Source: a bacterium | Lineage (GTDB): Bacteria; Electryoneota; RPQS01 | Reading direction: 5' to 3' | DNA: 64,000 bases | NCBI GenBank assembly: GCA_023382385.1 | Contig: JAHDVH010000002.1 | Coordinates: 4,957 to 68,956 of the forward strand | Shown: positions 1 through 64,000 of the stretch, one piece after another | Layout of the letters: each line of letters opens with the position of its first letter | How positions within the stretch are numbered: position 1 is the stretch's first letter | Notes under the pieces: generated by a model | The model's database searches: none | Told to the model about the DNA's origin: nothing | What the model saw: only the letters and a program-made list of their open reading frames with translations | Translations under genes and position numbers: made by a program

Positions 1-646
1 CTTCAAAAGAAGTCTCATGCGAGGCAGCAACAGCGATAGTATTGAGCACATCACGCGTGATTTCCTTGCGGTGTGCCTCGGTCACGTCACGTGCACTACA
101 GACTACCGCTGCAGGAGTGCCGATGCGGCCTGAAGAAGAAAGCAGAACTTCCCAGTAGCTAATCCTGCGGTTTGGCAATCGCGCCTTGAAGATTGAAACT
201 GCGCTTCCGGCAGTTGTGTCATTGAAATCTGCAAGAAATCTCTTCCAACGCGATCTGTCTTTCTTATCGATTAGTGCCTCCGCCTGGACTCCAATCAGCC
301 GCTTCAATTGACCGAGGCCTCGATTGATCTCGGTTATCTTACCATCACTGTCAAGCAGGACTTCCAGATCCGCCCCGCTCACAATTCTGGACGTCCACAC
401 TTTGGAAGAGCCGGTTTCTGCTTGCTGACGTGCTTTGCGAACAGCGACTGCTGAAGCGAGAATGATGGATAAAGCAGTTGCGAGACCGAACCATGCGGGC
501 CAGTAGCCCGCAACAATTTCATTTAATGACTCTTCGGCATGGGAAGATTCGGCCCAAAGCAATAGGATGGAAAGCGAGGTGTACGGGGGCATGTGACGCT
601 TGAAAACGGTGCACATTGATCGAAGAACTCGTTTCGCTAAACTCAT
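1..646 (-). CDS. Partial (N-terminal part) membrane-anchored PAS-domain sensor protein; the gene runs off the window start
   Basis: Manual reverse-strand translation from the ATG at 646..644 gives an uninterrupted ORF to position 1. It has a hydrophobic N-terminal segment (IVAGYWPAWFGLATALSIILASAVAV) followed by a PAS-like block ending in the hallmark ARDVTEAHRKE. It is absent from the ORF track because it is truncated by the window edge. Confidence 0.45.
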   Translation of the reverse strand, partial: MSLAKRVLRSMCTVFKRHMPPYTSLSILLLWAESSHAEESLNEIVAGYWPAWFGLATALSIILASAVAVRKARQQAETGSSKVWTSRIVSGADLEVLLDSDGKITEINRGLGQLKRLIGVQAEALIDKKDRSRWKRFLADFNDTTAGSAVSIFKARLPNRRISYWEVLLSSSGRIGTPAAVVCSARDVTEAHRKEITRDVLNTIAVAASHETSFE

Positions 647-1034
647 TAAGAAGATGTCTCTCGAGCAGCTAATTGCTATAGCATTTATCATTGAAGTGAA
701 AGCTCCTCCCCGCTGAATGACAGGATTCTCTCCTTACAGCGCGCATTCCATGCCCGATAACGCAGATGGGGCAACTATCGAGGCACCAATGAGCGCTCAA
801 ACGCCTTTGCGCGGGAATGCGCCTCGTTATTCTTACCGCCTGCGACCGTGATTTCAAACAGGATATGACAAAATACTGAAATATATAAGGTTATGCTGTG
901 ACTGGGAAATTTCTCGTACTTGCTCGCTTGAATCGTAGCGCTTGCTTTCAGCCGGTTTCAGATGCAAATTGTAGTCTGTTACTTGGCGAGAGGATATTAC
1001 GTCGTGCGTGGTATGAGGTGACTTGGGGTGTTTC

Positions 1035-4000
1035 ATGATGAAGCTAAGAATCTGTAACTGGCCTGCGGCCGCTATCGTTTTGCTGTTCTTCGCGTGCAAG
1101 TTCGCTGTAGCCGACTCCACGTTTGTTGCGGCCGGAAACGTCAGCGGCATATGGGACGCGGCGGGCAGCCCGTATGTCGTCCAAGGGAATTTGATCGTCC
1201 AGGCTTTGGACAGTCTCGAAATCGGCAACGGTGTCACGGTCCACTTTGAAGGACCATACGAATTGCGCGTCTTAGGCTACGTCGCGATTCAGGGACTCGC
1301 CGGCGACTCTGTACGGTTCACAACTGACACGCTTACAAATCCTGCAAAGTGGCGCGGTTTGAGCTTTATCAACGCAAATGACTCAAGCTACATAGAATAC
1401 GCAATCTTCGAAAATGCCTTGGCGAACGGAGCAACGGCCTCCGACAGCCTTGGCGGTGCCATTTTCGCAGGCAGCGGCTCCATGGTCCGGATTGAGAACT
1501 CTACCTTTCGTTTCAACAGAAGCTCCGGTGAAGGCGGAGCTGTCTATTTCGCCAACTCAACGCTCCTGATGGACTCCTGTTTTTTCCAGAACAACCTATC
1601 GGACAGAGACGGTGGAGCTCTATTCATTCGCAGTTCTGCTGCCAGCATCGTGACACAGACCGTTTTTCAACGTAATAGAGCAGCACGCAGCGGAGGGGGG
1701 TTGTTTGTCAGAGGCGGCACCCCACAATTCACAAGCTGTGTATTTGACAGTAATTTGACCGGAGTCAACGGAACCGTACAGCTTCAACTATCAGAAGCTC
1801 GCTTTGACAGTTGCCTGTTAACCAACAACATTGCGAATTTGCACGGTGGCGGGTTTTCCTGCGAACAATCCAGCCCACGAATCTACGACTGTGTGATCCA
1901 GAATAACTCGACAAACTCTTTCGACGGAGGCGGAGTGTATCTTTGGGAGTCGTCTCCTCATATGCTACGCTGCCAAGTCCTGGGTAATTCTTCAGCAGAT
2001 GATGGCGGAGGAATACACAGCTATCGCGAGCAATCAAACGGACTTTTCGAACAGTGCGAGATTCGAGGAAACTCGGCAGCTGGCGAAGGGGCCGGCGTAT
2101 GGGTGACGTTGGACGGTGCCCCATCATTCGTCGACTGCATAATCAGTCAGAATACTGCTGGAACACATGGGGGTGGCGTGTTCCTGAGAAATAACGCTCG
2201 TCCATCATTCGTCAATTGCAACATTGACAGCAATCTGGCGCATGGGGACGGTGGAGGAATCTCCATTCGTCAATCGCTCCCCGTACTGGTCGAATGCTCA
2301 TTCCGTCAGAACACTGCATACGAGAGTGGCGGAGGGGTACAGCTTTGGGAAGCGGCCGATGCAGTGCTTGACGGTTGTGTGATCTCCAACAATTCGGCAA
2401 GTCTGCCGGGCGGAGGAATCGCTGCCAATCAGAGCAAGCTGACAGCAACGAATTGTATCGTGGTGCGAAACAACGCTGCTTCGGGTGCGGGCGGAGTAGC
2501 TGTTCAAGTCGCAGCCAACGTCAACATTGCTCATGCAACCATTGCCGCAAACAGTGGGCGCGGCGTATCTGTTGAGTCCGGACTTGCGAATATTGAAAAT
2601 AGTATCATCGCTCACTCCGGCGCGGAGGCCGTGTACTTTTCAGCCGCCGCAAACTCGCGTATAACCTATTCAACGATTTCAGGGATGATTGAGTTTGCCA
2701 GTGGCAATTCGGATCAGGGTCCTGCATGGATCGGAGTTCCAGTAGCGGTCAATGGCAACGGCGACTCCTGTGACACGTATTTCAACGTGTTCAGCGATCC
2801 GATGTTCACAGACACTACTGGAGGAGATTGGTCATTGTCAACCGGAAGCGCTGCGGTGGGTTCCGGGAACTGGCTATCCGTCACGACGGATCAGATAGGC
2901 AATGATAGGCCTTTTCCCGCAGGAACACTTCCTGATATGGGGGCATTGGAGAGTGAACTGGGACAGGCGCCGACAGGATTGTTTGGAACTCTGTCAGGGA
3001 TGATTGGGCCAGGCGAAGTGAAGGTCGTGGCAGATGTCCTTGTCGACTATCTGGATACCTTGAGGATTGCCGCAGGAACAAATATCACGTTTTGCGGACC
3101 GAGCGGCCTGCTCGTACTCGGCGAGCTACATGCACGTGGCTCACTGACGGATTCGATTCGATTCACCACGGATACTCTAACCAATCCCGGGAGATGGCAA
3201 GGTATTCGATTTGAAGGGAACTCGTCTGCAAGTGTATTGGAGTATACGGAAGTATCTGATGCCTCGGCGATAGTTCTGGGAAGACGGCAGGAAGGTGGGG
3301 GACTACGAATTGCGGGGGTTTCTCCTACAGTTTCAAGAAGTCTGTTTGCCCGTCTTTCCGCACTGCGCGGAGGCGGAGTGTATTGTACCGGTACTTCAAC
3401 ACCGAGTTTCACTGCCTGCAACTTCGTTTCTTGCAAAGCAGACTCCGGTGGTGTTTTCTACGTCAAGAGCGGTGCGGCACCAGTATTAGATAGGTGCAAT
3501 TTGTCAGGTGGATACGCACGTGCTGGTGGTGGATATCTTGGTGAAGGGTCAAGTGGTTCGATCCGAAACTCCCGCATTGAGGGCAATGCCGCTATTACCG
3601 CAGGTGCAGGGATATTTCTCACCACCTCGTCTACGATTCTCGAAAACAACCTATTGCTGAGCAACTCTTCCGCTGGTGACGGTGGCGCGATCTGGCTCTC
3701 GGGTTCTTCAGCCCAAGTAAAATTCTGTTCGATTGCAGGAAATTCCGCGACAAACGGAGCGGGTGTTTATATCCGGTTTGGCACTCCTCAGATTAACAAT
3801 AGCATCATCGCCGACAACATTGGGGGTGGCATCTACTTCTACGTGGCCTCCCTTTCATCGGTGCGCTACAATTGCGTCGCGTCAAACAGCGGGGGGAATT
3901 TCGTGCTGTTTGCCAATTCTCCCACGCAAGGACCTGCGGGGATTGGGATACTGGACAGCGTGAATGCAAATGGTGATCCATGCGATCGTCACTACAATCA

Positions 4001-4430
4001 CATCCAGAATCCCGAGTGGGTGGCAGGTACCGGACACAACTACTATCTCTCGCAGATTGCTGCGGGGGATTTGGTTAACTCGCCCTGCGTGAATGCCGGC
4101 GATCCTGCCGTGTTCCCGCCTGCCGGTACAACAAGGACGGACTATCTGAGTGACATCAACGCACCGGATCAGGGTTATCATGGACCTCAACTGCTGGGCT
4201 TCGCTCCCGCAATAAACAACCTGGCTATTCAATGTGTTGGGGATAGCATTCATCTGTATTGGAGCTATGAAAATTCAGGGATATTCTACATTAAGACTGA
4301 TTCGAGCTCTTCGGGTGCATTCCTCACAACAATCGCCGTCACTGCCGATACGACCGTTACCCTTCCGTACGCCGCACCCATTCATCCGACCCGGGCATTC
4401 TTTAGAATCGTTGCGGAATCCGCAGAGTAG
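1035..4430 (+). CDS. Large secreted right-handed parallel beta-helix repeat protein (pectin-lyase-fold/PbH1-type repeats) with a C-terminal FN3-like module
   Basis: The ATG at 1035 is followed by a Sec signal peptide (MMKLRICNWPAAAIVLLFFACKFAVA). There are dozens of ~22-25 aa repeats of the type NxxxxGGAIxxxxSxxxIxNCxFxxN. The protein shows an internal duplication (VRFTTDTLTNPAKWRGLSF near the N terminus and IRFTTDTLTNPGRWQGIRF in the middle). The C terminus resembles an FN3 strand pattern (LYWSY...FFRIVAES). Confidence 0.75.
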   Translation: MMKLRICNWPAAAIVLLFFACKFAVADSTFVAAGNVSGIWDAAGSPYVVQGNLIVQALDSLEIGNGVTVHFEGPYELRVLGYVAIQGLAGDSVRFTTDTLTNPAKWRGLSFINANDSSYIEYAIFENALANGATASDSLGGAIFAGSGSMVRIENSTFRFNRSSGEGGAVYFANSTLLMDSCFFQNNLSDRDGGALFIRSSAASIVTQTVFQRNRAARSGGGLFVRGGTPQFTSCVFDSNLTGVNGTVQLQLSEARFDSCLLTNNIANLHGGGFSCEQSSPRIYDCVIQNNSTNSFDGGGVYLWESSPHMLRCQVLGNSSADDGGGIHSYREQSNGLFEQCEIRGNSAAGEGAGVWVTLDGAPSFVDCIISQNTAGTHGGGVFLRNNARPSFVNCNIDSNLAHGDGGGISIRQSLPVLVECSFRQNTAYESGGGVQLWEAADAVLDGCVISNNSASLPGGGIAANQSKLTATNCIVVRNNAASGAGGVAVQVAANVNIAHATIAANSGRGVSVESGLANIENSIIAHSGAEAVYFSAAANSRITYSTISGMIEFASGNSDQGPAWIGVPVAVNGNGDSCDTYFNVFSDPMFTDTTGGDWSLSTGSAAVGSGNWLSVTTDQIGNDRPFPAGTLPDMGALESELGQAPTGLFGTLSGMIGPGEVKVVADVLVDYLDTLRIAAGTNITFCGPSGLLVLGELHARGSLTDSIRFTTDTLTNPGRWQGIRFEGNSSASVLEYTEVSDASAIVLGRRQEGGGLRIAGVSPTVSRSLFARLSALRGGGVYCTGTSTPSFTACNFVSCKADSGGVFYVKSGAAPVLDRCNLSGGYARAGGGYLGEGSSGSIRNSRIEGNAAITAGAGIFLTTSSTILENNLLLSNSSAGDGGAIWLSGSSAQVKFCSIAGNSATNGAGVYIRFGTPQINNSIIADNIGGGIYFYVASLSSVRYNCVASNSGGNFVLFANSPTQGPAGIGILDSVNANGDPCDRHYNHIQNPEWVAGTGHNYYLSQIAAGDLVNSPCVNAGDPAVFPPAGTTRTDYLSDINAPDQGYHGPQLLGFAPAINNLAIQCVGDSIHLYWSYENSGIFYIKTDSSSSGAFLTTIAVTADTTVTLPYAAPIHPTRAFFRIVAESAE

Positions 4431-4602
4431 CAATGTTTCATGCAACGATCAACCAGCCCTCAGAACCTCTTAATCGCATGTCTCAAAATCACTGTCGCGC
4501 TTAGCAACTCTTTGGACACATTTATGCTAAGTCACTTCACCCTCAATATAAAGCAAGATGACTCCATCTTGGCTCGGTGTTTTCGATAACTTAGGACGGA
4601 AT

Positions 4603-7134
4603 ATGATGACACGTCTGTTACATTCACTACTATTGACATTATTGTGTTGCTTAATAACACAGTACTCGACCTATGCAAAGCAGCCGCTGAAGAATATGCT
4701 CACCTCGCGGCTCGCAGAAATTGAGATCAAGTCACCCCTGGACGCTCAAGCTATTCAAGATGCGGGCGGAATATTTGATCACTATCGGGGGTCCAAAGCG
4801 CACGTCTATCTGCTTCAAGAGGACTTTGACATTCTCAGGGCACGCGGCTTTAACGTGCAGTGGTTGCAGGAAGTGCGTGAAGAGCACTCACCTCTGGACG
4901 AGTACCACGAGAATGCAGACATCGAGGCACACTTTGTCGCTTGGGCGGCAGCTTATCCATCTCTCTTCACATATCAGAGCATAGGCAACTCCGTTCAGGG
5001 AAGACCGCTGTGGTTCGCGAAAATCTCAGATAACGTGACTGACGACGAGCCTGAGATTGAGGTGAAGTACATTGCTGCGATGCATGGTGATGAGTTGGCA
5101 GGACTCGAAAACTGCCTACGCCTGATCGATACTCTTTTGACCGGTTACGGCGTTGACCCCGTATTGACCGGACTGGTGAACGATTTTGAAGTTTGGATAA
5201 TGCCGTTGATGAATCCCGATGGTCGGGATGCCGGAACTCTGGGTCAACGCTGGAATGCCAATGGCATCGACCTCAACCGAGATTTTCCTGACCGAGTCGA
5301 TGACTCGACAAATACGACAGCGGGAAGACAGATTGAGACAGCTCATGTTATGAACTTCAGTGCGACTCGAACTTTTGTAATCTCGGCAAATTTCCACGGC
5401 GGGGCAGTCGTTGCGAACTATCCTTGGGACAGCAATTACAGTGGTTCGGACGTTTTTTCCCCAACACCCGAGAACACTTTGTTTCACCACATCTCGCTGG
5501 TGTATTCGCAATCGAACAATACAATGTACAATAACAGCGCCTTCCCCCCAGACGGAACAACCAACGGTGCCGATTGGTACCAGGTTCGTGGCGGGATGCA
5601 GGACTGGAATTATGTGTGGATGGGCTGCAAAGAAGTTACGATGGAGATCTCGAACACAAAGTCAGGTCCGGAAAGCGCGTTAGATAGTTTATGGCGAGAG
5701 AATCGCCAGAGTATGATAAACTACTTGCTCACCGCCCGTGAAGGGGTTCGCGGATTTGTCACCGACGCCGAATCTGGAAATCCTGTGCGCGCACGAGTCA
5801 TGCTTGCAAACATCCCCTATGTGACGTACAGCAGTGCGCTTCATGGTGAGTATTTCCGTATGCTGCAGTCCGGCGTCTATTCATTGACGTTTTCAGCACC
5901 CGGTTATGAGAGCCAAACAGTAAACGGGGTGAATGTTGTGAACGGAACACCGACAATTCTGAACATCCAGTTGAATCCGCTTCCGCGTCCTGAGATAGCT
6001 CTCCTGCCCGCCAGTGTGGAGCAGGCTATGCCGAGCTGCAGCGTCACAGATCTTGAACTTGCAGTGCAGAACACGGGCGAGATCACATTGAATTGGGATT
6101 CGCAAGAGCTCGGCTTTAGCGCAACAAACTACGGTGCGGGAGATGGCGGACCGCGTTGGATTGACAGCCGTGCGCCAGGAGGGCCAGCCTACTCCTGGGT
6201 AGATATCAGTGCAATCGGCACCGCTGTTTCGTTTACGCTGGATGATCAGAATCTCGGCCCTTACGCGATCGGTTTCACTTTCCCGTTTTACGGAATGAAC
6301 TACACGCAGTTTCGAGTCTCTGCCAATGGCTGGCTGTCCTTCACTTCCACCGCGACGGGAGCGACTTCCTATAACAACACTGCTCTTCCAAGCAATTCCG
6401 CTCCTGAGAATATCCTTGCAGTTTGGTGGGATGACCTAAGTCCGCAGCGTGCCGGAACGAACGTGAGACGCTGGACCAACAACTTAGATAGCCTTGTCGT
6501 ATCATTTCAGAACATCCAGAGCTATGCGAACAACGGGCTATACAACTTCGAGATAATACTGACTGCGGACGGCGGAATAACCTACCTGTATGGAAACATG
6601 GGTACGAACCGCCTAAACTCGTCAACAATTGGATTGCAGAATAACGATCGTACTCGTGGCGTTACGGTTTTGAATAATTCGGTCTATATCTCGAATGATA
6701 TGGCCATCAAGTTTTGTCCCGGTGTCGCCGTGCAAACCATCCCACCAGCCGGATCAGTGGCCCCGGGGCAACAGCAACTTGTAACACTCCGACTGTCATC
6801 ATGCTGCCTTCCAGACGGGATCAGCCTTTCCAGATTGAGATTTACCTCAGACGATCCCACGCGTCCAACGGTTGACTTGCCCATCACGATTGACTCTGGG
6901 AACTTTCTCGCGCCATCGCCGGTTATCGATTTGACGATTGTCGTGACGGAAACGGGTGCAGAACTGCGCTGGACCACTGCCGAGAATGCGAATTCTTACT
7001 CCATCTGGAGCAGCACCGTGTGGCCTCCGGAGATAGGGAATTCCGTCCTTCTTGGCACAACAACCGGAACTTCATTTGCCGTCTCGACGGATCTTCCCGG
7101 AACGGAGTACTTCATAGTTGTTTCGGAGCGATAG
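4603..7134 (+). CDS. Secreted M14 zinc carboxypeptidase with carboxypeptidase-regulatory-like domain, NIDO-like domain and C-terminal FN3-like module
   Basis: Signal peptide MMTRLLHSLLLTLLCCLITQYSTYA. M14 zinc ligand motifs HGDELAG (HxxE) and ANFHGGAVVANYPWD. CarbopepD_reg-like segment GFVTDAESGNPVRARVMLAN. A segment ...FPFYG..Y..VSANGWLSF...WWDDL... resembles a NIDO domain. C terminus ELRWTTAENANSYSIWSS...EYFIVVSER. Confidence 0.8.
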   Translation: MMTRLLHSLLLTLLCCLITQYSTYAKQPLKNMLTSRLAEIEIKSPLDAQAIQDAGGIFDHYRGSKAHVYLLQEDFDILRARGFNVQWLQEVREEHSPLDEYHENADIEAHFVAWAAAYPSLFTYQSIGNSVQGRPLWFAKISDNVTDDEPEIEVKYIAAMHGDELAGLENCLRLIDTLLTGYGVDPVLTGLVNDFEVWIMPLMNPDGRDAGTLGQRWNANGIDLNRDFPDRVDDSTNTTAGRQIETAHVMNFSATRTFVISANFHGGAVVANYPWDSNYSGSDVFSPTPENTLFHHISLVYSQSNNTMYNNSAFPPDGTTNGADWYQVRGGMQDWNYVWMGCKEVTMEISNTKSGPESALDSLWRENRQSMINYLLTAREGVRGFVTDAESGNPVRARVMLANIPYVTYSSALHGEYFRMLQSGVYSLTFSAPGYESQTVNGVNVVNGTPTILNIQLNPLPRPEIALLPASVEQAMPSCSVTDLELAVQNTGEITLNWDSQELGFSATNYGAGDGGPRWIDSRAPGGPAYSWVDISAIGTAVSFTLDDQNLGPYAIGFTFPFYGMNYTQFRVSANGWLSFTSTATGATSYNNTALPSNSAPENILAVWWDDLSPQRAGTNVRRWTNNLDSLVVSFQNIQSYANNGLYNFEIILTADGGITYLYGNMGTNRLNSSTIGLQNNDRTRGVTVLNNSVYISNDMAIKFCPGVAVQTIPPAGSVAPGQQQLVTLRLSSCCLPDGISLSRLRFTSDDPTRPTVDLPITIDSGNFLAPSPVIDLTIVVTETGAELRWTTAENANSYSIWSSTVWPPEIGNSVLLGTTTGTSFAVSTDLPGTEYFIVVSER

Positions 7135-7263
7135 GTTGTAGAAAGGTGGCGAGATTGGCTGAACAGCTGATGCGCAAGACAACTTTTCCGCCGGATTCAC
7201 TGGACAATACAGACCGACTAAAGCTACTAATTCTAATTTGGAGACCAACGGCTCTTGCTGACG

Positions 7264-9009
7264 ATGATTGAGAACCGCATTGCTGAACTTACGCGGCCTT
7301 CCAAGGAGTTTCCGCGGCGCTTTCTGGCACGCGGACTGACCGTGGAAGCGTGGGATGATGTATCCAAGTATTACAATGAATTGGAGAAGCGCGAACTGGA
7401 TTCGGCGTCCGATGTCGAAGCGTGGATTGCGGACGGCAGCGAACTTTCCGCTTTTCTTTCTGAAGAGTCATCACGGCGTTACATTGCCATGACCTGTGCA
7501 ACGGAAGACGAGTCAGCAGAACAAGCGTACATGCGGTTTGTCGAGGAAATTGCGCCGCGGATGAAAGAAGCGCAGGATCGCTTGAATCGCAAACTGGTGC
7601 AAAGTCCCTGGGCATCTGCCCTTCCGGCAAAGTATGAAGTGTACTTGCGATCCAGCAGGAATGCTGTTGAGCTGTTTCGAGAAGAAAATGTGCCAATCGA
7701 GACGGAGATCGAGAAGCTCTCGCAGCAGTATCAAAAAGTATTCGGATCGATGACCGTGCAGTGGCAAGGGAATGAGATTACGATTCCCCGCGCACTTGCT
7801 CTGCTGGAGGAGACTGATCGCGGCGTGCGGGAGCAAGCCTACAGGCTTGTCGCAGAGCGGCGGTTGAAGGATAGGGATGTGCTGGAAGACATCTTTGACG
7901 AAATGGTCGCCAAACGTCACGAGATCGCGCTGAACGCAGGATTCGAAAACTATCGCGACTATAAGTTCCGCGAATACGAACGGTTTGACTATACTCCTCA
8001 GGACTGTGCTTCGTACCACGCCGCAGTGGCTGATCTTGTTGTTCCGGTAATGCGTGAAGCTGCCGACGATCGAAAGAGAGCTTTAAAAGTCGAAACCTTG
8101 CGACCATGGGACATGGAGTGTGATCCCTTTGGTCGGGAGCCGCTGCATCCTTTCGGGAATGCGAACGAACTGATTTCCGGTTGCTCTCGGATTTTTCACC
8201 GATTAGATGAAGATCTGGGGAACAGTTTTGATAAGATGAATGAACTTGGCCTGCTGGATCTATCAAGCCGAAAAGGTAAAGCTCCCGGCGGATATCAGAG
8301 CGACCTTGCAGAGGTCCGGTTGCCCTTCATTTTTATGAACGCTGTCGGTACGAACGATGATGTGTTCACTCTTCTTCATGAGGGTGGACACGCTTTTCAC
8401 AACTTTGCAGTGCGTGATGAACCTTTGCATGCTTATCGGCACGCACCAATGGAGTTTAGTGAGGTTGCGTCGATGAGCATGGAGCTGCTTGCGATGCCGA
8501 TGCTCGACGAATTCTACGCAGTGCCCGATCAGGCGCGCACAATTCGCCATGAGCTACAGGGAAAGATCGCACTGCTTGCGTGGATTGCGACGATCGATGC
8601 TTTTCAGCATTGGGTCTACACGCATCCCAGACACTCTCGTGAAGAACGGAAGATGCATTGGCGCGGATTGGTGGAGCGTTTTGGCTCCGGAGCGGATCAC
8701 AGTGGTTTTGAGGACGCTCGCGACTATCGCTGGCACGCCCAATTGCATATCTTCGAAGTCCCATTCTACTACATAGAGTACGGCATCGCCCAACTTGGCG
8801 CATTTCAGATCTGGAGTCTGGCTCGGAAGAATCCTGCTGAGGCGTTGCGAAATTATAAGCATGGCCTATCTCTTGGGGGTTCACGGCCATTGCCGAAGCT
8901 GTATCAGGCAGCGGGCATTAAGCTGGACTTCTCATCAGAGATGATTGCACCGCTTATGGCAGAGGTTCGTGATGAAATGGCGAAGCAAGGCAGGCTCGAA
9001 TCGATGTAG
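7264..9009 (+). CDS. pepF: M3 family oligoendopeptidase F (PepF-like)
   Basis: HEGGHAFH zinc motif (HExxH). Length of about 580 aa and overall M3B architecture. ATG at 7264 taken as the likely start; the ORF track starts at a TTG at 7255. Confidence 0.8.
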   Translation: MIENRIAELTRPSKEFPRRFLARGLTVEAWDDVSKYYNELEKRELDSASDVEAWIADGSELSAFLSEESSRRYIAMTCATEDESAEQAYMRFVEEIAPRMKEAQDRLNRKLVQSPWASALPAKYEVYLRSSRNAVELFREENVPIETEIEKLSQQYQKVFGSMTVQWQGNEITIPRALALLEETDRGVREQAYRLVAERRLKDRDVLEDIFDEMVAKRHEIALNAGFENYRDYKFREYERFDYTPQDCASYHAAVADLVVPVMREAADDRKRALKVETLRPWDMECDPFGREPLHPFGNANELISGCSRIFHRLDEDLGNSFDKMNELGLLDLSSRKGKAPGGYQSDLAEVRLPFIFMNAVGTNDDVFTLLHEGGHAFHNFAVRDEPLHAYRHAPMEFSEVASMSMELLAMPMLDEFYAVPDQARTIRHELQGKIALLAWIATIDAFQHWVYTHPRHSREERKMHWRGLVERFGSGADHSGFEDARDYRWHAQLHIFEVPFYYIEYGIAQLGAFQIWSLARKNPAEALRNYKHGLSLGGSRPLPKLYQAAGIKLDFSSEMIAPLMAEVRDEMAKQGRLESM

Positions 9010-9051
9010 CGGCGATTGCTGCTAAGGGAATGTTCCCGGATCAGAGTGAGA

Positions 9052-9078
9052 ACAGCCCGCATAGGCGCGGGCTGTTCT
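9052..9078. terminator. Bidirectional rho-independent terminator between convergent genes
   Basis: Hairpin acagcccgc-ataggc-gcgggctgt followed by a T-containing tract, located between the 3' ends of the pepF-like gene and the epimerase gene. Confidence 0.5.
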
Positions 9079-9094
9079 ATTCCAAACCAATTTG

Positions 9095-10078
9095 TTATGC
9101 AGCTTTTGCACCGCTCCACCAGGAAACGAAACCTCGCAAACCTTCAATAAGTGGAACCTGTGGAGTGAAGCCAAGCGCGCGTAGTTTAGACACATTTGCC
9201 TGCTCGCACTCGGCCTCGCTATAGGGCATTTCAGCCGGGAACTGCGGCAGTGATTGTTCAGTTAAATTACATAGATGCGTTGCAATCTCTTGCATGCTCA
9301 AGCTTTGCCCCGATGCAATATTTATTGCACCCTCCACGTGACCGCTCAGAATGCAATGGACTGCAAACAGAACGTCCCCCGCATGAATCAGATCGCGACG
9401 GGCTGTCGCCGGATAGTCAGCAATGATCGCACGGGATTTTGGTCCAAGGATTTTCATAACTAAATCGTAGACGGGATTACACCGGAGACCTGGTCCGTAA
9501 GCTGAGAAGACACGCAACGTGTTCAGCTTCAATTCGTGTGCATTCGCAAATTCCGCTGCGACTTCTTCTGCTATGGCATGGAACCGACCTTCACGCGATA
9601 CCGGCGCAAGTTCTCTTTCCTCACTCGCATCCTCTTCGCACTGCCCATATACGGCGGCCGAGGATAGGAGAATAAGTTTCGCGGTCGGAGTATGGCGGCG
9701 CACAGCTTCACAGAGCGCTACTGTCTTATCCACAATACGATTGTAGATTGCGATTGGCGAACGCGAGATACTGTTTTGAGCCGGCTCTGCGGAAGCATGC
9801 AGTACCACATCAGGAGAGAACAAAGCCATAGCTTCAGCGAAGCGATGGTCTATAAGCGAAAGGTTGAAGGCTGGCAGAGTCTGTTTGAGCGCGAAGTAGC
9901 TATCTTCCTGAACGACTTGAACGGCCACTTCGTACCCGTTATCGCGAAGACCCAAGGCGAGGTATTTCGCGAGTGAGTTTTCCGCTCCGGTTACCAGCAA
10001 ACGTTTTCGCTTCGTGCCGTCCGGCAAGGGTTTCAGACTGCGTGGTTGTTGAGCAGCACTGGATTTAAATGTGATCAT
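9095..10078 (-). CDS. NAD-dependent epimerase/dehydratase family protein (sugar nucleotide modification)
   Basis: Extended-SDR-like architecture with an N-terminal Rossmann region LLVTGAENSLAKYL. Overlaps the downstream cytidylyltransferase gene by 4 nt, suggesting an operon. Confidence 0.65.
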   Translation of the reverse strand: MITFKSSAAQQPRSLKPLPDGTKRKRLLVTGAENSLAKYLALGLRDNGYEVAVQVVQEDSYFALKQTLPAFNLSLIDHRFAEAMALFSPDVVLHASAEPAQNSISRSPIAIYNRIVDKTVALCEAVRRHTPTAKLILLSSAAVYGQCEEDASEERELAPVSREGRFHAIAEEVAAEFANAHELKLNTLRVFSAYGPGLRCNPVYDLVMKILGPKSRAIIADYPATARRDLIHAGDVLFAVHCILSGHVEGAINIASGQSLSMQEIATHLCNLTEQSLPQFPAEMPYSEAECEQANVSKLRALGFTPQVPLIEGLRGFVSWWSGAKAA

Positions 10079-10827
10079 TGGGTTTTCTTGTATGCTGTTG
10101 ATGTACTCTCGGCAATTGGTGGGGTGTCAGGTGCATCAAAATCTCGACTCATGTCTTGCCACACCGCCAGCGCCTCTTCCCATGGGAAATAGCGCTCTCC
10201 AAAGTGCTCAAAGACCCGTCGGATGCGATCGAGATCCTGCAATGCCGCTACCTGCCACGAAATGGACGAATGATTCGCAGCGGCTTGAAGCGTTTCCACT
10301 TTGATGACATCCGTCCTCCGTAAGAGGTAGGTTTCAAGATGGTGTCGCGAACCTGGATGGGAATCCTCAATCCAGATCTTGCGCAGTGTTTCGATGCGAA
10401 TCGCATCAACCTCGAGTCCGAGCGGAAATGTCGGAAAGGGAAGCCTGTTTGTTGCCCAATCCGCATCTGGGGAAGTCAGGAGCTTATCAACAACCCGATC
10501 AATCAGCTCGCCGTCTATGAGCGGACAGCTTGCGCGCAAGGGCACTACTACGTCGGCGCAGTAGGCAATCGCCGTTCGATAAACACGGTCGACCAAATCG
10601 AGCTCTGACCCTCGGAAGCAAAAGTGCCCGTTGGACACACAAAGGGTCTCGATCGCGTCATCCTCGCGTGAGTCGGGCAAAGCAACAACAAGGTCATGCA
10701 GGTATCGTGAGCGTGCGGCACGGGTAAGAACTTGCATGAGCATTGGTTTGCCGGAGAGCTCTCGCAAGACCTTGCCCGGAAGCCGCTCAGACCCCCTACG
10801 AGCTACCACAATTCCTAAGATTTTCAT
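10075..10827 (-). CDS. Cytidylyltransferase, acylneuraminate cytidylyltransferase/SpsF-like (CTP_transf_3)
   Basis: N-terminal motif ILGIVVARRGSERLPGKVLRELSGKPML, typical of NeuA/KdsB/SpsF-type cytidylyltransferases. Confidence 0.7.
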   Translation of the reverse strand: MKILGIVVARRGSERLPGKVLRELSGKPMLMQVLTRAARSRYLHDLVVALPDSREDDAIETLCVSNGHFCFRGSELDLVDRVYRTAIAYCADVVVPLRASCPLIDGELIDRVVDKLLTSPDADWATNRLPFPTFPLGLEVDAIRIETLRKIWIEDSHPGSRHHLETYLLRRTDVIKVETLQAAANHSSISWQVAALQDLDRIRRVFEHFGERYFPWEEALAVWQDMSRDFDAPDTPPIAESTSTAYKKTQ

Positions 10828-10870
10828 GATTTATCGCCTGATATTCATCAGAGTAGTCAACCGAGACTAA

Positions 10871-12286
10871 GTGGACGTGTCAAAACAGGCTTCAACACCG
10901 GATAACAAAGAGCAAGAATCACTCCAGCACTCCTCGAAGTTTGACCACGAGGGTGGCGGCCACTTGACCGGGAGGTTGGCAGGTGACGTTACGGCTCTTG
11001 CTAGCGATGGACGTGGAGTTGTCAAAACCAAGGAGCAGGTATTCTTCGCAAGAAGTGTGGTGCCTGGTGATAGGGTGGCCTTCAAGCCCGACCTTTCCTC
11101 CAAGCCGGCTTCAGCACTGGATGTAAAGGTCCTTAGACGGTCCGAGTACCGTGCCGTCCATCCTTGCCGACACGCAAAAGAGTGCCAAGCATCCGTCTGG
11201 GGAATTGTCAGCTACGAACGGCAATTAATAGAAAAACAAGATCTTGTGCGAAGAGTCATGCGAGGTGCCGTTGACCCTGCGGTCATACGAGAGATCGTGC
11301 CAAGTCCACTCCAGTGGGCTTATCGAAATCGAGTCGGCCTGCAGGTTTCAGCCAAGCCTCGCGGTGGATTCGATCTGGGCTACGCTTCCGGCGCGAGAGA
11401 CTCTGCGATAGTCGGAATCTCATCCTGTCTCCTCGCGAGCGACACTATTTCGGAAGCGATAAAAAGAGTTGCAGAGTGTCTTGCCAGTGACAGAGCACTA
11501 TCTCGCGATGCGCTTCCCCATCGGCTTTCGCTCTTCGAAACTGCCGCTGGTGCGGGCGGATTGGCGGTCTACAAGGGAAGACCCAAGGAGACAGATGTTC
11601 AGCTTTTCCTTGAGTTTGCACTTAGCTTTGAGTTAGCAGGGGGAATCTGGGCTGCAAATGGTAGTCAGGCGGGTTTGGTGGGAGAGCGAGGCATGTTTTG
11701 GAGAACAAAGGAGAGCCGATCCATGCTCGTTGAGTGGCTCGGCCACAAATTCGACGTCCATCCGGCAAGCTTCGCACAGGTTAATAACGGCTCAGCACAG
11801 TTCATCTTACAGCATTTGTTTGGCCATCGGCACGAGTTCCATTCATCACAAGTGTGGGACCTATATGGCGGCTACGGTGCTCTTGGATTTGCTTTGGCAT
11901 TGGAGGGGGCAAAGTTGTGCGTCGTCGAGCAGAATTCGTGGTCAGAGAGCACCTTCAAGAAACTTCAAGAACTGAATCCTCTCGTCGAGGCTAAATTTAT
12001 CAAGGGAGACGTCGCGCGGCTACTCTCCAAGTCCCAAGTCAAATTGGGGAAAGATGACCTCGTGATTTTAGACCCGCCTCGCTCCGGTTGCCATCCGGAA
12101 GTCCTCGAGGCAATTGTGAAGGCAAGGACCGATCGCATCCTCTACCTCTCGTGCAATCCGGCGCGGTTTGCTCGAGACCTGAAGATTCTGGCCGCTTCGG
12201 CGTATCAAGCCAAAGAGATTTTGCCAGTGGACTTCTTTCCGCAAACCCCTGAAATAGAGGTGCTTGCTTTAATCGAAAAGTGCTGA
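10871..12286 (+). CDS. rlmD: 23S rRNA (uracil-5)-methyltransferase RlmD/RumA-like (TRAM domain plus class I SAM methyltransferase)
   Basis: TRAM-like N terminus (GDVTALASDGRGVVKTKEQVFFARSVVPGDRV). C-terminal motif LDPPRSGCHPEVLEAIVKARTDRILYLSCNPARFARDL characteristic of RumA/TrmA methyltransferases. GTG start at 10871 (alternative ATG nearby). Confidence 0.75.
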   Translation: MDVSKQASTPDNKEQESLQHSSKFDHEGGGHLTGRLAGDVTALASDGRGVVKTKEQVFFARSVVPGDRVAFKPDLSSKPASALDVKVLRRSEYRAVHPCRHAKECQASVWGIVSYERQLIEKQDLVRRVMRGAVDPAVIREIVPSPLQWAYRNRVGLQVSAKPRGGFDLGYASGARDSAIVGISSCLLASDTISEAIKRVAECLASDRALSRDALPHRLSLFETAAGAGGLAVYKGRPKETDVQLFLEFALSFELAGGIWAANGSQAGLVGERGMFWRTKESRSMLVEWLGHKFDVHPASFAQVNNGSAQFILQHLFGHRHEFHSSQVWDLYGGYGALGFALALEGAKLCVVEQNSWSESTFKKLQELNPLVEAKFIKGDVARLLSKSQVKLGKDDLVILDPPRSGCHPEVLEAIVKARTDRILYLSCNPARFARDLKILAASAYQAKEILPVDFFPQTPEIEVLALIEKC

Positions 12287-12359
12287 GGTATTGAATTATT
12301 GCCCAAAACCAACTATAATGGACATGATGCAGTCAGGATTCAATATGAGGGAGAGAAGC

Positions 12360-12902
12360 ATGAACAAGCGATTAGTTACACTCATGGTGATGGCAGTGGC
12401 AATGGCAAACGCAGCCTGGGCGGGTACGAACATTGGATTAAGGGGCATTGGCGGGAGAGCAGGATTCGTCTTCCCGGATGGAGGTGACGGCACGATAACC
12501 TTGGGTGCCGTTGCGGACATGGGAACGTGGACCGATAACCTTCCTTGGGAATTCGCTTTGACATGGTGGAACAGCGGTGAAAAGCGCAGGTACTTTGGCG
12601 ACAAGTACGACTTTAGCATCACGGACATCGCGCTGCGCAGCACGATTGCGTATCAGTTTGAACTTGACAAAGGGCTTTACCTCTACCCGGGAGCCGGACT
12701 TGGCGTGCACTTCATCAGTCTGAATCATGACTATCCCGGCGGCTATGACGACTCAGACACGGAGCTAAGCCTCATCATTCTCGGTGGCCTGCAGTTTCCC
12801 ATTTCTGGAAAATGGCACGGACAAACAGAGCTTCAATTTGATTTGGGTGATGCAGAGCAGACCAATCTGCAGATCGACTTCATCTACTCACTGGGCAAAT
12901 AG
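12360..12902 (+). CDS. Hypothetical secreted or outer-membrane protein
   Basis: The ATG at 12360 is preceded by GAGGGAGAGAAGC (ribosome-binding-site-like). Signal peptide MNKRLVTLMVMAVAMANAAWAG. Alternating hydrophobic pattern compatible with a small beta-barrel. No recognisable catalytic motif. Confidence 0.5.
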   Translation: MNKRLVTLMVMAVAMANAAWAGTNIGLRGIGGRAGFVFPDGGDGTITLGAVADMGTWTDNLPWEFALTWWNSGEKRRYFGDKYDFSITDIALRSTIAYQFELDKGLYLYPGAGLGVHFISLNHDYPGGYDDSDTELSLIILGGLQFPISGKWHGQTELQFDLGDAEQTNLQIDFIYSLGK

Positions 12903-12928
12903 GACTCAAATGACGTGCAGGAGGAGCT

Positions 12929-14620
12929 TTGCGCTCACTATCGGATAAGATTGCGCACGCACGGACTTTGGGGGAGAGAGCTCAGGCTCTCTCCCCCATT
13001 CCGTTTCAAAACGTGGGACAACTGCTTGTCTCGCAGGTAGCGGTCCGTCCTGAGCAGCCTTACTTAATCTTCTATTCGGAAACCGGTGAGCGGAACGAAT
13101 GGAGCTATCGGGAATTTGCTGGACGAGTATGGCAAACGGTTCGATTACTGCAAAGTTTTGGAATTACACGCGGCGACCGGATTGCAACGGTTTCGCACAA
13201 TCATGCAGACACGGTCGTCCAGTATTTTGCAGCCTGGGCAATGGGCGTTGTGGCCGTACCGATCAACCTTGGGGAAACGGATGATCGCATCGCGTTCATC
13301 CTTGGCAATTCCGAAACGAAACTTGCCTTTGTGCGCGAATCCTATCTTGAGCGAATTGCTCACCTCAAGGAGAAGTTACCACAATTCCAAACGATTGTGC
13401 AGACTGGCGGCGCCGCTCAACCAGCGTATCCGCATTACTCAATAGAGAGTGTGAAATACTCTGCCGATGCGCTGGAGTTCCCCGATGTTGGCCTCGAAGA
13501 TGAGGTATTAATTGTCTACACATCAGGGACGACAGGAAATCCTAAGGGTGTCGTGTTGGTTCAGCAGAATTTGTTGACGGACGCCCAAGGGATCAGTGAC
13601 TGGCACGGACTGACTGCGCCCCAGAGAATGATGTGCATACTTCCCATTCATCACGTCAACGGCACAGTCGTCACGCTGATTACTCCCATGTATTACGGTG
13701 GCACGACTGTACTTAACCAGAAGTTCTCTACCCATCACTTTTTCGAACGGCTTGCCCGAGAGGACGTTCAAGTCGTCAGTGTTGTCCCGACAATCCTGCA
13801 GTTTCTCTTGCACGAACCGGCACTTGAGGGAAAGCAACCTTTTCTGCCTGATTTCCGTCATATTATATGCGGGGCGGGGCCCCTTACGGTCGAACTTGCA
13901 AGTGCCTTTGAAGACCGCTTCGGCCTCAGGATTGTACATGGTTACGGACTGTCTGAGACGACTTGTTACTCTTGTTTTCTTCCCATTGATTTGTCAGACG
14001 ATGAGCACAAGAAGTGGATGCGAGGTTTTGGCTTTCCGTCAATCGGTGTGCCGATTCCACAGAACGAAATGGAAATCCATGACGAACAAGGTCGCCCGTT
14101 ACCCCAGGACCACAAGGGAGAAATTGTGATTCGCGGGGTAAACGTGATGAAGCACTATTTCGCGAACCCGGAAGCAAATGAGAAGACTTTTGAATTTGGC
14201 TGGTTTCGTTCCGGGGACGAGGGGTTTTATAAGCTCGATGAACGAGGTCGAAAGTTTTTCTTCATCACCGGCCGGCTAAAGGAACTCATCATCCGCGGTG
14301 GTGTGAACATTTCACCTTTTGAGATTGACGAGATCCTCGCACAGATTCCCGGCGTTGAGAAGGCTATGGCCGTTGGCTTCGAGAATGACTGGTATGGCGA
14401 AGAGGTTGGAGCGTACGTATGCCTGCGTGCAGGAGCATCCGTCAGCGAGAGTGACATTCTCAAATTCTGTGCGGAGCGGCTTCAATCCGCAAAATGTCCA
14501 AAAGTAGTTGTTTTTGGCAAGGAATTCCCCGTAACATCAACGGGCAAATACCAGCGGAACAAGTGCAAACATCTATTTAGTGAGTACAAGTCAGTTCAGT
14601 TTCCAAGGAAAGACAAATAG
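12929..14620 (+). CDS. AMP-dependent synthetase/ligase (acyl-CoA synthetase family)
   Basis: AMP-binding signature YTSGTTGNPKGV plus downstream GYGLSETT and GWFRSGD-type motifs. TTG start at 12929 preceded by AGGAGG. Confidence 0.85.
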   Translation: MRSLSDKIAHARTLGERAQALSPIPFQNVGQLLVSQVAVRPEQPYLIFYSETGERNEWSYREFAGRVWQTVRLLQSFGITRGDRIATVSHNHADTVVQYFAAWAMGVVAVPINLGETDDRIAFILGNSETKLAFVRESYLERIAHLKEKLPQFQTIVQTGGAAQPAYPHYSIESVKYSADALEFPDVGLEDEVLIVYTSGTTGNPKGVVLVQQNLLTDAQGISDWHGLTAPQRMMCILPIHHVNGTVVTLITPMYYGGTTVLNQKFSTHHFFERLAREDVQVVSVVPTILQFLLHEPALEGKQPFLPDFRHIICGAGPLTVELASAFEDRFGLRIVHGYGLSETTCYSCFLPIDLSDDEHKKWMRGFGFPSIGVPIPQNEMEIHDEQGRPLPQDHKGEIVIRGVNVMKHYFANPEANEKTFEFGWFRSGDEGFYKLDERGRKFFFITGRLKELIIRGGVNISPFEIDEILAQIPGVEKAMAVGFENDWYGEEVGAYVCLRAGASVSESDILKFCAERLQSAKCPKVVVFGKEFPVTSTGKYQRNKCKHLFSEYKSVQFPRKDK

Positions 14621-14633
14621 ATTGAGGCTCTCA

Positions 14634-16547
14634 ATGAAGAAACTACTTGCTTCCATTCTGCTCGCAAGCTGTGCAATCGTATATGCTGATACACCACCTC
14701 CGACGATGTTGACGCAAGGGAAATACATTCCCGACATTGGAACGTTCCTGCAGATAGGTAATTGGAGTGCTGCGGGAAACAGCTGGGACGGGAAAGACGT
14801 TTATGTGACATCTTCCGCGTCCGGCGAATCCCAGGTGTACCGAATCTTGGAGAGTGGCTGGCCCTACCAGCTGACCACCTTTGAAGATGGGATAGACGGA
14901 TTTACTCTTGCGCATAGCGGGCATGCTGCGATCGTGCAAGCTTCTGTCGGAGGCGACGAGAATTCACAGCTCTATTTAATGGACACAAAGACCGGACAAA
15001 TCCTTAAGCTCACCGATCGCCCAAAAGTGCAGTACGGGTCAGTCGTTTGGGCAAAAGACGACTCGAAGATCTATTACCGCTCCAATGAAGAGAACGGCAC
15101 GGACTTCTTTATTTATGAGATGAGTATTTTATCAGGTGAGAGTAAGAAGATCTTCAGCGGTGTGAAAGGGTCTAACACAATTGCCGAACTCTCGATGGAT
15201 GGCAATCACATGATCATTTCCACTTGGACTTCGAATGTCAACAACGACCTGCATCACCTTGATCTAACCTCCGGCAAGTGGAAGACCATCACAAAGGACA
15301 AAGGTGATGTCAACTACGTCTCAGTGACCCTAATGCCGGACAACCAGACTCTTTGGCTCGTGTGCAACGATAACAAGGACGGTATATTCCGGATTGCGAA
15401 TATGAAATTGAATTCGCCGAAAGTGACATGGGTAAACGATGGATGGCTGGATTCGAGGTGGGAATGCGAAGGACTTGGCTTTTCTCGCGACTTCAAGTAT
15501 ATGGCGGCTTCCACGAACGAAGACGGGTGGGGACGCGCGAAAGTTCGCGAGGTGCAAAGTGGAAGAGCTGTTCCATTGCCGGAGTTGGATGGGCAGATGA
15601 GCATCGCCGGATTCACGCGCGACGGAGAAATGATTCTCACTTTCTCGAGTCCGACCAAAGCACCGGACGTATATCGCTGGAATCCGACCACGCAGAAACT
15701 TACCCAATTGACGCACTCGATTTACGCAGGCATTGATCCGGCAATCTTCCGCGATCCGCAGTTAGTGCGGTTCCCAAGTTTTGATGGACTCGAGATTTCC
15801 GGATATCTCTACTTACCACCCGACTACGTAAATGGCCGGCCGGTGCCCTTCATTGTGGAAGCACATGGTGGCCCGGAATCGCAGTTTCGTCCTTTCTTCA
15901 TTCGCAACATTCAGTATATGATGCTGAATGGATACGGCGTGTTTTGTTTGAATCCCCGCGGCTCCTCGGGATACGGACGAGAGTTCATGGCTTTGGACAA
16001 CTATAAGCTCCGCAAGAACTCTCTTAAGGACTACAAAGCCGCGACCGATTGGTTGATTGCAAACGGGTACACAGCGCCGGGCATGATTGGCATTCGCGGC
16101 GGCAGCTACGGTGGCTACGTTGCGATGGGAATGATCACAGAGTACCCCGATCTCTATAATGCAGCCGTGAACATTGTAGGAATTGTGAACTTCAAGACAT
16201 TCCTTGAAAAGACGGCAGACTATCGAAGGGCATTGCGAGAATCGGAATACGGTCCCCTATCCGATCCCAAGTTCCTCGAAGAAGTATCTCCAATCCACAA
16301 GGCACACTTGATTAAGACGCCACTGCTGGTGATTCACGGCGAAAATGATCCCCGCGTACCAGTCTTTGAAGCGCGACAAATCATTGCAGAGCTGCAAAGT
16401 ATCGGGACCCCGGTTGATTCTCTGATCTTTCCAGATGAAGGCCATGGCGCAAGCAAACGTGAAAACGTGATAGCAGAATACCGCAAGCAGGTTGAATTCT
16501 TTGACACCCACTTGAAAGGACTTCGCAGGCCCGAAGTCAAAGAGTAG
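14634..16547 (+). CDS. S9 family serine peptidase (prolyl oligopeptidase/dipeptidyl aminopeptidase-like) with N-terminal beta-propeller
   Basis: Signal peptide MKKLLASILLASCAIVYA. Catalytic nucleophile motif GGSYGGY (GxSxGG). C-terminal alpha/beta-hydrolase His region HGENDPRV...DEGHG. Confidence 0.8.
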   Translation: MKKLLASILLASCAIVYADTPPPTMLTQGKYIPDIGTFLQIGNWSAAGNSWDGKDVYVTSSASGESQVYRILESGWPYQLTTFEDGIDGFTLAHSGHAAIVQASVGGDENSQLYLMDTKTGQILKLTDRPKVQYGSVVWAKDDSKIYYRSNEENGTDFFIYEMSILSGESKKIFSGVKGSNTIAELSMDGNHMIISTWTSNVNNDLHHLDLTSGKWKTITKDKGDVNYVSVTLMPDNQTLWLVCNDNKDGIFRIANMKLNSPKVTWVNDGWLDSRWECEGLGFSRDFKYMAASTNEDGWGRAKVREVQSGRAVPLPELDGQMSIAGFTRDGEMILTFSSPTKAPDVYRWNPTTQKLTQLTHSIYAGIDPAIFRDPQLVRFPSFDGLEISGYLYLPPDYVNGRPVPFIVEAHGGPESQFRPFFIRNIQYMMLNGYGVFCLNPRGSSGYGREFMALDNYKLRKNSLKDYKAATDWLIANGYTAPGMIGIRGGSYGGYVAMGMITEYPDLYNAAVNIVGIVNFKTFLEKTADYRRALRESEYGPLSDPKFLEEVSPIHKAHLIKTPLLVIHGENDPRVPVFEARQIIAELQSIGTPVDSLIFPDEGHGASKRENVIAEYRKQVEFFDTHLKGLRRPEVKE

Positions 16548-16592
16548 CTTGCGTCGACGTTGTGGCTGCCTTTGCAATCGCTGACATTGAAA

Positions 16593-16620
16593 GAAGCCCG
16601 GCCAAATTGAGCCGGGCTTC
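16593..16620. terminator. Bidirectional rho-independent terminator
   Basis: Perfect hairpin gaagcccggc-caaattga-gccgggcttc between convergent genes. On the minus strand it is followed by a T-rich tract. Confidence 0.55.
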
Positions 16621-16622
16621 GA

Positions 16623-17744
16623 TTAATGCGAAATCTGCATGTGCCACCACTTAAGGATATCCGGCAAACGTCTTCGCCACGACAGCTCGTTGTGTTCACC
16701 TTCTGGATCAATTGCGCAACGGACAGTAACACCGTTTTGGACTAGCAGGCGTTCAAATTCGCGCACTGCCTCAATCATTTGGTTGGACAGTTCCTTATTG
16801 CCGCCAAACTCAAGCGCACCATAGTCGATCGAAAACTTCACATCGGAATGGAAATTCTGCGCTAATCTAAGAATCCGTCCTCCCGCCACGCTCATTGTAG
16901 GACTCAAGGATAAAGCGCAACCAAACACGTCCGGTCGAGTCAACCCGGCGTACAGAGAGATCAACCCTCCGAGCGACGAACCGCAAACCGCAGTGAACTC
17001 GCGCTCCGGCTTTGTTCGGTATTGTCGATCGATCATCTGCTTGACAGTTTGCAGAATGAAGCGAATGTAACGCTCACCCTGACCACGTGAGCGTCGAAAG
17101 TCGTCCGGCCAGGGTGAATACTCGTGGAGTCGACCAACGCCGACATTGGGAATTCCCACAACGATGTGTCGCAATCCGTCTCGCTCTGCGAGTTCTGTCG
17201 AAATCTCATCCACTCCCCACTCGCGATCAAACGCAGTTACGTCATCGAACAGATTCTGTCCGTCATGCATATAGAGAACAGGGTAACGCACATCGGTCTC
17301 TCTATCGTACCCTGGGGGGAGCCAAACCAGAACATCACGGATATTGCCAAGTTGCGGCGCAAAGACGTCCTTAATCACACGCAACTCACCCACCACAGTA
17401 TGCTTTGGGCGCCAACTTGCCGCACCTGGGTGCAAGTCACACCATCCTCCGACTTCGATCTTCAAGTCGCCATTTGTAGACTCCAAGGTCACAACACGAT
17501 TGTCAACGGACTTCCCGTCAGCTGAACACTCAACGGTGTCCCAAGTCCCGCGAGTGACTTTGAATTCCACCCTGACAAGTTCAGACGGCAACTCAAATAC
17601 GTAACATCCATCATCCCTCCGTCTCAGCCGCGAGGAAGGGTGTTCGGCGCTCCAGCCATTAAAGTCTCCTGCAAGGTAAATGGATGAATCCGCAGGTGTG
17701 CCCGGCGGAACGCACACGACTAACGTTCGGCTGCCTTGACTCAT
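16623..17744 (-). CDS. Alpha/beta-hydrolase esterase (PF00756 'putative esterase'/Fes-like family) with N-terminal CBM48/AMPK-beta-like carbohydrate-binding domain
   Basis: N terminus IYLAGDFNGWSAEHP...DGCYVFELP...VEFKVTRGTWDTVE resembles a glycogen-binding/CBM48 domain. Esterase serine motif GSSLGG. The start codon overlaps the stop of the upstream ATP-grasp gene (ATGA overlap at 17741-17744). Confidence 0.7.
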   Translation of the reverse strand: MSQGSRTLVVCVPPGTPADSSIYLAGDFNGWSAEHPSSRLRRRDDGCYVFELPSELVRVEFKVTRGTWDTVECSADGKSVDNRVVTLESTNGDLKIEVGGWCDLHPGAASWRPKHTVVGELRVIKDVFAPQLGNIRDVLVWLPPGYDRETDVRYPVLYMHDGQNLFDDVTAFDREWGVDEISTELAERDGLRHIVVGIPNVGVGRLHEYSPWPDDFRRSRGQGERYIRFILQTVKQMIDRQYRTKPEREFTAVCGSSLGGLISLYAGLTRPDVFGCALSLSPTMSVAGGRILRLAQNFHSDVKFSIDYGALEFGGNKELSNQMIEAVREFERLLVQNGVTVRCAIDPEGEHNELSWRRRLPDILKWWHMQISH

Positions 17745-19015
17745 ACTTTTTGAGCGAGACGGTCTTGCTCGGTCTGGGCCCAATAACCAATTAGGCCGCG
17801 ATAATGTGCAATGAACTGCTCCTGCTCATGCTGCGGAAACGAGCGGCGGCAACGTTCCACAAGAATCTCATCCCACTCCGGACTCGTGAAGAATTCAAGA
17901 GCGAGTTCGTCCAGATGCGGCAAATGCGCAGCGCAAAAGACGTCAAATCTTTCGGCCTCAAAATAGCGAAGAGCCAGCTCATGATAGAGTTCAAGCTTTT
18001 CTTCAAACGGTATGTCGCGATCGGCGATAGCAAAATAGTCACGCGATTGCAGGTCTACTCTGGTCTTGCGATTGGTGACAGCACAATAGAGTGACCATCG
18101 CACCAGTGCCTTGATTGCCCATGGGAAATAGTAATGCAGAGACACAAGAGATGTGTCAGGAACAGCGTTGGCAAAGTCAATCGGGTAAATCGCATTGTCA
18201 CGCAGCAGCGACTCACAGGAATTATATTCCCAGCCGAAAAAGGCGTTGATGATCCGAGTAAGTTTTACGAGATAGTCGCCTTGCTTCGCACTCAAGAAAT
18301 CGTGCTCGATTCGATATCGATTGTGCAGCGGTTGATCCGGGTCGTAACGCATCGGTAACACCTGCGGCCCACAACCAAGACAGCGGCAGAAGATTTCGTA
18401 ATCGGTGATTCCCTTTTGAATATGCATGGTCTGCATACCGGACTCATCATATGCTCGGTGCAGTTCTGCTCTGTTCCTGATGTGCGAAACTCCGCGCCAG
18501 CCTCCGCCGTCGTAAGGTTTCATGAAAACCGGATAGCCGCCAATATTCTCGACAACTTCGTCCAGACTGAACAGATTATGGTAGTATTCCATCGTCACAC
18601 GCGCGCGCTCATCAGTTGGATCCCAGTCCTTCTGCGGGATCAGCCACGTCTCAGGGATGTCGAATCCCAGTCTGATCATCACGCAATATGCGGAATTCTT
18701 TTCCATGGACTGAAACGTGAACGGATTATTAATCGTGTGCGCATCGTTGACAAGAATTGACTTCTTGAGCCATTCACGAACCGTCATATGCCAGTACCCG
18801 AGTCGATCAATGATGACATGCCGAGTGACCGGCTGACGGAGGTTGAACGGTTCAATCATGAGTCGCTCGACCTCAAAGTCAAAGCGACGGCCCTGATAGT
18901 CAAGGTGCGAGCCGAGTTTGTTTATCAATGCTTCATAAGATAGCGGCCATGCGTACTCATTACCGAGCAGTAAGCCGATGCGCCGCAGCGTGTGTGGGAG
19001 CTGATCGTGTTGCAT
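17741..19015 (-). CDS. ATP-grasp domain protein (carboxylate-amine ligase) with C-terminal extension of unknown function
   Basis: ATP-grasp core YPVFMKPYDGGGWRGVSHIRNRAELHRAY...MHIQKGI, comparable to RimK/GshB-type motifs. About 424 aa. Translationally coupled to the downstream esterase. Confidence 0.6.
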   Translation of the reverse strand: MQHDQLPHTLRRIGLLLGNEYAWPLSYEALINKLGSHLDYQGRRFDFEVERLMIEPFNLRQPVTRHVIIDRLGYWHMTVREWLKKSILVNDAHTINNPFTFQSMEKNSAYCVMIRLGFDIPETWLIPQKDWDPTDERARVTMEYYHNLFSLDEVVENIGGYPVFMKPYDGGGWRGVSHIRNRAELHRAYDESGMQTMHIQKGITDYEIFCRCLGCGPQVLPMRYDPDQPLHNRYRIEHDFLSAKQGDYLVKLTRIINAFFGWEYNSCESLLRDNAIYPIDFANAVPDTSLVSLHYYFPWAIKALVRWSLYCAVTNRKTRVDLQSRDYFAIADRDIPFEEKLELYHELALRYFEAERFDVFCAAHLPHLDELALEFFTSPEWDEILVERCRRSFPQHEQEQFIAHYRGLIGYWAQTEQDRLAQKV

Positions 19016-19028
19016 AGTGTGGAAGTGC

Positions 19029-19766
19029 TTAATCGAGCTGTGGAATGTAAACAGAAATCATGCGGCGCCACGACGGCCAGTCGTGCGGCGTGTCGTTGCC
19101 CCAAAGATCTAAGTGGTGATTGATACCCTTTTCGGACATGATCGCAGACATACGTTTTGTTTGATCGATACAATTGCCTTCCCAGGCACCCTGCCCCACG
19201 ACGAGCGCAATATTGATGCGTCGTATTGCCTCAAGAGTGTCGCCATCTGTCAGATTTGGTAGATAGTCCATCGGATTCTGGAAGTAGAAGCTGTCGTCGT
19301 AGTAGCCTTCAAGCCGCTCGCGAATATCGTAGTTTCCGGACAGACAGAGCACATGACTGAAGTTCCACGGATACTTGAGAGCGAAGTTCAACGTATGATA
19401 GGCACCAAAGCTGGAACCGGTGGCCGCAATTCGAATGTCCAGTGACTTGCAATGATGGTGAATGAAGGGGAAAACCTCGTGAGTGATGTACTGCTCGTAA
19501 TACTCGTGCGCACGTACGCGTAGGTGTGGCGGGAGGCCCTTGTTAAACCAGCTCTCGGAGTCTATACCATCAACACAGAATACTTTTACGCCGCCGCCTT
19601 CGATACTGCCGCGGACAGTTTCAATCATGTGATTCGCTTCGTAGTCAAAGAAGCGGCCCTGCGCCGAAGGAAAAACAAGCAGGGGCCGCCCATAATGACC
19701 GAAGACGAGGAGTTCCATGTCGCGGCCAAGAGCCGGACTATACCATTTGTGATGTTCGCGTTGCAT
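19029..19766 (-). CDS. Alpha/beta-hydrolase esterase (PF00756-like)
   Basis: Nucleophile motif GSSFGAY. Overall similarity to esterase D/Fes-type proteins. Co-oriented with the ATP-grasp, MFS and GCS2 genes. Confidence 0.65.
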   Translation of the reverse strand: MQREHHKWYSPALGRDMELLVFGHYGRPLLVFPSAQGRFFDYEANHMIETVRGSIEGGGVKVFCVDGIDSESWFNKGLPPHLRVRAHEYYEQYITHEVFPFIHHHCKSLDIRIAATGSSFGAYHTLNFALKYPWNFSHVLCLSGNYDIRERLEGYYDDSFYFQNPMDYLPNLTDGDTLEAIRRINIALVVGQGAWEGNCIDQTKRMSAIMSEKGINHHLDLWGNDTPHDWPSWRRMISVYIPQLD

Positions 19767-19802
19767 TTGTAGTTAGGATGTGTTGTATGTCGAATGTGGG
19801 TA

Positions 19803-20993
19803 CTATGTCTGATTAAGACGTTCCGAGCGATTCATCGCAAGAGCGAAGAAACCGATCGCGGACAGCAGGCCGAAGAATGAACCGACGAAGAAGGGTGCGG
19901 AGGTCGAGACGTTGTCCCATAACCACCCTGCCATCATGCTTGCAAGAAACACAATAACCCCGGTTATCATGCCAAATACTCCGAGAGCGGTAGCACGCAC
20001 ATGCTTGTCCACAACGTTACTGATGAGTGCTCTAAACACCCCTTCGGTAAGCGCGGCAAAGAGCCCATACAGTATGAACAGCGGAAACACGACCCACGGT
20101 TCCCGCAGGAGCGCAAAGCCAAGGTAAACGAATGAATAGATCAAGAGTCCTGCTGCAAGCAGAAATTCCTTAGAGACACGGTCAGCGCGCCGCCCGATGG
20201 GGTAAGCAAAGAGTGAGTAGCAGGCATTGAAGCCCAGATAAGCCAGTAATACCTGTGACGTTGGAAGTCCTGTGTGCTTGCTCTTCAATATGAGGAATGC
20301 GTCGCTGCTGAAACCGAGGTAGCCGATTGCCGCAATAATTACAATTCCCCAGTAACGTTTGCCAAACTTCACGCACGCAGCCGGTTCTCCGGATCTTGCA
20401 GGTACTTCACGCCGCGTCTCGCGTATCTGAAGAATCAGGAGTACACCCAAAAGTGCGGGGATGAATGCAATCCAATAGAGTGATCGTAATCCACTCTGAT
20501 CGGCAGTACCCAGAGATTGCAGCAATACAAGTGAAATCGCGACCCCGCTCAATGCACCCGCCGTATCTAACGCACGATGCAAACCAAAGGCCCTGCCTCG
20601 AATTTCGGGCGGCGTCAAGTCGGCGATAAGTGCATCCCGCGCAGAACCGCGCAAACCCTTGCCAAAGCGATCGAGAACTCGTGCAAACAACACGAGCGGC
20701 CAGCCGATTGCGAGGGCAATGAGTGGCTTGGATACCGCAGACAGACCGTAGCCGACGAGGATAAAACGCTTACGCTTTTGAATTCGATCTGAATACCAAC
20801 CGCTGACTCCCTTAAGAATACTCGCGACTCCCTCGGCTGCTCCTTCAATCAACCCAACAACGCTTGCGGAGGCGCCGAGTACCATGGTCAAGAACAACGG
20901 CGTAACAGCATACAGCATCTCGCTGGAAACGTCCGTGAAGAAACTCACCCAGCCGAGACGTTTGACGTCCGGCGATAGTCGCTGTTCTCTCAT
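19803..20993 (-). CDS. MFS transporter
   Basis: About 12 predicted hydrophobic helices. MFS-type loop motifs (GWYSDRIQKRKRFILVGYGL; LDRFGKGLRGSARDALIADL). Confidence 0.75.
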   Translation of the reverse strand: MREQRLSPDVKRLGWVSFFTDVSSEMLYAVTPLFLTMVLGASASVVGLIEGAAEGVASILKGVSGWYSDRIQKRKRFILVGYGLSAVSKPLIALAIGWPLVLFARVLDRFGKGLRGSARDALIADLTPPEIRGRAFGLHRALDTAGALSGVAISLVLLQSLGTADQSGLRSLYWIAFIPALLGVLLILQIRETRREVPARSGEPAACVKFGKRYWGIVIIAAIGYLGFSSDAFLILKSKHTGLPTSQVLLAYLGFNACYSLFAYPIGRRADRVSKEFLLAAGLLIYSFVYLGFALLREPWVVFPLFILYGLFAALTEGVFRALISNVVDKHVRATALGVFGMITGVIVFLASMMAGWLWDNVSTSAPFFVGSFFGLLSAIGFFALAMNRSERLNQT

Positions 20994-21010
20994 TTCAGAT
21001 TAAAGACGTT

Positions 21011-22132
21011 CTACGCATTCTTCACACTCTCCTGAAACTCGTTGACAACGGACTCAGTGACCGCTTCAAAACTCTGGGTCTTCCGATAGATTGCTCTCTG
21101 GCGGTCGTAACTGCCGCCGCGATCTACAATCTTCATAATGTGCTGTAACTCGCGCAGACAGTTTTGTTGAACAGCAAACGGAGTGAGTGTGCGGACAAGC
21201 TTTTCAAGGTCGTCGCGCATATTTCGCGTCGTTCCATCGTCGGAGTGAACAATGTCGGCGTCGAGTCCCCAGCGAGTCGCACGCCATTTGTTTTCGCGGA
21301 TGAACCAGTATTTATGAATGGGCAGTTCTTCGCCATTGTCATAGAGTTCTTCAAGGTAACAAACCAGACACTGTGCCAAGGCGACCAGCGCGAGAACATC
21401 ATCGAGATCCGGCGTTGCATCACAGATTCGAATCTCTATGGTCCCGAACTTGGGATGAGGCCGCACATCCCACCAGATTTCCTGAATGGACTGAATCGCG
21501 CCGGCATGAATCAGTGTTTTCATAAAGCGCTGGAACTCCGCCCAGTTGAGCATTCGCTGGGGAAGTCCGGCGGTAGGCATGGCTTCAAAGACTTTGATAC
21601 GGCAGGAGGCAAGTCCTGTCTCTTCTCCCATGAAATAGGGCGACGCGGCAGAAACTGCGAGCAGGTGGGGCAAAAAGGTTGTCATGGCGTTGAAAATCGC
21701 GATTGCCTTCTCCGCGGTCTTTACACCGACGTGGACGTGAAGACCCATGATCATCGCACGTCGAGCAGGCCATTGCATTTTGTTAACGAGCGTCATGTAT
21801 CGCTGATTTTCTGTAATGGTCATGTCGTGCCAAAGCGCTGTGGGATGCGTTGCCACGAATGTCGTCGTCAACCCTAGCCTCTTCGCTGCCGCCTCAACAA
21901 TGAGAAACTTTTCAACTAGCTCGCGCTTGACATCAGCCACGGTTCGGCAAGGCGTCGTAATCACCTCGATTATGCACTGAAGCAGTTCGGGCTTTGCCCA
22001 GCCAACGTCGCCGAGTTCGGCCAAAAGTTCGGGAACCCGATTGACGACTTGTTTCGTCTTGGGGTCAAGCAGCAGGAGCTCACATTCAACGCCTAACGTA
22101 GGCTCAGGCGAACCATTGAAAATCAATGCCAT
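21011..22132 (-). CDS. Glutamate-cysteine ligase family 2 (YbdK-type carboxylate-amine ligase)
   Basis: N-terminal GCS2 signature TLGVECELLLLD, ~370 aa length and conserved central blocks (HVHVGV, GTIEIR) typical of the YbdK/GCS2 family. Confidence 0.7.
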   Translation of the reverse strand: MALIFNGSPEPTLGVECELLLLDPKTKQVVNRVPELLAELGDVGWAKPELLQCIIEVITTPCRTVADVKRELVEKFLIVEAAAKRLGLTTTFVATHPTALWHDMTITENQRYMTLVNKMQWPARRAMIMGLHVHVGVKTAEKAIAIFNAMTTFLPHLLAVSAASPYFMGEETGLASCRIKVFEAMPTAGLPQRMLNWAEFQRFMKTLIHAGAIQSIQEIWWDVRPHPKFGTIEIRICDATPDLDDVLALVALAQCLVCYLEELYDNGEELPIHKYWFIRENKWRATRWGLDADIVHSDDGTTRNMRDDLEKLVRTLTPFAVQQNCLRELQHIMKIVDRGGSYDRQRAIYRKTQSFEAVTESVVNEFQESVKNA

Positions 22133-22315
22133 AGGGAAATAGTGGGTGGGAATTTAGCAGGATTAGGATACAGGAAAGATACGGAAACACTCCGCTGAAT
22201 TCAACGGTTTTCCATGAGAATTATCATTTGCGCGGATGCCAGAATGCTTCTCTTTCCATTGGTACAGGAAATTGCTATATTTTAGGTTATCCACAATCCG
22301 GTCTCGCGCTCATCA

Positions 22316-23752
22316 ATGCCACAATTCAGCTTAAGAAGCATTTTCCCCGTTCCGGCGCACGAACTATTCGAGTGGCACATGAGGATCGGCGCTTTGGAAC
22401 GGTTGACCCCGCCGTGGTCCGCGATAAAGGTCACGTGGGGCGACGAACATGTCCGCGAAGGAAGTCGCCGTGAACTCTCTGTCCCGGCAGGTCCGTTTCG
22501 CACAAAGTGGCTTGCCAAGCATCATAGCGTAATCGAGGGACAGCAGTTCATTGACGAACAGGAACACGGACCGTTTCGGAAATGGGCACATTTGCACAAG
22601 TGCACGGATCTTGGAGACGGCAGAAGCGAGCTTGAGGATAGGATCGACTTCGAGTATCCCCTTGGCAGGTTCGGCGAGCTGTTGGGGAGGCGTCAGGTCT
22701 ATTGGATGCTAAATACGGCATTCCCCTGGCGACACGAACGGACTTGGCTTGATCTGTCAAGACATGCCGAGTTCGCTGGCAGGCCGCGCTTGAAAGTGGC
22801 AATTACCGGTGCAACTGGACTCATTGGGTCAAGCCTGAAGAGCTTCTTGACAACCGGCGGCCATGAAGTCTATTCGATAGTCAGAAAGAAGGGCATCGAA
22901 GGAAGTATCTTCTGGGATCCGCGGCGGGGAGAAATCGAGTCCGACAAGCTCGAAGGCTTGGACGCCGTTGTGCATCTTGCGGGCCGAAGCATCGCGGGGA
23001 GCCGTTGGACAGAATCCGCAAAGCGCGAGATTATGGACAGTCGTGTGCAAGGCACAACACTTATCGCCACGACGATTGCCAACTTGAAGCAGCCGCCGAG
23101 GGTTCTCATTAGTGCCTCCGGTATGGGAGTCTATGCCGAGTCTGATCTGCCCGTTGCAGAAGACGGGCCTCTGGGGACAAGTTTCACGGCCGACGTTGTT
23201 CGAGCCTGGGAAGCATCGGCCGATTCTGCCAGGCGGGCGGGGATCCGTGTCGTTCATCCCCGTATCTCGACGGTTGTTTCTGGCTGGGGTGGCATGCTGG
23301 GAAAGCTTCTACCTGTCTTCAAGTTCGGTTTTGGTGGACGGGTCGGGAGTGGGCGACAGGTGTTGAGTTGGATCCATCTTGATGACTTGGTTGCTGCTTT
23401 TTACAGAATGATCTACGATGACCGTCTGGCTGGTCCAGTAAATTGCGCATCCGGCACAGCGATTACAAATGCTGAATTTACAAATACTTTAGGGCGAGTT
23501 CTCTTTCGCCCAACACTTGCCTCTGTCCCAGAAACCATTGTAAATATTGCCTTTGGTGACATGGGCAGAGAACTACTGCTGAGTAGTCTTAATGTTCATC
23601 CAGCCATCCTGGAGAGTGCGGGCTTCAAGCCATGGTTTCCAGACTTGGAGAGTGCCCTGCGCTTCGAGACTGGCAAACCCCATGACCATTCACCTCCCTT
23701 CCACCCTACTCCTCTGCCACAAAGTGGAAGAAATGAGTATCTAATATCTTGA
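22316..23752 (+). CDS. Fusion protein: N-terminal SRPBCC (polyketide-cyclase-like) domain plus C-terminal TIGR01777/YfcH-type NAD-dependent epimerase (DUF1731)
   Basis: Rossmann motif ITGATGLIGSSL in the middle of the protein. About 150 aa of N-terminal non-Rossmann sequence with an SRPBCC-like pattern. YfcH-like C terminus. Confidence 0.65.
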   Translation: MPQFSLRSIFPVPAHELFEWHMRIGALERLTPPWSAIKVTWGDEHVREGSRRELSVPAGPFRTKWLAKHHSVIEGQQFIDEQEHGPFRKWAHLHKCTDLGDGRSELEDRIDFEYPLGRFGELLGRRQVYWMLNTAFPWRHERTWLDLSRHAEFAGRPRLKVAITGATGLIGSSLKSFLTTGGHEVYSIVRKKGIEGSIFWDPRRGEIESDKLEGLDAVVHLAGRSIAGSRWTESAKREIMDSRVQGTTLIATTIANLKQPPRVLISASGMGVYAESDLPVAEDGPLGTSFTADVVRAWEASADSARRAGIRVVHPRISTVVSGWGGMLGKLLPVFKFGFGGRVGSGRQVLSWIHLDDLVAAFYRMIYDDRLAGPVNCASGTAITNAEFTNTLGRVLFRPTLASVPETIVNIAFGDMGRELLLSSLNVHPAILESAGFKPWFPDLESALRFETGKPHDHSPPFHPTPLPQSGRNEYLIS

Positions 23753-23867
23753 CCAGCGACGGCCTCCTCAGTTGCACGGCAGCGCAATGTTGCAGCACGG
23801 GATCTGGCGCGCGTGGCAGCAGGAATATCCTTTCGATTCAACATTTCCTTTTCAAAAAAATCCCAGC

Positions 23868-25742
23868 ATGGAGAAGATGATGAAACGCACGTGGTTGTTT
23901 CTAGTTCTGGCCGGTCTTTTGGCGAACAACGCATTCGCCGACAAGATCAAAATCGAGAAGCTCGATGATCTTCCTCGACACACATACAAGATTGACAAGA
24001 AGGTAGTCGACTTCCTTAAAGACGATGCCGCGATTCGGAAACTGGCAGCTGAAGTGAAGCGGGACATATTGTCGGATCTTGATACATATGAGATTTCCGA
24101 CAAATCGACGTTGCAGGGCATGTATGCAAATCTGGGCACCATTGCAATTATCGAAGGTGACTGGGCGCGTTACATCGAGCTGGTCAATAAGCGCATCGAA
24201 CTTGAGGACAAGGAGGCCGCGAGACACACGACCGCAATGATTGGTCGTGCCATTGCCAGCGCACAGTTAAAAGGTCAGGAAAACTACGACGCAAATCTCG
24301 CTAAGGAGATTCGTTCAATGCTGGCCGGCATGCCTTACGAAGTCGTGGAAGCGAACGTGAAGGCACAGAAGGGTGGTGCAGAGATGGCATCCGAAGCCCT
24401 GGTCATTGGTGGTCTGGATGCCAGTTTGCAGCCGCAGCTCGACAAGACCAACGGCGAGATGACGCAGGACAATGCCAACTCCTTGCTCGGACCGTATTTC
24501 TCACTGCGCTATTACATTCCCAAGAAAGAGATTTTCGTTGCAGCACTGACTGACTACATCGATTCGCACAAAGTGGAGAAGCAGGACATCTGGGCCGCGC
24601 GCAATTTCTCCTTGGATAAAGGCAAGAACTACAAGCCGGTCGTTTTGGCCGTTTGGGACTCAGGAGTGGACTGGAATATCTTCAGCCCGCTGAACCAGAT
24701 GTGGACAAACGAGAAGGAAATTCCCGGCAATAACAAGGATGACGACAACAACGGATTCGTCGATGACGTACACGGCATCGCCTTTGATTTGCACTCGAAC
24801 AAGGAGACTTCGATTCTCTATCCGATCGGCAAACAGAATATGGGCGATGAGAACCAGATGCGCCGTTGGATGAAAGGATTGGGTGACGTTCAGTCGGCGA
24901 TAGAGAGCGAAGAAGCCTCGGAAATCAAGCAACATTTGTCGACGTTGAAGCAGGAGGATGTTCAGCCATTCATTGAGAGTATTAGCCTTTACGGCAATTA
25001 CTGTCATGGGACTCATGTCGCTGGTATCGCGGCGGAAGGCAACCCCTATGTCCGCTTGATGGCCGCTCGTTTGACATTTGACCACCATATGATTCCTGAA
25101 CTTCCGACTGTCGAGCAGGCCACTAAGGATGCTGCGGCTTTGACTGAGGCGATCGAGTATTTCAAGAAGAACGGCGTGCGCGCGGTCAACATGAGTTGGG
25201 GCGGGTCGCTTCGTTCAATTGAAGACGCTCTGGAAACTCACAATGCAGGCGGCACGCCGGAAGAACGGAAGGCTCTGGCGCGGAAGATTTACACAATTGG
25301 CGACACTGCATTCAAGAATGCGATTGTCAATGCGCCTGACATTCTATTTATTACCAGCGCAGGCAACTCGAATATCGACAACGCTTTTGCCGAGTTCTAC
25401 CCCTCAAGCTACGACTTGCCGAATATCATTTCGATCGGCGCGGTCGATCAAGCGGGTGAGGAAACCAGCTTCACAAGCTTTGGCAAAGTTGACGTCTATG
25501 CAAATGGTTTCGAGGTGAATAGCTATGTGCCAGGGGGCACTCAGATGAAAATGAATGGGACCTCGATGAGCTCTCCTCAGGTGCTGAATCTTGTCGGCAA
25601 GCTGCTGGCCATAAAGCCCGACCTGAAACCGTCGCAATTGCGCGATCTCATTATTAATGGCGCCGACGAACGCAAGGCCGGTGACCGCTCGGTGAGGCTG
25701 ATGAATCCCAAGAAGTCGCTGGAACTCCTTGAACGCAGCTAA
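23868..25742 (+). CDS. Secreted S8 subtilisin-family serine peptidase with long N-terminal non-catalytic region
   Basis: Signal peptide MEKMMKRTWLFLVLAGLLANNAFA. Catalytic triad motifs VWDSGVD (Asp), HGTHVAGIAA (His) and GTSMSSPQV (Ser). Confidence 0.8.
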   Translation: MEKMMKRTWLFLVLAGLLANNAFADKIKIEKLDDLPRHTYKIDKKVVDFLKDDAAIRKLAAEVKRDILSDLDTYEISDKSTLQGMYANLGTIAIIEGDWARYIELVNKRIELEDKEAARHTTAMIGRAIASAQLKGQENYDANLAKEIRSMLAGMPYEVVEANVKAQKGGAEMASEALVIGGLDASLQPQLDKTNGEMTQDNANSLLGPYFSLRYYIPKKEIFVAALTDYIDSHKVEKQDIWAARNFSLDKGKNYKPVVLAVWDSGVDWNIFSPLNQMWTNEKEIPGNNKDDDNNGFVDDVHGIAFDLHSNKETSILYPIGKQNMGDENQMRRWMKGLGDVQSAIESEEASEIKQHLSTLKQEDVQPFIESISLYGNYCHGTHVAGIAAEGNPYVRLMAARLTFDHHMIPELPTVEQATKDAAALTEAIEYFKKNGVRAVNMSWGGSLRSIEDALETHNAGGTPEERKALARKIYTIGDTAFKNAIVNAPDILFITSAGNSNIDNAFAEFYPSSYDLPNIISIGAVDQAGEETSFTSFGKVDVYANGFEVNSYVPGGTQMKMNGTSMSSPQVLNLVGKLLAIKPDLKPSQLRDLIINGADERKAGDRSVRLMNPKKSLELLERS

Positions 25743-25762
25743 CGTATAATGCTGGAACCGCG

Positions 25763-25798
25763 AAGGGGCCGGTGATGCACCGGCCCCTTCTGTTTGGC
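25763..25798 (+). terminator. Rho-independent terminator
   Basis: Hairpin gaaggggccggtg-atg-caccggccccttc followed by TGTTTGG, downstream of the S8 peptidase gene. Confidence 0.55.
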
Positions 25799-25813
25799 TG
25801 TCCTCCGGGATGG

Positions 25814-26503
25814 CTAAGAAAGGGCAAAGTCCACGGCTGCGGTTGCGTGGATCAGCGTTGTGTCGTATCCGATCACAGGGCACTCGGCCGGTTTGATGAG
25901 CAGAGGAATTTCCGTGCAACCAAGAATGATTCCCTGTGCTCCTTGTTCCTTTAGATCTTCCATGATTCTCACATAGGTTTGCTTGGTCTCTTCTTTGAAT
26001 AAGCCGAGTCCAAGTTCCTCAAAAATGGTGGAATGAATATAGTCGCGGGTTTGTTTGTCCGGAACCAGAGTCTGAATGCCGAATCTGGCGAGAATGTCTC
26101 GGTAGAATGGTTGTTCCAACGTAAACGATGTGCCGAGGAGTCCGACGCAGGAGTGCCGGTGTTTAAGGATCTCCTTCGCTGTGGCTTCGGCAATATGAAT
26201 CAATGGGATGCCAATAGCAGACCGCACTCCATCCGCAACGATATGCGGTGTATTCGCACACAAGAGCAGACCTTCCGCACCTGCCTGCTCAAGTTGGCGC
26301 GCTATCGGGACCAGAAACTTCTCTGACGACTCCCACCCGCCGGTTTGATTGTCTGAATAAAACTCGTGGAAATTCATCGAATGGAGGATCAACCTTGCAG
26401 AGTGTAATCCCCCGAGTCGTTCGTTGGTAATCTTGTTGATTAGTTTATAGTAGTCAAGCGTCGAGTGCCAGCTCGTCCCACCAATCAGACCAAGTGTTTT
26501 CAT
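25814..26503 (-). CDS. Aspartate/glutamate racemase family protein
   Basis: N terminus MKTLGLIGGTSWHSTLDYYKLIN. Conserved Cys-containing blocks LLCANTPH and ILGCTEIPLL. The longer ORF in the track (to 27022) is an upstream read-through lacking homology; true start placed at the ATG at 26503. Confidence 0.75.
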   Translation of the reverse strand: MKTLGLIGGTSWHSTLDYYKLINKITNERLGGLHSARLILHSMNFHEFYSDNQTGGWESSEKFLVPIARQLEQAGAEGLLLCANTPHIVADGVRSAIGIPLIHIAEATAKEILKHRHSCVGLLGTSFTLEQPFYRDILARFGIQTLVPDKQTRDYIHSTIFEELGLGLFKEETKQTYVRIMEDLKEQGAQGIILGCTEIPLLIKPAECPVIGYDTTLIHATAAVDFALS

Positions 26504-26578
26504 CTGCAAACTTTCGTATTTTGAGATAGGTGAATCTAACGTCATGGCCAGACAAAGGCAAGTCAGAGGAGTAGATTT

Positions 26579-26995
26579 GTGAGGAAATTCATATTTGGCG
26601 GAGCCGATATCAAGTCGGGAGCCGCGAATCTCGGATTGTTGATTCTCCGGGTGTTCACTGGTCTCACCATGGCCATTGCACATGGCTGGGGGAAAACCCC
26701 ACCTTCCGAAAAATTCATCGAAGGCGTCGGCAAGATGGGTTTTCCGGTGCCCGAAGTCTTCGCATGGGCCGCAAGCCTCTCGGAATTCGGCGGTGGGCTG
26801 TTGCTCGCTCTTGGCTTGGCTACTCGCCCAGCGGCATTCTTCATTGCGTTTACGGTGGGCGTTGCTGGATTTGTCCGGCACGCCGATGATCCATTCGCGA
26901 CCGCCGAGAAAGCCTTTTTGTTCCTCGCCATTTCGGTAGCTTTCGTTTTCATCGGCGGCGGACGGTTCGCTTTGGACCGGAGTTTCTCCAAGTAA
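26579..26995 (+). CDS. DoxX family membrane protein
   Basis: Small 4-TM protein with a DoxX-like N terminus LGLLILRVFTGLTMAIAHGWGK. Confidence 0.65.
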   Translation: MRKFIFGGADIKSGAANLGLLILRVFTGLTMAIAHGWGKTPPSEKFIEGVGKMGFPVPEVFAWAASLSEFGGGLLLALGLATRPAAFFIAFTVGVAGFVRHADDPFATAEKAFLFLAISVAFVFIGGGRFALDRSFSK

Positions 26996-27040
26996 TTCAG
27001 CGAGGTAGAGTCTGATTTCCAAAACGATGTGTTAGAGGAT

Positions 27041-27080
27041 AACAAGAGGCGGCCAAGGCCGCCTCTTGTTTCGTAATTTT
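27041..27080. terminator. Bidirectional rho-independent terminator
   Basis: Hairpin aacaagaggcggcc-aag-gccgcctcttgtt followed by TCGTAATTTT, between convergent DoxX and SPFH genes. Confidence 0.6.
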
Positions 27081-27101
27081 ACGAAATACTGCTCTCTTGG
27101 C

Positions 27102-27917
27102 CTACTGATTGCCAAGGATAATTGGCAAACCGTCCTTTCCCGAGCCCACTACCACGACCTTGGCATTTGTGGAAGTTGCTAATTTTTCAGTAGCTTCAAT
27201 CCCTTTCCAGCGGAGGAATGCATCACTAAGACCTTGAGAAACAATCTTCTGGAAATCGGCAATTCCTTGTGCTTCAATACGCTTCCGGTCGGCCTCTTGA
27301 GTTTCCTTGGTCAAAATGAACTCCATGCGCTGAGACTCTTGTTCAGACTGCAGCTTCTGTTCGATGGAGGCCATCAAATTTGAAGGCAGGCTAATCTGTC
27401 GGAGGGGAGTTGCTTCGATAGTGAGACCTCTTGGCTGGACGCTTGCCGCCAAGAGTGATTGTATCTGCTGGGCGAGGATTTCGCGCTCGGAAGTATATAG
27501 GGCGCGCGCCTCATAACCTGCTGTTACTCCACGAGTTACAGATCTGAAGTTAGGTTCGAGAATGATCTGACGATAGTTCGGTCCGACGGTCTTGTAAACA
27601 TCTGCAGCCATCTCCGGGTTCAAGTGGAACAGAACAGAGATTTCGAGCTGGACGGAAAGTCCCTCTTTTGAAGGAACTACCATGACTTCCTTGGCCTCCT
27701 GCGTCTTTACAGAGAACTTGTGAATGTTCGCAAGGGGATTTCTGAAATTGACACCCGGCTTCAGAGTCTGGTCCGACACCTTGCCGAAGAAGTCCACAAC
27801 CCCGACGTGTCCGGCCGGAATAATGACAAAACAACGCAAAACCAGCAGTAAAATGGTGATTCCGATGAAGATCTTCAGGAAATGGCCTGGGCCAAGCGTC
27901 GGGCGATAAGTCTGCAT
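27102..27917 (-). CDS. SPFH/band-7 (prohibitin/HflC-like) membrane protein
   Basis: N-terminal TM segment followed by an SPFH-type domain (IIPAGHVGVVDFFGKV...). C-terminal coiled-coil-like region rich in E/Q/K. Confidence 0.7.
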   Translation of the reverse strand: MQTYRPTLGPGHFLKIFIGITILLLVLRCFVIIPAGHVGVVDFFGKVSDQTLKPGVNFRNPLANIHKFSVKTQEAKEVMVVPSKEGLSVQLEISVLFHLNPEMAADVYKTVGPNYRQIILEPNFRSVTRGVTAGYEARALYTSEREILAQQIQSLLAASVQPRGLTIEATPLRQISLPSNLMASIEQKLQSEQESQRMEFILTKETQEADRKRIEAQGIADFQKIVSQGLSDAFLRWKGIEATEKLATSTNAKVVVVGSGKDGLPIILGNQ

Positions 27918-28211
27918 GTCGTGCTCCTTTATGAAAGCTCTTGATAATTTATAAGATTGGGTCTCTTAAGATGGGGATTTTGGCGTGTAAAGGCAAACCT
28001 TCCCCACAGAGAGGAATTTCCGACTCAATTGGGGTCAATGTCGGTTTGTGTCGGAGCATCGCAACAGTTGAGAGTTGCGGGGATTATTTGTAAACTCTAT
28101 GTTTCGGGGCAACTATTGGTGGGACATTGGGCAGAAGCAATTCTACGGTTCCAATGCCGCACCCGAAGCGCTTGACTTGGATAACAGGTTATTGACTAAC
28201 AGAAGTGAGCC

Positions 28212-30926
28212 ATGGCAGATTTGTCATTTTTGGTGAATGCGGATCCAGGGGTACTGGATGACATCTACGAGAAATATCGCCACGATCCGGACACTCTTGA
28301 TCTGGGTTGGCGGCGCTTCTTCGAAGGGTTCGACTTTGCGCGCACCCTGAACGGGGCCATTGCGCAACAAAGCCCAGAGGAGTTTGAAAAAGAGTTCAAG
28401 GTCATCAACCTGATCGCGGCTTATCGACAGCGCGGGCATTTGTTCACGAAGACGAATCCCGTACGCAAGCGTCGCGACTACGATGGCAAACTGACACTCG
28501 AAAACTTCGAACTGACAGAGAAGGATCTCGACAGGACGTTTCAGGCAGGAACACGAGTAGGTCTTGGACCGACCACACTTCGCGAGATCATCAAGCTCCT
28601 CGACGAGACGTATTGCCATTCCGTCGGTGTGGAATGGATTTTCATGCGCGACCCGAAGGTCTTGCAGTGGTTGCAGGATCGGATGGAGAGCAATCGAAAT
28701 CGGCGGCACTTCACGTTGGAAGCCAAGCGGCACACTCTGAACATGCTGACGAAAGCGGTTCTGCTGGAGAAGTTCCTGCATCAGCGGTTCGTCGGTCAGA
28801 AGCGGTTTTCGCTTGAAGGCCTTGAGACTTTTGTCCCTGCAATGGATGCAATCGTTGAACGCGGCGCACTGCTCGGCATTCGAGAGTTTGTGATCGGTAT
28901 GGCACATCGCGGACGGCTGAACATCCTGTCAAACGTGCTCGGCAAGGACTACCGGCACATCTTCAATGAGTTTGAGGGCAAGCAGTACACAGATGCAGCC
29001 TTCTCCGGCGATGTGAAGTATCACCTCGGACATTCCTCCGACTTGCACACCAACGCTGGAATGCCGGTGCACGTCACAGTGATGCCAAATCCATCGCACT
29101 TGGAGGCAATCAATCCCGTCGTCGCCGGAGTATGTAGAGCGAAGTCGGATACCCGGCACAACGGTGATCACCAGAAGGTGTTACCGATATTCGTGCACGG
29201 CGATTCAGCAATCGCAGGACAAGGAATTGTCTATGAGCTGCTGCAAATGTCGCAGGTGGACGCATATAAGAACGGCGGCAGTCTACATATCGTGCTGAAT
29301 AATCAAGTCGGCTTCACGACCAATTATATCGAGGCGCGTTCGAGCACGTATTGCACAGACGTTGGCAAGACCACGCTCTCACCGGTGTTTCACGTGAACG
29401 GGGACGACGTGGAAGCCGTGATTTACACGGTCGAATTGGCGCTCGAGTTCCGACAGGAATTTCAGCGCGACGTGTTCATCGACATTCTCGGATATCGCAA
29501 GCATGGCCATAATGAGGGCGATGAGCCGCGCTTCACGCAGCCCGTGCTCTATAAGGCGATTGCCGCTCACCCGGATCCGATGCAGATCTATGCGCAGAAG
29601 CTTGCCGACGAAGGGTCGATTTCAACCGAAGAATCCAAGCAGATAGAGAAAGACTTTCGTGCACGTCTCGAATCGGATTTCAAGACATCCAAAGACGTCT
29701 TTGAAACGATGGCCCCGAGTTTCTTGAAGGAACGCTGGGAAGGCTATCGTTTTGCAAAAGATGAAGACTTCAGGCATTCCCCTGAAACAGGCATCGACCC
29801 TAAAGATCTCAAGCGCATAGCTCTTGCGATTACCAAACTGCCGGAGGGCATGAAGTTCTTCAGTAAGCTTGAGCGCATCTTCGCCGATCGCCGCAAGATG
29901 ATTACCGAAGGACGGTTCGACTGGGCGATGGGTGAACTGCTGGCGTACGCAACGCTCGCCGAAGAGGGATTTCGCGTCCGGCTGTCCGGCCAGGATTCGA
30001 AACGCGGGACGTTTTCGCATCGTCACTCGATGCTGCGGTTGGAAGATTCTGATGAAGAGTATTACCCCCTTCAGCACATCAGTTCGAAACAAGCTCCCGT
30101 TGAGATTTATAATTCAATCCTGAGCGAATACGGCTGCATGGGCTTTGAATACGGTTATGCCATGGCGACCCCGAAAGCGCTCGTGCTTTGGGAAGCTCAG
30201 TTCGGAGACTTTGCAAACGGCGCTCAGATCATCATTGATCAGTTTATCGCAGGTGCAGAGCAGAAGTGGCGGAGGGCGAATGGACTTGTCCTGCTATTGC
30301 CTCACGGCTCCGAGGGTCAGGGACCGGAGCACTCGTCGTGTCGCGTAGAACGATTTCTGGAAATGTGTGCGGGCACAAACATGCAGGTCGTCGCGGGGAC
30401 GTCTCCCGCAAATATGTTCCACGTGTTACGGCGGCAGATGCACCGTCCACTACGAATCCCCTTGATTGTTCTGACTCCGAAGAGTCCTTTGCGGCACCCT
30501 CTTTGTGTAAGCCCCATCGACGATTTCGCGACCGGCACGCGGTACCAAGAGATTATAGATGACACATGGGCAACACCAAGCAAAGTAAAACGCGTGGTCC
30601 TATGCATGGGCAAGTTCTACTTTGATCTGATAAAAAAGCAGCGCGATGGGAATCGGAAAGACGTTGCCTTAGTGCGACTGGAGCAGATTTTTCCCCTTCC
30701 GACCACGCAGTTGGAGACGTTGATCGCACGGTATCCAAAGGCAGAGTTCGTTTGGGCGCAGGAGGAACCTGAAAACCAAGGTTGCTGGCCGTACCTTCTG
30801 CGCAAGTTTGATTTAACAAAGCTTCGAGTAATATCACGACCAGAGTTCTGCACGCCGTCGGTGGGCTTCCCTGACTTGCACGAGAAGGAACTCGCGGCAC
30901 TCGTGGACAAGGTTTTTGAGCTGTAA
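28212..30926 (+). CDS. sucA: 2-oxoglutarate dehydrogenase E1 component
   Basis: Canonical SucA N terminus (NADPGVLDDIYEKYRHDPDTLDLGWRRFFEGFDF). About 900 aa. Followed directly by E2 and E3 genes. Confidence 0.9.
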   Translation: MADLSFLVNADPGVLDDIYEKYRHDPDTLDLGWRRFFEGFDFARTLNGAIAQQSPEEFEKEFKVINLIAAYRQRGHLFTKTNPVRKRRDYDGKLTLENFELTEKDLDRTFQAGTRVGLGPTTLREIIKLLDETYCHSVGVEWIFMRDPKVLQWLQDRMESNRNRRHFTLEAKRHTLNMLTKAVLLEKFLHQRFVGQKRFSLEGLETFVPAMDAIVERGALLGIREFVIGMAHRGRLNILSNVLGKDYRHIFNEFEGKQYTDAAFSGDVKYHLGHSSDLHTNAGMPVHVTVMPNPSHLEAINPVVAGVCRAKSDTRHNGDHQKVLPIFVHGDSAIAGQGIVYELLQMSQVDAYKNGGSLHIVLNNQVGFTTNYIEARSSTYCTDVGKTTLSPVFHVNGDDVEAVIYTVELALEFRQEFQRDVFIDILGYRKHGHNEGDEPRFTQPVLYKAIAAHPDPMQIYAQKLADEGSISTEESKQIEKDFRARLESDFKTSKDVFETMAPSFLKERWEGYRFAKDEDFRHSPETGIDPKDLKRIALAITKLPEGMKFFSKLERIFADRRKMITEGRFDWAMGELLAYATLAEEGFRVRLSGQDSKRGTFSHRHSMLRLEDSDEEYYPLQHISSKQAPVEIYNSILSEYGCMGFEYGYAMATPKALVLWEAQFGDFANGAQIIIDQFIAGAEQKWRRANGLVLLLPHGSEGQGPEHSSCRVERFLEMCAGTNMQVVAGTSPANMFHVLRRQMHRPLRIPLIVLTPKSPLRHPLCVSPIDDFATGTRYQEIIDDTWATPSKVKRVVLCMGKFYFDLIKKQRDGNRKDVALVRLEQIFPLPTTQLETLIARYPKAEFVWAQEEPENQGCWPYLLRKFDLTKLRVISRPEFCTPSVGFPDLHEKELAALVDKVFEL

Positions 30927-30975
30927 TACACCGACAAGATCGGATAATCTTGCGTGAGAACCAGAATAGAACAAA

Positions 30976-32271
30976 ATGCTTGACGTAAAAGTCCCCAGTC
31001 CCGGCGAATCAGTAAATGAAGTCACCCTTTCACAGTGGCTCAAGGCCGATGGTGCTTTCATTGAAATGAATGATGAATTGTTTGAGATCGAGTCCGAGAA
31101 GGCGACGCTTTCTGTATCGGCTGAAAGCAGCGGCGTACTGAAGATTATTGTACCGGAAGGAACAACGGTACAGGTTGGAACAGTTGCCGCGAAAATCGAC
31201 GATTCAGCCAAAGCGGGTGATGCACCGGCAAAGGCAGAGTCTAAGCCTTTGCAGACTGCGCAACTCTCTGTCACTCCACCTTCGGCGCCAAGCTCCAAAA
31301 CTGCTGCCATCGCATCTCCCGCCGCAGAAAAGATCTTACGCGAGGCAGGCGTATCGCCTGCGGACGTCTCAAACGGAAGCGGCCGCGGCGGAAGGTTGAC
31401 GAAAGAGGATGCTCTGCGCGCCGTGACAACTGGTTCGGCAACCCCAGCGCCTGTGACAAATGCACCAGCCACAATAAGTATTCCGGTTGCCGGTGTTCCT
31501 GCCGCTGCTCCTCAGAAAGCGCCTGCTTCACACTTGCCGCCTCAGGCACCCAAGATTCAGTTCGCCGGTGATCGACTCGAACGTCGCGAAAAGATGACCA
31601 ACCTGCGCCAAAAGGTTGCAGAGCGCTTAGTCTCCGTCAGGCAAACGACCGCGATGCTCACGACCTTCAATGAGATTGACATGTCTCACTTGATGCAGGT
31701 GCGCAAGGAATACAAGGACAAATTCCAAGAAGCTTACGGTGTCAAGCTTGGTTTTATGTCGTTCTTTACGAAAGCCGTGACCGAAGCGCTACGCTATTTC
31801 CCTGCGATTAACGCGTTCATCGAAAAAGATGAAATCGTTTATCATGATTTTGTCGACATTGGTGTCGCCGTTCAGGCGCCAAAGGGATTGGTCGTTCCGG
31901 TCGTGCGGAATGCGGAGAGTCTGTCACTCTGGCAGATTGAGGCCGAAATCGAACGCCTTGCCTCACGTGCGCGAAACAACCAGTTGACGATAGACGAGAT
32001 GACCGGTGGAACGTTTACGATCTCAAACGGTGGAGTCTTCGGATCGCTGATGTCCACGCCGATTTTGAATCCACCTCAAAGCGCAATACTTGGTATGCAC
32101 AAGATAGAAGAGCGGCCCATCGCATTGAACGGTCAGATCGTGATTCGACCCATGATGTATGTTGCGATGAGTTATGATCATCGGATCATTGACGGACGCG
32201 AATCTGTGGGCTTTCTGGTTCGCGTGAAAGAGTATCTCGAGAATCCCGTGCGCCTGCTTTTGCAAGTGTAA
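30976..32271 (+). CDS. sucB: Dihydrolipoyllysine-residue succinyltransferase (2-oxoglutarate dehydrogenase E2)
   Basis: Lipoyl domain ([12 protein letters not shown]), Ala/Pro-rich linker, and catalytic domain with the DHRIIDG motif. Confidence 0.9.
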
Positions 32272-32298
32272 GGTGCGCAACTTAATCCAAACCTCATT

Positions 32299-33699
32299 AT
32301 GAAATACGATCTTGCAGTCATCGGGTCAGGACCCGGCGGCTACGTAGCAGCAATTCGCGCAGCACAGCTCAACATGAAAGTTGCCGTCATCGAGCGTTAC
32401 CCAACACTTGGCGGCACCTGCCTGAACGTGGGATGCATTCCATCGAAAGCATTGCTCGATTCATCAGAGCTTTATCACACTGCGGAGAAGCACTTTTCAA
32501 CTCACGGAATCGGTGTGGGTTCATTGAAGCTTGATTGGGATACTATGCGTGCCCGCAAGGATAAAGTCGTGGAAGACAATGTCAAGGGTGTCGCATACCT
32601 GATGAAGAAGAACAAGATTGACGTCATAACTGGACATGCCACGCTGGTCGGCATGGGCACGATAAGTGTTGCTGCGGCGGATGGCAAGCATTCCGAGGTT
32701 TCCTTCACGAACGTTATCTTGGCAACCGGCTCGAAGCCCGCCGATCTGCCCTTTGCGAAGATTGACAAGGAGCGCATAATCAGTTCCACTGAAGCACTCG
32801 CGCTGAAATCGGTGCCGAAGGAATTGGTCATCATCGGCGCGGGTGTAATCGGATGCGAGATGGGCTCCGTGTTTGCGCGTCTTGGGACAAAGGTGAGAAT
32901 TGTCGAGTTCTTGAACTCCGCAATCCCGACCATGGACGGCACAATGGGCAAGGAGTTGGGCAAGTCGCTGAAGAATCTTGGTATTGAGCTTTACCTCGGT
33001 CACAAGGTGAAATCGGTTGAAACCAAGGGCAAGAAGGTGAAAGTGGTCGCTGAGTCCGTGAGCGGCGAGGACGTTGAATTGCCGGGTGATTACTGTCTGA
33101 TGGCCGTAGGACGCAGGCCCTTCACGGAAAAGCTCGGGCTTGAGAGCGTAAAGATTTCGACTGACAATCGGGGATTCATAAAGGTCAACGAGCAGCTTGA
33201 GACTGCTTATCCGGGCATCTATGCAATCGGCGATGTTATTGGCGGCGCGATGCTTGCACACAAGGCGGAAGAGGAAGGCGTATTTGTGGCGGAACGACTG
33301 GCCGGTCAGAAGCCGCATATTAATTACAGGGCAATTCCGTGGGTAGTCTACACATGGCCGGAAGTCGCGGGCGTGGGTTTCACAGAGGAAGAATTGAAGC
33401 AATCGGGGCGTGAGTACAAAGTAGGCAGTTTCTCCTATCGGGCCTTAGGACGCGCTCGGGCTGCCAATGAAACCGAGGGCGTCGTGAAAGTGCTCGCCGA
33501 CAAGAAGAATGATGAGATACTTGGCGTGCACATGTTTGGTGCACGGGCAGCTGATATGATAGCCGAGGCGGTTGTTGCAATTGAGTTCCGCGCAAGTGCG
33601 GAAGATATTGCACGCATGTCCCACGCGCATCCCACGTTCACAGAGGCAATGCGTGAGGCATGTCTGGCCGCAACAGAGAACCGCTCGATCCACTCGTAA
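32299..33699 (+). CDS. lpdA: Dihydrolipoyl dehydrogenase (E3)
   Basis: FAD motif DLAVIGSGPGGYVAAIRAAQLN. Redox-active disulfide block GGTCLNVGCIPSK. C-terminal dimerisation His-Glu region (HAHPTFTE). Confidence 0.9.
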   Translation: MKYDLAVIGSGPGGYVAAIRAAQLNMKVAVIERYPTLGGTCLNVGCIPSKALLDSSELYHTAEKHFSTHGIGVGSLKLDWDTMRARKDKVVEDNVKGVAYLMKKNKIDVITGHATLVGMGTISVAAADGKHSEVSFTNVILATGSKPADLPFAKIDKERIISSTEALALKSVPKELVIIGAGVIGCEMGSVFARLGTKVRIVEFLNSAIPTMDGTMGKELGKSLKNLGIELYLGHKVKSVETKGKKVKVVAESVSGEDVELPGDYCLMAVGRRPFTEKLGLESVKISTDNRGFIKVNEQLETAYPGIYAIGDVIGGAMLAHKAEEEGVFVAERLAGQKPHINYRAIPWVVYTWPEVAGVGFTEEELKQSGREYKVGSFSYRALGRARAANETEGVVKVLADKKNDEILGVHMFGARAADMIAEAVVAIEFRASAEDIARMSHAHPTFTEAMREACLAATENRSIHS

Positions 33700-33768
33700 G
33701 CTAATACGATAAGTGAGGATCCGCAGAAATAGACTGCCAAACGGAAGCAACTACTCCACAGAGGATTA

Positions 33769-34599
33769 ATGGGATTTGTCCGCTTAGAGGAATTCAGGGA
33801 GCGACCGGAACGTGAGATCAGGAAGGTCGTCTGTGTGATGCCGGCATACAACGCCGAACTCACGATTGAGAAGACACTTCGCTCGATTCCGGATGGCACT
33901 GTGAACGAATACATTCTTGTGGATGACTGTTCGAAAGATCGCACCGTTGAAGTAGCGAAGTCGCTCGGAATTACGGTTATCAAACACGAGCGAAACAAGG
34001 GTTACGGGGGAAATCAGAAAACCTGTTACGATGCGGCACTGGAAACGGGAGCGGACGTAGTGGTGATGATTCACCCGGACTATCAGTACGACGGAAGAAT
34101 CACTCCTGCCGTAGTCAGTCTCCTGAAGACAGGAACCGTAGATATAATTCTTGGTTCGCGCATTCGTTCTCGTCACGAGACGCTCGAGGGAGGCATGCCG
34201 AAATACAAGTACTTTTCGAACCGCGCCTTGACGATCTTTGAGAATGTGATGCTCGGACAGAATGCAGGAGATTTGCACACGGGATTTCGCGCCTACGCGC
34301 GTGAAGTTCTGGAAACCATCAATTATCACGCGAATTCCGATGATTTTGTGTTTGATTCGGAGTTTCTCGCGCAATCAGTGTATCATAAATTTCGGATTGG
34401 CGATGTGCCCATACCGACACGGTACTTTGACGAGGCCTCTTCCATCAACTTTCGTCGCAGCCTGCGGTATGGATTGGAGACCGTCAAAGTAATGTTTCAG
34501 TATAAACTTGCTCGGTGGGGAATGCTAAGTTCGCCCCTCTTCGAGAAGTCAGAAAGAGTATTTAATACGCCCCGCTCTGCTGTTTCGGGCAGCGCGTAG
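33769..34599 (+). CDS. Family 2 glycosyltransferase (dolichyl/polyprenyl-phosphate sugar synthase-like)
   Basis: GT-A N terminus [17 protein letters not shown]...[12 protein letters not shown] with the DxD-type region. Confidence 0.7.
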
Positions 34600-36128
34600 T
34601 GATTCAAATGCGCGCTGCGAATGTTGTGAAGGTTATGTATTTCGCGGCGTTTCTGGTTGCGCTGCTCTACGCAATTGTTCCGCGCTGGGGCGAGCAATCG
34701 GACATTTGGGAGACGGCGGCTGCAATTCAAGCGATTTCCGATTCACCATTTCAACCGCGGAATCCGCTCCTTGACTTGCCCGGGAATACTTCGCCTCGCT
34801 TCACCCCATACACGGTTGTCGCCGGAATTTCTGATCGGCTATTTGACCTGAAATTGTTCACAACAGTCGGTATATGGGGATTGATAAGTCTGGGATTATT
34901 TATCAGCGGATTGGCTCGCGTTGTGCGCACTCTGACCGATGACCGTCACGCGATGTTGTGGGTGCTTCCGGTGATGCTTCTGGGTTGGGGACATGGATAT
35001 GGTGAGGCAAACGCCTATCAAGCTGAACACTTCTTCCTGACTCTGCCGTATGTGGGTGCAATCACATACGGCATTTGTTTTCACGGACTGGCGGAATTGA
35101 ATCGCTTTCTCACGACCGGTTCGAAGCTCGGATTGATCGGATATACTCTGCTTGCCTGCCTCGCTTTCCTGACTCACCCGGTAACTGCACTGTTACTCTT
35201 TGTGGCCGCGTTCGCGTGGGCGATAGTTCGAAAAGGGCTCGCAGTCACCGCTCTGCTCCAGATTGTGCCCGTTCTCGCACTTGGTATCGCATTGCTCTGG
35301 CCTTACTTTGATTACGCAGACGCTTTATTCAAGGGTTCGACTGAGCAATGGTACAAGGTGAGATTGTTCGCTGATCAGTTCACCAAAGTCGGTCCGGCAC
35401 TACTGGGGCTTCCCGTTGCGTTCTACTTCGGTTTGCGTAAACGGCATCTTGAACTGGTGATTGCGCTTGGATGCTCCTGTGCGATCTATCTGCTAAGTTG
35501 GTTATTGGGGATTCAAATCGGCAGCCGCTTCATCTTTTACGGAGCGATTTTCTCGCATCTCTGCATTGCCCTGTTCTTTCTGGAGAGTGGGCTTTTTCGT
35601 CGTGGGTTTTTGCGCTTGCCAATCGTACGGACTGGAACCGTTATCGCACTATTAGTGGCCGTGATAGGTGTCGGAACGTATTATCGAGCGCGCAAGCTTG
35701 AGATGCAGTGGACGCCCGTGATACGTCATTACGAGGCGACTCAAGGAGACATATTGGAGCCGTGGGAAGACCTCCGCGATTTTCAAAGCTACTTGAACTC
35801 ATCTCACGTTGTAATGGTGGATGACACCTCTGGTTGGCGCATTCCAGCCGTAACAGGCGCTCGGCTGGTTGCCCAGGCAAAAGGGAATCCCCTGTTAATT
35901 GACGAGGTCAATCAACGCCGCATGGACGTTTCCCGTTTTTTCTATGAGTCAACGGATACAGAAGCACGTCAAGAACTTCTCCATAAGTATCACTGCACTC
36001 ACATTTTAGTTGACAATCGCTTGGCTCAGAAACTCGATCATGCTTTGAAAAGTGACTTAGAGGAGTTCGCGGACTTCGCCATCGCCAGACCTCCTTTTCA
36101 ACTTTACCGCGTGAAGAGACTTGACTAA
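34599..36128 (+). CDS. Polytopic integral membrane protein, possible GT-C-type glycosyltransferase; function unknown
   Basis: More than 10 hydrophobic helices. No catalytic motif recognised. Position immediately after the polyprenyl-phosphate-sugar synthase-like GT2 gene, with overlapping stop/start, suggests a lipid-linked sugar-utilising partner. GTG at 34599 or ATG at 34608. Confidence 0.4.
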   Translation: MIQMRAANVVKVMYFAAFLVALLYAIVPRWGEQSDIWETAAAIQAISDSPFQPRNPLLDLPGNTSPRFTPYTVVAGISDRLFDLKLFTTVGIWGLISLGLFISGLARVVRTLTDDRHAMLWVLPVMLLGWGHGYGEANAYQAEHFFLTLPYVGAITYGICFHGLAELNRFLTTGSKLGLIGYTLLACLAFLTHPVTALLLFVAAFAWAIVRKGLAVTALLQIVPVLALGIALLWPYFDYADALFKGSTEQWYKVRLFADQFTKVGPALLGLPVAFYFGLRKRHLELVIALGCSCAIYLLSWLLGIQIGSRFIFYGAIFSHLCIALFFLESGLFRRGFLRLPIVRTGTVIALLVAVIGVGTYYRARKLEMQWTPVIRHYEATQGDILEPWEDLRDFQSYLNSSHVVMVDDTSGWRIPAVTGARLVAQAKGNPLLIDEVNQRRMDVSRFFYESTDTEARQELLHKYHCTHILVDNRLAQKLDHALKSDLEEFADFAIARPPFQLYRVKRLD

Positions 36129-36178
36129 GGTTACTCACAGACTTGCGATGAGGAATGCTCCAATCGCGGAAGGCAATG

Positions 36179-38626
36179 ATGTGGCATAAACTCTTACTAT
36201 TCGGGTTAATGTTGCCGTCCATCGTCTGGGCTGATGCGACGTTAGCTGAGCGTGCGGAACAGATCCGCCTTCAGAAGTCTGATCGTCTGCAAGAACTTTC
36301 GCTCAATGGTGATTCCGAATTGGAAAGCTGGATGGAGAGCTTAAGAACGTACCAATTCTCTTCATTTCGCGAACAATTGCCACGAATTCTCCAGTCCGGC
36401 GCGGACAAGCCGATCTGCGAACCACTGATTGCCTGGTATCTTCTCACCGAGGATTTGGCGACTCTCGAACAGTGGGCGTCAGTTAGTTCGTGTCCTTCAG
36501 TTGCCGAAGGAGAACTTGCTCTTTCCGTGCTTGACCTGACTCGCGCAGACAGTCTGTTTCGTCTTGCACTTGAGGACAGCACACTTGCAAATTTGCGATT
36601 AGCCAAGATCGGCTTGTCGAAGGTGCTGCAGAAGCAACAAAAGTATCAAGAAGCTCTTGACATTCTGCTGACTGCCTGGAACAATGAACAGCTATCCGAC
36701 GAAGTCATCTTCCAAGCCGCGCTTTGCAAGCAGCGGTTGGGCGAGACAAGCGAGTCTATGGACCTATTGGAGGAAGTCCTGCGCTGGAACGAGTTTCACG
36801 AACTGGGACACTACTATCTCGGAAACGGCTATGCGCGCAAGAAATATTCGGAACTTGAGTCATCAAGTGAATACCTGAAATGTGACGGCACCGCTCCGTG
36901 CGCTCGCGACTTTGTTGTTGACGGTTCCGCTGAATGGATGCTTGGCGAATATGAAGCGGCACTCGAACACTTCAAGGAAGCTCTGCGGCTGGTTCCTGAT
37001 TATGGGCGCGCTCACAACGGGGTTGCGAAGTGTTTGGAGCAGCTCCGGCTGCGCGAAAACATCTATCGAGATGCGGATCAAGCCGCTTTCGACGCGAAAC
37101 CCATTCCCGCGATTCCCTTAATCGATCAGTACGTCTTGAACTGGGAGTCATTGTCGGAGCGCCACAAAAAGCAGGTGGCTATCTCGGTCGAACCTTGGAG
37201 AGATTATATCCCTGTGCTAGTGGCGACGGGTAGTCATCATTACATAAAGCCGTTGCACGAGAAGTTGTCGGAGTGTCCGGGACTCGAGACTATCGCCGAC
37301 CAGCGCATTAGTTATGATTCACGATTGTGGGATGACGTGCGCGGTTGCGGAGGTTATACGACCGTTACGGGAGTCGAGGATGTCGAGCGCTCGATATACA
37401 ACAGATACAACACTGTGCTTCATGAGTTAACGCATCAGGTGCACGGCGTGTTTCCGCCGGAAGATGTCCAGAGAATCGAGGAACTCTACCGCGAGTCGAG
37501 TGCCAGAGATGCCGCAGGCGAGGAAGTGTTTGTCAGCCGCTACCAAGGGTCAAGTGTGTGGGAGTACTTTGCAGAAGGGATGAATTCCTACTTCTCGCCG
37601 CGTAGGAATAAGTTCGACACTCGGGAAATCACAAAAGAGCGTCTGTTCAAACTGGACCATAAGTTGGTTCAATTGCTCGAGTTCTACATGACCGCTCCAA
37701 ATGTCGAGGATTGCTACCCTGTGGGATACGTAAATGCCGCGCAGAATGAAGTCGAACAGGGTAATCTGGATTCGGCAATGGAATACGCGAGACAAGCGGA
37801 AGCACGAGCACGCGACTCAGAGGTCGTTCTGCGGGCACTGGCACAGATTTCCTCGTACAAAGCCGATAACAGTGCGTCTGTCACCTTCGCACGCAAGTCC
37901 GTTGAATTGTATCCCGACAAAGCAGCATCCCACGCTCAGTTAGCCTGGTCGCTACTGTTCCAGAATGGTAGTTTTCAATCCGCGCTTGACGTCCTTACCC
38001 AAGGATTATCCGTAACTTCCGGTTCGGAGCGGACCCAGTTGTTGCGCGATGTGGCAGGAATGCAATTGGCCTCTGGCTTTTTTGACGAAGCTGTCGTAAA
38101 TTACAAAAATGTGTTGGCCAAGCAAAGCACAGACGATGCTGCATTGCGTGGCTACGCCGAAGCGCTCTTCTGGGATGGGCAGCTTCAGGCTGCGGATTCT
38201 GTATACCGTGTAGCAATCAAGCGGCGTAGCGGCGTAGCCGGACTAAGACTTGAATATGCACGCTTGCTGCTGTTCAGCGGAAGAACAGATGAGGCGCGAG
38301 ATCAGATTAACGAGGCCGACCTACTCAAGCCAAACGATGGGCGTGTCATCATCCACCGGGCATGGCTCGAACATGAAACAGACAGTTCCACCGCTCGACC
38401 TCTGGTGCTTGCCGCATTAAGACAATACCCGGACGATGCATTAGTTCAGGCGATTTCTGCGAACCTGCTTGGAGAACAGACCAGACAGGCCTTAATTTCT
38501 GAAACGAAGAGTGCTGTGCCTGTTTGGGTATACAACCCATCCGAAAGTGCTTATGAAGCGAGGCATTATTGGGACGCTCCCTCGCTGAAGATACTACATA
38601 ACGGACTTTCCAAGTCCTCCCAATAG
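36179..38626 (+). CDS. Secreted TPR-repeat protein with an embedded HExxH zinc-metallopeptidase-like motif
   Basis: Signal peptide MMWHKLLLFGLMLPSIVWA. Multiple TPR-like helical repeats at both ends. Central block NTVLHELTHQVHG...EYFAEGMNSYF (HExxH plus a downstream Glu). Confidence 0.55.
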   Translation: MWHKLLLFGLMLPSIVWADATLAERAEQIRLQKSDRLQELSLNGDSELESWMESLRTYQFSSFREQLPRILQSGADKPICEPLIAWYLLTEDLATLEQWASVSSCPSVAEGELALSVLDLTRADSLFRLALEDSTLANLRLAKIGLSKVLQKQQKYQEALDILLTAWNNEQLSDEVIFQAALCKQRLGETSESMDLLEEVLRWNEFHELGHYYLGNGYARKKYSELESSSEYLKCDGTAPCARDFVVDGSAEWMLGEYEAALEHFKEALRLVPDYGRAHNGVAKCLEQLRLRENIYRDADQAAFDAKPIPAIPLIDQYVLNWESLSERHKKQVAISVEPWRDYIPVLVATGSHHYIKPLHEKLSECPGLETIADQRISYDSRLWDDVRGCGGYTTVTGVEDVERSIYNRYNTVLHELTHQVHGVFPPEDVQRIEELYRESSARDAAGEEVFVSRYQGSSVWEYFAEGMNSYFSPRRNKFDTREITKERLFKLDHKLVQLLEFYMTAPNVEDCYPVGYVNAAQNEVEQGNLDSAMEYARQAEARARDSEVVLRALAQISSYKADNSASVTFARKSVELYPDKAASHAQLAWSLLFQNGSFQSALDVLTQGLSVTSGSERTQLLRDVAGMQLASGFFDEAVVNYKNVLAKQSTDDAALRGYAEALFWDGQLQAADSVYRVAIKRRSGVAGLRLEYARLLLFSGRTDEARDQINEADLLKPNDGRVIIHRAWLEHETDSSTARPLVLAALRQYPDDALVQAISANLLGEQTRQALISETKSAVPVWVYNPSESAYEARHYWDAPSLKILHNGLSKSSQ

Positions 38627-38671
38627 AATTGGGCTGATTGCTGTGACCGACAACGGAACAGGAGATAGACT

Positions 38672-41600
38672 ATGAAACGTGCGCTTGTTGTACTGCCTGC
38701 TGTGCTTTGCTTGCTTTGTGCACAATATTTGCGTGCCGGTGAGATCGCTCCCGACTTAGCAGAGAGATGGAGCAAAGTCGCGCCGGACGAGAAGGTAAAT
38801 GCGATATTCCACTTGTGGGAACGCGTTGACCTGCGAGAATTGGATATCACACTCCGCGACCTGCGCGTAACCCGCCAGCAGCGGCATCAAATTGTCATTG
38901 AGGAACTGCAGCGTGTGGCTCGGGAGACACAACCTCCCTTGCTGGCTGACCTTGAAGCGATGCTCAACCAAGGTGAGATTGACGGTTTCACGGCCTATTG
39001 GATCACAAACTGTGTCGTGGTGAAAGGTCCGCGTGAGACGATGGAGAACCTTGCCAAGCACGACCTTGTCCAATGGGTTGAAGCTGTACCTGTTCCTGAG
39101 TTGATTGCCCCCGTAGTCATCAGTGATCGCACACCACGCCAGCCGCTGGACAGCCGCACGCAGGGTGTCAACGCACTGCGCGCACCTCAGGTATGGTACG
39201 AGTTGGGTTACACGGGCGCGGGCAGACTTGTCGCCAACATGGATACTGGTGTGGACGGCAATCATCAAGCACTCGGGTCGCGCTGGCGCGGAAACCATGC
39301 TCCGCACGCACACTGCTGGTTAGACGTACTTGGAGGCGGTTCACAAACCCCGCAAGATGCACAAAGTCACGGCACCCACGTGATGGGAACAATCTGCGGA
39401 ACGGGCGGCCCGTCTTCCCAGTTTGACACCGTAGGTGTAGCACCGGGCGCGGAGTGGATTGCCATGAATGCGATAGGCGGTTTCGGTGCAGACTTCAACA
39501 GCGACGTCTTGCAGGGGTATCAGTGGTTTGCTGATCCCGATGGCAATCCCGGCACAATTGAGGACGTGCCGGATGTTATTCAGAACTCCTGGGGTGTATA
39601 CGGCGGTTTCGCTGGATACACGGATTGCTTCCAATTCTGGAACGACGCGATCATCGCCTGCGAGACCGCAGGTACGGTGGTGGTATTCTCTGCCGGAAAC
39701 GAAGGTCCTGCGCCTGCTTCACACCGCAGCCCGGCCAATATTGCTATCGATTCTGTCACGTTCTTTTCGGTTGGAGCCGTCAACGCGAACAGTTTTCCGA
39801 ACGCCCCCTACCCAGTCGTCGGGTTTTCAAGTCGTGGACCGAGCGATTGCGATGCAACGGCCATCAAGCCTGAAGTAGTTGCCCCGGGTGAAGATGTCTA
39901 TTCAAGCATCCCGGGAAACAACTATGGCAGCATGAGCGGCACGTCCATGGCAGGACCACACGTTGCGGGTATCGTCGCACTGATGCGTGAGGCGAATCCA
40001 AATGCGGATGTTCGTGAAATCAAAGGAGTCTTGTTGCAGACGGCAATTGATTACGCACCCACAGGTGACGATAATACCTCTGGCCGCGGATTCGTCGACG
40101 CTTACGAAGCAGTTCTGCTGATATCCGCGAACCGCGGATGGCTGGTGGGACAAATCACCAATGCAAATAATAATCAGCCGATTTCCGGTGCACGCGTGCA
40201 AGCGGGAGAGAATTTCGTCCGCTTCAGCGATTCACAGGGCAATTATCGCATCTCGCTGCCTGCTGATTCGACTCTGCCAATCACCGTCACGGCATTCGGC
40301 TATGCGGCGTTTTCAACGTCAATGTCCGTTGCTGACTCCGACACCGTTACACTGAATATCCAGATGAATCCGGTCGCTTCGGGCACGTTGAACGGCACGG
40401 TGCTGATCGCAGACGATGTACCTCTGCAGGGTGCGAACATCACGCCGCAAGGAATTCCTGTTGGGCCGTTGCAATCTGATGTGAACGGATTCTTCAGCTA
40501 TTCCCTGCCGGGCAATAATACCTATTCATTCAGAATCACTTTCCAGGACATCACGATTGACACCTCGTTTGCAATTCCCGTGGATGGAACGGTCAACGCT
40601 GTCATTCGCATGGCTTCACAGCATTCGCAACCTACCGGACCGGATTCGTACGGATATCGTGCCTACGAGCGGTTTGACTATGGTTTGACCGCACCGTATG
40701 CGTGGGCTGACATGACCAACGCGACAGTCGTTCCGATGCTGGACATCTTGAATGTCTCCGCTTTCATTGAAATGCCGTTCCCCTTCTGTTTTTACGGTGA
40801 GCGCTATGATTCAGTGACCATCAACGAGAACGGGTGGGTGGCCCCCGGCGGCGACGAACCGGATCGCCGTGCGAACAATACTCCTATTCCCAATGTGGCA
40901 GGCCCTGCGGGCATGCTCGCTTTGTATTGGGACGATCTGACGCGGCGAGCAGGTCAAACCCCGTCGCGCCTGCTGACTCGCTATGACGAGCAAGCAGGAG
41001 TGTTCATTATCGAGTACAGGAACTTCATCTTCGCTTTGGACACGACCAGACGATTCACCGGACAGATTCACATCTTCAATCAGGAAGTCTGGCCGACACC
41101 CACCGGCGATTGTGAGATCATGTTTGTTTACGACGAACTGGGTGTGCTGAACGCCGCAACTATTGGAATCGAAAATCCTGCAGAAAACACGGGCGTGTTG
41201 TATCGCTACAATGCGAATCAGGATCCCACGACTTTTGCGCTTGAGCGAGGCACTGCGATTCTCTTTACCACGCGAACCAGTGTGAGAACGCTCGGCAATT
41301 TGACTGGAACAATTACGACACATCCTGCCATTACGCAGGCAATTCCCAACGGTGTGCGGCTCGGGAATGCCTTGGCACAAGTGTCTACAAACGGTTCGTA
41401 CTCCTTCAACAACGTGTTCGCGGGACCGCGAACGTTGCGTGTCCAGATACCTGGGTACGAGCAGATGGCATTTTTCGCAACTCTGGTTACCAATCAGACA
41501 ACTACCCTTAACGCAGACGTTTGGCGACTGGATCCGCCAACCGGTTTCTCCTACTCTCAGGCAGAGGATTCGCTGTTCTTGAGTTGGCAGCCCCCCGTGA

Positions 41601-42076
41601 GTGTTGGCGGGCTGGATGAGCACCAAGGCTATGTCATCTACTTTGACACAAACGTGCTGGACACGACTGCGGCGTTGAGCTACACGACGCGTATTCCGGG
41701 CGTAGACTTTCACATGTATTGGGTGACCGCACTGTACGATGGCGGCGAAAGTCTGCCGACCGACACTATCATCGTTCAGCGTCTTGCGGCCGATGAAACG
41801 GCGGGAATTCCGACAGAATTTGCGATGTCTCCGGCCTATCCGAATCCCTTCAACCCGTCGACCTCTTTGAATGTCTCACTTCCGCAGTCGGCGGAGTTAA
41901 GCCTGCGTATTTATGATATCGTGGGCCGTGAGGTGGCAGTCATTGCCCAAGGTCGATTCCAGCCAGGAAACTATCGTATGACTTGGAACGCCGAAGGCTC
42001 TGCCACTGGTGTTTACTTCGCTCGCCTTGAGTCTCCGTTGGGATCAAAACTTCAAAAACTGCTGCTGCTTAAATAG
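38672..42076 (+). CDS. Secreted S8 subtilisin-family peptidase, multidomain, with NIDO-like domain, FN3-like module and C-terminal T9SS sorting domain
   Basis: Signal peptide MKRALVVLPAVLCLLCAQYLRAG. Catalytic motifs ANMDTGVD, HGTHVMGTI and GTSMAGPHVAG. Carboxypeptidase-regulatory-like Ig folds. NIDO-like block FPFCFYGERYDSVTINENGW...LYWDDL. C terminus LSLRIYDIVGREVAVIAQGRF...YFARLES...KLLLLK, typical of the T9SS CTD. Confidence 0.85.
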   Translation: MKRALVVLPAVLCLLCAQYLRAGEIAPDLAERWSKVAPDEKVNAIFHLWERVDLRELDITLRDLRVTRQQRHQIVIEELQRVARETQPPLLADLEAMLNQGEIDGFTAYWITNCVVVKGPRETMENLAKHDLVQWVEAVPVPELIAPVVISDRTPRQPLDSRTQGVNALRAPQVWYELGYTGAGRLVANMDTGVDGNHQALGSRWRGNHAPHAHCWLDVLGGGSQTPQDAQSHGTHVMGTICGTGGPSSQFDTVGVAPGAEWIAMNAIGGFGADFNSDVLQGYQWFADPDGNPGTIEDVPDVIQNSWGVYGGFAGYTDCFQFWNDAIIACETAGTVVVFSAGNEGPAPASHRSPANIAIDSVTFFSVGAVNANSFPNAPYPVVGFSSRGPSDCDATAIKPEVVAPGEDVYSSIPGNNYGSMSGTSMAGPHVAGIVALMREANPNADVREIKGVLLQTAIDYAPTGDDNTSGRGFVDAYEAVLLISANRGWLVGQITNANNNQPISGARVQAGENFVRFSDSQGNYRISLPADSTLPITVTAFGYAAFSTSMSVADSDTVTLNIQMNPVASGTLNGTVLIADDVPLQGANITPQGIPVGPLQSDVNGFFSYSLPGNNTYSFRITFQDITIDTSFAIPVDGTVNAVIRMASQHSQPTGPDSYGYRAYERFDYGLTAPYAWADMTNATVVPMLDILNVSAFIEMPFPFCFYGERYDSVTINENGWVAPGGDEPDRRANNTPIPNVAGPAGMLALYWDDLTRRAGQTPSRLLTRYDEQAGVFIIEYRNFIFALDTTRRFTGQIHIFNQEVWPTPTGDCEIMFVYDELGVLNAATIGIENPAENTGVLYRYNANQDPTTFALERGTAILFTTRTSVRTLGNLTGTITTHPAITQAIPNGVRLGNALAQVSTNGSYSFNNVFAGPRTLRVQIPGYEQMAFFATLVTNQTTTLNADVWRLDPPTGFSYSQAEDSLFLSWQPPVSVGGLDEHQGYVIYFDTNVLDTTAALSYTTRIPGVDFHMYWVTALYDGGESLPTDTIIVQRLAADETAGIPTEFAMSPAYPNPFNPSTSLNVSLPQSAELSLRIYDIVGREVAVIAQGRFQPGNYRMTWNAEGSATGVYFARLESPLGSKLQKLLLLK

Positions 42077-42099
42077 CGATGCAGTCCGTTCGAGTTCGA

Positions 42100-42130
42100 A
42101 AAGGCCGAGTACAGACTCGGCCTTTTCATT
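42100..42130 (+). terminator. Rho-independent terminator
   Basis: Hairpin aaaggccgagt-acag-actcggccttt followed by a T-rich run, immediately downstream of the S8 gene. Confidence 0.6.
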
Positions 42131-42525
42131 TCCCTCTTTTCGCGGGACAGGCGAGCCGTCCTGACCTGCCTTCCAGAGCAAACCTCAAAACGTCTCTTCC
42201 AGCTTGAGAACAAAACTTGACCTCTCCTCTCCGATTTAACGGGTCCGGAGCGTTGCACATTATCTCCTTTTTCAGTTTAGAATAGTAGAAACAGTAATTT
42301 AATTTTTATATTGTTCATGAGGATTTCGCTCTTTTTCGTTGAAACCCGTTGCTCAGAGCATTGCTTGGAAGTAAATTGTGGTAGCGACTGGTCCTCCTCC
42401 CTGCATTGCGCCCGCCCCATTCGTCCCTTCTCCTACCGCTTCTTGGTGTATTTGCGCCATGTGAATTCCGGCAGGGCTTTTTTGAATTTGAAATAAAGAT
42501 ATATAAGTCGATTAAGGGTGCCGAT

Positions 42526-44876
42526 ATGAGACACTTGCTTGCAATTCTGGTTGTAGCCGCGAACGCTCTCGCCATACCACAACTCATCAACTACCAAGGT
42601 CAACTTAACGGAACGGGCGGCATTCCACTGGACACAACAGTATCCATGACGATGCGACTATATGACGGGCCGGGGGGAGCTGCGACCCTGTTGTGGACAG
42701 AAGCACATCCCGCAGTTGCAGTACAAGGCGGCCTGTTTGACCTCACCCTCGGTTCTATTACCGCTCTAAACCTTAGCCTGATGAACAACACGGAAGTCTG
42801 GCTCGGTGTAACCATTGGAAATGATTCGGAAATGACTCCGCGTGAGCGCATCGTTGCGGTTGGCTACAGTTTCCGAGTTGGCACTGTGGATGGAGCAAGC
42901 GGCGGGAGTGTCACAAGCGACCTAATTGTCACAGGTCGCGGGACGTTTGGAAGCGGAAACACAAACTCGGGAACGAATGGCTTTGTTGCCGGTGGTTCCA
43001 ACTCCGCTTCCCAACAATATACGGTTATCAGCGGTGGTTCCGAGAATGCAATCAGCAGTCAATGGAGCACCATTTCCGGTGGCAGACTTAATAGTGTGAC
43101 CGGAAACTGGGGAGCTATAGGTGGCGGTTTGTCGAACAGTGTTTCCGCCCCGTATGGCACTATCGCAGGCGGTCAGGACAATCTTGCAGGCGCAAACAAC
43201 GCTGCGGTCGGTGGCGGACGCAACAATTATGCACGTGGATTGCAAAGCGTCGTTGCAGGCGGAGGTGGGCTTGCGGCGGATTCAAACAGTGCGCAAGGAG
43301 CAGCCAGCACCATCAGCGGCGGGTTGCGTAATCTCGCCATAGGAACGCAAGCAACTGTTGCGGCGGACGGAACAACAAGGCACGCGGAAACTATTCCACG
43401 ATATCTGGTGGCGGCGGATCGGTCGCAGCTGACTCTAATAGTGCCCAAGGGACTGCAAGCACAATAGGCGGCGGCGTGAGAAACGTAGCCTCACAGGCAA
43501 ACTCCGCAGTCGGTGGCGGTGCAAACAATTCTGCACTCGGTTCGCATTCCACGATAAGCGGTGGTGAGTTCAACTATACGACCGGTTCTCACTCTTTTAT
43601 CGGTAGTGGCTTCTCAAACACGGTGTCGGATTCCTTCGCGACAATCGCAGGCGGAACTTTGAATTACGCTCCGGGGAAGTATTCAACTGTAGCAGGGGGA
43701 TATGGCAACGACGCCCGTTCAACGGGTTCAACGATTGCCGGAGGATATTCGAATGAAATTGGAGACACAAGTTTCTACGGCGCGATTGGCGGCGGCCAGG
43801 AGAACGCTACTGGAGCGCGACATGCGACCGTTGGCGGCGGATGGCAGAACTCTGCCAGTGGCGTTTGGAGTACAGCCGGCGGAGGCAGACAGAACTCTGC
43901 CAGTGGCGCGTTAAGTACCATCGGTGGAGGCGGAGAGAACCAGGCCCAGGGATTACTCTCATTTGTGGGCGGAGGAAGCAATAATACTGCGGGGAACTTC
44001 TCAACTGTTGGGGGTGGCAGCAGTAATGTTGCAGGGCCAACTTCGTTTGTTGGAGGAGGATCCACGAATGTTGCATCGGGCTATGTGAGCGTCATTACAG
44101 GTGGATTTCGCAACCAGGCAATGGGGGACTATTCGACAGTGAGTGGCGGCGACAGCAACATAGCGGCCGGAACTAATGCAACAGTGGGCGGAGGACTACA
44201 GAACAAGGCGCGAGGCAATTACTCCGTCGTGTCGGGAGGCGGCGGGATCGCAATCGATTCGAACTTGGCGAGCGGAAACTACAGCGTTGTGGCTGGAGGA
44301 CGGCGCAACGAAGCAGGTGGAATCGAGAGTTTTGTTGCTGGAGGGTATCGCAATCGTGCCTCAGGTGCAACATCTTTCGCTGCAGGTGGTCAGGCCAACG
44401 CAAGTCACAATGAGTCGTTCGTTTGGTCAAGCGGCGGCGCGACAAACTCTACAGGTAACGGAACAGTGACCATGCGTGCAACAGGAGGTTACACGTTCTA
44501 TTCGGCCGGAGGTAACACGGGAGCAACGCTCCCTGCCAATCAATCGGCATGGGTGTCAATCAGTGACTCGACACTGAAGCACCGTTACGGCCAAGTGGAA
44601 ACGAGCGATGTTTTGACGAAACTCGCAAACCTGCCTGTCGAAACGTGGAGCTACAAGCACGACGAGCACAACATTCTTCACATGGGTCCTATGGCGCAGG
44701 ACTTCCGGAACGCCTTTGGATTGGGCAATGACGATACGGGAATCTCCACGATAGACGCAGATGGCGTATTGTTCGCCGCTGTACAGGAACTGGCGAAAGA
44801 AAATGCGGGACTCAAGGAGCGCGTTGCCGACCTTGAAAAACTCGTGCAGCAGATGATTCTACTTGGACAGAAGTAA
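42526..44876 (+). pseudogene. Fibre-like secreted protein paralog 1 (Hep_Hag/YadA-head-like Gly-rich repeats plus C-terminal S74 intramolecular chaperone domain), interrupted by a 1-bp frameshift near 43365
   Basis: The ATG at 42526 is followed by signal peptide MRHLLAILVVAANALA and the conserved IPQLINYQGQL N-domain. The first reading frame ends at 43467 with a non-repeat tail. The +2 frame continues the repeat pattern (GGRNNKARGNYSTISGGGGSVAADSNSAQG) straight into the 43476..44876 ORF. One G appears to be missing in gcgg-cggacgg when compared with the repeat consensus. The C terminus carries SDSTLKHRYG...HMGPMAQDF...IDADGVLFAAVQEL. Confidence 0.55.
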
Positions 44877-44901
44877 CTACTAGCTCGTCGAAAAGGAGAC
44901 T

Positions 44902-47310
44902 ATGATGAAGCATTATCTCATTCTACTCATTCTCGCTGCGAATGCCCTTGCGATTCCACAGCTAATCAACTATCAAGGCCAATTAACTTCGCCAAGTGGC
45001 ATTCCGCTCGATACGACTGTTGTGATGACATTCCGCCTCTACGGAACAGAAAGCGGCGGTACGGCGATATGGATGGAGACACATCCGGCGGTAGCGGTGT
45101 CCGATGGTCATTTCAACGTGCTGCTCGGATCGGTGACAGCACTTCTTGACTCATTCTCGATAGACCGTTGGCTGGGTATCACGATAGGAGCAGACACTGA
45201 AATGAGTCCGCGCCAGCAAATCGTTTCTGTTGCGCATGCCTATCGCGTGGGAACGGTCGATGGAGCGAGCGGCGGAACCATTATCGGTGACGTGATCGGC
45301 ACGGGCAAGGGAACCTTTGGTTCGCAGAGTATCGCATCGGGAGTTGGTGCAACGGTTTCAGGTGGTTCAGGAAACATCGCCAGCGGAAACTACTCAACTA
45401 CCAGCGGAGGACAAGACTGCGCTGCCAGCGCACAACATGCTACAGTCTCTGGCGGTCGCGGAAACTTCGCGCGCGGCGTGAGAAGTGGCATTCTCAGCGG
45501 AGGCGGATTGGCCTCAGATTCTAATAGTGTTCAGGGAATCGCCAGTGCAATCGTCGCAGGCTCGGGTAATCTGGTAACCAGTGACTATGCGCTGATCGGC
45601 GGGGGGAGAAACAATCGCGCGCGCGGTATCTTCAGCGTGGTAGCGGGCGGAGGTGGAACCACAGCTGCGGACTCCAACGCGGCCGTAAGTAGTTATGCGA
45701 CAGTTGGCGGAGGAACAAGAAACTTCGCAGCGGGTGTGGGTTCGACAGTTGGAGGAGGAACTGGCAACATTTCATCCGGTGGAAACACGAGCGTGGCGGG
45801 TGGACAGAACAATATTGCAACTTCACAGGGTGCCGCCATCGGTGGAGGGTATAATAATCGCGCACGTTCGAACTATGCTTTCGTCGGCGGAGGTGGTGGT
45901 GCGCTGGAGGCGGACTCCAATAGCGCACACGGGCCTTACAGTGTTATAGCTGGCGGGCGCGGTAACTTCACCAATGGCGCAACTGCGGTCATAGGAGGTG
46001 GTTTTGACAATGAAGCTCTCAATAACAATACGGTGATTGCCGGCGGATCTGCAAACACTGTTCAGAGTGATGGAGGCGCGATTCTTGGTGGCCTGTCTAA
46101 TATCGTTGCGGCTCAATACTCCGTTGTTGCCGGGGGGCGCAACAATCGAGCGCGCGGCAGCTATAGCTTCATCGGTGGTGGTGGTGGAGTCAGCCTCGCA
46201 GATTCCAATTCCGTGCAACAATTTGCCAATAACAGCGTGGTAGTCGGCGGTGCCAGAAATTCAGTTGGTAGTGCGAACTCTTGCGTAGTTGCAGGCTTTG
46301 CGAACAGCGTTACAGGTACCTCGTCCGGTATCTTAGGTGGCCAAAGCAACAGCGTGACCGCAGATTATTCTGTGATTGCAGGTGGGAATGCGAATTCGAA
46401 TACGACCTTCTATAGTTTTATTGGCGCAGGACGCAACAACGTCAGCCGCGGCCAGTATAGCGTAATCGGAGGTGGCGGAGGAGTTACTGCCGCAGACTCC
46501 AATGCAACGTCCGCGAACTTTAGCGCTATCTTAGGCGGCTCGCGCAATTTCACATCGGGGCTCTATTCAGCAATCGGCGGCGGTTACCAGAATTCAGCCT
46601 CAGGCTATGCCGCTCATGTTGCAGGCGGCTTCAATAGTTCTGCCAGTGGCGACTCTTCCTGTGTGGGTGGCGGTTCAGGAAATTCGGCGTCAGGAATTGC
46701 TTCCGTCATCGGAGGCGGTTACAGCAATAGTGCGAGCGGTTTTGCAGCAACTATTCCCGGTGGATATGACTGCACCGCGAGCGCACGCTATTCGTTCGCG
46801 GCAGGAAGACGGGCGATTGCCAATGACGTTGGAGCATTCGTCTGGGCCGACTCGACCAATTCATCCTTTCTCTCACCTGGCGTAAACACCTTTAGCGTGC
46901 GTGCCAGCGGTGGAACATTTATCTATTCAAACAGCGCACTGTCTGCAGGCGTCTCGCTTGCCCCCGGCACAGGCTCTTGGGCATCCGTTTCGGATTCTGC
47001 GCTAAAGGAAAACTTCCGCAACATCAAAACGGAGGAGATTCTCGACAAAGTCTCCTCCTTGCGAATTCGTGAATGGAACTACATTGCGCAGGAAGACTCC
47101 ATCCGCCACATGGGACCGATGGCACAGGACATGTACGCTCAGTTCCGGTTGGGTGGCAGCGAAAAGACAATTGAAACCATTGACGCCGATGGCGTATTGT
47201 TCGCCGCGGTGCAGGAATTGGCGAAGCGCAGCGCGAAGCAGGCAGAAGAGATTGCCGAACTCAAGCAGCTTGTGAGTCAGCTAATTCAATTCGGTCACAA
47301 ACCGGAATAA
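44902..47310 (+). CDS. Fibre-like secreted protein paralog 2: conserved N-domain, ~15-residue Gly/Ser/Asn-rich beta-roll-like repeats, C-terminal peptidase-S74 (endosialidase/tail-fibre intramolecular chaperone) domain
   Basis: AAGGAG ribosome-binding site before the ATG. Signal peptide MMKHYLILLILAANALA. N-domain IPQLINYQGQLTSPSG...RWLGITIGADTEMSPRQQIVSVAHAYRVGTVDGASGGTI. More than 30 repeats of the type YSVIAGGxxNxAxGx. C-terminal SDSALKENFRNI (Ser-x4-Lys dyad), HMGPMAQD, IDADGVLFAAVQELAK and a final coiled-coil-like stretch. Confidence 0.8.
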   Translation: MMKHYLILLILAANALAIPQLINYQGQLTSPSGIPLDTTVVMTFRLYGTESGGTAIWMETHPAVAVSDGHFNVLLGSVTALLDSFSIDRWLGITIGADTEMSPRQQIVSVAHAYRVGTVDGASGGTIIGDVIGTGKGTFGSQSIASGVGATVSGGSGNIASGNYSTTSGGQDCAASAQHATVSGGRGNFARGVRSGILSGGGLASDSNSVQGIASAIVAGSGNLVTSDYALIGGGRNNRARGIFSVVAGGGGTTAADSNAAVSSYATVGGGTRNFAAGVGSTVGGGTGNISSGGNTSVAGGQNNIATSQGAAIGGGYNNRARSNYAFVGGGGGALEADSNSAHGPYSVIAGGRGNFTNGATAVIGGGFDNEALNNNTVIAGGSANTVQSDGGAILGGLSNIVAAQYSVVAGGRNNRARGSYSFIGGGGGVSLADSNSVQQFANNSVVVGGARNSVGSANSCVVAGFANSVTGTSSGILGGQSNSVTADYSVIAGGNANSNTTFYSFIGAGRNNVSRGQYSVIGGGGGVTAADSNATSANFSAILGGSRNFTSGLYSAIGGGYQNSASGYAAHVAGGFNSSASGDSSCVGGGSGNSASGIASVIGGGYSNSASGFAATIPGGYDCTASARYSFAAGRRAIANDVGAFVWADSTNSSFLSPGVNTFSVRASGGTFIYSNSALSAGVSLAPGTGSWASVSDSALKENFRNIKTEEILDKVSSLRIREWNYIAQEDSIRHMGPMAQDMYAQFRLGGSEKTIETIDADGVLFAAVQELAKRSAKQAEEIAELKQLVSQLIQFGHKPE

Positions 47311-47322
47311 CATTGGGTAGAC

Positions 47323-49746
47323 ATGATGAAGAAACTCCTCTTTACGCTTTTCCTCGCCACTCAAGCCTGGGCGATTCCACAACTTATCAACTATCAAGGT
47401 CAACTTACGTCGTCTTCCGGGTCGCCATTGGATACGACAGTGGTCATGACCTTTCGTTTGTATAGTGCAGCCAGTGGCGGCACGGCGGGCTGGACAGAAA
47501 CTCATCCGAGTGTTGCAGTCACGGGCGGCTTGTTTCATGTCTTGCTCGGTTCAGTAGTAACGTTACCCGATTCCTTTGCAGTCAATCGTTGGCTGGGCAT
47601 CACGATTGGAGCAGACACGGAGATGAGTCCGCGCCAGCAAGTCGTCTCTGTTGCGCATGCGTATCGCGTGGGAACGGTCGATGGAGCGAGCGGCGGAACC
47701 ATAACTGGTAATTTGAATGTTGCCGGCAAAGGAAACATCGGCTCCGGAAATTCAAATTCGGGCAATCAGGCGTTTGTTGCGGGGCAGAACAACAGTGCCT
47801 CTGGAAACCACTCCGTCGTGAGCGGCGGTTCGGCGAATACTGCCACAGGACCCGGCTCTTCAGTGGGCGGCGGCACCAGCAATACGGTGGAAGGCGGTTG
47901 GGCTGTGATTGGCGGCGGCGATTCAAACGTCGGACAGGGAGTCTGGTCGGTCGTGGCCGGTGGATTCGAGAATACCGCGTCAGAAGTATCAAGCGTAGTC
48001 AGTGGCGGCAGTGGAAACCACGCTAACGGCGAATGGAGCGTTGTTGGTGGCGGCAGCGCCAATCGCGCGGATAGCATTGCGATTGTCGGCGGTGGACTCA
48101 GTAATCTTGCCGCAGGTCCCTACTCCTTTGTGGGCGGCGGCTACATCAACAGAGCATCAGGGCGCTCCAGCACGGTCGGCGGAGGGCAAGAGAACCAGGC
48201 CGCAGGAATCTTCAGTACTGCTGCTGGAGGAGACAGCAACAACGTTTACGGAGCGTTCGGCTTCAACGGTGGCGGCCAGCTGAATGCGGTGGCAGATTCG
48301 TTCGCCGCACTCGCCGGAGGGCGGCATAATCGCGCAAGGGGCAAGTACAGCTTCGTTGGTGGAGGTGGTGGACCAACGCTGTCCGATTCAAACAGCGCAC
48401 GCGGGAGTTGGTCGGCGATTGTCGGGGGAAGCGGCAACAACGTGTCGCAGAACTATGGTTTCATCGGTTCAGGACAAGCCAACATTGTGACGGCGTCACA
48501 TTCGGCGATTCTTGGAGGAAACTTCAATCAAGCCACCGCGGTCCGATCTGGCATAGTTGGAGGAGACAGCAATATCGTCAGCGGCCAAGAGAGCTTCGTC
48601 GGCGGAGGCAACCTGAACCTTGCTCGAGGCGCCAGAAATTCAATTGTCGGGGGACAAAACAACTCCTTGAGTTCCATTTCAGAAGCATCGTTTATTGGTG
48701 GAGGTAATGGGAATTACATAGACTCGTATTATTCAGTCATCGCCGGTGGTGACAGTAACATCGTGGACCTTGGAGGTACTTACGGCTTTATCGGCACAGG
48801 GAAATCAAACTATGTGGGGGGGAATAGAGGTGGTATTGTCTCGGGTTTCGACAACACCGTAACATTTGGTTCTTCCAACTCATTTGTTGGAGGTGGTTCC
48901 GGCAACAGGGTCGAATCGCCGAATTCTGTAATTTGCGGTGGAGTGGGTAATATCGTTGACGGCGCGATTGGCACATCCTTTATCGGCAGCGGCACGTCAA
49001 ATAGTGTTCTCACGAACGGTTCCGCAATCGCCGGCGGATATAGCAATACTATTACTGGCGCTGGCGGCGCAATTTGCGCTGGATACCAGAATGTTGTGTC
49101 AGGCAGCTATGGATTTGTAGGCAGCGGCTTGTCTAATGTTGTAAGTGGATCCTCTGCTGTTGTGCCTGGAGGGACCGCAAATGAGGCCTCAACGTCCAAT
49201 TCATTTGCAGCAGGCCAAAACGCGCGCGCCAGACACTCCAACAGTTTTGTTTGGGGAAGCTCCGGAACTGACAGTACAGTCTCTGTGAGCACAGGATCTT
49301 TTGTCGCTCGCGCATCCGGCGGCGCACGATTTTACTCAGAATCCACTGGAACATCGGCGGGAGTAACTTTAGCCGCTGGCGGCGGCGCATGGAACTCGAT
49401 TTCTGATTCAACAGTGAAGCGGCGTCTTGGCCAAGTCAACACGGCGGAAATACTGTCAAGAGTCATTGAGCTTCCAATTGAGCGTTGGAGCTATTTGTCT
49501 CAGCCTGAAGACATTCAACATATCGGACCAATGGCACAGGACTTTCATGCCGCTTTTGGTGTGGGTGACGATGAAAGAACGATTTCTACGCTTGATCCTG
49601 ACGGCGTCGCACTGGCGGCGATACAGGAACTGGCAAAACTCAATCAACAAAAGGACGCTAAGATCTCCGACCTTGAAGGTCGCATCAGAATGCTCGAAGA
49701 GGCGATTCTGCAATTTGGCAATCTTGGTCAAACAGATAAGCAGTAA
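47323..49746 (+). CDS. Fibre-like secreted protein paralog 3 (same architecture as paralog 2, S74 C-terminal domain)
   Basis: Signal peptide MMKKLLFTLFLATQAWA. IPQLINYQGQLTSSSG N-domain with a ~100-nt near-identical stretch to paralog 2. Gly-rich ~15-aa repeats. C-terminal SDSTVKRRLGQV...HIGPMAQDF...LDPDGVALAAIQELAK. Confidence 0.8.
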   Translation: MMKKLLFTLFLATQAWAIPQLINYQGQLTSSSGSPLDTTVVMTFRLYSAASGGTAGWTETHPSVAVTGGLFHVLLGSVVTLPDSFAVNRWLGITIGADTEMSPRQQVVSVAHAYRVGTVDGASGGTITGNLNVAGKGNIGSGNSNSGNQAFVAGQNNSASGNHSVVSGGSANTATGPGSSVGGGTSNTVEGGWAVIGGGDSNVGQGVWSVVAGGFENTASEVSSVVSGGSGNHANGEWSVVGGGSANRADSIAIVGGGLSNLAAGPYSFVGGGYINRASGRSSTVGGGQENQAAGIFSTAAGGDSNNVYGAFGFNGGGQLNAVADSFAALAGGRHNRARGKYSFVGGGGGPTLSDSNSARGSWSAIVGGSGNNVSQNYGFIGSGQANIVTASHSAILGGNFNQATAVRSGIVGGDSNIVSGQESFVGGGNLNLARGARNSIVGGQNNSLSSISEASFIGGGNGNYIDSYYSVIAGGDSNIVDLGGTYGFIGTGKSNYVGGNRGGIVSGFDNTVTFGSSNSFVGGGSGNRVESPNSVICGGVGNIVDGAIGTSFIGSGTSNSVLTNGSAIAGGYSNTITGAGGAICAGYQNVVSGSYGFVGSGLSNVVSGSSAVVPGGTANEASTSNSFAAGQNARARHSNSFVWGSSGTDSTVSVSTGSFVARASGGARFYSESTGTSAGVTLAAGGGAWNSISDSTVKRRLGQVNTAEILSRVIELPIERWSYLSQPEDIQHIGPMAQDFHAAFGVGDDERTISTLDPDGVALAAIQELAKLNQQKDAKISDLEGRIRMLEEAILQFGNLGQTDKQ

Positions 49747-49757
49747 GGATACAAACA

Positions 49758-50219
49758 ATGAACAAAACTCTTCTGTTACTCCTCCTCCCTGCCTTACTAT
49801 TGGCACAGTCAGAGAGCGAGAATTTCGTCTTGACAAAGTCTGTGGTCAACGCTGGCGGCGGCGGCGCAAGTTCCGCGAATTTCAATCTCGTTTCTTCGTT
49901 CGGCCAGCCGACGCCGGTAGGTGTGCAATCGAGCGAGAACTTCACGCTCTTTGCAGGTTTCCTGTCGCCGACTCTGTCGGTCTCACCCCTGTCGCCGATT
50001 CAACAATTGGTGATCAGGCAGGCACAACCGGACGCCGTACTCTACTGGGAAGAAATTCCCGGAGCAACCAGCTATTCTGTGCATCGCGACGCAGCTTATA
50101 ACTTTTCCCCCGGCCCGGGGAACTTCGTCGGAACCGTTACAGGTACGTCGTTCACAGACACAAATGTGCTGTCAGGGCCGGCCATCCAGCAGTACTACAT
50201 AGTCATCGTGAACAGGTAG
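49758..50219 (+). CDS. Small secreted protein with triple SxNFxL motif and C-terminal FN3-like module; last gene of the fibre operon
   Basis: Signal peptide MNKTLLLLLLPALLLAQS. Three repeats of the motif: SENFVLTKS..., SANFNLVSSFGQP..., SENFTLFAGF. C terminus VLYWEEIPGATSYSVHR...QQYYIVIVNR. Only 12 nt separate it from paralog 3. Confidence 0.6.
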   Translation: MNKTLLLLLLPALLLAQSESENFVLTKSVVNAGGGGASSANFNLVSSFGQPTPVGVQSSENFTLFAGFLSPTLSVSPLSPIQQLVIRQAQPDAVLYWEEIPGATSYSVHRDAAYNFSPGPGNFVGTVTGTSFTDTNVLSGPAIQQYYIVIVNR

Positions 50220-50276
50220 CTAAACCATTGACGGTCGAACTCGAAAGCTTGTCGTCACAATTAGAACCAAATGCAA

Positions 50277-50303
50277 GGGCTGCCCGCGAGGCAGCCCTTT
50301 TCA
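50277..50303 (+). terminator. Rho-independent terminator closing the fibre operon
   Basis: Hairpin gggctgcc-cgcga-ggcagccc followed by TTTTCAAC. Confidence 0.6.
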
Positions 50304-50323
50304 ACATAGTGCGAATCAGGGTG

Positions 50324-51211
50324 CTACATGGCGTCATAAGCAGGTTTGAGCGCATTCACCGCAAAGTCTTCAAATTTCGTTGAAGTGGTGGATTCCGCAT
50401 TGCGTTTGTAGTCCAAGAGTCCCGAATTGAATCCGGAGTATAACTCGCAGAACAAATCCGCGATCTTTTCTGGCACACCGGCTCCCACCAGCCCTTGCTT
50501 CATCTGCTCGAGCGTAAACTCAACGTAGGGCAACTCCTTAATGCCGAGAGTTGAACCAAGGATCTTCGCAACCTCTGCTCCGGCAATATCCCGCGGACCC
50601 AGCACGTACTGCACGTTCTTTCCATTAAAATTCAGAGCCGTTAGTCGCTTGGCTGCATAGTGACCGATGTCCGCCGTTGCTACAAATGGCCACAGAGCCT
50701 CTGCGGGACATGCCGCGCCGTAGATTCCCATCTTCTTGATGAGGCCAAGCGAGCCGAACGTATTCTCCATGAAAAACCCCGCGCGCAAATGCAGCGTGTT
50801 GAGATCCGGAATACCGTCCAACTGCTTCTCCAGGTAATGAAGTCCGTTGACAGGTCCGACACCTGTGGCATGATTCGCACCGATACTGCTGAGCGAAACG
50901 ACGTGCTGCACCCCGACCGACGCCAGCGCATCGCACAGGTTGTCCGTCACCTCGTCCTGATACCTGCGAAAATCTGCGGTTCCGAAATTGGGCGGAATCA
51001 TAACATAAGCAGCTCGTGATCCGTCCAAAGAACGCTTCAATGCTTCCTGATTCAAGATGTCGGCTTCAAAAGCATCTGCACCGTGTGCCGATAAACTTGC
51101 AAGTTTGTCTTTTGTGCGCGCGACGGCCCGCACTTTATGTCCTGCTTTCAGCAAGTCTTCAACGACTAATCGCCCCGTGTTGCCGGTCGCACCGATTACA
51201 GTGTATTGCAT
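50324..51211 (-). CDS. NmrA-like NAD(P)-binding protein (atypical SDR)
   Basis: N-terminal Rossmann motif VIGATGNTGRLVVEDLLKAGHKV. About 295 aa. ATG at 51211 (the ORF-track start at 51229 would overlap the upstream gene). Confidence 0.7.
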   Translation of the reverse strand: MQYTVIGATGNTGRLVVEDLLKAGHKVRAVARTKDKLASLSAHGADAFEADILNQEALKRSLDGSRAAYVMIPPNFGTADFRRYQDEVTDNLCDALASVGVQHVVSLSSIGANHATGVGPVNGLHYLEKQLDGIPDLNTLHLRAGFFMENTFGSLGLIKKMGIYGAACPAEALWPFVATADIGHYAAKRLTALNFNGKNVQYVLGPRDIAGAEVAKILGSTLGIKELPYVEFTLEQMKQGLVGAGVPEKIADLFCELYSGFNSGLLDYKRNAESTTSTKFEDFAVNALKPAYDAM

Positions 51212-51225
51212 GGATTCCTCGGCTC

Positions 51226-52710
51226 TCAAGTGAGTGACAACCCGAAAGGATTGATCGGCTTCCCTGTCACGCCGGCGAGGACAGTCTTAGTCTCGAGATA
51301 GCCGTCAAGTGTCTCCATCGCCATTTCCCTTCCGAAGCCCGATTGCTTATACCCTCCGAACGGCAGACCGGGCAGAGCAGTCGCAGGCGTATTGAGTGTG
51401 ACGATTCCGGAGTGCAAACCGCGAATGAATCTCGTTGCGCGCGGCATGCTTTCGGTGTAAAGTGTCGCGCACAAGCCGTATTTCACGGCGTTCGCCTTCG
51501 CCAAAGCCTCATCGTCGCTTTGCACCCTTGAAATCACCACTATCGGTCCGAAAATTTCCTCCTGCACGCAGAGATTGTCTTCGGGCAGGTCCGTAATAAC
51601 GGTCGGTGCGAAGAAGCAACCTTTGTCAAAGATGCCGCCTTTCAGCTGCTCGCCGCCGCACAGAATCTTCCCTCCTCCCTGCTTGGCAGCTTCAACGAAC
51701 TTATGCATGATTGCGAGACGAGAAACATGTGAGAGCGAACCGATGTGCGTACTTTTGTCAAGTGGATCTCCGACGATGAGCTGCTTCGTCGCGGCGATGA
51801 ATTTCTCGACGAAAGCGTCATACTGACTCTCGTGTACATAAATGCGCGAACGCGCATCGCAACTCTGACCTGCGCCGTAGAAGATCGTGTAGACGCTGGA
51901 CAGCACGGCATCGTTCAGGTTGGCATCTTCACAGACAATCGCTGGTGACTTACCGCCTAATTCCAGCATCAGGCGCTTCATGTCATTGGCACATTCCTTC
52001 ATAATGACGCGCCCGGTCTCCGTTCCGCCGGTAAACGTGATCTTGTTGACTGCGGGATGCCTGACCAGTGCCGCGCCGGCGGACTCACCGAGACCGTGCA
52101 CGAGATTGACCGTGCCCTCCGGACACCCTGCTTCATGCAGAATTTCAACCAGCACATTCGCAGAGCATGGCGCGATTTCGGAAGGCTTAAGGACGACCGT
52201 GCAGCCCGCCGCAAGTGCCGGAGCAAGCTTCCACGATTCGAGCATGATGGGATAATTCCACGGCGTAATCGCACCGACCACACCGACGGGTTCGCGCAGC
52301 GTATAGCCGAAGAATACCGGATGGATCGGCGGCACACGGCCTTCAGTTTTGCTGGCCGCGCCGGCGAAATACTCAAAATCCTCGATTGCCTGTTTGACTT
52401 CTCCCATGACGTGCATCACAGGCTTGCCCATGTTGCGCGACTCGAGTTCGGCAATTTCCTTGGCGCGAGCTGCGAGCAATTCTGCAGCTTTAAAGAGAAT
52501 TTTCGTGCGTGCGCTCGCTGTCAGGCGGCCCCACTTGCTGAGAAGAGCGGCACGTGCGGAGGCTACGGCCTTGTCAATATCCTCGGAACCGGAGAGCGGG
52601 ATACTGCCCAGCGCTTCGCCCGTTGCGGGATTCGTCAATGCGAGTGTCTTGCCGCTATGAGCCGGCAGATGCTCGCCGTTGATAATGTTTGGGTAGAGTT
52701 TTTCAGACAT
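51226..52710 (-). CDS. NAD(P)-dependent aldehyde dehydrogenase
   Basis: ALDH family length of about 494 aa. Glu active-site block LELGGKSP. Cys region GQSCDARSRIYV. Glycine-rich NAD-binding segments. Confidence 0.85.
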   Translation of the reverse strand: MSEKLYPNIINGEHLPAHSGKTLALTNPATGEALGSIPLSGSEDIDKAVASARAALLSKWGRLTASARTKILFKAAELLAARAKEIAELESRNMGKPVMHVMGEVKQAIEDFEYFAGAASKTEGRVPPIHPVFFGYTLREPVGVVGAITPWNYPIMLESWKLAPALAAGCTVVLKPSEIAPCSANVLVEILHEAGCPEGTVNLVHGLGESAGAALVRHPAVNKITFTGGTETGRVIMKECANDMKRLMLELGGKSPAIVCEDANLNDAVLSSVYTIFYGAGQSCDARSRIYVHESQYDAFVEKFIAATKQLIVGDPLDKSTHIGSLSHVSRLAIMHKFVEAAKQGGGKILCGGEQLKGGIFDKGCFFAPTVITDLPEDNLCVQEEIFGPIVVISRVQSDDEALAKANAVKYGLCATLYTESMPRATRFIRGLHSGIVTLNTPATALPGLPFGGYKQSGFGREMAMETLDGYLETKTVLAGVTGKPINPFGLSLT

Positions 52711-52756
52711 GTTATTGGGTGATAGGTTGAGGCTGACGCGTTGACTTTAAGAGTCG

Positions 52757-53536
52757 CTAACGTCCCTTAAATTGCGGCTTGCGCTTCTCGTTGAACGCGG
52801 CGACGCCTTCGCGGTAGTCTTCCGTCTTGCCGAGAATATCCTGCAAATACGCCTCGTAGTCGAGCGCCTCGTCAAGGCCTACGGCCGACGACTTGTTGAA
52901 CGCGCGCTTGATGGCACCGATGGCCTTGGTCGGTGAACTCGCATACGTCGTCGCAAGTTCCATTGCAACGCTATCAAGCTTATCATGCTCGACCACTTTA
53001 TCGACGAGATTTAATCGCAGCGCCTCGTCCGCCTTGATCGGACGGCCTGTAGTGCAAATCTCGAATGCCTTGTGGTATCCCAGCAACCGCGGCAGGATCC
53101 ACGTCGATCCCGTATCGGGCACCAACCCGACATTGACAAAGGCTTGCAGCATGGAAGCCTGGTCGGACGCGATCCGAAGGTCACAGGCCAGCGCGAGGGA
53201 CATGCCCGCTCCCGCCGCGACGCCGTTGATCGCGCAAATGACCGGTTTCTCAAGCTCCCGAATGCGCAGGATATTCGGGTTATAGTTGTTACGAAGACGG
53301 TCGGCAAGACTCGTGTTCGGGTCGTCCTTCACTTCCTTCAAGTCCTGTCCGCTGCAAAACGCCTTGCCTGCTCCTGTCAATATCACGCTGCGGACGTCGT
53401 TATCCTTCGCGGCACTCTTCAACGCGTCTGCAAGTTCCTTGTGCATGAGCGCGTTGAATGCATTGAAACGATCCGGCCGGTTCAGCGTAATCTTCAACAC
53501 TGCATCCGTGTGCTCGTAGAGAATGGTTTCGTACAT
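52757..53536 (-). CDS. Enoyl-CoA hydratase/isomerase (crotonase) family protein
   Basis: Crotonase fold signatures (ITLNRPDRFNAFN; ...AINGVAAGAGMSLALACDLRIAS). Confidence 0.8.
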   Translation of the reverse strand: MYETILYEHTDAVLKITLNRPDRFNAFNALMHKELADALKSAAKDNDVRSVILTGAGKAFCSGQDLKEVKDDPNTSLADRLRNNYNPNILRIRELEKPVICAINGVAAGAGMSLALACDLRIASDQASMLQAFVNVGLVPDTGSTWILPRLLGYHKAFEICTTGRPIKADEALRLNLVDKVVEHDKLDSVAMELATTYASSPTKAIGAIKRAFNKSSAVGLDEALDYEAYLQDILGKTEDYREGVAAFNEKRKPQFKGR

Positions 53537-53537
53537 T

Positions 53538-54314
53538 CTAATTCCCCGTAAACTTCGCGGTTCGTTTCTCGATAAAGGCCTTCATACCTTCCTTCTGGTC
53601 TTCTGTGGAAAACAGCAGGTAGAAATTCTTGCGCTCGAACTCCAAACCGTCGAGCAGGAAAGATTCATAATTCTTCAGCACGGCCTCTTTCGCCAAGCGC
53701 ACGGCAACGGGCGACATCTGCGCGATCTCGCGCGCGAGTTTTTGTGCTTCGGACAGATACACTTCGACAGGCACAACACGATTGACAAGCCCCCACGCTT
53801 CGGCCTGCTTCGCGCTGATGAACTTTCCGGTCAACACCATCTCCATTGCCCGCGCCTTGCCGATGATGCGCGTGAGTCTCTGCGTGCCGCCTGCGCCGGG
53901 CATGACGCCAATCTTGATCTCCGGCTGTCCGAACTGCGCAGTCTCACTTGCAATGACCATATCGCAGTGCATCATCAATTCGCAGCCTCCGCCCAGTGCG
54001 AAACCCGACACCGCCGCGATGATCGGCTTCTTGACCTTGCGGATTCTATCCCATTTGGCGAATTGATCGCGGCGCAGCATTTCAGTTGAGTCAGCGTCGG
54101 CCATTTCCATGATGTCGGCTCCGGCCGCAAACGCGCGCTGGTCTCCGGTCAATACTATCGCGCGAATCTCGTCGTCGCTGTCGAGCGTTTCAAGCGTGGC
54201 CACCAGTTCGTCCATCAGCGCCATGTTAAGCGCATTAAGCTGCTTCGGGCGATTCAGAAAGACTGTGGCAACGTGTCCGTCGCGCTCGAGTTTGAGAAAC
54301 TGCAAGTCACTCAT
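53538..54314 (-). CDS. Enoyl-CoA hydratase (crotonase) family protein
   Basis: VFLNRPKQLNALN and AAVSGFALGGGCELMMHCDMVIAS crotonase signatures. 1-nt intergenic gap to the downstream crotonase. Confidence 0.8.
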   Translation of the reverse strand: MSDLQFLKLERDGHVATVFLNRPKQLNALNMALMDELVATLETLDSDDEIRAIVLTGDQRAFAAGADIMEMADADSTEMLRRDQFAKWDRIRKVKKPIIAAVSGFALGGGCELMMHCDMVIASETAQFGQPEIKIGVMPGAGGTQRLTRIIGKARAMEMVLTGKFISAKQAEAWGLVNRVVPVEVYLSEAQKLAREIAQMSPVAVRLAKEAVLKNYESFLLDGLEFERKNFYLLFSTEDQKEGMKAFIEKRTAKFTGN

Positions 54315-54317
54315 GGT

Positions 54318-55163
54318 CTATTTTCTTACCAATCTTTCCCGTACCATTTTGTAATCCGGCTTGCGTTTTTCATTGAATGCTGTTACCGCCTCGCGGACTT
54401 CAGGGGAGCTGGAGTGAACACCGAGCCAGTCGCGTGCGTGCTGAATCGTCTGCGACCACGACGCGTCGCGCCAGTAGTTAAGCTGCGTCTTAAGATAACG
54501 CACGCACTCCGGCAACTTGTTCTCGAGCTTCGTTGCCATTTCCTCAACTGCCTGGTCAAGCTGTGCGCGCGGCACAACCTGATTGACGAGTCCCCATTCG
54601 AGCGCCTTCTGTGCAGGAATCTCTTCGCACAGGAACAGGATCTCCCGCGCGCGACGATCTCCGACGATTATCGGCAGGAATTGCGATGCACCCGCCGCAG
54701 CAACTGATCCGTGAGCCGCGCCAACCTGCCGAATATAGATATCTTCCGCCGCGATCGCAAGATCACAGCTGATATTGAACTCATTGCCGCCACCGACCAC
54801 GATGCCGTTTAACCGTGCGATGGTAGGTTTGCCCAGCGCGCGCAATTTCTCATGAGCGTCAATGAACGCTCCCATCCATTTCCAGTAGTCCTGCGGGCGG
54901 TCGAGAAATTGCAGTTGCTCCTGCAGGTCAGCTCCGGTGCAAAAGGCACGGTCGCCCGCGCCGGAAAGAATCATCACCGCGACTGCGTCATCAAATGCCA
55001 CGTCGTCAAACGCCACGCAAAGCTCTTTCAGCATCGGGTAGTGCACGCAGTTCAGCTTTTCTGGTCGGTTAAACGTCACGTAGGCGCGCGCGCCTTTCTT
55101 CTCATACGTGATGTAATCAAACTTGAAACTCTCCGCAGGGCGTGGCTGAAAGTCCTTTGTCAT
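54318..55163 (-). CDS. Crotonase superfamily protein, MenB/BadI-like (possible ring-cleaving or hydrolytic CoA enzyme)
   Basis: YVTFNRPEKLNCV and ARLNGIVVGGGNEFNISCDLAIAAE motifs. About 280 aa with extra N- and C-terminal segments relative to short crotonases. Confidence 0.7.
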   Translation of the reverse strand: MTKDFQPRPAESFKFDYITYEKKGARAYVTFNRPEKLNCVHYPMLKELCVAFDDVAFDDAVAVMILSGAGDRAFCTGADLQEQLQFLDRPQDYWKWMGAFIDAHEKLRALGKPTIARLNGIVVGGGNEFNISCDLAIAAEDIYIRQVGAAHGSVAAAGASQFLPIIVGDRRAREILFLCEEIPAQKALEWGLVNQVVPRAQLDQAVEEMATKLENKLPECVRYLKTQLNYWRDASWSQTIQHARDWLGVHSSSPEVREAVTAFNEKRKPDYKMVRERLVRK

Positions 55164-55468
55164 GCGCGCGGATCCGTTTCCGCCGTCTGAAACTCGACGA
55201 GTCCCTGGGCAAAGCTCATCAGATTCGCGCCCGCATCCGCCATCTCCTGCGATTTCATGCCCGCCTTGAACGTGTCCTTGTCCGCAAACGAGAGCACCGC
55301 CATCATGTAGTATGGCGCGGGGCCGTTCTTGCCCGGCCAGAATTTATGCGCCTGCAAGCCGAGCAAACCCGGCACTTTCTTGATGAGCGGGATATGTGTT
55401 TCCCAATACGCTTTGTCGAACGCATCGGCATCCTGCGGATGCTTGTAAAAGGCAATGAAATTGACCAT
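55160..55468 (-). CDS. EthD-family/dimeric alpha+beta-barrel small protein (TIGR02118-like)
   Basis: 102 aa. Pattern MVNFIAFYKHP...AFDKAYWETHIPLIKKVPGL typical of the EthD/stress-responsive alpha+beta-barrel family. Overlaps the crotonase gene by 4 nt. Confidence 0.5.
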   Translation of the reverse strand: MVNFIAFYKHPQDADAFDKAYWETHIPLIKKVPGLLGLQAHKFWPGKNGPAPYYMMAVLSFADKDTFKAGMKSQEMADAGANLMSFAQGLVEFQTAETDPRA

Positions 55469-55498
55469 GTCTCTGTTTTTCTATTCTCAATTCGTTGT

Positions 55499-55954
55499 TT
55501 ACTTTTTCAGTTCCCACAGATGGTCCTCAATCCCCCATCCTCCGGCACCGGAACCCCAATCAGGATAAGCACGACGATGAAGCTCTTTGAGTTTGTCGCT
55601 GGACAACACGACCTGATGAACCTCACCCTCACCGATCAGTCGTTCGCCTTGAAACGCTTTCACTTCACAAAAGAGATAGTTCCCGTGCAAGCGCGTGCAC
55701 TCTGCGACGAAGCGCAATTCCTGTCCGATTCCCGCAGGATTGTGGTGGCGGACAAAGACACCTGTGCCGATGCCGTCTTCTCCGTAGTCAAGATGCGGTT
55801 CAAGTACGAGCCGGCTGACATATTCCGAGTGATAGGTCAACCAATAGGTCGAATAGAAGGGGTGCAAGGGCCGTCCTTCGAAATAGACGGTCATTCGCGA
55901 TTCGACCATGAACCGGAATTCAGCGCGGCTGCCGACGGTAAGAGTTGGTTTCAA
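55499..55954 (-). CDS. Hotdog-fold thioesterase family protein
   Basis: About 150 aa. Pattern VGSRAEFRFMV...TVYFEGRPL...FYSTYWLTYHSEYVSR consistent with hotdog acyl-CoA thioesterases. First gene of the minus-strand operon. Confidence 0.5.
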   Translation of the reverse strand: MKPTLTVGSRAEFRFMVESRMTVYFEGRPLHPFYSTYWLTYHSEYVSRLVLEPHLDYGEDGIGTGVFVRHHNPAGIGQELRFVAECTRLHGNYLFCEVKAFQGERLIGEGEVHQVVLSSDKLKELHRRAYPDWGSGAGGWGIEDHLWELKK

Positions 55955-56102
55955 CGGAGCTTACAGGGTGTGTTGGCGGGATAACTCAAGCTGTTGAGTA
56001 TAGCGTATTTTGGCAACTTTTGCAACTCTGTCACACTCGAGGAGCTTGACAATTTCGGACTGCGAACATAGATTTCTGGCAACTTATCGCACGGAGGAAA
56101 GC

Positions 56103-56777
56103 ATGTCTCACGCGCGCTGCATCACTCCAATCACACTTCTGGCACTTCTCGCCTTGCCATTCACTACCATTGCCTTTGAACGGGTCACTCCACCGGATTC
56201 CTCTCTGACAAATTGGCAGTGGCCCTTTGTGCTCAATTGGACATCCGAGTCAAACCTTGAAGGCGAATCGGTCTACTACATCTTCCACCTCGAAACATCC
56301 TACTTCGAAGAAGCTGTCTCGCCCCGAGACGCCGTTGTTACCGACACGTTCATGAATGTCCAAATTGATATTCCCGTGCTGTCGTTGGACGATATCTACG
56401 AGTTTCGCTGGCGTGTCTGGGCGTCAGACGGACAGGACACGGTTGAAGCTCTGAACGGTGAAGGTTTCTTCCAAATGGTCATTCCCGAAAACGCGGATGA
56501 GACACACTTGGTTCCCACGTCAGTAGATCTTCTCGCCTATCCCAACCCGTTCAATCCTGCAACATCGCTGAGTTTTTCGTTGGATAAGCCGCAACGTGTA
56601 GTACTCGCTCTCTATGATGTTCGTGGCCGCCATGTTTCGTCGCTCGCAAGTGAAGTGATGACCGCAGGTCCACACATTGTGACGGTTGACGGATCCGCGT
56701 TGCCCAGCGGAGTCTATTTTGCCAGCTTTCTGTCAGGAGCACAATCGAAGTTGGTTAAGCTTATCTTGCTCAAATAG
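56103..56777 (+). CDS. Small secreted protein with C-terminal T9SS sorting domain (cargo of unknown function)
   Basis: Signal peptide MSHARCITPITLLALLALPFTTIAFE. C terminus LALYDVRGRHVSSLAS...GVYFASFLSGAQSKLVKLILLK, matching the T9SS CTD pattern also seen at the end of the 38672..42076 S8 peptidase. Confidence 0.7.
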   Translation: MSHARCITPITLLALLALPFTTIAFERVTPPDSSLTNWQWPFVLNWTSESNLEGESVYYIFHLETSYFEEAVSPRDAVVTDTFMNVQIDIPVLSLDDIYEFRWRVWASDGQDTVEALNGEGFFQMVIPENADETHLVPTSVDLLAYPNPFNPATSLSFSLDKPQRVVLALYDVRGRHVSSLASEVMTAGPHIVTVDGSALPSGVYFASFLSGAQSKLVKLILLK

Positions 56778-56866
56778 AGCCGATCCCACGTTTACATGCA
56801 AGAGGCGCATCCACGCGGTGCGCCTTTCTCTTCCCCGATTATTCATACAGACAAGGAGTGTTTAAC

Positions 56867-57535
56867 TCAGCAGTATACGACGGTCAGCAACTCCACAATC
56901 CTCTCAAACTCTTTCTGATATTCCTTTTGAAAGGCCTCCCGAGAAGGCTCAAAGCCGGCTTCGACGAGCGACGTAACAAAGTCCCTGTGCGATCTTCCCC
57001 CTCGATAGTCCGGTTCCCGCGGCGGCTGCTTAAGATACCGTGACATCAACTCGACTTCACCGGACACATTGATCACGGCGTGATAGAACACGACATCACG
57101 GTTGCGGTAGAGCGCTGTGCCCGCAATCTTCCTTTCACCAAGCGCAATATCCGAAATGCCGCGATGCGCAAGTCCTCCGACACCGATTCTCTCAAACGCG
57201 TCGCACACGGCCTTGTTGAACAGCACGAAGTAATCCTTGGATTGAATCTGTTTGCGGCCATAGAGCGCGCACGATAGGCACCACATGTCGGGTGACAACA
57301 CGACCGAACATCCCCCGGATCTGCGCTTATAAACGGGCAGGCCGTCCTCCTCGACAGCTGCTTCATTCAACTCCAGTTCGCTCTTCGACCCGCTCCCAAT
57401 CACCACGCACGTGTGCTCCGGCACCCACAGCAGGAAACGCCCGGCGGAATCGTCGGGCGTCAAGAGCGTACTGTCCTGAAGGTTGTAGTCTTTGGTCTGC
57501 ACCGGTGTGGCGGAGGCAATCCGCCAGTCATTCAC
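56867..57535 (-). CDS. Lipoate-protein ligase/octanoyltransferase family protein (BPL_LplA_LipB catalytic domain)
   Basis: BPL/LPL-type core (VVIGSGSKSELE...RRSGGCSVVL...KIAGTALYRNRD). Sits directly downstream of a 2-oxoacid dehydrogenase E2 gene. Confidence 0.65.
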   Translation of the reverse strand: MNDWRIASATPVQTKDYNLQDSTLLTPDDSAGRFLLWVPEHTCVVIGSGSKSELELNEAAVEEDGLPVYKRRSGGCSVVLSPDMWCLSCALYGRKQIQSKDYFVLFNKAVCDAFERIGVGGLAHRGISDIALGERKIAGTALYRNRDVVFYHAVINVSGEVELMSRYLKQPPREPDYRGGRSHRDFVTSLVEAGFEPSREAFQKEYQKEFERIVELLTVVYC

Positions 57536-58920
57536 TACAGCATCAAAATATTCGTCGGGTCGGCCAGCATCAACACCAAATCGTTGACGAACCGCGCGCT
57601 GTCGCCGCCGTCCACGATGCGATGATCAAACGACAAACTCAGCGGCTGAATCCAGCCCTTCGCGATCTGATCGTTGAGGATAACCGGCTTCTGCAGGATG
57701 CGGCCGGTGCCAAGGATCGCAACTTCGGGATAGTTGATAACCGGCACACCGAAATTCCCATTCAGACTGCCGTAATTCGTAATCGTGAAGGTCCCGTCGC
57801 GAATTTCATCGAGCGTCAGTTTGCGTTCGCGTGCGCGATTGGAAAGATCCTCAATTTCGCGGGCAAGTTGCAGGATACCCTTCTGATCTGCGTTCTTGAT
57901 GTTCGGCACGACCAATCCGTCCGGCGTATCCACCGCCAAGCCGATATTGTAATACTGTTTGTAGACCACGCGGTTGCGCTCGAGATCGAGGGTTGCATTG
58001 AGCTTCTTATGTTTGCGCAGCGCGACACACACGGCCTTAATGATAAACGGCAGATAGGAGAGTTTGACGCCTTCGCGCTCAAGTTCCTTGTTCTTTTGCG
58101 CGCGCAAGGTGACGAGCTTCGAGACTTCCACCTCGTCGAGCGAGGTGGCGTGCGGAGCGGTGTATTTCGACTGCGACATGCGGTTGGCAATCGTGCGGCG
58201 CAATTGTGAGAGTTCTTCAATCTCCACCGGCCCGGGATACTCACCCGGAACGCTTGCGGGAGCGACCTTTGGAGCAGCAGGGGCGGCAGCCTGTGTCTTC
58301 ACCTGTCCTGCACTGACTGTTGCGGGCGCACTTCCGCTCGCTGCGGCAGCTTCGATATCCTGCTTCATCACGCGTCCGCCGGGCCCCGTGCCTTGTATCT
58401 TGCTGATATCAACGCCCATCTCGACGGCCATCTTCCGCGCGACCGGAGTGGCAATCACCTTTGCACCCTGTGACGCGCCGTTTACGGGAACGTCCGCACG
58501 TCCTTCGTTCGTGGAGGGCAGCACTTCGTCGCCGACTGGAATTTGTCCGACCACGCCGTACATGCCGTCTTCGTCCGTAGAGGCGGTTTTCTCTTTGGCC
58601 AGCGTCGGCGAACTGTGCTGCGTGGCAAAGTTCTCGTGATACGCTTCCGTTGGCGGCGGCGTGCTGAAGCTCACATCTTCTCCCTTGCCAACGATGACGG
58701 CGATCACCTGACCGACGTGCACGATCTCGTCCACCTTGCCGTTCGTCTGCGCGAGTTTGCCGGTTTGCGGAACGGGAATATCGGTCACGACCTTGTCGGT
58801 CTCGACTTTCAGCAGCGGATCGCCTTCCTTGACTTCGTCACCGGGCTTATGATACCACTCGAGGATCTTGCCTTCGTGGATACCTTCGCCGATGTCGGGG
58901 AATTGGAAATTGAAGGGCAT
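57535..58920 (-). CDS. 2-oxoacid dehydrogenase E2 component (dihydrolipoamide acyltransferase; branched-chain or pyruvate/acetoin type)
   Basis: Lipoyl domain (LKVETDKVVTDIP), peripheral subunit-binding domain, and catalytic domain with DHRIVDG. Confidence 0.85.
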   Translation of the reverse strand: MPFNFQFPDIGEGIHEGKILEWYHKPGDEVKEGDPLLKVETDKVVTDIPVPQTGKLAQTNGKVDEIVHVGQVIAVIVGKGEDVSFSTPPPTEAYHENFATQHSSPTLAKEKTASTDEDGMYGVVGQIPVGDEVLPSTNEGRADVPVNGASQGAKVIATPVARKMAVEMGVDISKIQGTGPGGRVMKQDIEAAAASGSAPATVSAGQVKTQAAAPAAPKVAPASVPGEYPGPVEIEELSQLRRTIANRMSQSKYTAPHATSLDEVEVSKLVTLRAQKNKELEREGVKLSYLPFIIKAVCVALRKHKKLNATLDLERNRVVYKQYYNIGLAVDTPDGLVVPNIKNADQKGILQLAREIEDLSNRARERKLTLDEIRDGTFTITNYGSLNGNFGVPVINYPEVAILGTGRILQKPVILNDQIAKGWIQPLSLSFDHRIVDGGDSARFVNDLVLMLADPTNILML

Positions 58921-58936
58921 ATCTATAGTCTCCTGC

Positions 58937-59920
58937 TTACACCTGATAGTCTGCGAGCCTGCGGCAGTAATAATGCACGCGCTCGGGGGTGGGGCAATAC
59001 AAGTCTTCGGAACGCGGCAGCGGTGGAATCGTGTCGTTGCCGCACAGCCTCATCGGCGGAGCTTCGAGATACTCAAAACACTTTTCGTTCACCAGCGCAA
59101 TCAGCTCCGCCGCGACGCCAAAACTCTTCGGGCCTTCCTGCACAACGAGCAGTCGTCCGGTCTTCTTCACGGACGCGACGATTGTATCCCAATCCATCGG
59201 GTAGATTGTGCGCAGGTCGATCAGCTCGACGCTGATGTGATCCTTCTCTAAAAACTCCAGCGCCTTCCGGCAAACGTGCATCATCGCACCATAAGAAATG
59301 ACGGTCATATCGCGGCCGTCTTTCTCAACTTTCGCCTTGCCGATGGGAATGCGGTAGAGCCCGTCGGGCACTTCCTGCTTCATCGCGCGATAGAGCCGCT
59401 TGGGTTCCTGATAGATGACGGGATCGTTATCCTCAATTGCGGAGATCATCAAGCCCTTTGCGTCATACGGCGTCGAGGGAATCACAACTTTCAGCCCGGG
59501 GATGTGCGCGTACATCGCCTCCATCGCTTCTGAGTGCATTTCGAGCGCCTTCACGCCGCCGCCATAGGGGAAGCGAATCACGGCGGGTACGTGCCGCTGA
59601 CCTCGCGTGCGGTAGCGATAGCGGGAGATGTGCGTGATAATCTGATTCATTGCGGGATAGACGAAACCGTCAAACTGCATTTCGGCGACGGGACGCAAGC
59701 CCAGCACAGACATCCCGATACAGGCGCCGATGATAGAGGATTCGGCCAGCGGCGTATCGAACACGCGCTTCACGCCGTGCTTCTTTTGCAGATGTTCGGT
59801 CACGCGAAACACGCCACCCTCAACACCGACGTCTTCGCCAAAACACAGCACGGACGGATCGTCCGCCAGCTTCACATCCAGCGCGTTGTTTAGCGCCTGC
59901 ACCATCGTCATTACGGGCAT
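58937..59920 (-). CDS. 2-oxoacid dehydrogenase E1 component beta subunit (transketolase-like)
   Basis: N terminus MTMVQALNNALDVKLADDPSVLCFGEDVG. About 327 aa. Typical E1-beta Pyr plus transketolase-C domains. Confidence 0.85.
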   Translation of the reverse strand: MPVMTMVQALNNALDVKLADDPSVLCFGEDVGVEGGVFRVTEHLQKKHGVKRVFDTPLAESSIIGACIGMSVLGLRPVAEMQFDGFVYPAMNQIITHISRYRYRTRGQRHVPAVIRFPYGGGVKALEMHSEAMEAMYAHIPGLKVVIPSTPYDAKGLMISAIEDNDPVIYQEPKRLYRAMKQEVPDGLYRIPIGKAKVEKDGRDMTVISYGAMMHVCRKALEFLEKDHISVELIDLRTIYPMDWDTIVASVKKTGRLLVVQEGPKSFGVAAELIALVNEKCFEYLEAPPMRLCGNDTIPPLPRSEDLYCPTPERVHYYCRRLADYQV

Positions 59921-59953
59921 GGATTGCTCCTATCTTCAGTTTTCATTTTCTGA

Positions 59954-61117
59954 TTACTTTCCTCTCCGGCTCTGCCACGCCAGGAACGCTTCGAGATCAT
60001 GCTTCTGCTCTTCGAGCGAATTGGTGAGCTGCTCGTACTGGTGCTCAAAGAGTTCGGGAATCGGATTCGGTCCAAGCCCGACGACGTGCGACACGATTTC
60101 ATCAATCTTCACGGCACACTCTTCTTCAAACGCCGTCTCCTGCTTCTCGCTCCAGAGCTGCTTCTCCAGCAGATACTTCTTGACGCGGATCAGCGGATCG
60201 CGCGGCTCCCAGATCTTTTCTTCTTCACTCGTGCGGTATTTCGTCGGGTCGTCTGAAGTCGTGTGCGCACCCATGCGGTAGGTCACGGCTTCGATCAGAA
60301 CGGGACCGTTGCCCGCCCGTGCGAAATCCACAGCTTCCTTCGTGGCACGGTAGACCGCAAACAGGTCGTTGCCGTCCACCTGAATCCCGGGCATGCCGAA
60401 GCCCACGGCTTTTTGTGCAATCGTGGCTGCCTTGGTCTGCAATTCACGCGGGACGCTGATCGCATACTGATTGTTGTTGCAGAAGAACACGCACGGGCAC
60501 GAGAACACTGCCGCCCAGTTCAACCCTTCCGAGAAGTCTCCTTCTGACGTGCCGCCGTCCCCGAAGTAACAGAGCACGACCTGATCAAGGCCTTTGTAGT
60601 TGATGGCGTGGCCGATTCCCGCGGCGTGGGGAATCTGCGAAGCGATCGGCACGGAAGTCGGCAGGCTGTTCACACCTTCCGGCATGACTGCTCCGCTCTC
60701 CAGACCAAGATACCACTTGTAGACCGTTTCTACCGGCCAGCCGTGCCACATATACGCGCCGATTTCGCGGAAGGCGGGCACCAGCCAATCATCCTTGCGC
60801 AGGGCCATTGCGGAACCGACTGCGGAGGCTTCCTGACCGCGGTTGACCGGCAGCGTATAGAGCTTGCCTTGCCGCTGCAGGTTGACGGCCTTCAGGTCCA
60901 CAAGCCGCGCATACTTCATCATCTTGTAGCCTTCGAGCAGGAAATCTTCGTCAAACTCAGGCATCCATTCCGGGTGCAGGACCTTTCCAGAGGGGTCCAG
61001 AACTTCGAGCTTCTTGCCTGAAGTTGCATGAAAAGCCTCGAACAGAGAGGACGTGCCTTTGCCATTCACCTGCCCGTTGCCTTTTTCGGTCTTTTTGGTC
61101 TTAATCTCCGTGGCCAT
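59954..61117 (-). CDS. 2-oxoacid dehydrogenase E1 component alpha subunit (TPP-dependent)
   Basis: TPP-binding motif GDGGTSEGDFSEGLNWAAV. E1-alpha-type length. First gene of the minus-strand operon. Confidence 0.85.
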   Translation of the reverse strand: MATEIKTKKTEKGNGQVNGKGTSSLFEAFHATSGKKLEVLDPSGKVLHPEWMPEFDEDFLLEGYKMMKYARLVDLKAVNLQRQGKLYTLPVNRGQEASAVGSAMALRKDDWLVPAFREIGAYMWHGWPVETVYKWYLGLESGAVMPEGVNSLPTSVPIASQIPHAAGIGHAINYKGLDQVVLCYFGDGGTSEGDFSEGLNWAAVFSCPCVFFCNNNQYAISVPRELQTKAATIAQKAVGFGMPGIQVDGNDLFAVYRATKEAVDFARAGNGPVLIEAVTYRMGAHTTSDDPTKYRTSEEEKIWEPRDPLIRVKKYLLEKQLWSEKQETAFEEECAVKIDEIVSHVVGLGPNPIPELFEHQYEQLTNSLEEQKHDLEAFLAWQSRRGK

Positions 61118-61129
61118 CAGATCAAACCC

Positions 61130-61300
61130 TTATATGAAATTAAACAAATATTTAGCTAATTGTACGAACGTCCATCCAGTTCAGTTAATATAAGGTTTTT
61201 GCTCAGGATAGCAAGAAGGCATGAATATATTTTGATGTAAAACGATTTAATGTTAAATAAAAGAGAAATCAGGAGATTTTGTTGGTCGCGCGGTTGACGA
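61130..61300. promoter_or_regulatory. AT-rich intergenic region upstream of the E1alpha operon (likely promoter/regulatory region)
   Basis: Locally far more AT-rich than the surroundings (runs such as aaattaaacaaatatttagctaattgtac and ttaatgttaaataaaagagaaatc). Immediately 5' of the minus-strand E1alpha start. Confidence 0.3.
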
Positions 61301-61408
61301 AGTGCCCACAAGAGAAACAGAAATCCCCCAGTGAACCGGCTTGCAGTTCGACTGAGGGACTCTTGAATCCAAGTGCGGCCTGAGCCGCGACTTCAGATCA
61401 TTGTGCCG

Positions 61409-61897
61409 CTATTTGAAGCTGCCGTTCACGATCGGGAAAACGGGGAACCATCCACCCTTCTTGATGATATTGACCAGACCGATTTGCAGACCGTTCGTGG
61501 ACTGCGCAAAATTCACCAGGCCAAATTGCAAACCCACATACTCGTTCGCTTCGTTGTAAAGGCCGTATTGCAAGCCGGTGAACGTGCCACCCTTGTCGAT
61601 GTTCACCCAGCCCCACTGAATTCCCGCGCCGCCCTGATTAGCAAGATTGACGAATCCGTATTGAATCCCTTGCATCTGACCAGTGGCATGATTGCCAAGG
61701 CCGACGTCGAGGCCGGTGACGTTGGCGTTCTTGCCGTAGATCAAGTTCAGGCGCAGGCCCGTGATGCTCTCGCTGTTCTTGAAGATCTGCACGGGATCGA
61801 CGAGTGCCAGATTGACTGGCTTATCGCCCGCCTGCGCCGCCGTGGGCAGAATGAGCGCAACACTGAATAACAGTACCGCATATAGTGCTTTTGTCAT
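61409..61897 (-). CDS. Small secreted tandem-repeat protein (G-[LI]-Q-[YFIW]-G-[LFW]-VN repeats), function unknown
   Basis: Signal peptide MTKALYAVLLFSVALILPTAAQA. At least five ~20-aa repeats: GIQYGFVNLANQGGA, GIQWGWVNIDKGGTFT, GLQYGLYNEANEYV, GLQFGLVNFAQSTN, GLQIGLVNIIKKGG. Confidence 0.55.
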   Translation of the reverse strand: MTKALYAVLLFSVALILPTAAQAGDKPVNLALVDPVQIFKNSESITGLRLNLIYGKNANVTGLDVGLGNHATGQMQGIQYGFVNLANQGGAGIQWGWVNIDKGGTFTGLQYGLYNEANEYVGLQFGLVNFAQSTNGLQIGLVNIIKKGGWFPVFPIVNGSFK

Positions 61898-62004
61898 GGG
61901 TGTTCCTTCGTTTGGAAACGTTACCTTCGTGAAACTGGACCACTAAAAGTAACAACTCTCAATTTCATAAACAACCGTCCAAAGCACAGGTTTCTAACCG
62001 AATG

Positions 62005-63429
62005 TTATTCACATGTAACAAAATACACGCGCATCCCGTCGGCGGGCAGGGGCAGCACGGTGCTGGTTGCGGGTGTGGTGGCCTCGATGGTGTAGTCCTG
62101 CGGCGCGGAGTTCATGTCGTTGCTCGACCATATCTTATACTGTGTCGCGCCAGCGACGGGGTGCCAACGCAAGTAGAGCGAGTCCTCTGCAAACGACATC
62201 ACCAGAGATCCCGGCGCGTCGAGACCGTTCTCGAATTCATCGTACAAGGCCGCGAGCAATTCGCCGTCGCGATCCGCCGCAAGCTCCCAGAACATCGCGC
62301 CTCCGAGCAATTCACTCAAAACATAGCGCGCCTTCTCGCGAATGGACGCCGTGTCGTCATAACTGATCATCACGTGCGACGCCGGATTGTACAGCCACGG
62401 CACGCGCGAAGCGTCACTCCAGTATCGCGTGTAGCCGTTTAGGTTGACGTAGTTCTCCTTGAGCTGCCAATAGTCGAACATCCCGTTTTCCCACGTGCCG
62501 AACGGGGACACGCCGGAAAAGGACGCGTATAGCCCGTTATTCACGTTCGCGACGTTGCCGAAACCGCGCCCGTAAAACGCCATCCCCGCCGAAAGTTTCT
62601 CGCGCGGAAATCCGCCAGCTATGTAGGCTTGCATCGCCGCGTCGAGATTTGCGGACGTGTGCGCTGGTTCGGGAAACGGATCGAGCGAATCGGCGTAAAG
62701 CGGCGAGTTGAATCCCGTGAACGGACTCCATGGCCCTTGAAAATCGTAGGTCATCACGTTGATAAAATCAACGGCTTGGGCAAGCTGCGGCAACTCAAGA
62801 TTTGCCACATGATCAAGTCCCGCCGATGTCGCGAGTGTGAGCAGATACGGCCGCCCGTATAGTGTTTCGAGCGAATCAAGTTTGGCCCGGATACGCTGAC
62901 AGAGCAGCGTGAGGTTCGCGCCGTCTTCCGGGCGATGCTCGACGTCCCAATCCCCGCCGAACACGGGATACTCCCAGTCGAGATCCACGCCGTCGAAGCC
63001 GTGCTCAATGACGAATTGTGCACACGAATTGGCGAACAGCTCTCGTGCTGCAGGCGTCGCGGCGGCGTCAGAGAAATTTTCACTCCATGTCCAACCGCCG
63101 ACCGAAATCAATGTTCGCAAATGCGGGTGCTGCTCTTTCAGAAGTCTCAATTGGTGAAAGTTCCCGCGCTCACAGCCGGGATCCCAGCAATCGCCGGGAT
63201 AGAAACGGTCAATATCGGCGTACGCGTCGCCGAGCACAACTTGACCGCCGCTGATATTCGCGAACGCGTAGTTGATGTGCGTGAGCTGCTCGGCGGGAAT
63301 ATCCGTGACAAAATAGCTGCGCGCGTAAATCGCCCATGACGGATAGTAGCCGACGATGCGCTGCGCCTCTGCAATCATAGGAACCAGCAAACACGCAACG
63401 AGCAGATATCTATTCAGGTGTAACCGCAC
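62005..63429 (-). CDS. Secreted GH18 chitinase with C-terminal FN3-like module
   Basis: Signal peptide MRLHLNRYLLVACLLVPMIAEA. GH18 catalytic motif FDGVDLDWEYP (DxxDxDxE). C terminus LYLRWHPVAGATQYKIWSS...RVYFVTCE. Confidence 0.85.
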   Translation of the reverse strand: MRLHLNRYLLVACLLVPMIAEAQRIVGYYPSWAIYARSYFVTDIPAEQLTHINYAFANISGGQVVLGDAYADIDRFYPGDCWDPGCERGNFHQLRLLKEQHPHLRTLISVGGWTWSENFSDAAATPAARELFANSCAQFVIEHGFDGVDLDWEYPVFGGDWDVEHRPEDGANLTLLCQRIRAKLDSLETLYGRPYLLTLATSAGLDHVANLELPQLAQAVDFINVMTYDFQGPWSPFTGFNSPLYADSLDPFPEPAHTSANLDAAMQAYIAGGFPREKLSAGMAFYGRGFGNVANVNNGLYASFSGVSPFGTWENGMFDYWQLKENYVNLNGYTRYWSDASRVPWLYNPASHVMISYDDTASIREKARYVLSELLGGAMFWELAADRDGELLAALYDEFENGLDAPGSLVMSFAEDSLYLRWHPVAGATQYKIWSSNDMNSAPQDYTIEATTPATSTVLPLPADGMRVYFVTCE

Positions 63430-63550
63430 AATGTCTCATCAAATCTGTCACAATTTTCACTCGTGATTCACCAGAGTCAAACGATTCAGCGGCGTATGAA
63501 GACTCGTGTAACCGCATGAAGGCTGTTCCAACAGCGCATGTATCACATCA

Positions 63551-63883
63551 TCATTCGCGGGTTGCCGACCGCCAAGTCCCTGCGTCTCTTCTGAGGCGAT
63601 CCAACTCTTTCCAGTGATTCTCAATCGCGTCGCGGCCGGATTCGGTTAAGCTGACCAGCGTGTTCGGCTTCCTGCCGATGAATTGTTTGGTGATGGTAAT
63701 CAGTCCGCCAGCTTCGAGTTTGGAGAGATGGCTCGAGAGGTTGCCCTTCGAAAGTCCGGTCAGGCTGTTCAGATAGAGAAAGTCAGCAGACTGACAGGCC
63801 GCCAACGCGGTGAGAATCGCGAGCCTTGACGAGTCGTGAATAAGCCGGTCGAGCTCGGCAATCTGCTTAAACGGCTCCGACAT
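63551..63883 (-). CDS. Winged-helix transcriptional regulator (ArsR/MarR-like wHTH)
   Basis: About 110 aa. HTH-like segment SSRLAILTALAACQSADFLYLNSLTGLSKGNLSSHLSKLEAGGLI. ATG at 63883 preferred over 63901 because an upstream minus-strand ORF ends at 63868. Confidence 0.55.
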   Translation of the reverse strand: MSEPFKQIAELDRLIHDSSRLAILTALAACQSADFLYLNSLTGLSKGNLSSHLSKLEAGGLITITKQFIGRKPNTLVSLTESGRDAIENHWKELDRLRRDAGTWRSATRE

Positions 63884-64000
63884 CTTCGGCCACCTTTCCA
63901 CCCAGTGTGCGCGTGACCAGCAGATGATCAGACAGTCCGCCGAAGATCATCGCCGTGCCGGCCAGCATCCACGTCACAAACCCGCGCTCCAGAAACGGCG
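63868..64000 (-). CDS. C-terminal fragment of a membrane protein; the gene runs off the window end
   Basis: Reverse translation gives ...PFLERGFVTWMLAGTAMIFGGLSDHLLVTRTLGGKVAEDVGAV* with a stop at 63870..63868. It is not in the ORF track because it is truncated. Overlaps the regulator start by about 16 nt. Confidence 0.3.

Follow-up and report, generated by a model that had tools for sequence, protein, structure and literature searches.

Two PF00756 esterases and an orphan ATP-grasp ligase form the conserved core of an operon with a possible role in peptide-like metabolism

What do two ATP-dependent ligases, two esterases and a transporter accomplish side by side in one bacterial genome, and do they belong together at all? 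The genes lie in a window of 64,000 nucleotides, by which we mean the whole stretch of DNA that was analysed, and all five open reading frames of the co-directional, minus-strand cluster with short gaps described in the initial annotation are present (Table 1). The ATGA overlap between the genes for the ATP-grasp ligase and the larger esterase, EstL, can be seen directly in the sequence at 17741-17744 and couples the two translationally, with EstL starting at the ATG at 17744 (373 aa) rather than at the TTG at 17783 in the program-made list of open reading frames. The other intergenic gaps measure 13, 36 and 17 nt. Upstream of the GCS2 gene lies the promoter-like element TTGAAT-17 nt-TATCTT, which stayed below threshold in a promoter consensus scan. 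Between the window and five Calditrichota relatives, GTTGAA and CGTATCT at this position do not change within otherwise variable sequence, and in this comparison the conserved motif occurs upstream of GCS2 only; we infer that the element is probably a promoter. Because the gaps are 13-36 nt, one gene pair overlaps through ATGA and the conserved promoter-like motif precedes GCS2 alone, we read the five genes as a single operon of a Calditrichota-like bacterium. The flanking genes, which encode an AMP-ligase, S9 and S8 peptidases, a YfcH-like protein and a racemase, show synteny in close relatives only.

Table 1. Positions of the operon genes and the upstream element within the window
Feature	Position	Strand	Remarks
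GCS2 carboxylate-amine ligase, YbdK-type, 373 aa	21011..22132	-	PF04107; operon gene 1
MFS transporter, 396 aa	19803..20993	-	PF07690; lineage-specific insertion
EstS, small PF00756 serine hydrolase, 245 aa	19029..19766	-	PF00756, 48 bits
Orphan ATP-grasp ligase, 424 aa	17741..19015	-	AF2 fold; catalytic body ~1-290 and helical C-terminal domain ~290-424
EstL, two-domain esterase, 373 aa	16623..17744	-	CBM20/48-like beta-sandwich (N-terminal) and PF00756
Promoter-like TTGAAT-17 nt-TATCTT	22176..22204	-	~45 nt before the GCS2 start codon

The GCS2/YbdK identity proposed for the first gene was borne out by three family models, all passed above their curated cut-offs: PF04107 (E 3e-59, 201 bits against 21), TIGR02050 (300.6 bits against 176.4) and NF010043, an NCBIfam model named 'glutamate--cysteine ligase' (444.7 bits against 409). 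To our knowledge every characterised member of the GCS2 family forms a gamma-glutamyl bond, and all characterised GCS2/YbdK, haloarchaeal GshA and EgtA enzymes yield gamma-Glu-Cys. The gene occupies the same position in the Calditrichota relatives, in KSB1 (locus L091) and at locus L090. The MFS transporter (PF07690, E 3e-38, 132 bits against 33.4) has eight transmembrane-like segments by hydropathy, and among named NCBIfam models it comes closest, though always below cut-off, to the efflux types MdtH, MxcK and EntS. It had been counted as part of the gene set, a view that needs qualifying: the gene is confined to close Calditrichota-type relatives (6 of 84 loci, together with L092-L095), and even the nearest outgroups, L090 and KSB1, carry GCS2, EstS, the ATP-grasp and EstL without it.

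The 424-residue ligase was initially described as an ATP-grasp enzyme with an uncharacterised C-terminal extension. The AF2 model (pLDDT 88.5) establishes the fold, with a three-domain ATP-grasp body (1-290) followed by a helical domain (290-424). In Foldseek it aligned with Ddl, ArgX and RimK (probability 1.00, E ~1e-10), and its fold is closest to ligases of amino acids and peptides, namely Ddl, VanA, ArgX/LysX and RimK; on the target, TM for RimK and ArgX/LysX, which rank among the best structural matches, is ~0.65-0.72. A KPxxGxxGxGV-type ATP-binding loop, FMKPYDGGGWRGV, is recognisable by eye, and Lys166, Gly170, Gly171, Glu268, Asp280 and Asn283 are invariant in 52 sequences. The extension is not a local oddity, however, but an integral, conserved part of a tight orphan family with more than 7500 homologues, which remain ~50% identical from end to end between phyla. 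None of the Pfam and NCBIfam models scored above threshold. The best Pfam match was Dala_Dala_lig_C (PF07478) at 20.4 bits against a cut-off of 24, the Ddl/Van NCBIfam models reached 15-28 bits against cut-offs of 245-775, and the RimK and GshB family models did not match. VanA-type ligases are the best matches at the sequence level, and PDB profile-search matches span just residues ~135-245. We considered membership of the RimK (TIGR00768), Ddl (TIGR01205), PF07478, GshB and cyanophycin synthetase families, and rejected each because no curated cut-off was reached.

Both EstS (48.4 bits against a cut-off of 22) and EstL (E 1e-27, 98 bits against 22) are PF00756 enzymes, as first annotated, and their nucleophile and histidine motifs are intact. 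In EstS, G117-x-S119-x-G121 and HDWP (H228-D229) are invariant among 27 homologues, as are G255-S256-S257-x-G259 and H351 among 46 homologues of EstL. The CBM48 label attached to EstL is roughly right. Homologue domains and the AF2 model (pLDDT 94) agree with it; residues 1-120 of EstL from the window, on the other hand, find no Pfam match even at E 10. Full-length homologues of 37-42% identity match CBM_20 (36 bits against 23.3), CBM_48 (25.8 against 22.4) and AMPK1_CBM (26.8 against 26.8), and the top Foldseek matches of EstL are the CBM48-CE1 enzymes 7b5v, 6rzo and 6mou (~385 columns, E 1e-18), in which a beta-sandwich likewise lies N-terminal to the esterase. Trp31, Lys62 and Trp68 are conserved in the 46 homologues, within GxFNxW and FKx..GxW motifs that we take to be the CBM20/48 sugar site. 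The actinobacterial EstL N-terminal domain gives at best a faint Fes-type match. Many members of the CBM20-esterase family close to EstL carry secretion tails. The suspicion that the esterases lack secretion signals was correct: neither has a signal-peptide-like N-terminus, nor does the ATP-grasp, and EstS and EstL are predicted to be cytoplasmic. We rejected assignment of EstL as a secreted CE1 feruloyl or acetyl-xylan esterase on the same absence of a signal-peptide-like N-terminus, and a CE1 polysaccharide-utilisation context because the neighbours are ligases and not glycoside hydrolases or SusC/D.

Linkage to the ATP-grasp gene was counted at the species level, in 63 loci whose flanks are complete, within 3 kb for EstS and EstL and 5 kb for GCS2. 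EstS is the most constant partner (51 loci, 81%), EstL lies close by in 49 (78%), and 47 have both; this core of EstS, ATP-grasp and EstL extends over eight or more bacterial phyla. A GCS2-superfamily ligase is present in 15 of the 63 loci (24%), where a rough estimate from the few such genes in a multi-megabase genome puts the chance expectation well under 1%. Seven of the 15 are of the YbdK type and eight of a long type, and as two non-orthologous forms at one place look like displacement, they argue for functional coupling. Two ligases had been placed at the heart of the set; that place belongs to EstS, the ATP-grasp and EstL, with GCS2 as a recurrent yet facultative partner. The co-location is far beyond chance, and neighbourhood conservation, set beforehand in the initial annotation as the test that could refute a functional link, turned out favourable for four of the five genes in several phyla. 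As an overall explanation, chance juxtaposition of unrelated housekeeping genes has almost no credence left: it would account for flanking genes that are syntenic in close relatives alone and for a lineage-specific MFS gene, but not for EstS, ATP-grasp and EstL genes adjacent in 75-81% of species-level loci, in several phyla and more than one gene order, nor for the frequency of GCS2 or the translational coupling of the ATP-grasp and EstL.

The composition of the module varies between lineages. An Acidobacteria-type variant combines EstS with a short ATP-grasp paralogue and a YbdK-type GCS2, and has in addition an M29-like peptidase and a protein that looks like a circularly permuted ATP-grasp; variants in Actinomycetota and Dormibacterota add three ATP-grasps of the L-amino-acid-ligase type and a weak Peptidase_S51 protein; and in Chloroflexota loci the ATP-grasp is duplicated in tandem. 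Every recurrent accessory gene encodes an amide ligase or a peptidase, which speaks for a product of the peptide or amide type. Outside Calditrichota the module travels with no conserved transporter or regulator, no riboswitch was found, and PADLOC returned no anti-phage defence match for any of the five proteins. A search for a precursor peptide of the graspetide or RiPP type found no conserved open reading frame of 30-120 aa within 3.5 kb in 86 loci; such a system was rejected, there being no adjacent precursor gene and gaps of 13-36 nt in the window. Literature searches aimed at the module found no earlier description, in line with the first impression of the locus, and we regard it as a real and apparently undescribed module built from known enzyme superfamilies.

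We hypothesise, tentatively but with nearly even confidence, that the operon is a cytoplasmic ligate-and-hydrolyse module for a small, non-ribosomal, peptide-like metabolite with amide or ester linkages. The YbdK-type GCS2 would form the first ATP-dependent carboxylate-amine bond, and the orphan ATP-grasp would activate a carboxylate as acyl-phosphate and add the next residue, through an amide or possibly an ester bond as in VanA-type enzymes. EstS and EstL may then cleave the product or an intermediate, for turnover, recycling or deprotection, and the lineage-specific MFS transporter could carry product or precursor across the membrane. Several observations count against this reading. In ~76% of loci GCS2 is missing from the neighbourhood, which means that a pathway with two ligases is not universal, and most YbdK-type genes of 36-42% identity lie away from the module, among them all 34 homologues sampled. 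EstL is ~40% identical to a broad CBM20-esterase family but 24-32% to actinobacterial EstL. The characterised PF00756 enzymes we know of act on esters or thioesters, by hydrolysis or transfer, and not on peptide bonds. Finally, the conservation of the ATP-grasp (~50% between phyla) is unusual for secondary metabolism and would be just as expected if the substrate were a conserved macromolecule or central metabolite. It is also conceivable, though rather unlikely, that the core represents a widespread and undescribed reversible conjugation cycle in at least eight phyla, in which the ATP-grasp loads a conserved acceptor and the esterases unload it. An amino acid or short peptide would then be attached to a conserved cellular acceptor by an ester or amide bond, with GCS2 and other ligases extending the adduct in some lineages. 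One candidate acceptor would be the cytoplasmic alpha-glucan glycogen, to which the CBM20/48 module would give access; another would be a central metabolite, whose conjugate would be a new compound related to thiols, storage or stress.

Two rival proposals have a protein or an alpha-glucan as acceptor. Were the ATP-grasp to tail a conserved protein encoded elsewhere, adding amino acids to its carboxylate as RimK does to S6 and LysX/ArgX to LysW, the helical domain would recognise the target and the hydrolases would trim or erase the tail. The structural matches to RimK and ArgX/LysX, and the extreme full-length conservation of the ligase with its extra helical domain, fit a macromolecular partner; we nevertheless consider protein tailing improbable, as the 86 loci contain no conserved small open reading frame or carrier protein within 3.5 kb, PF00756 enzymes are not known to act as peptidases, the accessory GCS2 and L-amino-acid ligases are small-molecule ligases, and the Acidobacteria-type paralogue keeps the same partners without a helical domain. 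A similarly improbable proposal is an alpha-glucan acylation cycle, in which glycogen or a compound linked to malto-oligosaccharide would receive an amino or organic acid in ester linkage from the ATP-grasp and lose it again to the esterases, one of them targeted by CBM20/48. The CBM_20, CBM_48 or AMPK1_CBM domains and conserved putative sugar-site residues of EstL homologues, the predicted location of EstL in the cytoplasm with glycogen, the esterase family of both hydrolases and the possibility of ester formation by ATP-grasp enzymes, given the VanA-type matches, all speak for it. Against this, the EstL N-terminal domain in the window fails every Pfam CBM model and its actinobacterial counterpart reaches a faint Fes-type match at most, in Fes and CE1 enzymes the beta-sandwich serves to shape the active site and not to bind starch, no glycogen gene is conserved nearby (trehalose and PGM genes at L085 and L086 are isolated cases), and the accessory partners are peptide enzymes.

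Small-molecule alternatives can be drawn from glutathione and from siderophores. A thiol pathway with the logic of glutathione, in which GCS2 makes gamma-Glu-Cys, the ATP-grasp adds a third residue as a GshB analogue, the PF00756 enzymes hydrolyse S-acyl-thiols like esterase D/FrmB and the MFS transporter exports the thiol, gains from the 'glutamate--cysteine ligase' model passed by GCS2, from GshB being an ATP-grasp of the same structural neighbourhood and from the membership of S-formylglutathione hydrolases in PF00756. It seems quite improbable to us, given that the ATP-grasp carries no GshB-specific signal (best glutathione-synthase PDB match E 0.095), that neither EstS nor EstL resembles esterase D specifically (best such match 6vh9, E 0.5), their nearest neighbours being feruloyl and siderophore esterases, and that most loci have the esterases without GCS2; moreover, Actinomycetota, to which many module carriers belong, use mycothiol. 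A siderophore-type system, with ligases that build a chelator, export by an EntS/MxcK-like MFS transporter and Fes-like esterases that release iron in the cytoplasm, is very improbable. EstL does have the Fes architecture, with Fes, PfeE, BesA and fungal siderophore esterases among its structural matches, and there are weak NCBIfam matches of the MFS protein to MxcK/EntS and of both esterases to enterochelin esterase. All of these are far under the family cut-offs, however (for NF007758, 37.7 bits for EstL and 17.4 for EstS against 222), and we rejected a Fes assignment for both esterases. Conserved genes for siderophore uptake or biosynthesis are absent near the module, TonB receptor, ABC importer and catechol or hydroxamate genes included, the region upstream shows no conserved element like a Fur box, the MFS gene is limited to one lineage, and such sequence conservation is atypical for siderophore genes.

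The ligate-and-hydrolyse module that we favour has partial counterparts among known systems. Glutathione-type GshA/GCS2 and GshB likewise bring together in one operon a GCS2-superfamily ligase and an ATP-grasp of the Ddl/RimK/LysX/GshB neighbourhood, and by this analogy stepwise ATP-dependent assembly of a short peptide would be the simplest reading of an operon with GCS2 and an ATP-grasp. Glutathione operons are without esterases, whereas here the two esterases are constant, GCS2 is facultative and the ATP-grasp falls outside the GshB family. The RimK, LysX-ArgX and VanA ligases, the nearest structural and sequence neighbours of the ATP-grasp, share its ATP-binding loop (by eye) but not the extra 130-residue helical C-terminal domain; matches to this group score 15-28 bits against family cut-offs of 143-700, and the S6, LysW or cell-wall gene context is absent here. 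EstL has the two-domain architecture of the Bacteroidota CBM48-CE1 feruloyl esterases (7b5v, 6rzo, 6mou) and of Fes (3c87, 3mga); it differs in its low identity to them (15-20%), its lack of a signal peptide and its coupling to an ATP-grasp, outside any polysaccharide-utilisation or siderophore gene context. Cyanophycin synthetase with cyanophycinase, and glutathionylspermidine synthetase/amidase, likewise pair a ligase with hydrolases that could reverse the reaction, and some variant clusters encode a protein with a weak match to Peptidase_S51, the cyanophycinase family, and a circularly permuted ATP-grasp like Gsp synthetase. In the present module the hydrolases are PF00756 esterases, and a cyanophycin system was rejected since the window has neither the CphA architecture (ATP-grasp and Mur-ligase domain) nor an S51 gene; residues 140-193 of the ATP-grasp match CphA (E 8e-4), and no other part does. 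Iyer, Abhiman, Burroughs and Aravind reportedly described in 2009 clusters of ATP-grasp and COG2170/GCS2 ligases with hydrolases, predicted to make novel peptide metabolites, and the general theme of those amidoligase neighbourhoods is common to the module described here.

The five genes that the initial annotation described as a co-directional minus-strand cluster are all present as long ORFs, separated by short gaps of 17, 36 and 13 nt, with no ORFs of comparable length on the opposite strand of the region. The ATGA overlap it had read as translational coupling between the ATP-grasp gene and EstL, the PF00756 esterase with an N-terminal starch-binding-like domain, is seen directly in the sequence as gtATGAgt. 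Because the ATP-grasp stop overlaps the EstL start, we assign the latter to the ATG at 17744, giving a protein of 373 aa, and the same start is called in relatives. The base composition of the operon is uniform with the remainder of the window. Both esterases belong to PF00756, the GCS2 ligase is of the PF04107 type and the transporter falls within MFS_1, whereas the ATP-grasp protein satisfies the fold definition yet fails each named family model. That the five genes form an operon we regard as established.

Coordinates of the operon genes, neighbouring features and related clusters (window positions unless a locus is named; L numbers are fetched genomic or metagenomic loci)
Feature	Position	Strand	Remarks
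GCS2 ligase, YbdK-type	21011-22132	-	PF04107 E 3e-59; NCBIfam NF010043 'glutamate--cysteine ligase' 444.7 bits, cut-off 409
MFS_1 transporter	19803-20993	-	
EstS, PF00756 esterase	19029-19766	-	
ATP-grasp	17741-19015	-	sub-threshold Dala_Dala_lig_C match; weak D-Ala-D-Ser/D-Lac ligase matches
EstL, PF00756 esterase	16623-17744	-	
Promoter-like motif TTGAAT-17 nt-TATCTT	22176-22204	-	upstream of GCS2; conserved in six Calditrichota-type sequences
Asp/Glu racemase	25814-27022	-	about 4 kb from operon; syntenic in Calditrichota relatives
S9 peptidase ORF	14580-16547	+	overlaps AMP-ligase gene end; convergent with operon; kept in close relatives only
Acidobacteria-type variant	L085 6627-13354; L086 8001-13159; L089 8001-12597		EstS, then short ATP-grasp paralogue and YbdK-type GCS2
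Extended cluster	L002 8001-17254; also L009, L052, L055, L058, L061		orphan ATP-grasp, long GCS2-like, EstS, three LAL_C2-matching ATP-grasps, weak Peptidase_S51 protein, Fes-like EstL
Sumerlaeia ORF	L051 8309-11254		981 aa, with ATP-grasp at its end

The nearest loci are found in Calditrichota MAGs, with 82-88% protein identity and identical gene order and flanks, and one contig shows 91% nucleotide identity to the window. Two MAG contigs titled 'uncultured Alphaproteobacteria' (L006, L008) contain the entire operon and its flanks; their ATP-grasps are 82-85% identical to that of the window, like those of the Calditrichota loci, and the Alphaproteobacteria label is probably wrong.

For the wider neighbourhood we used 80 species-level genome loci around ATP-grasp homologues, together with several metagenomic loci, and located relatives of the operon genes by seed-based tblastn. 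This replaced naive ORF clustering, in which genes of high-GC loci become fused or shadowed. Of the 63 loci whose flanks extend 3 kb or more to each side, 51 have EstS, the small esterase, within 3 kb of the ATP-grasp gene, 49 have EstL there and 47 have the two together. The usual order in the Actinomycetota is EstL-EstS-ATP-grasp; Calditrichota, KSB1 and the locus L090 have EstS-ATP-grasp-EstL. Loci without the esterases share no common alternative partner, and their neighbours are mixed (DUF2252, acyl-CoA dehydrogenase, RibD_C, CBS/BON, aldo-keto reductase). Fifteen of the 63 loci have a GCS2-superfamily gene within 5 kb of the ATP-grasp, seven times as the YbdK type seen in the window and eight times as a 493-aa form with a weak PF04107 match (30.9 bits) that is not orthologous to it. 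The use of two non-orthologous forms looks like displacement, which argues for functional coupling. In the reciprocal test, 34 metagenomic loci with YbdK homologues (36-42% identity) carried none of the other operon genes and only four near relatives (85-100% identity) sat with them, so the GCS2 link is not general. The MFS gene is restricted to close Calditrichota-type relatives: in L090, where the ATP-grasp is 66% identical, EstS directly follows GCS2, and no MFS gene lies between the two in the KSB1 locus. The proposal of one linked gene set holds across several phyla for four of the five genes, EstS, ATP-grasp and EstL with GCS2 as a frequent partner, but not for the lineage-specific transporter. 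We consider it established from sequence that the core is this cross-phylum trio, an orphan ATP-grasp with two predicted cytoplasmic PF00756 hydrolases that appear catalytically intact by motif.

The ATP-grasp family is large but tight, unusually well conserved, and without a family model, solved structure or assigned function. More than 7500 clusters at 90% identity match at E 1e-3 or better, and the 50%-identity library holds only 195 representatives at E 1e-30. Most homologues show about 50-55% identity over 94-100% of the length of the window protein and come from Actinomycetota, Chloroflexota, Planctomycetota and Deinococcota; carriers also include Calditrichota, KSB1, Acidobacteria, Dormibacterota and Sumerlaeia, with Kribbella and Nonomuraea among the cultured ones. 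No homologue was found in the plasmid collection. An AlphaFold2 model built with 52 homologues as input (pLDDT 88.5, pTM 0.89) has a classical three-domain ATP-grasp at about residues 1-290, and residues 290-424 add six helices. When Foldseek compared it with the PDB, the top matches, at E about 1e-10 and target TM 0.5-0.72, were to D-Ala-D-Ala ligases and VanA, to ArgX/LysX and to RimK. Sequence matches of the family profile to the PDB were confined to the stretch that binds ATP, with Ddl and VanA the best at E 3e-5. Among 52 sequences 81 columns are invariant, several of them within the C-terminal domain, and the family is conserved over its full length. The 'uncharacterised C-terminal extension' of the initial annotation is thus present, but it is integral to the whole orphan family and not a local addition. 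In the Sumerlaeia ORF the N-terminal 564 aa gave no Pfam match, and may be either a real extension or a start-codon artefact in a 69% GC genome. Several apparent esterase-ATP-grasp Rosetta-stone fusions among the representatives of the 50%-identity library (P0405, P0419, P0432) were rejected, since their long Arg/Ala/Pro-rich out-of-frame stretches typify frameshifted high-GC assemblies of adjacent genes.

EstS corresponds to the JGI 'esterase/lipase superfamily enzyme', and its G117-x-S119-x-G121 and H228-D229-W-P motifs are invariant in 27 diverse homologues. The AlphaFold2 model of EstL (pLDDT 94) consists of an N-terminal beta-sandwich and an alpha/beta-hydrolase, and its closest structures are CBM48-CE1 feruloyl esterases, followed by Fes and other siderophore esterases. 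An assignment of the N-terminal domain as CBM48/AMPK-beta-like agrees with these structures and with full-length homologues at 37-42% identity, which pass CBM_20, CBM_48 and AMPK1_CBM, but no Pfam model passes for residues 1-120 of the window protein itself. Residues W31, K62 and W68 are conserved in 46 homologues. EstS, EstL and the ATP-grasp lack a signal-peptide-like N-terminus, in contrast to the neighbouring S9 peptidase, which bears out the earlier impression that the esterases carry no obvious secretion signal. EstL has many homologues elsewhere that are longer or have Por secretion tails, and the operon EstL would therefore be a cytoplasmic member of an often-secreted family.

In the Acidobacteria-type variant the ATP-grasp paralogue has 333-351 aa and the YbdK-type GCS2 shows 33% identity; the paralogue of L085, which we checked, has 349 aa and 29% identity (E 9e-34) and is without the helical domain. 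Next in L085 and L086 come the genes for an M29-like peptidase and for a protein of about 400 aa, which has a short ATP-grasp-like motif in common with a 470-aa protein of L089. The latter gives a weak CP_ATPgrasp_2 match and resembles a circularly permuted ATP-grasp (Gsp-synthetase-like). Trehalose genes (OtsA/OtsB, TreS-Mak) and phosphoglucomutase lie on the flanks of L086. Some Actinomycetota, Dormibacterota and one Acidobacteria MAG place three L-amino-acid-ligase-type ATP-grasp genes, accompanied by a weak Peptidase_S51 protein, between ATP-grasp/GCS2 and the esterases. In the Chloroflexota/Anaerolineae loci L015, L019 and L025, EstL-EstS precedes two tandem orphan ATP-grasps with 48-51% identity to the window protein, the matched one having the other copy about 1.3-1.5 kb upstream, an arrangement that suggests two successive ligation steps by one family. 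From these contents, each recurrent accessory gene is an amide-bond ligase or a peptidase.

The operon is flanked by genes for an AMP-dependent ligase, a secreted S9 peptidase, an SRPBCC-YfcH protein, an S8 subtilase and an Asp/Glu racemase; their synteny is limited to close relatives and we left them out of the feature. The S9 peptidase looks like it truly starts at an internal MKKLLASILLASC motif, with a lipoprotein-type signal peptide. The 402-aa racemase ORF is a mechanical over-extension, as the domain begins at residue 174 and the protein has 229 aa in L003; two divergently oriented genes separate it from the operon. It is possible that the racemase supplies D-amino acids to a Ddl-like ligase. 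Besides the promoter-like motif, a second conserved block, AAATATA, lies toward the divergent SRPBCC-YfcH gene. A candidate Fur box upstream of GCS2 was rejected: the window has the half-site TGATAAT, but relatives read TGAGAAA. Searching the operon region of the window against Rfam yielded no riboswitch or other element at E <=1, and seven loci from actinobacteria and Chloroflexota likewise yielded none.

ATP-grasp and GCS2 enzymes convert carboxylates to acyl-phosphates, which are then coupled to amines and, by some ATP-grasps, also to hydroxyls or thiols, and PF00756 enzymes act on esters and thioesters, by hydrolysis or transfer. Linkage as strong as that between the ATP-grasp and the two esterases usually marks a discrete biochemical pathway. 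Taking this enzymology together with the gene linkage, we consider the most likely function to be a cytoplasmic module that builds and hydrolyses a small peptide-like or depsipeptide-like metabolite, a tentative reading that may well be wrong in its chemistry, substrate or role. In the window lineage assembly would proceed in two steps, GCS2 acting first and the ATP-grasp second, and the MFS protein may move the metabolite. Protein tailing appears unlikely; no conserved small ORF that might be a precursor or carrier was seen near the module in 86 loci. A glycogen-linked acylation cycle, which the CBM20/48 module suggests, we hold to be no more probable than tailing, and a thiol made by glutathione logic slightly less so. 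A siderophore system is improbable. PADLOC models gave no match. Chance juxtaposition is effectively refuted.

Knowing the product could bring to light a peptide-like metabolite or modification that is new, in bacteria common in soil and sediment. It would also annotate thousands of genes now called 'hypothetical protein', 'esterase family protein' or 'carboxylate-amine ligase', and the question is directly testable since cultured carriers exist. As far as we can see, the module resolves no recognised long-standing problem. Our literature searches, with the likeliest place, the amidoligase survey of Iyer et al. 2009, outside their scope, turned up no account of the gene set, in line with the first impression that it was not a described one. 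Each operon protein belongs to a known superfamily, and we rate the set as an uncharacterised, widely conserved amidoligase-hydrolase module. While it is without the defining features of either, in combination it is similar to the two-ligase logic of glutathione-type pathways and to ligase/hydrolase pairs such as cyanophycin synthetase and cyanophycinase.

What the first reader, a model, noticed from the sequence alone, without database searches (positions are those of the whole stretch)
42526..50219. Operon of three tandem paralogous secreted fibre-like proteins with phage-type S74 intramolecular chaperone domains, in a non-phage context
Three consecutive genes (42526..44876, 44902..47310, 47323..49746) encode ~800-aa proteins with the same architecture, in this order:
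- a Sec signal peptide;
- a conserved ~110-aa N-domain beginning IPQLINYQGQL;
- 30 or more copies of a ~15-residue Gly/Ser/Asn-rich repeat (xYSxIxGGxxNxAxG), reminiscent of YadA-head/Hep_Hag left-handed beta-roll repeats of trimeric adhesins;
- a C-terminal domain with every hallmark of the endosialidase/tail-fibre intramolecular chaperone (peptidase S74). These are SD[ST]xxK, where the Ser and a Lys five residues later match the Ser911/Lys916 autoproteolytic dyad of phage K1F endosialidase; HMGPMAQD; IDxDGVxxAAxQELAK; and a terminal amphipathic helix.

Intergenic gaps are only 12-25 nt. A fourth small secreted gene follows, and terminators bracket the unit at 42100 and 50277.

There are no capsid, terminase, baseplate or integrase genes within 20 kb on either side. 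The neighbours are T9SS cargo proteases and housekeeping operons. This therefore looks like a chromosomal cell-surface trimeric fibre/adhesin system that has co-opted the phage tail-fibre maturation chaperone, rather than a prophage remnant.

The shared N-domain directly after the signal peptide could be the anchoring/trimerisation module. Its function and the cellular target of the fibres are unknown.
Basis: partly seen in the sequence, partly recalled or inferred. Interest (0 to 1): 0.8.

Follow-up and report, generated by a model that had tools for sequence, protein, structure and literature searches.

The report
Secreted MAT-type cell-surface fibre gene array
Three tandem genes encode secreted fibre proteins that use a phage-type self-cleaving folding domain; they belong to a bacterial surface-fibre family described in 2024 in the predator Bdellovibrio, so the fibres are not new, but the small partner gene that ends the array is uncharacterised.

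Summary
Three tandem paralogs (46-47% identical) each have a Sec signal peptide, a conserved N-domain, about 34 fifteen-residue Gly/Ser/Asn repeats and a C-terminal Peptidase_S74 domain with an invariant SDxxxK. Gene 1 is not intact: a 1-nt deletion near 43360 splits it.

The non-phage reading is supported. The 64-kb window has no phage genes, tRNAs or integrase. The array sits in the same chromosomal slot in related genomes, with 3 to 7 fibre genes. Only the S74 module matches phage genomes.

The architecture is already known. It matches the 'mosaic adhesive trimer' (MAT) fibres of Bdellovibrio (Caulton 2024), where S74 self-cleavage and surface location were shown. That paper already lists FCB-group members. 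The N-domain hits NCBIfam Bdello_MAT_N below cutoff, in 42 of 44 relatives. Its superfamily has about 81,600 clusters at 50% identity. The repeats resemble the UspA1 trimeric-adhesin head.

One part is uncharacterised. The fourth gene (153 aa) is a conserved terminal partner of these arrays. It has three SxNFxL repeats plus an FN3-like domain and no family assignment. It is a candidate for the unknown base or anchor of MAT fibres.

Verdict: new member of a known kind; interest moderate.

The parts
42104..42134 (+). Hairpin plus T-run (AAAGGCCGAG-TACAGA-CTCGGCCTTTT). Likely terminator of the upstream S8 protease gene. It marks the 5' boundary of the unit.
   Evidence: Read directly from the sequence. 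The consensus scan did not flag it.
42526..44876 (+). Fibre gene F1, disrupted. The N-part ORF is 42526..43467 and the C-part ORF is 43476..44876, in another frame. The restored protein is 783 aa. Signal peptide 42526..42573; catalytic Ser codon 44562..44564; Lys codon 44577..44579.
   Evidence: Pfam S74 at 32 bits in the C-part.
43354..43370 (+). Site of the 1-nt deletion in F1 (ACTGTTG^CGGCGGACGG; the paralogs imply GTT GGC GGC GGA). There is no slippery heptamer.
   Evidence: Three-frame translation. Restoring one G gives an open reading frame collinear with F2 and F3.
44902..47310 (+). Fibre gene F2 (802 aa), intact. Signal peptide 44902..44952; N-domain 44953..45279; 15-residue repeats 45280..46821; tip 46822..46989; S74 46990..47307.
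44953..45279 (+). MAT_N-like N-domain of F2 (residues 18-126). Predicted beta-sandwich, and the most conserved part of the fibres.
45280..46821 (+). Stalk of F2. About 34 repeats of 15 residues (xxSxIxGGxxNxAxG), interrupted by a recurring unit of about 36 residues (GGGRNNRARGxYSxxGGGGGxxxADSNSAxG).
   Evidence: Autocorrelation peak at offset 15. UspA1 head 3pr7 at E 1.6e-13 and L. perenne ice-binding beta-roll 3ult at E 0.012.
46990..47307 (+). Peptidase_S74 intramolecular chaperone of F2. Predicted cleavage at Ser697 (46990..46992) with Lys702 (47005..47007), followed by a C-terminal helix.
   Evidence: PF13884 at 40.2 bits, HMM position 1 at residue 697. Ser and Lys invariant in alignment A4. 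Aligns with the MYRF S74 domain 7dc3. Phage S74 hits start at residue 697.
47323..49746 (+). Fibre gene F3 (807 aa), intact. Signal peptide 47323..47373; Ser694 codon 49402..49404; Lys699 codon 49417..49419.
49758..50219 (+). p4, a conserved 153-aa secreted partner that ends the array. Signal peptide 49758..49805. p4N module 49806..49997 (three SxNFxL repeats plus GQPTP). FN3-like domain 49998..50216.
50275..50299 (.). 11-bp GC-rich hairpin between the convergent p4 and NmrA-like genes. It marks the 3' boundary of the unit.

Best explanation
The locus is a chromosomal, copy-number-variable array of MAT-type ('mosaic adhesive trimer') cell-surface fibre genes, in a Calditrichota-like FCB-group bacterium.

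Proposed mechanism:
1. Each fibre protein is exported by Sec and its signal peptide is cut before IPQLINYQG. The peptide is shown by sequence; its export and cleavage are inferred.
2. The C-terminal S74 domains of three chains associate and template folding of the stalk. The stalk is built of 15-residue beta-roll repeats like the UspA1/YadA head. This step is inferred from the S74 literature and the repeat match.
3. The Ser/Lys dyad (S697/K702 in F2, S694/K699 in F3) then cuts off the chaperone of about 105 residues and exposes the variable tip. The motif is shown; cleavage is inferred from Bd3182, K1F endosialidase and MYRF.
4. The conserved N-terminal beta-sandwich forms the cell-proximal base. 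The variable stalk and tip bind an external ligand such as a glycan, another cell or a particle. This step is inferred.
5. The conserved small secreted protein p4 ends each array and most likely works with the conserved base of the fibres in anchoring or assembly. Only the genetic linkage is shown.

F1 is disrupted here, either as a recent pseudogene or through a sequence error.
For: Architecture and S74:
- establish the domain order, the repeat period and the conserved dyad.

MAT link:
- NF053851 Bdello_MAT_N hits F2 and F3 (E 7e-7 and 1.8e-6).
- It also hits 42 of 44 family N-domains (best E 1.4e-9).
- The published MAT definition is the same domain order. S74 self-cleavage at the SDxxxK Ser and surface location were shown experimentally. 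FCB-group members are listed in its Table S3 (PMC10769870).
- The N-domain is a confident beta-sandwich with no close PDB match. The MAT paper says the same of its N-domain.

Evidence for trimers:
- The stalk matches the trimeric UspA1 head.
- In other lineages the same N-domain is fused to collagen triple helix or to CBM96 tips, so the tips are mosaic.

Not phage:
- No phage genes in the window. No tRNA or Rfam hit.
- Only S74 matches phage genomes. The N-domain was not found in IMG/VR.
- In relatives the slot S8 protease | fibres + p4 | NmrA-Aldedh-ECHx3 is conserved, with 7 fibres in one genome and 2+1 in another.

Family size:
- At least 4287 hits with the full protein.
- 81,582 clusters at 50% identity with the N-domain profile.
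- Tandem arrays of 2-7 genes are common. They are also reported in Peredibacter (PMC13147790).

p4 linkage.
Against: - The match to the Bdellovibrio MAT_N model is below its curated cutoff (about 29 bits against 60). It covers only profile positions 14-79 of 162, so homology of the second half of the N-domain is unproven.
- I could not compare with Bdellovibrio MAT models directly, because the AlphaFold-database library was unavailable.
- Trimerisation, autoproteolysis, outer-membrane passage and surface display are all untested here.
- No route across the outer membrane is evident. The proteins have no T9SS C-terminal domain and no autotransporter barrel.
- The adhesive target is unknown.
- The UspA1 match has high compositional bias.
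- p4 is absent next to about half of the related loci that have enough downstream sequence (26 of 50 have it).
Confidence: 0.78

Rival explanations
1. A prophage, tailocin or extracellular contractile-injection-system remnant. On this reading the three genes are degenerate tail-fibre genes left after loss of the rest of the element.
For: - The S74 domain is typical of phage tail fibres and spikes.
- F2 hits PHROG 1980 'tail fiber protein' (E 6e-8).
- Phage S74 domains are 37-40% identical to residues 697-789.
- NCBI names relatives 'tail fiber domain-containing protein'.
Against: - There are no capsid, terminase, tail, sheath, baseplate or integrase genes and no tRNA in 64 kb.
- Every copy has a Sec signal peptide, which virion proteins do not need.
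- The N-domain and the repeats are absent from 50,697 phage genomes, and the N-domain from IMG/VR.
- The array occupies the same housekeeping slot in several genomes.
- GC content is not deviant.
Confidence: 0.03
2. Trimeric autotransporter adhesins (type Vc secretion), annotated with an unusual C-terminus.
For: - The repeats match the UspA1 head (3pr7, E 1.6e-13).
- PF18792 UspA1_rep scores 28.1 bits against a cutoff of 27 in F1.
- JGI labels some relatives 'trimeric autotransporter adhesin'.
Against: - No YadA-anchor beta-barrel is present. The C-terminus is an S74 domain plus a helix.
- Polarity is reversed: the conserved, presumably cell-proximal module is N-terminal.
- The stalk is not a coiled coil.
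Confidence: 0.02
3. Secreted S74-matured beta-roll proteins whose job is not adhesion. Examples would be a structural surface coat or matrix fibre, or an ice- or crystal-binding protein using the flat beta-roll faces.
For: - PF21300 LbR_Ice_bind (grass antifreeze beta-roll) is above its gathering score in F3 (32.3 against 30) and just below in the other copies.
- The L. perenne ice-binding structure 3ult is hit at E 0.012.
- No ligand-binding tip domain is recognisable.
- Function is untested outside Bdellovibrio.
Against: - The similarity rests on a Gly/Ser/Asn-rich 7+8-residue repeat, so it may reflect the fold rather than the function.
- The variable-tip, conserved-base pattern and the copy-number variation look like receptor-binding proteins.
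- Bdellovibrio MATs bind prey glycans (PMC10769870).
- Relatives occur in wastewater and sediment MAGs, not specifically in cold habitats.
Confidence: 0.12

Closest known systems
MAT (mosaic adhesive trimer) fibre proteins of Bdellovibrio bacteriovorus, S74 subgroup, e.g. Bd3182 (Caulton et al. 2024, PMC10769870; NCBIfam NF053851)
   Same: - Same domain order: Sec signal peptide, conserved beta-rich N-domain directly after it, long repetitive fibre, then C-terminal S74 with SDxxxK.
- Many paralogs per genome, often adjacent.
- Mosaic tips across the family.
- N-domain without close PDB homologues.
- Chromosomal, not phage-borne.
   Different: - The N-domain matches the Bdellovibrio model only over its first half and below cutoff.
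- The host is a Calditrichota-like FCB bacterium with no known predatory lifestyle.
- The stalk is a very regular 15-residue UspA1-like repeat.
- Arrays end in a conserved small gene (p4), which the papers I read do not mention for Bdellovibrio.
- Nothing here is tested experimentally.
Peptidase S74 / C-terminal intramolecular chaperone domain of phage K1F endosialidase, T5 L-shaped tail fibre, GA-1 neck appendage and eukaryotic MYRF (Pfam PF13884)
   Same: - Ser-x4-Lys dyad at the start of the domain.
- HxGPxAQD and IDxDG(V/I)xxAAxQEL motifs and a terminal helix.
- Position at the extreme C-terminus of a beta-helical or beta-roll trimer.
   Different: - The upstream cargo is a secreted bacterial protein with a signal peptide, not a virion protein or a transcription factor.
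- Sequence identity to phage domains is only 37-40%.
UspA1 / YadA-type head domains of trimeric autotransporter adhesins (PDB 3pr7, 3ntn)
   Same: Repeats of 14-16 residues, GGxxNxAxGxxSTIGGG-like, that build left-handed parallel beta-rolls packed as trimers.
   Different: - No coiled-coil stalk and no membrane-anchor barrel.
- Trimerisation is presumably driven by S74 instead.
- Orientation relative to the cell is reversed.
PAAR / T4 gp5.4 caps on trimeric beta-helices (analogy for p4N only, recalled from general knowledge)
   Same: A single small chain with three internal repeats that could sit on the end of a homotrimer.
   Different: There is no sequence or fold evidence of relatedness. 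The analogy is purely conceptual and was not tested.

Membership tests
MAT fibre family (Caulton 2024) | Signal peptide immediately followed by a conserved beta-rich N-domain of about 130 aa | tested here: met
   - Signal peptides end ALA/AWA directly before IPQLINYQG.
- The N-domain model is an all-beta sandwich with pLDDT 89.
- In the family the domain starts at about residue 20-26.
MAT fibre family (Caulton 2024) | N-domain homologous to the Bdellovibrio MAT N-domain (NCBIfam NF053851, cutoff 60 bits) | tested here: inconclusive
   - The hits are significant but below cutoff: 29.2 and 27.8 bits.
- 42 of 44 relatives hit, best E 1.4e-9, over profile positions 14-79 of 162 only.
- This supports superfamily-level homology, not membership of the Bdellovibrio subfamily.
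- AFDB fold comparison was unavailable.
MAT fibre family (Caulton 2024) | C-terminal S74 domain with SDxxxK (S74 subgroup) | tested here: met
   PF13884 is above its gathering score in all three copies. The motifs are SDSTLK, SDSALK and SDSTVK.
MAT fibre family (Caulton 2024) | Homotrimeric fibre along its whole length | not testable with these tools
   No multimer prediction is available. Indirect support comes from S74, UspA1-head-like repeats and collagen-fused relatives of the N-domain.
MAT fibre family (Caulton 2024) | Mosaic, exchangeable tip domains on a constant N-domain | tested here: met
   In other loci the N-domain is joined to S74, collagen, CBM96/disaggregatase or unassigned C-termini.
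MAT fibre family (Caulton 2024) | Cell-surface location and role in binding other cells | not testable with these tools
   This needs microscopy or proteomics of the organism, which is uncultured.
Peptidase S74 (PF13884) | Profile match above the gathering score | tested here: met
   32.0, 40.2 and 23.8 bits against 22.
Peptidase S74 (PF13884) | Catalytic Ser and Lys five residues apart, conserved on alignment with bona fide S74 domains | tested here: met
   - Ser26 and Lys31 are invariant in alignment A4.
- The profile aligns them with A/K of 'ADLRAK' in MYRF 7dc3. My reading, from memory of the MYRF literature, is that the Ala is an engineered replacement of the catalytic Ser.
- Phage S74 hits begin at residue 697.
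- K1F endosialidase itself was not reached by sequence search.
Peptidase S74 (PF13884) | Autoproteolytic release of the chaperone after trimer folding | not testable with these tools
   Needs expression of wild type against the Ser-to-Ala mutant.
Trimeric autotransporter adhesin (type Vc) | C-terminal YadA-like membrane-anchor beta-barrel | tested here: not met
   No such Pfam or NCBIfam hit. The C-terminus is S74 plus a helix.
Trimeric autotransporter adhesin (type Vc) | YadA/UspA1-type head repeats | tested here: met
   3pr7 at E 1.6e-13 and 3ntn at E 4e-4. UspA1_rep at 28.1 against 27 in F1. No Hep_Hag hit.
Prophage / tailocin / eCIS tail-fibre module | Neighbouring virion, tail or baseplate genes, or integration signatures | tested here: not met
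   There are none in the 64-kb window and none in syntenic loci of relatives.
Grass-type ice-binding beta-roll (PF21300) | Profile match above the gathering score | tested here: inconclusive
   The match is above the cutoff only in F3 (32.3 against 30). F1 scores 20.5 and 27.7, and F2 has none. It probably reflects shared repeat geometry.

The most novel reading that the evidence does not exclude
p4 (49758..50219) may be the missing base component of MAT-type fibres. Its N-module has three SxNFxL repeats, is highly conserved, and is predicted as disordered when modelled alone. It could fold onto the N-terminal end of the fibre homotrimer as a single-chain, pseudo-threefold cap or adaptor. Its second module is FN3 here, dockerin repeats in Zixibacteria and Ignavibacteria, and a large protein in one locus. 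That module would tether the fibre to the cell envelope or to a scaffold. If so, this would identify the 'surface element' bound by the MAT N-domain, which Caulton et al. state is still unknown. It would also define a fibre-docking system spread across many phyla.
Probability: 0.2. Interest if true: 0.65.

Novelty: new member of a known kind. Interest (0 to 1): 0.4.

Why it matters
- MAT fibres were described in 2024 as prey-recognition devices of predatory bacteria.
- This locus and its relatives show that the same design is very widespread. It combines a Sec signal, a constant N-domain, a beta-roll or beta-helix stalk and an S74 chaperone. The N-domain profile finds about 81,600 clusters at 50% identity.
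- The design is expanded as tandem, copy-number-variable arrays in Calditrichota-like, Zixibacteria, Ignavibacteria and other uncultured lineages.
- This suggests that S74-matured fibres are a general bacterial surface-recognition system, not a predator speciality. Alternatively, contact-dependent lifestyles may be more common in these phyla than assumed.
- The conserved partner gene p4 gives a concrete candidate for how such fibres are anchored or assembled, which is an open point in the MAT literature.

Tried and rejected
- Single-sequence search of the F2 C-terminus against PDB sequences gave only a spurious antibody hit. A family profile was needed, and it reached only MYRF, not K1F endosialidase.
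- Foldseek against the AlphaFold database would have allowed direct comparison with Bdellovibrio MAT models, but the library was not installed.
- The 44-sequence N-domain alignment was too diverse for the locus finder. A tighter 8-sequence alignment worked.
- The window's own genome is not among the GTDB representatives. The closest N-domain match there is 81% identical. The protein collection holds no near-identical copy of F2 (best identity 51%).
- A near-identical Logan contig was found through p4 (99% identity), but it begins inside F3. It cannot settle whether the F1 frameshift is real.
- The closest relative (L001) also has a disrupted first gene, but through an in-frame stop at a different place. 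The disruption is therefore not conserved.
- Profile-profile comparison of p4N with the fibre N-domain and with S74 found nothing.
- p4N and the N-domain have no significant PDB sequence match. The hit to 9rce_H at E 0.51 is not significant.
- The p4N profile search of the large protein collection retrieved few candidates because the query is short.
- The weak p4 hit to the CPR pilus tip protein PamT (23 bits against a cutoff of 240) was followed into the preprint. It remains only a lead.
- I considered p4's FN3-like domain as a T9SS sorting domain. I dropped the idea: there is no Por_Secre_tail hit, and many homologs carry a tail after the domain.
- No evidence of recent gene conversion among the paralogs. 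The N-domain DNA is only 65% identical between F2 and F3.
Full report
**1. What is in the sequence**

The plus strand between 42.5 and 50.2 kb carries four closely packed genes.

- F2 (44902..47310, 802 aa) and F3 (47323..49746, 807 aa) are intact.
It reads as two ORFs in different frames: 42526..43467 and 43476..44876.
- Three-frame translation shows the reading frame jumps at ACTGTTG^CGGCGG, near 43360. Adding one G restores a 783-aa protein collinear with the other two.
- The downstream frame has no further damage and there is no slippery heptamer. The break is therefore either a very recent pseudogenisation or a sequence error. A near-identical contig found through p4 starts inside F3 and cannot settle this.
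- Gaps between the genes are 25, 12 and 11 nt.
- A hairpin with a T-run follows the upstream protease gene (42104..42134, read directly). A strong hairpin lies between the last gene and the convergent NmrA-like gene (50275..50299).

**2. Anatomy of the fibre proteins**

- The three proteins are 46-47% identical overall.
- Conservation is uneven: N-domain 61-83%, repeats 40-45%, the stretch before S74 30-49%, S74 42-52%.
- Each begins with a typical Sec signal peptide ending ALA or AWA. The mature chain then starts IPQLINYQGQL.
- The middle 510 residues or so have a 15-residue period. Self-identity peaks at offsets 15, 30 and 45 in all three.
- The repeat unit is xxSxIxGGxxNxAxG. A unit of about 36 residues recurs among the repeats.
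- This region matches the head domain of the Moraxella trimeric adhesin UspA1 (PDB 3pr7, E 1.6e-13). It matches a grass ice-binding beta-roll more weakly. Pfam gives UspA1_rep and LbR_Ice_bind near threshold and no Hep_Hag.
- The C-terminal 105 residues or so match Pfam Peptidase_S74 above the gathering score in all three copies. The profile starts exactly on the Ser of SDSxxK.
- In an alignment of 23 diverse relatives the Ser and the Lys five residues later are invariant.
- A profile of that alignment finds the S74 domain of MYRF (7dc3, E 7e-4). The two residues fall on the A and K of ADLRAK. From memory of the MYRF literature, I read that Ala as an engineered replacement of the catalytic Ser.

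**3. Context: not a phage**

- I annotated all the large ORFs I took to be genes across the window with Pfam.
- They encode S8, M14, M3 and S9 peptidases, two proteins with T9SS sorting domains, the 2-oxoglutarate and branched-chain 2-oxoacid dehydrogenase complexes, enoyl-CoA hydratases, aldehyde dehydrogenase, a GH18 chitinase and similar functions.
- There is no phage structural gene, no integrase, no tRNA and no Rfam hit. GC content is even.
- Against 50,697 phage genomes, only residues 697-789 (S74) of F2 find a match, at 37-40% identity.
- The N-domain has no PHROG hit. It was not found in IMG/VR viral contigs.
- The array occupies the same chromosomal slot in relatives: S8 protease | fibres + small gene | NmrA-like, aldehyde dehydrogenase, three enoyl-CoA hydratases.
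  - A Calditrichaeota MAG has 7 fibre genes there.
  - A JGI metagenome contig has 2 fibre genes, the small gene and 1 more fibre gene.
- So this is a stable chromosomal locus whose fibre copy number varies.

**4. The family**

- The full-length search returned at least 4287 proteins at E <= 1e-5, none more than 51% identical.
- Almost all share the signal peptide, the [AI][IV]PQxINYQG start and S74.
- Where NCBI names them, they are 'tail fiber domain-containing protein' from Calditrichaeota, KSB1, Bacteroidota or unclassified MAGs.
- A scan of GTDB species representatives gave 70 loci. They come from MAGs labelled Calditrichaeota, Zixibacteria, Ignavibacteria, Gemmatimonadota, Planctomycetota, Nitrospirota and others. 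Several closest ones carry a generic 'Alphaproteobacteria' label that I do not trust.
- Tandem arrays of 2-7 genes are common, and split copies are frequent.
- An N-domain profile finds 81,582 clusters at 50% identity at E <= 1e-3 and 43,193 at E <= 1e-10. The domain nearly always sits right after the signal peptide.
- In other lineages the same N-domain precedes collagen triple helix, CBM96 or unassigned C-termini.

**5. What it corresponds to**

- NCBIfam gave one hit for F2 and F3: NF053851, 'Bdello_MAT_N, mosaic adhesive trimer family chimeric fiber protein'. It covers residues 7-82 at E about 1e-6, but scores 29 bits against a cutoff of 60.
- Of 44 diverse N-domains from the family, 42 hit the same model, best E 1.4e-9, always over its first half.
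- Caulton et al. 2024 (PMC10769870) define the MAT family of Bdellovibrio by exactly this architecture.
  - It has a signal peptide, a conserved beta-rich N-domain of about 130 aa and a long trimeric fibre.
  - In 13 of 21 members the fibre ends in an S74 domain with SDxxxK.
  - They show self-cleavage at the Ser (Bd3182 S782, blocked by S782A), a trimeric beta-helix crystal structure, surface location and a role in prey handling.
  - They state that the N-domain has no structural homologue in the PDB and presumably binds an unidentified surface element.
  - Their Table S3 lists MAT proteins outside Bdellovibrio, including S74-like ones in the FCB group, Omnitrophica and the PVC group.
- Contiguous MAT gene clusters are reported in Peredibacter, where they were picked out by the same GenBank name (PMC13147790).
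- I therefore file the fibres as members of the MAT-type superfamily, outside the Bdellovibrio subfamily model. They are not trimeric autotransporters, since they lack the anchor barrel. They are not phage remnants.

**6. The fourth gene**

- p4 (49758..50219, 153 aa) has a signal peptide and then a module of about 64 residues with three SxNFxL repeats: SENFVL..., SANFNL...GQPTPVG..., SENFTL..AGFLSP. An FN3-like domain follows.
- It has no Pfam family. It has 71 clusters of homologs, all annotated 'hypothetical'.
- Those homologs are 50-78% identical, apart from one 99% identical cluster. That is better conserved than the fibres.
- In more than 20 related loci a homolog lies within a few bases after the last fibre gene of an array. 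Two loci have one after each of two sub-arrays.
- Of 50 loci with at least 700 nt of sequence downstream of the last fibre gene, 26 have the N-module gene adjacent.
- In Zixibacteria, Ignavibacteria and Gemmatimonadota the N-module alone recurs next to fibre genes, including fibres without S74. There it is fused to dockerin repeats or, once, to a 1476-aa protein.
- It shows no similarity to the fibre domains and has no PDB sequence match.
- The genetic linkage is shown. A role as adaptor, cap or anchor for the conserved fibre base is my inference.

**7. Mechanism and confidence**

*Shown:*
- the domain architecture;
- the conserved dyad;
- the non-phage, syntenic, copy-variable locus;
- superfamily-level similarity to the MAT N-domain;
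- the linkage of p4 to the arrays.

*Inferred from the S74 and MAT literature:*
- Sec export;
- S74-templated trimerisation of a UspA1-like beta-roll stalk;
- autocleavage after ...GSWASV in F2;
- the N-domain at the cell-proximal end;
- a variable tip that binds a ligand.

*Unknown:*
- the route across the outer membrane;
- the ligand;
- whether the organism is predatory.

I put 0.78 on the MAT-type fibre explanation, 0.12 on a non-adhesive role for the same kind of protein, and a few percent on the phage-remnant and autotransporter readings.

**8. Verdict**

The system is an instance of a family published in 2024, so the fibres rate as 'new member of a known kind'. The breadth of the N-domain superfamily and the conserved p4 partner are the parts worth following up.

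Noticed in passing
window 4558..7134 (+), residues 787-855; window 62005..63429 (-), residues 409-456; L060, L020, L015, L004: The FN3-like domain of p4 recurs at the extreme C-terminus of large secreted enzymes. In the window these are an M14 carboxypeptidase (iE 1.3e-8) and, weakly, a GH18 chitinase. It also occurs in big proteins next to fibre arrays in relatives. It is not a Por_Secre_tail domain and could be a lineage-specific C-terminal module.
   Followed up: partly
L040, L042, L043, L033, L039, L055, L059, L064 (p4N genes next to fibre genes); P0195, P0197: In Zixibacteria and Ignavibacteria the three-repeat SxN[FY]xL module of p4 is fused to dockerin type I repeats instead of FN3. In L053 it heads a 1476-aa protein.
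   Followed up: partly
P0203-P0206, P0209: Some proteins carry three or four tandem copies of the fibre N-domain rather than a single copy after the signal peptide.
   Followed up: no
L069:9938-11632; L053:3111-7025: The same N-domain is fused to a collagen triple-helix repeat in one lineage and to a CBM96/disaggregatase-type C-terminus in another.
   Followed up: partly
[not shown]
   Followed up: no
window 55142..55984 (+): This 280-aa ORF has no family. In syntenic relatives the interval holds EthD and FlK-type genes on the minus strand. The plus-strand ORF is therefore probably spurious.
   Followed up: no
L073 19268..19516; L075 17504..17967: Relatives have a HicA/HicB toxin-antitoxin pair inserted among the three enoyl-CoA hydratase genes. 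The window has no such insertion: 53538..54314 and 54318..55163 abut.
   Followed up: no
window 49758..50219 against NCBIfam NF058579: p4 weakly resembles the predicted tip pilin PamT of a newly described CPR pilus (23 bits against a cutoff of 240). The preprint (10.64898/2026.03.03.709456) notes that a tail fibre-like protein co-localises with the pam operon.
   Followed up: partly
window 1023..4430 (+): This 1135-aa protein has right-handed beta-helix, NosD and Chlamydia PMP repeats. It is another large putative surface protein in a window rich in secreted peptidases (S8 x2, M14, M3, S9).
   Followed up: no
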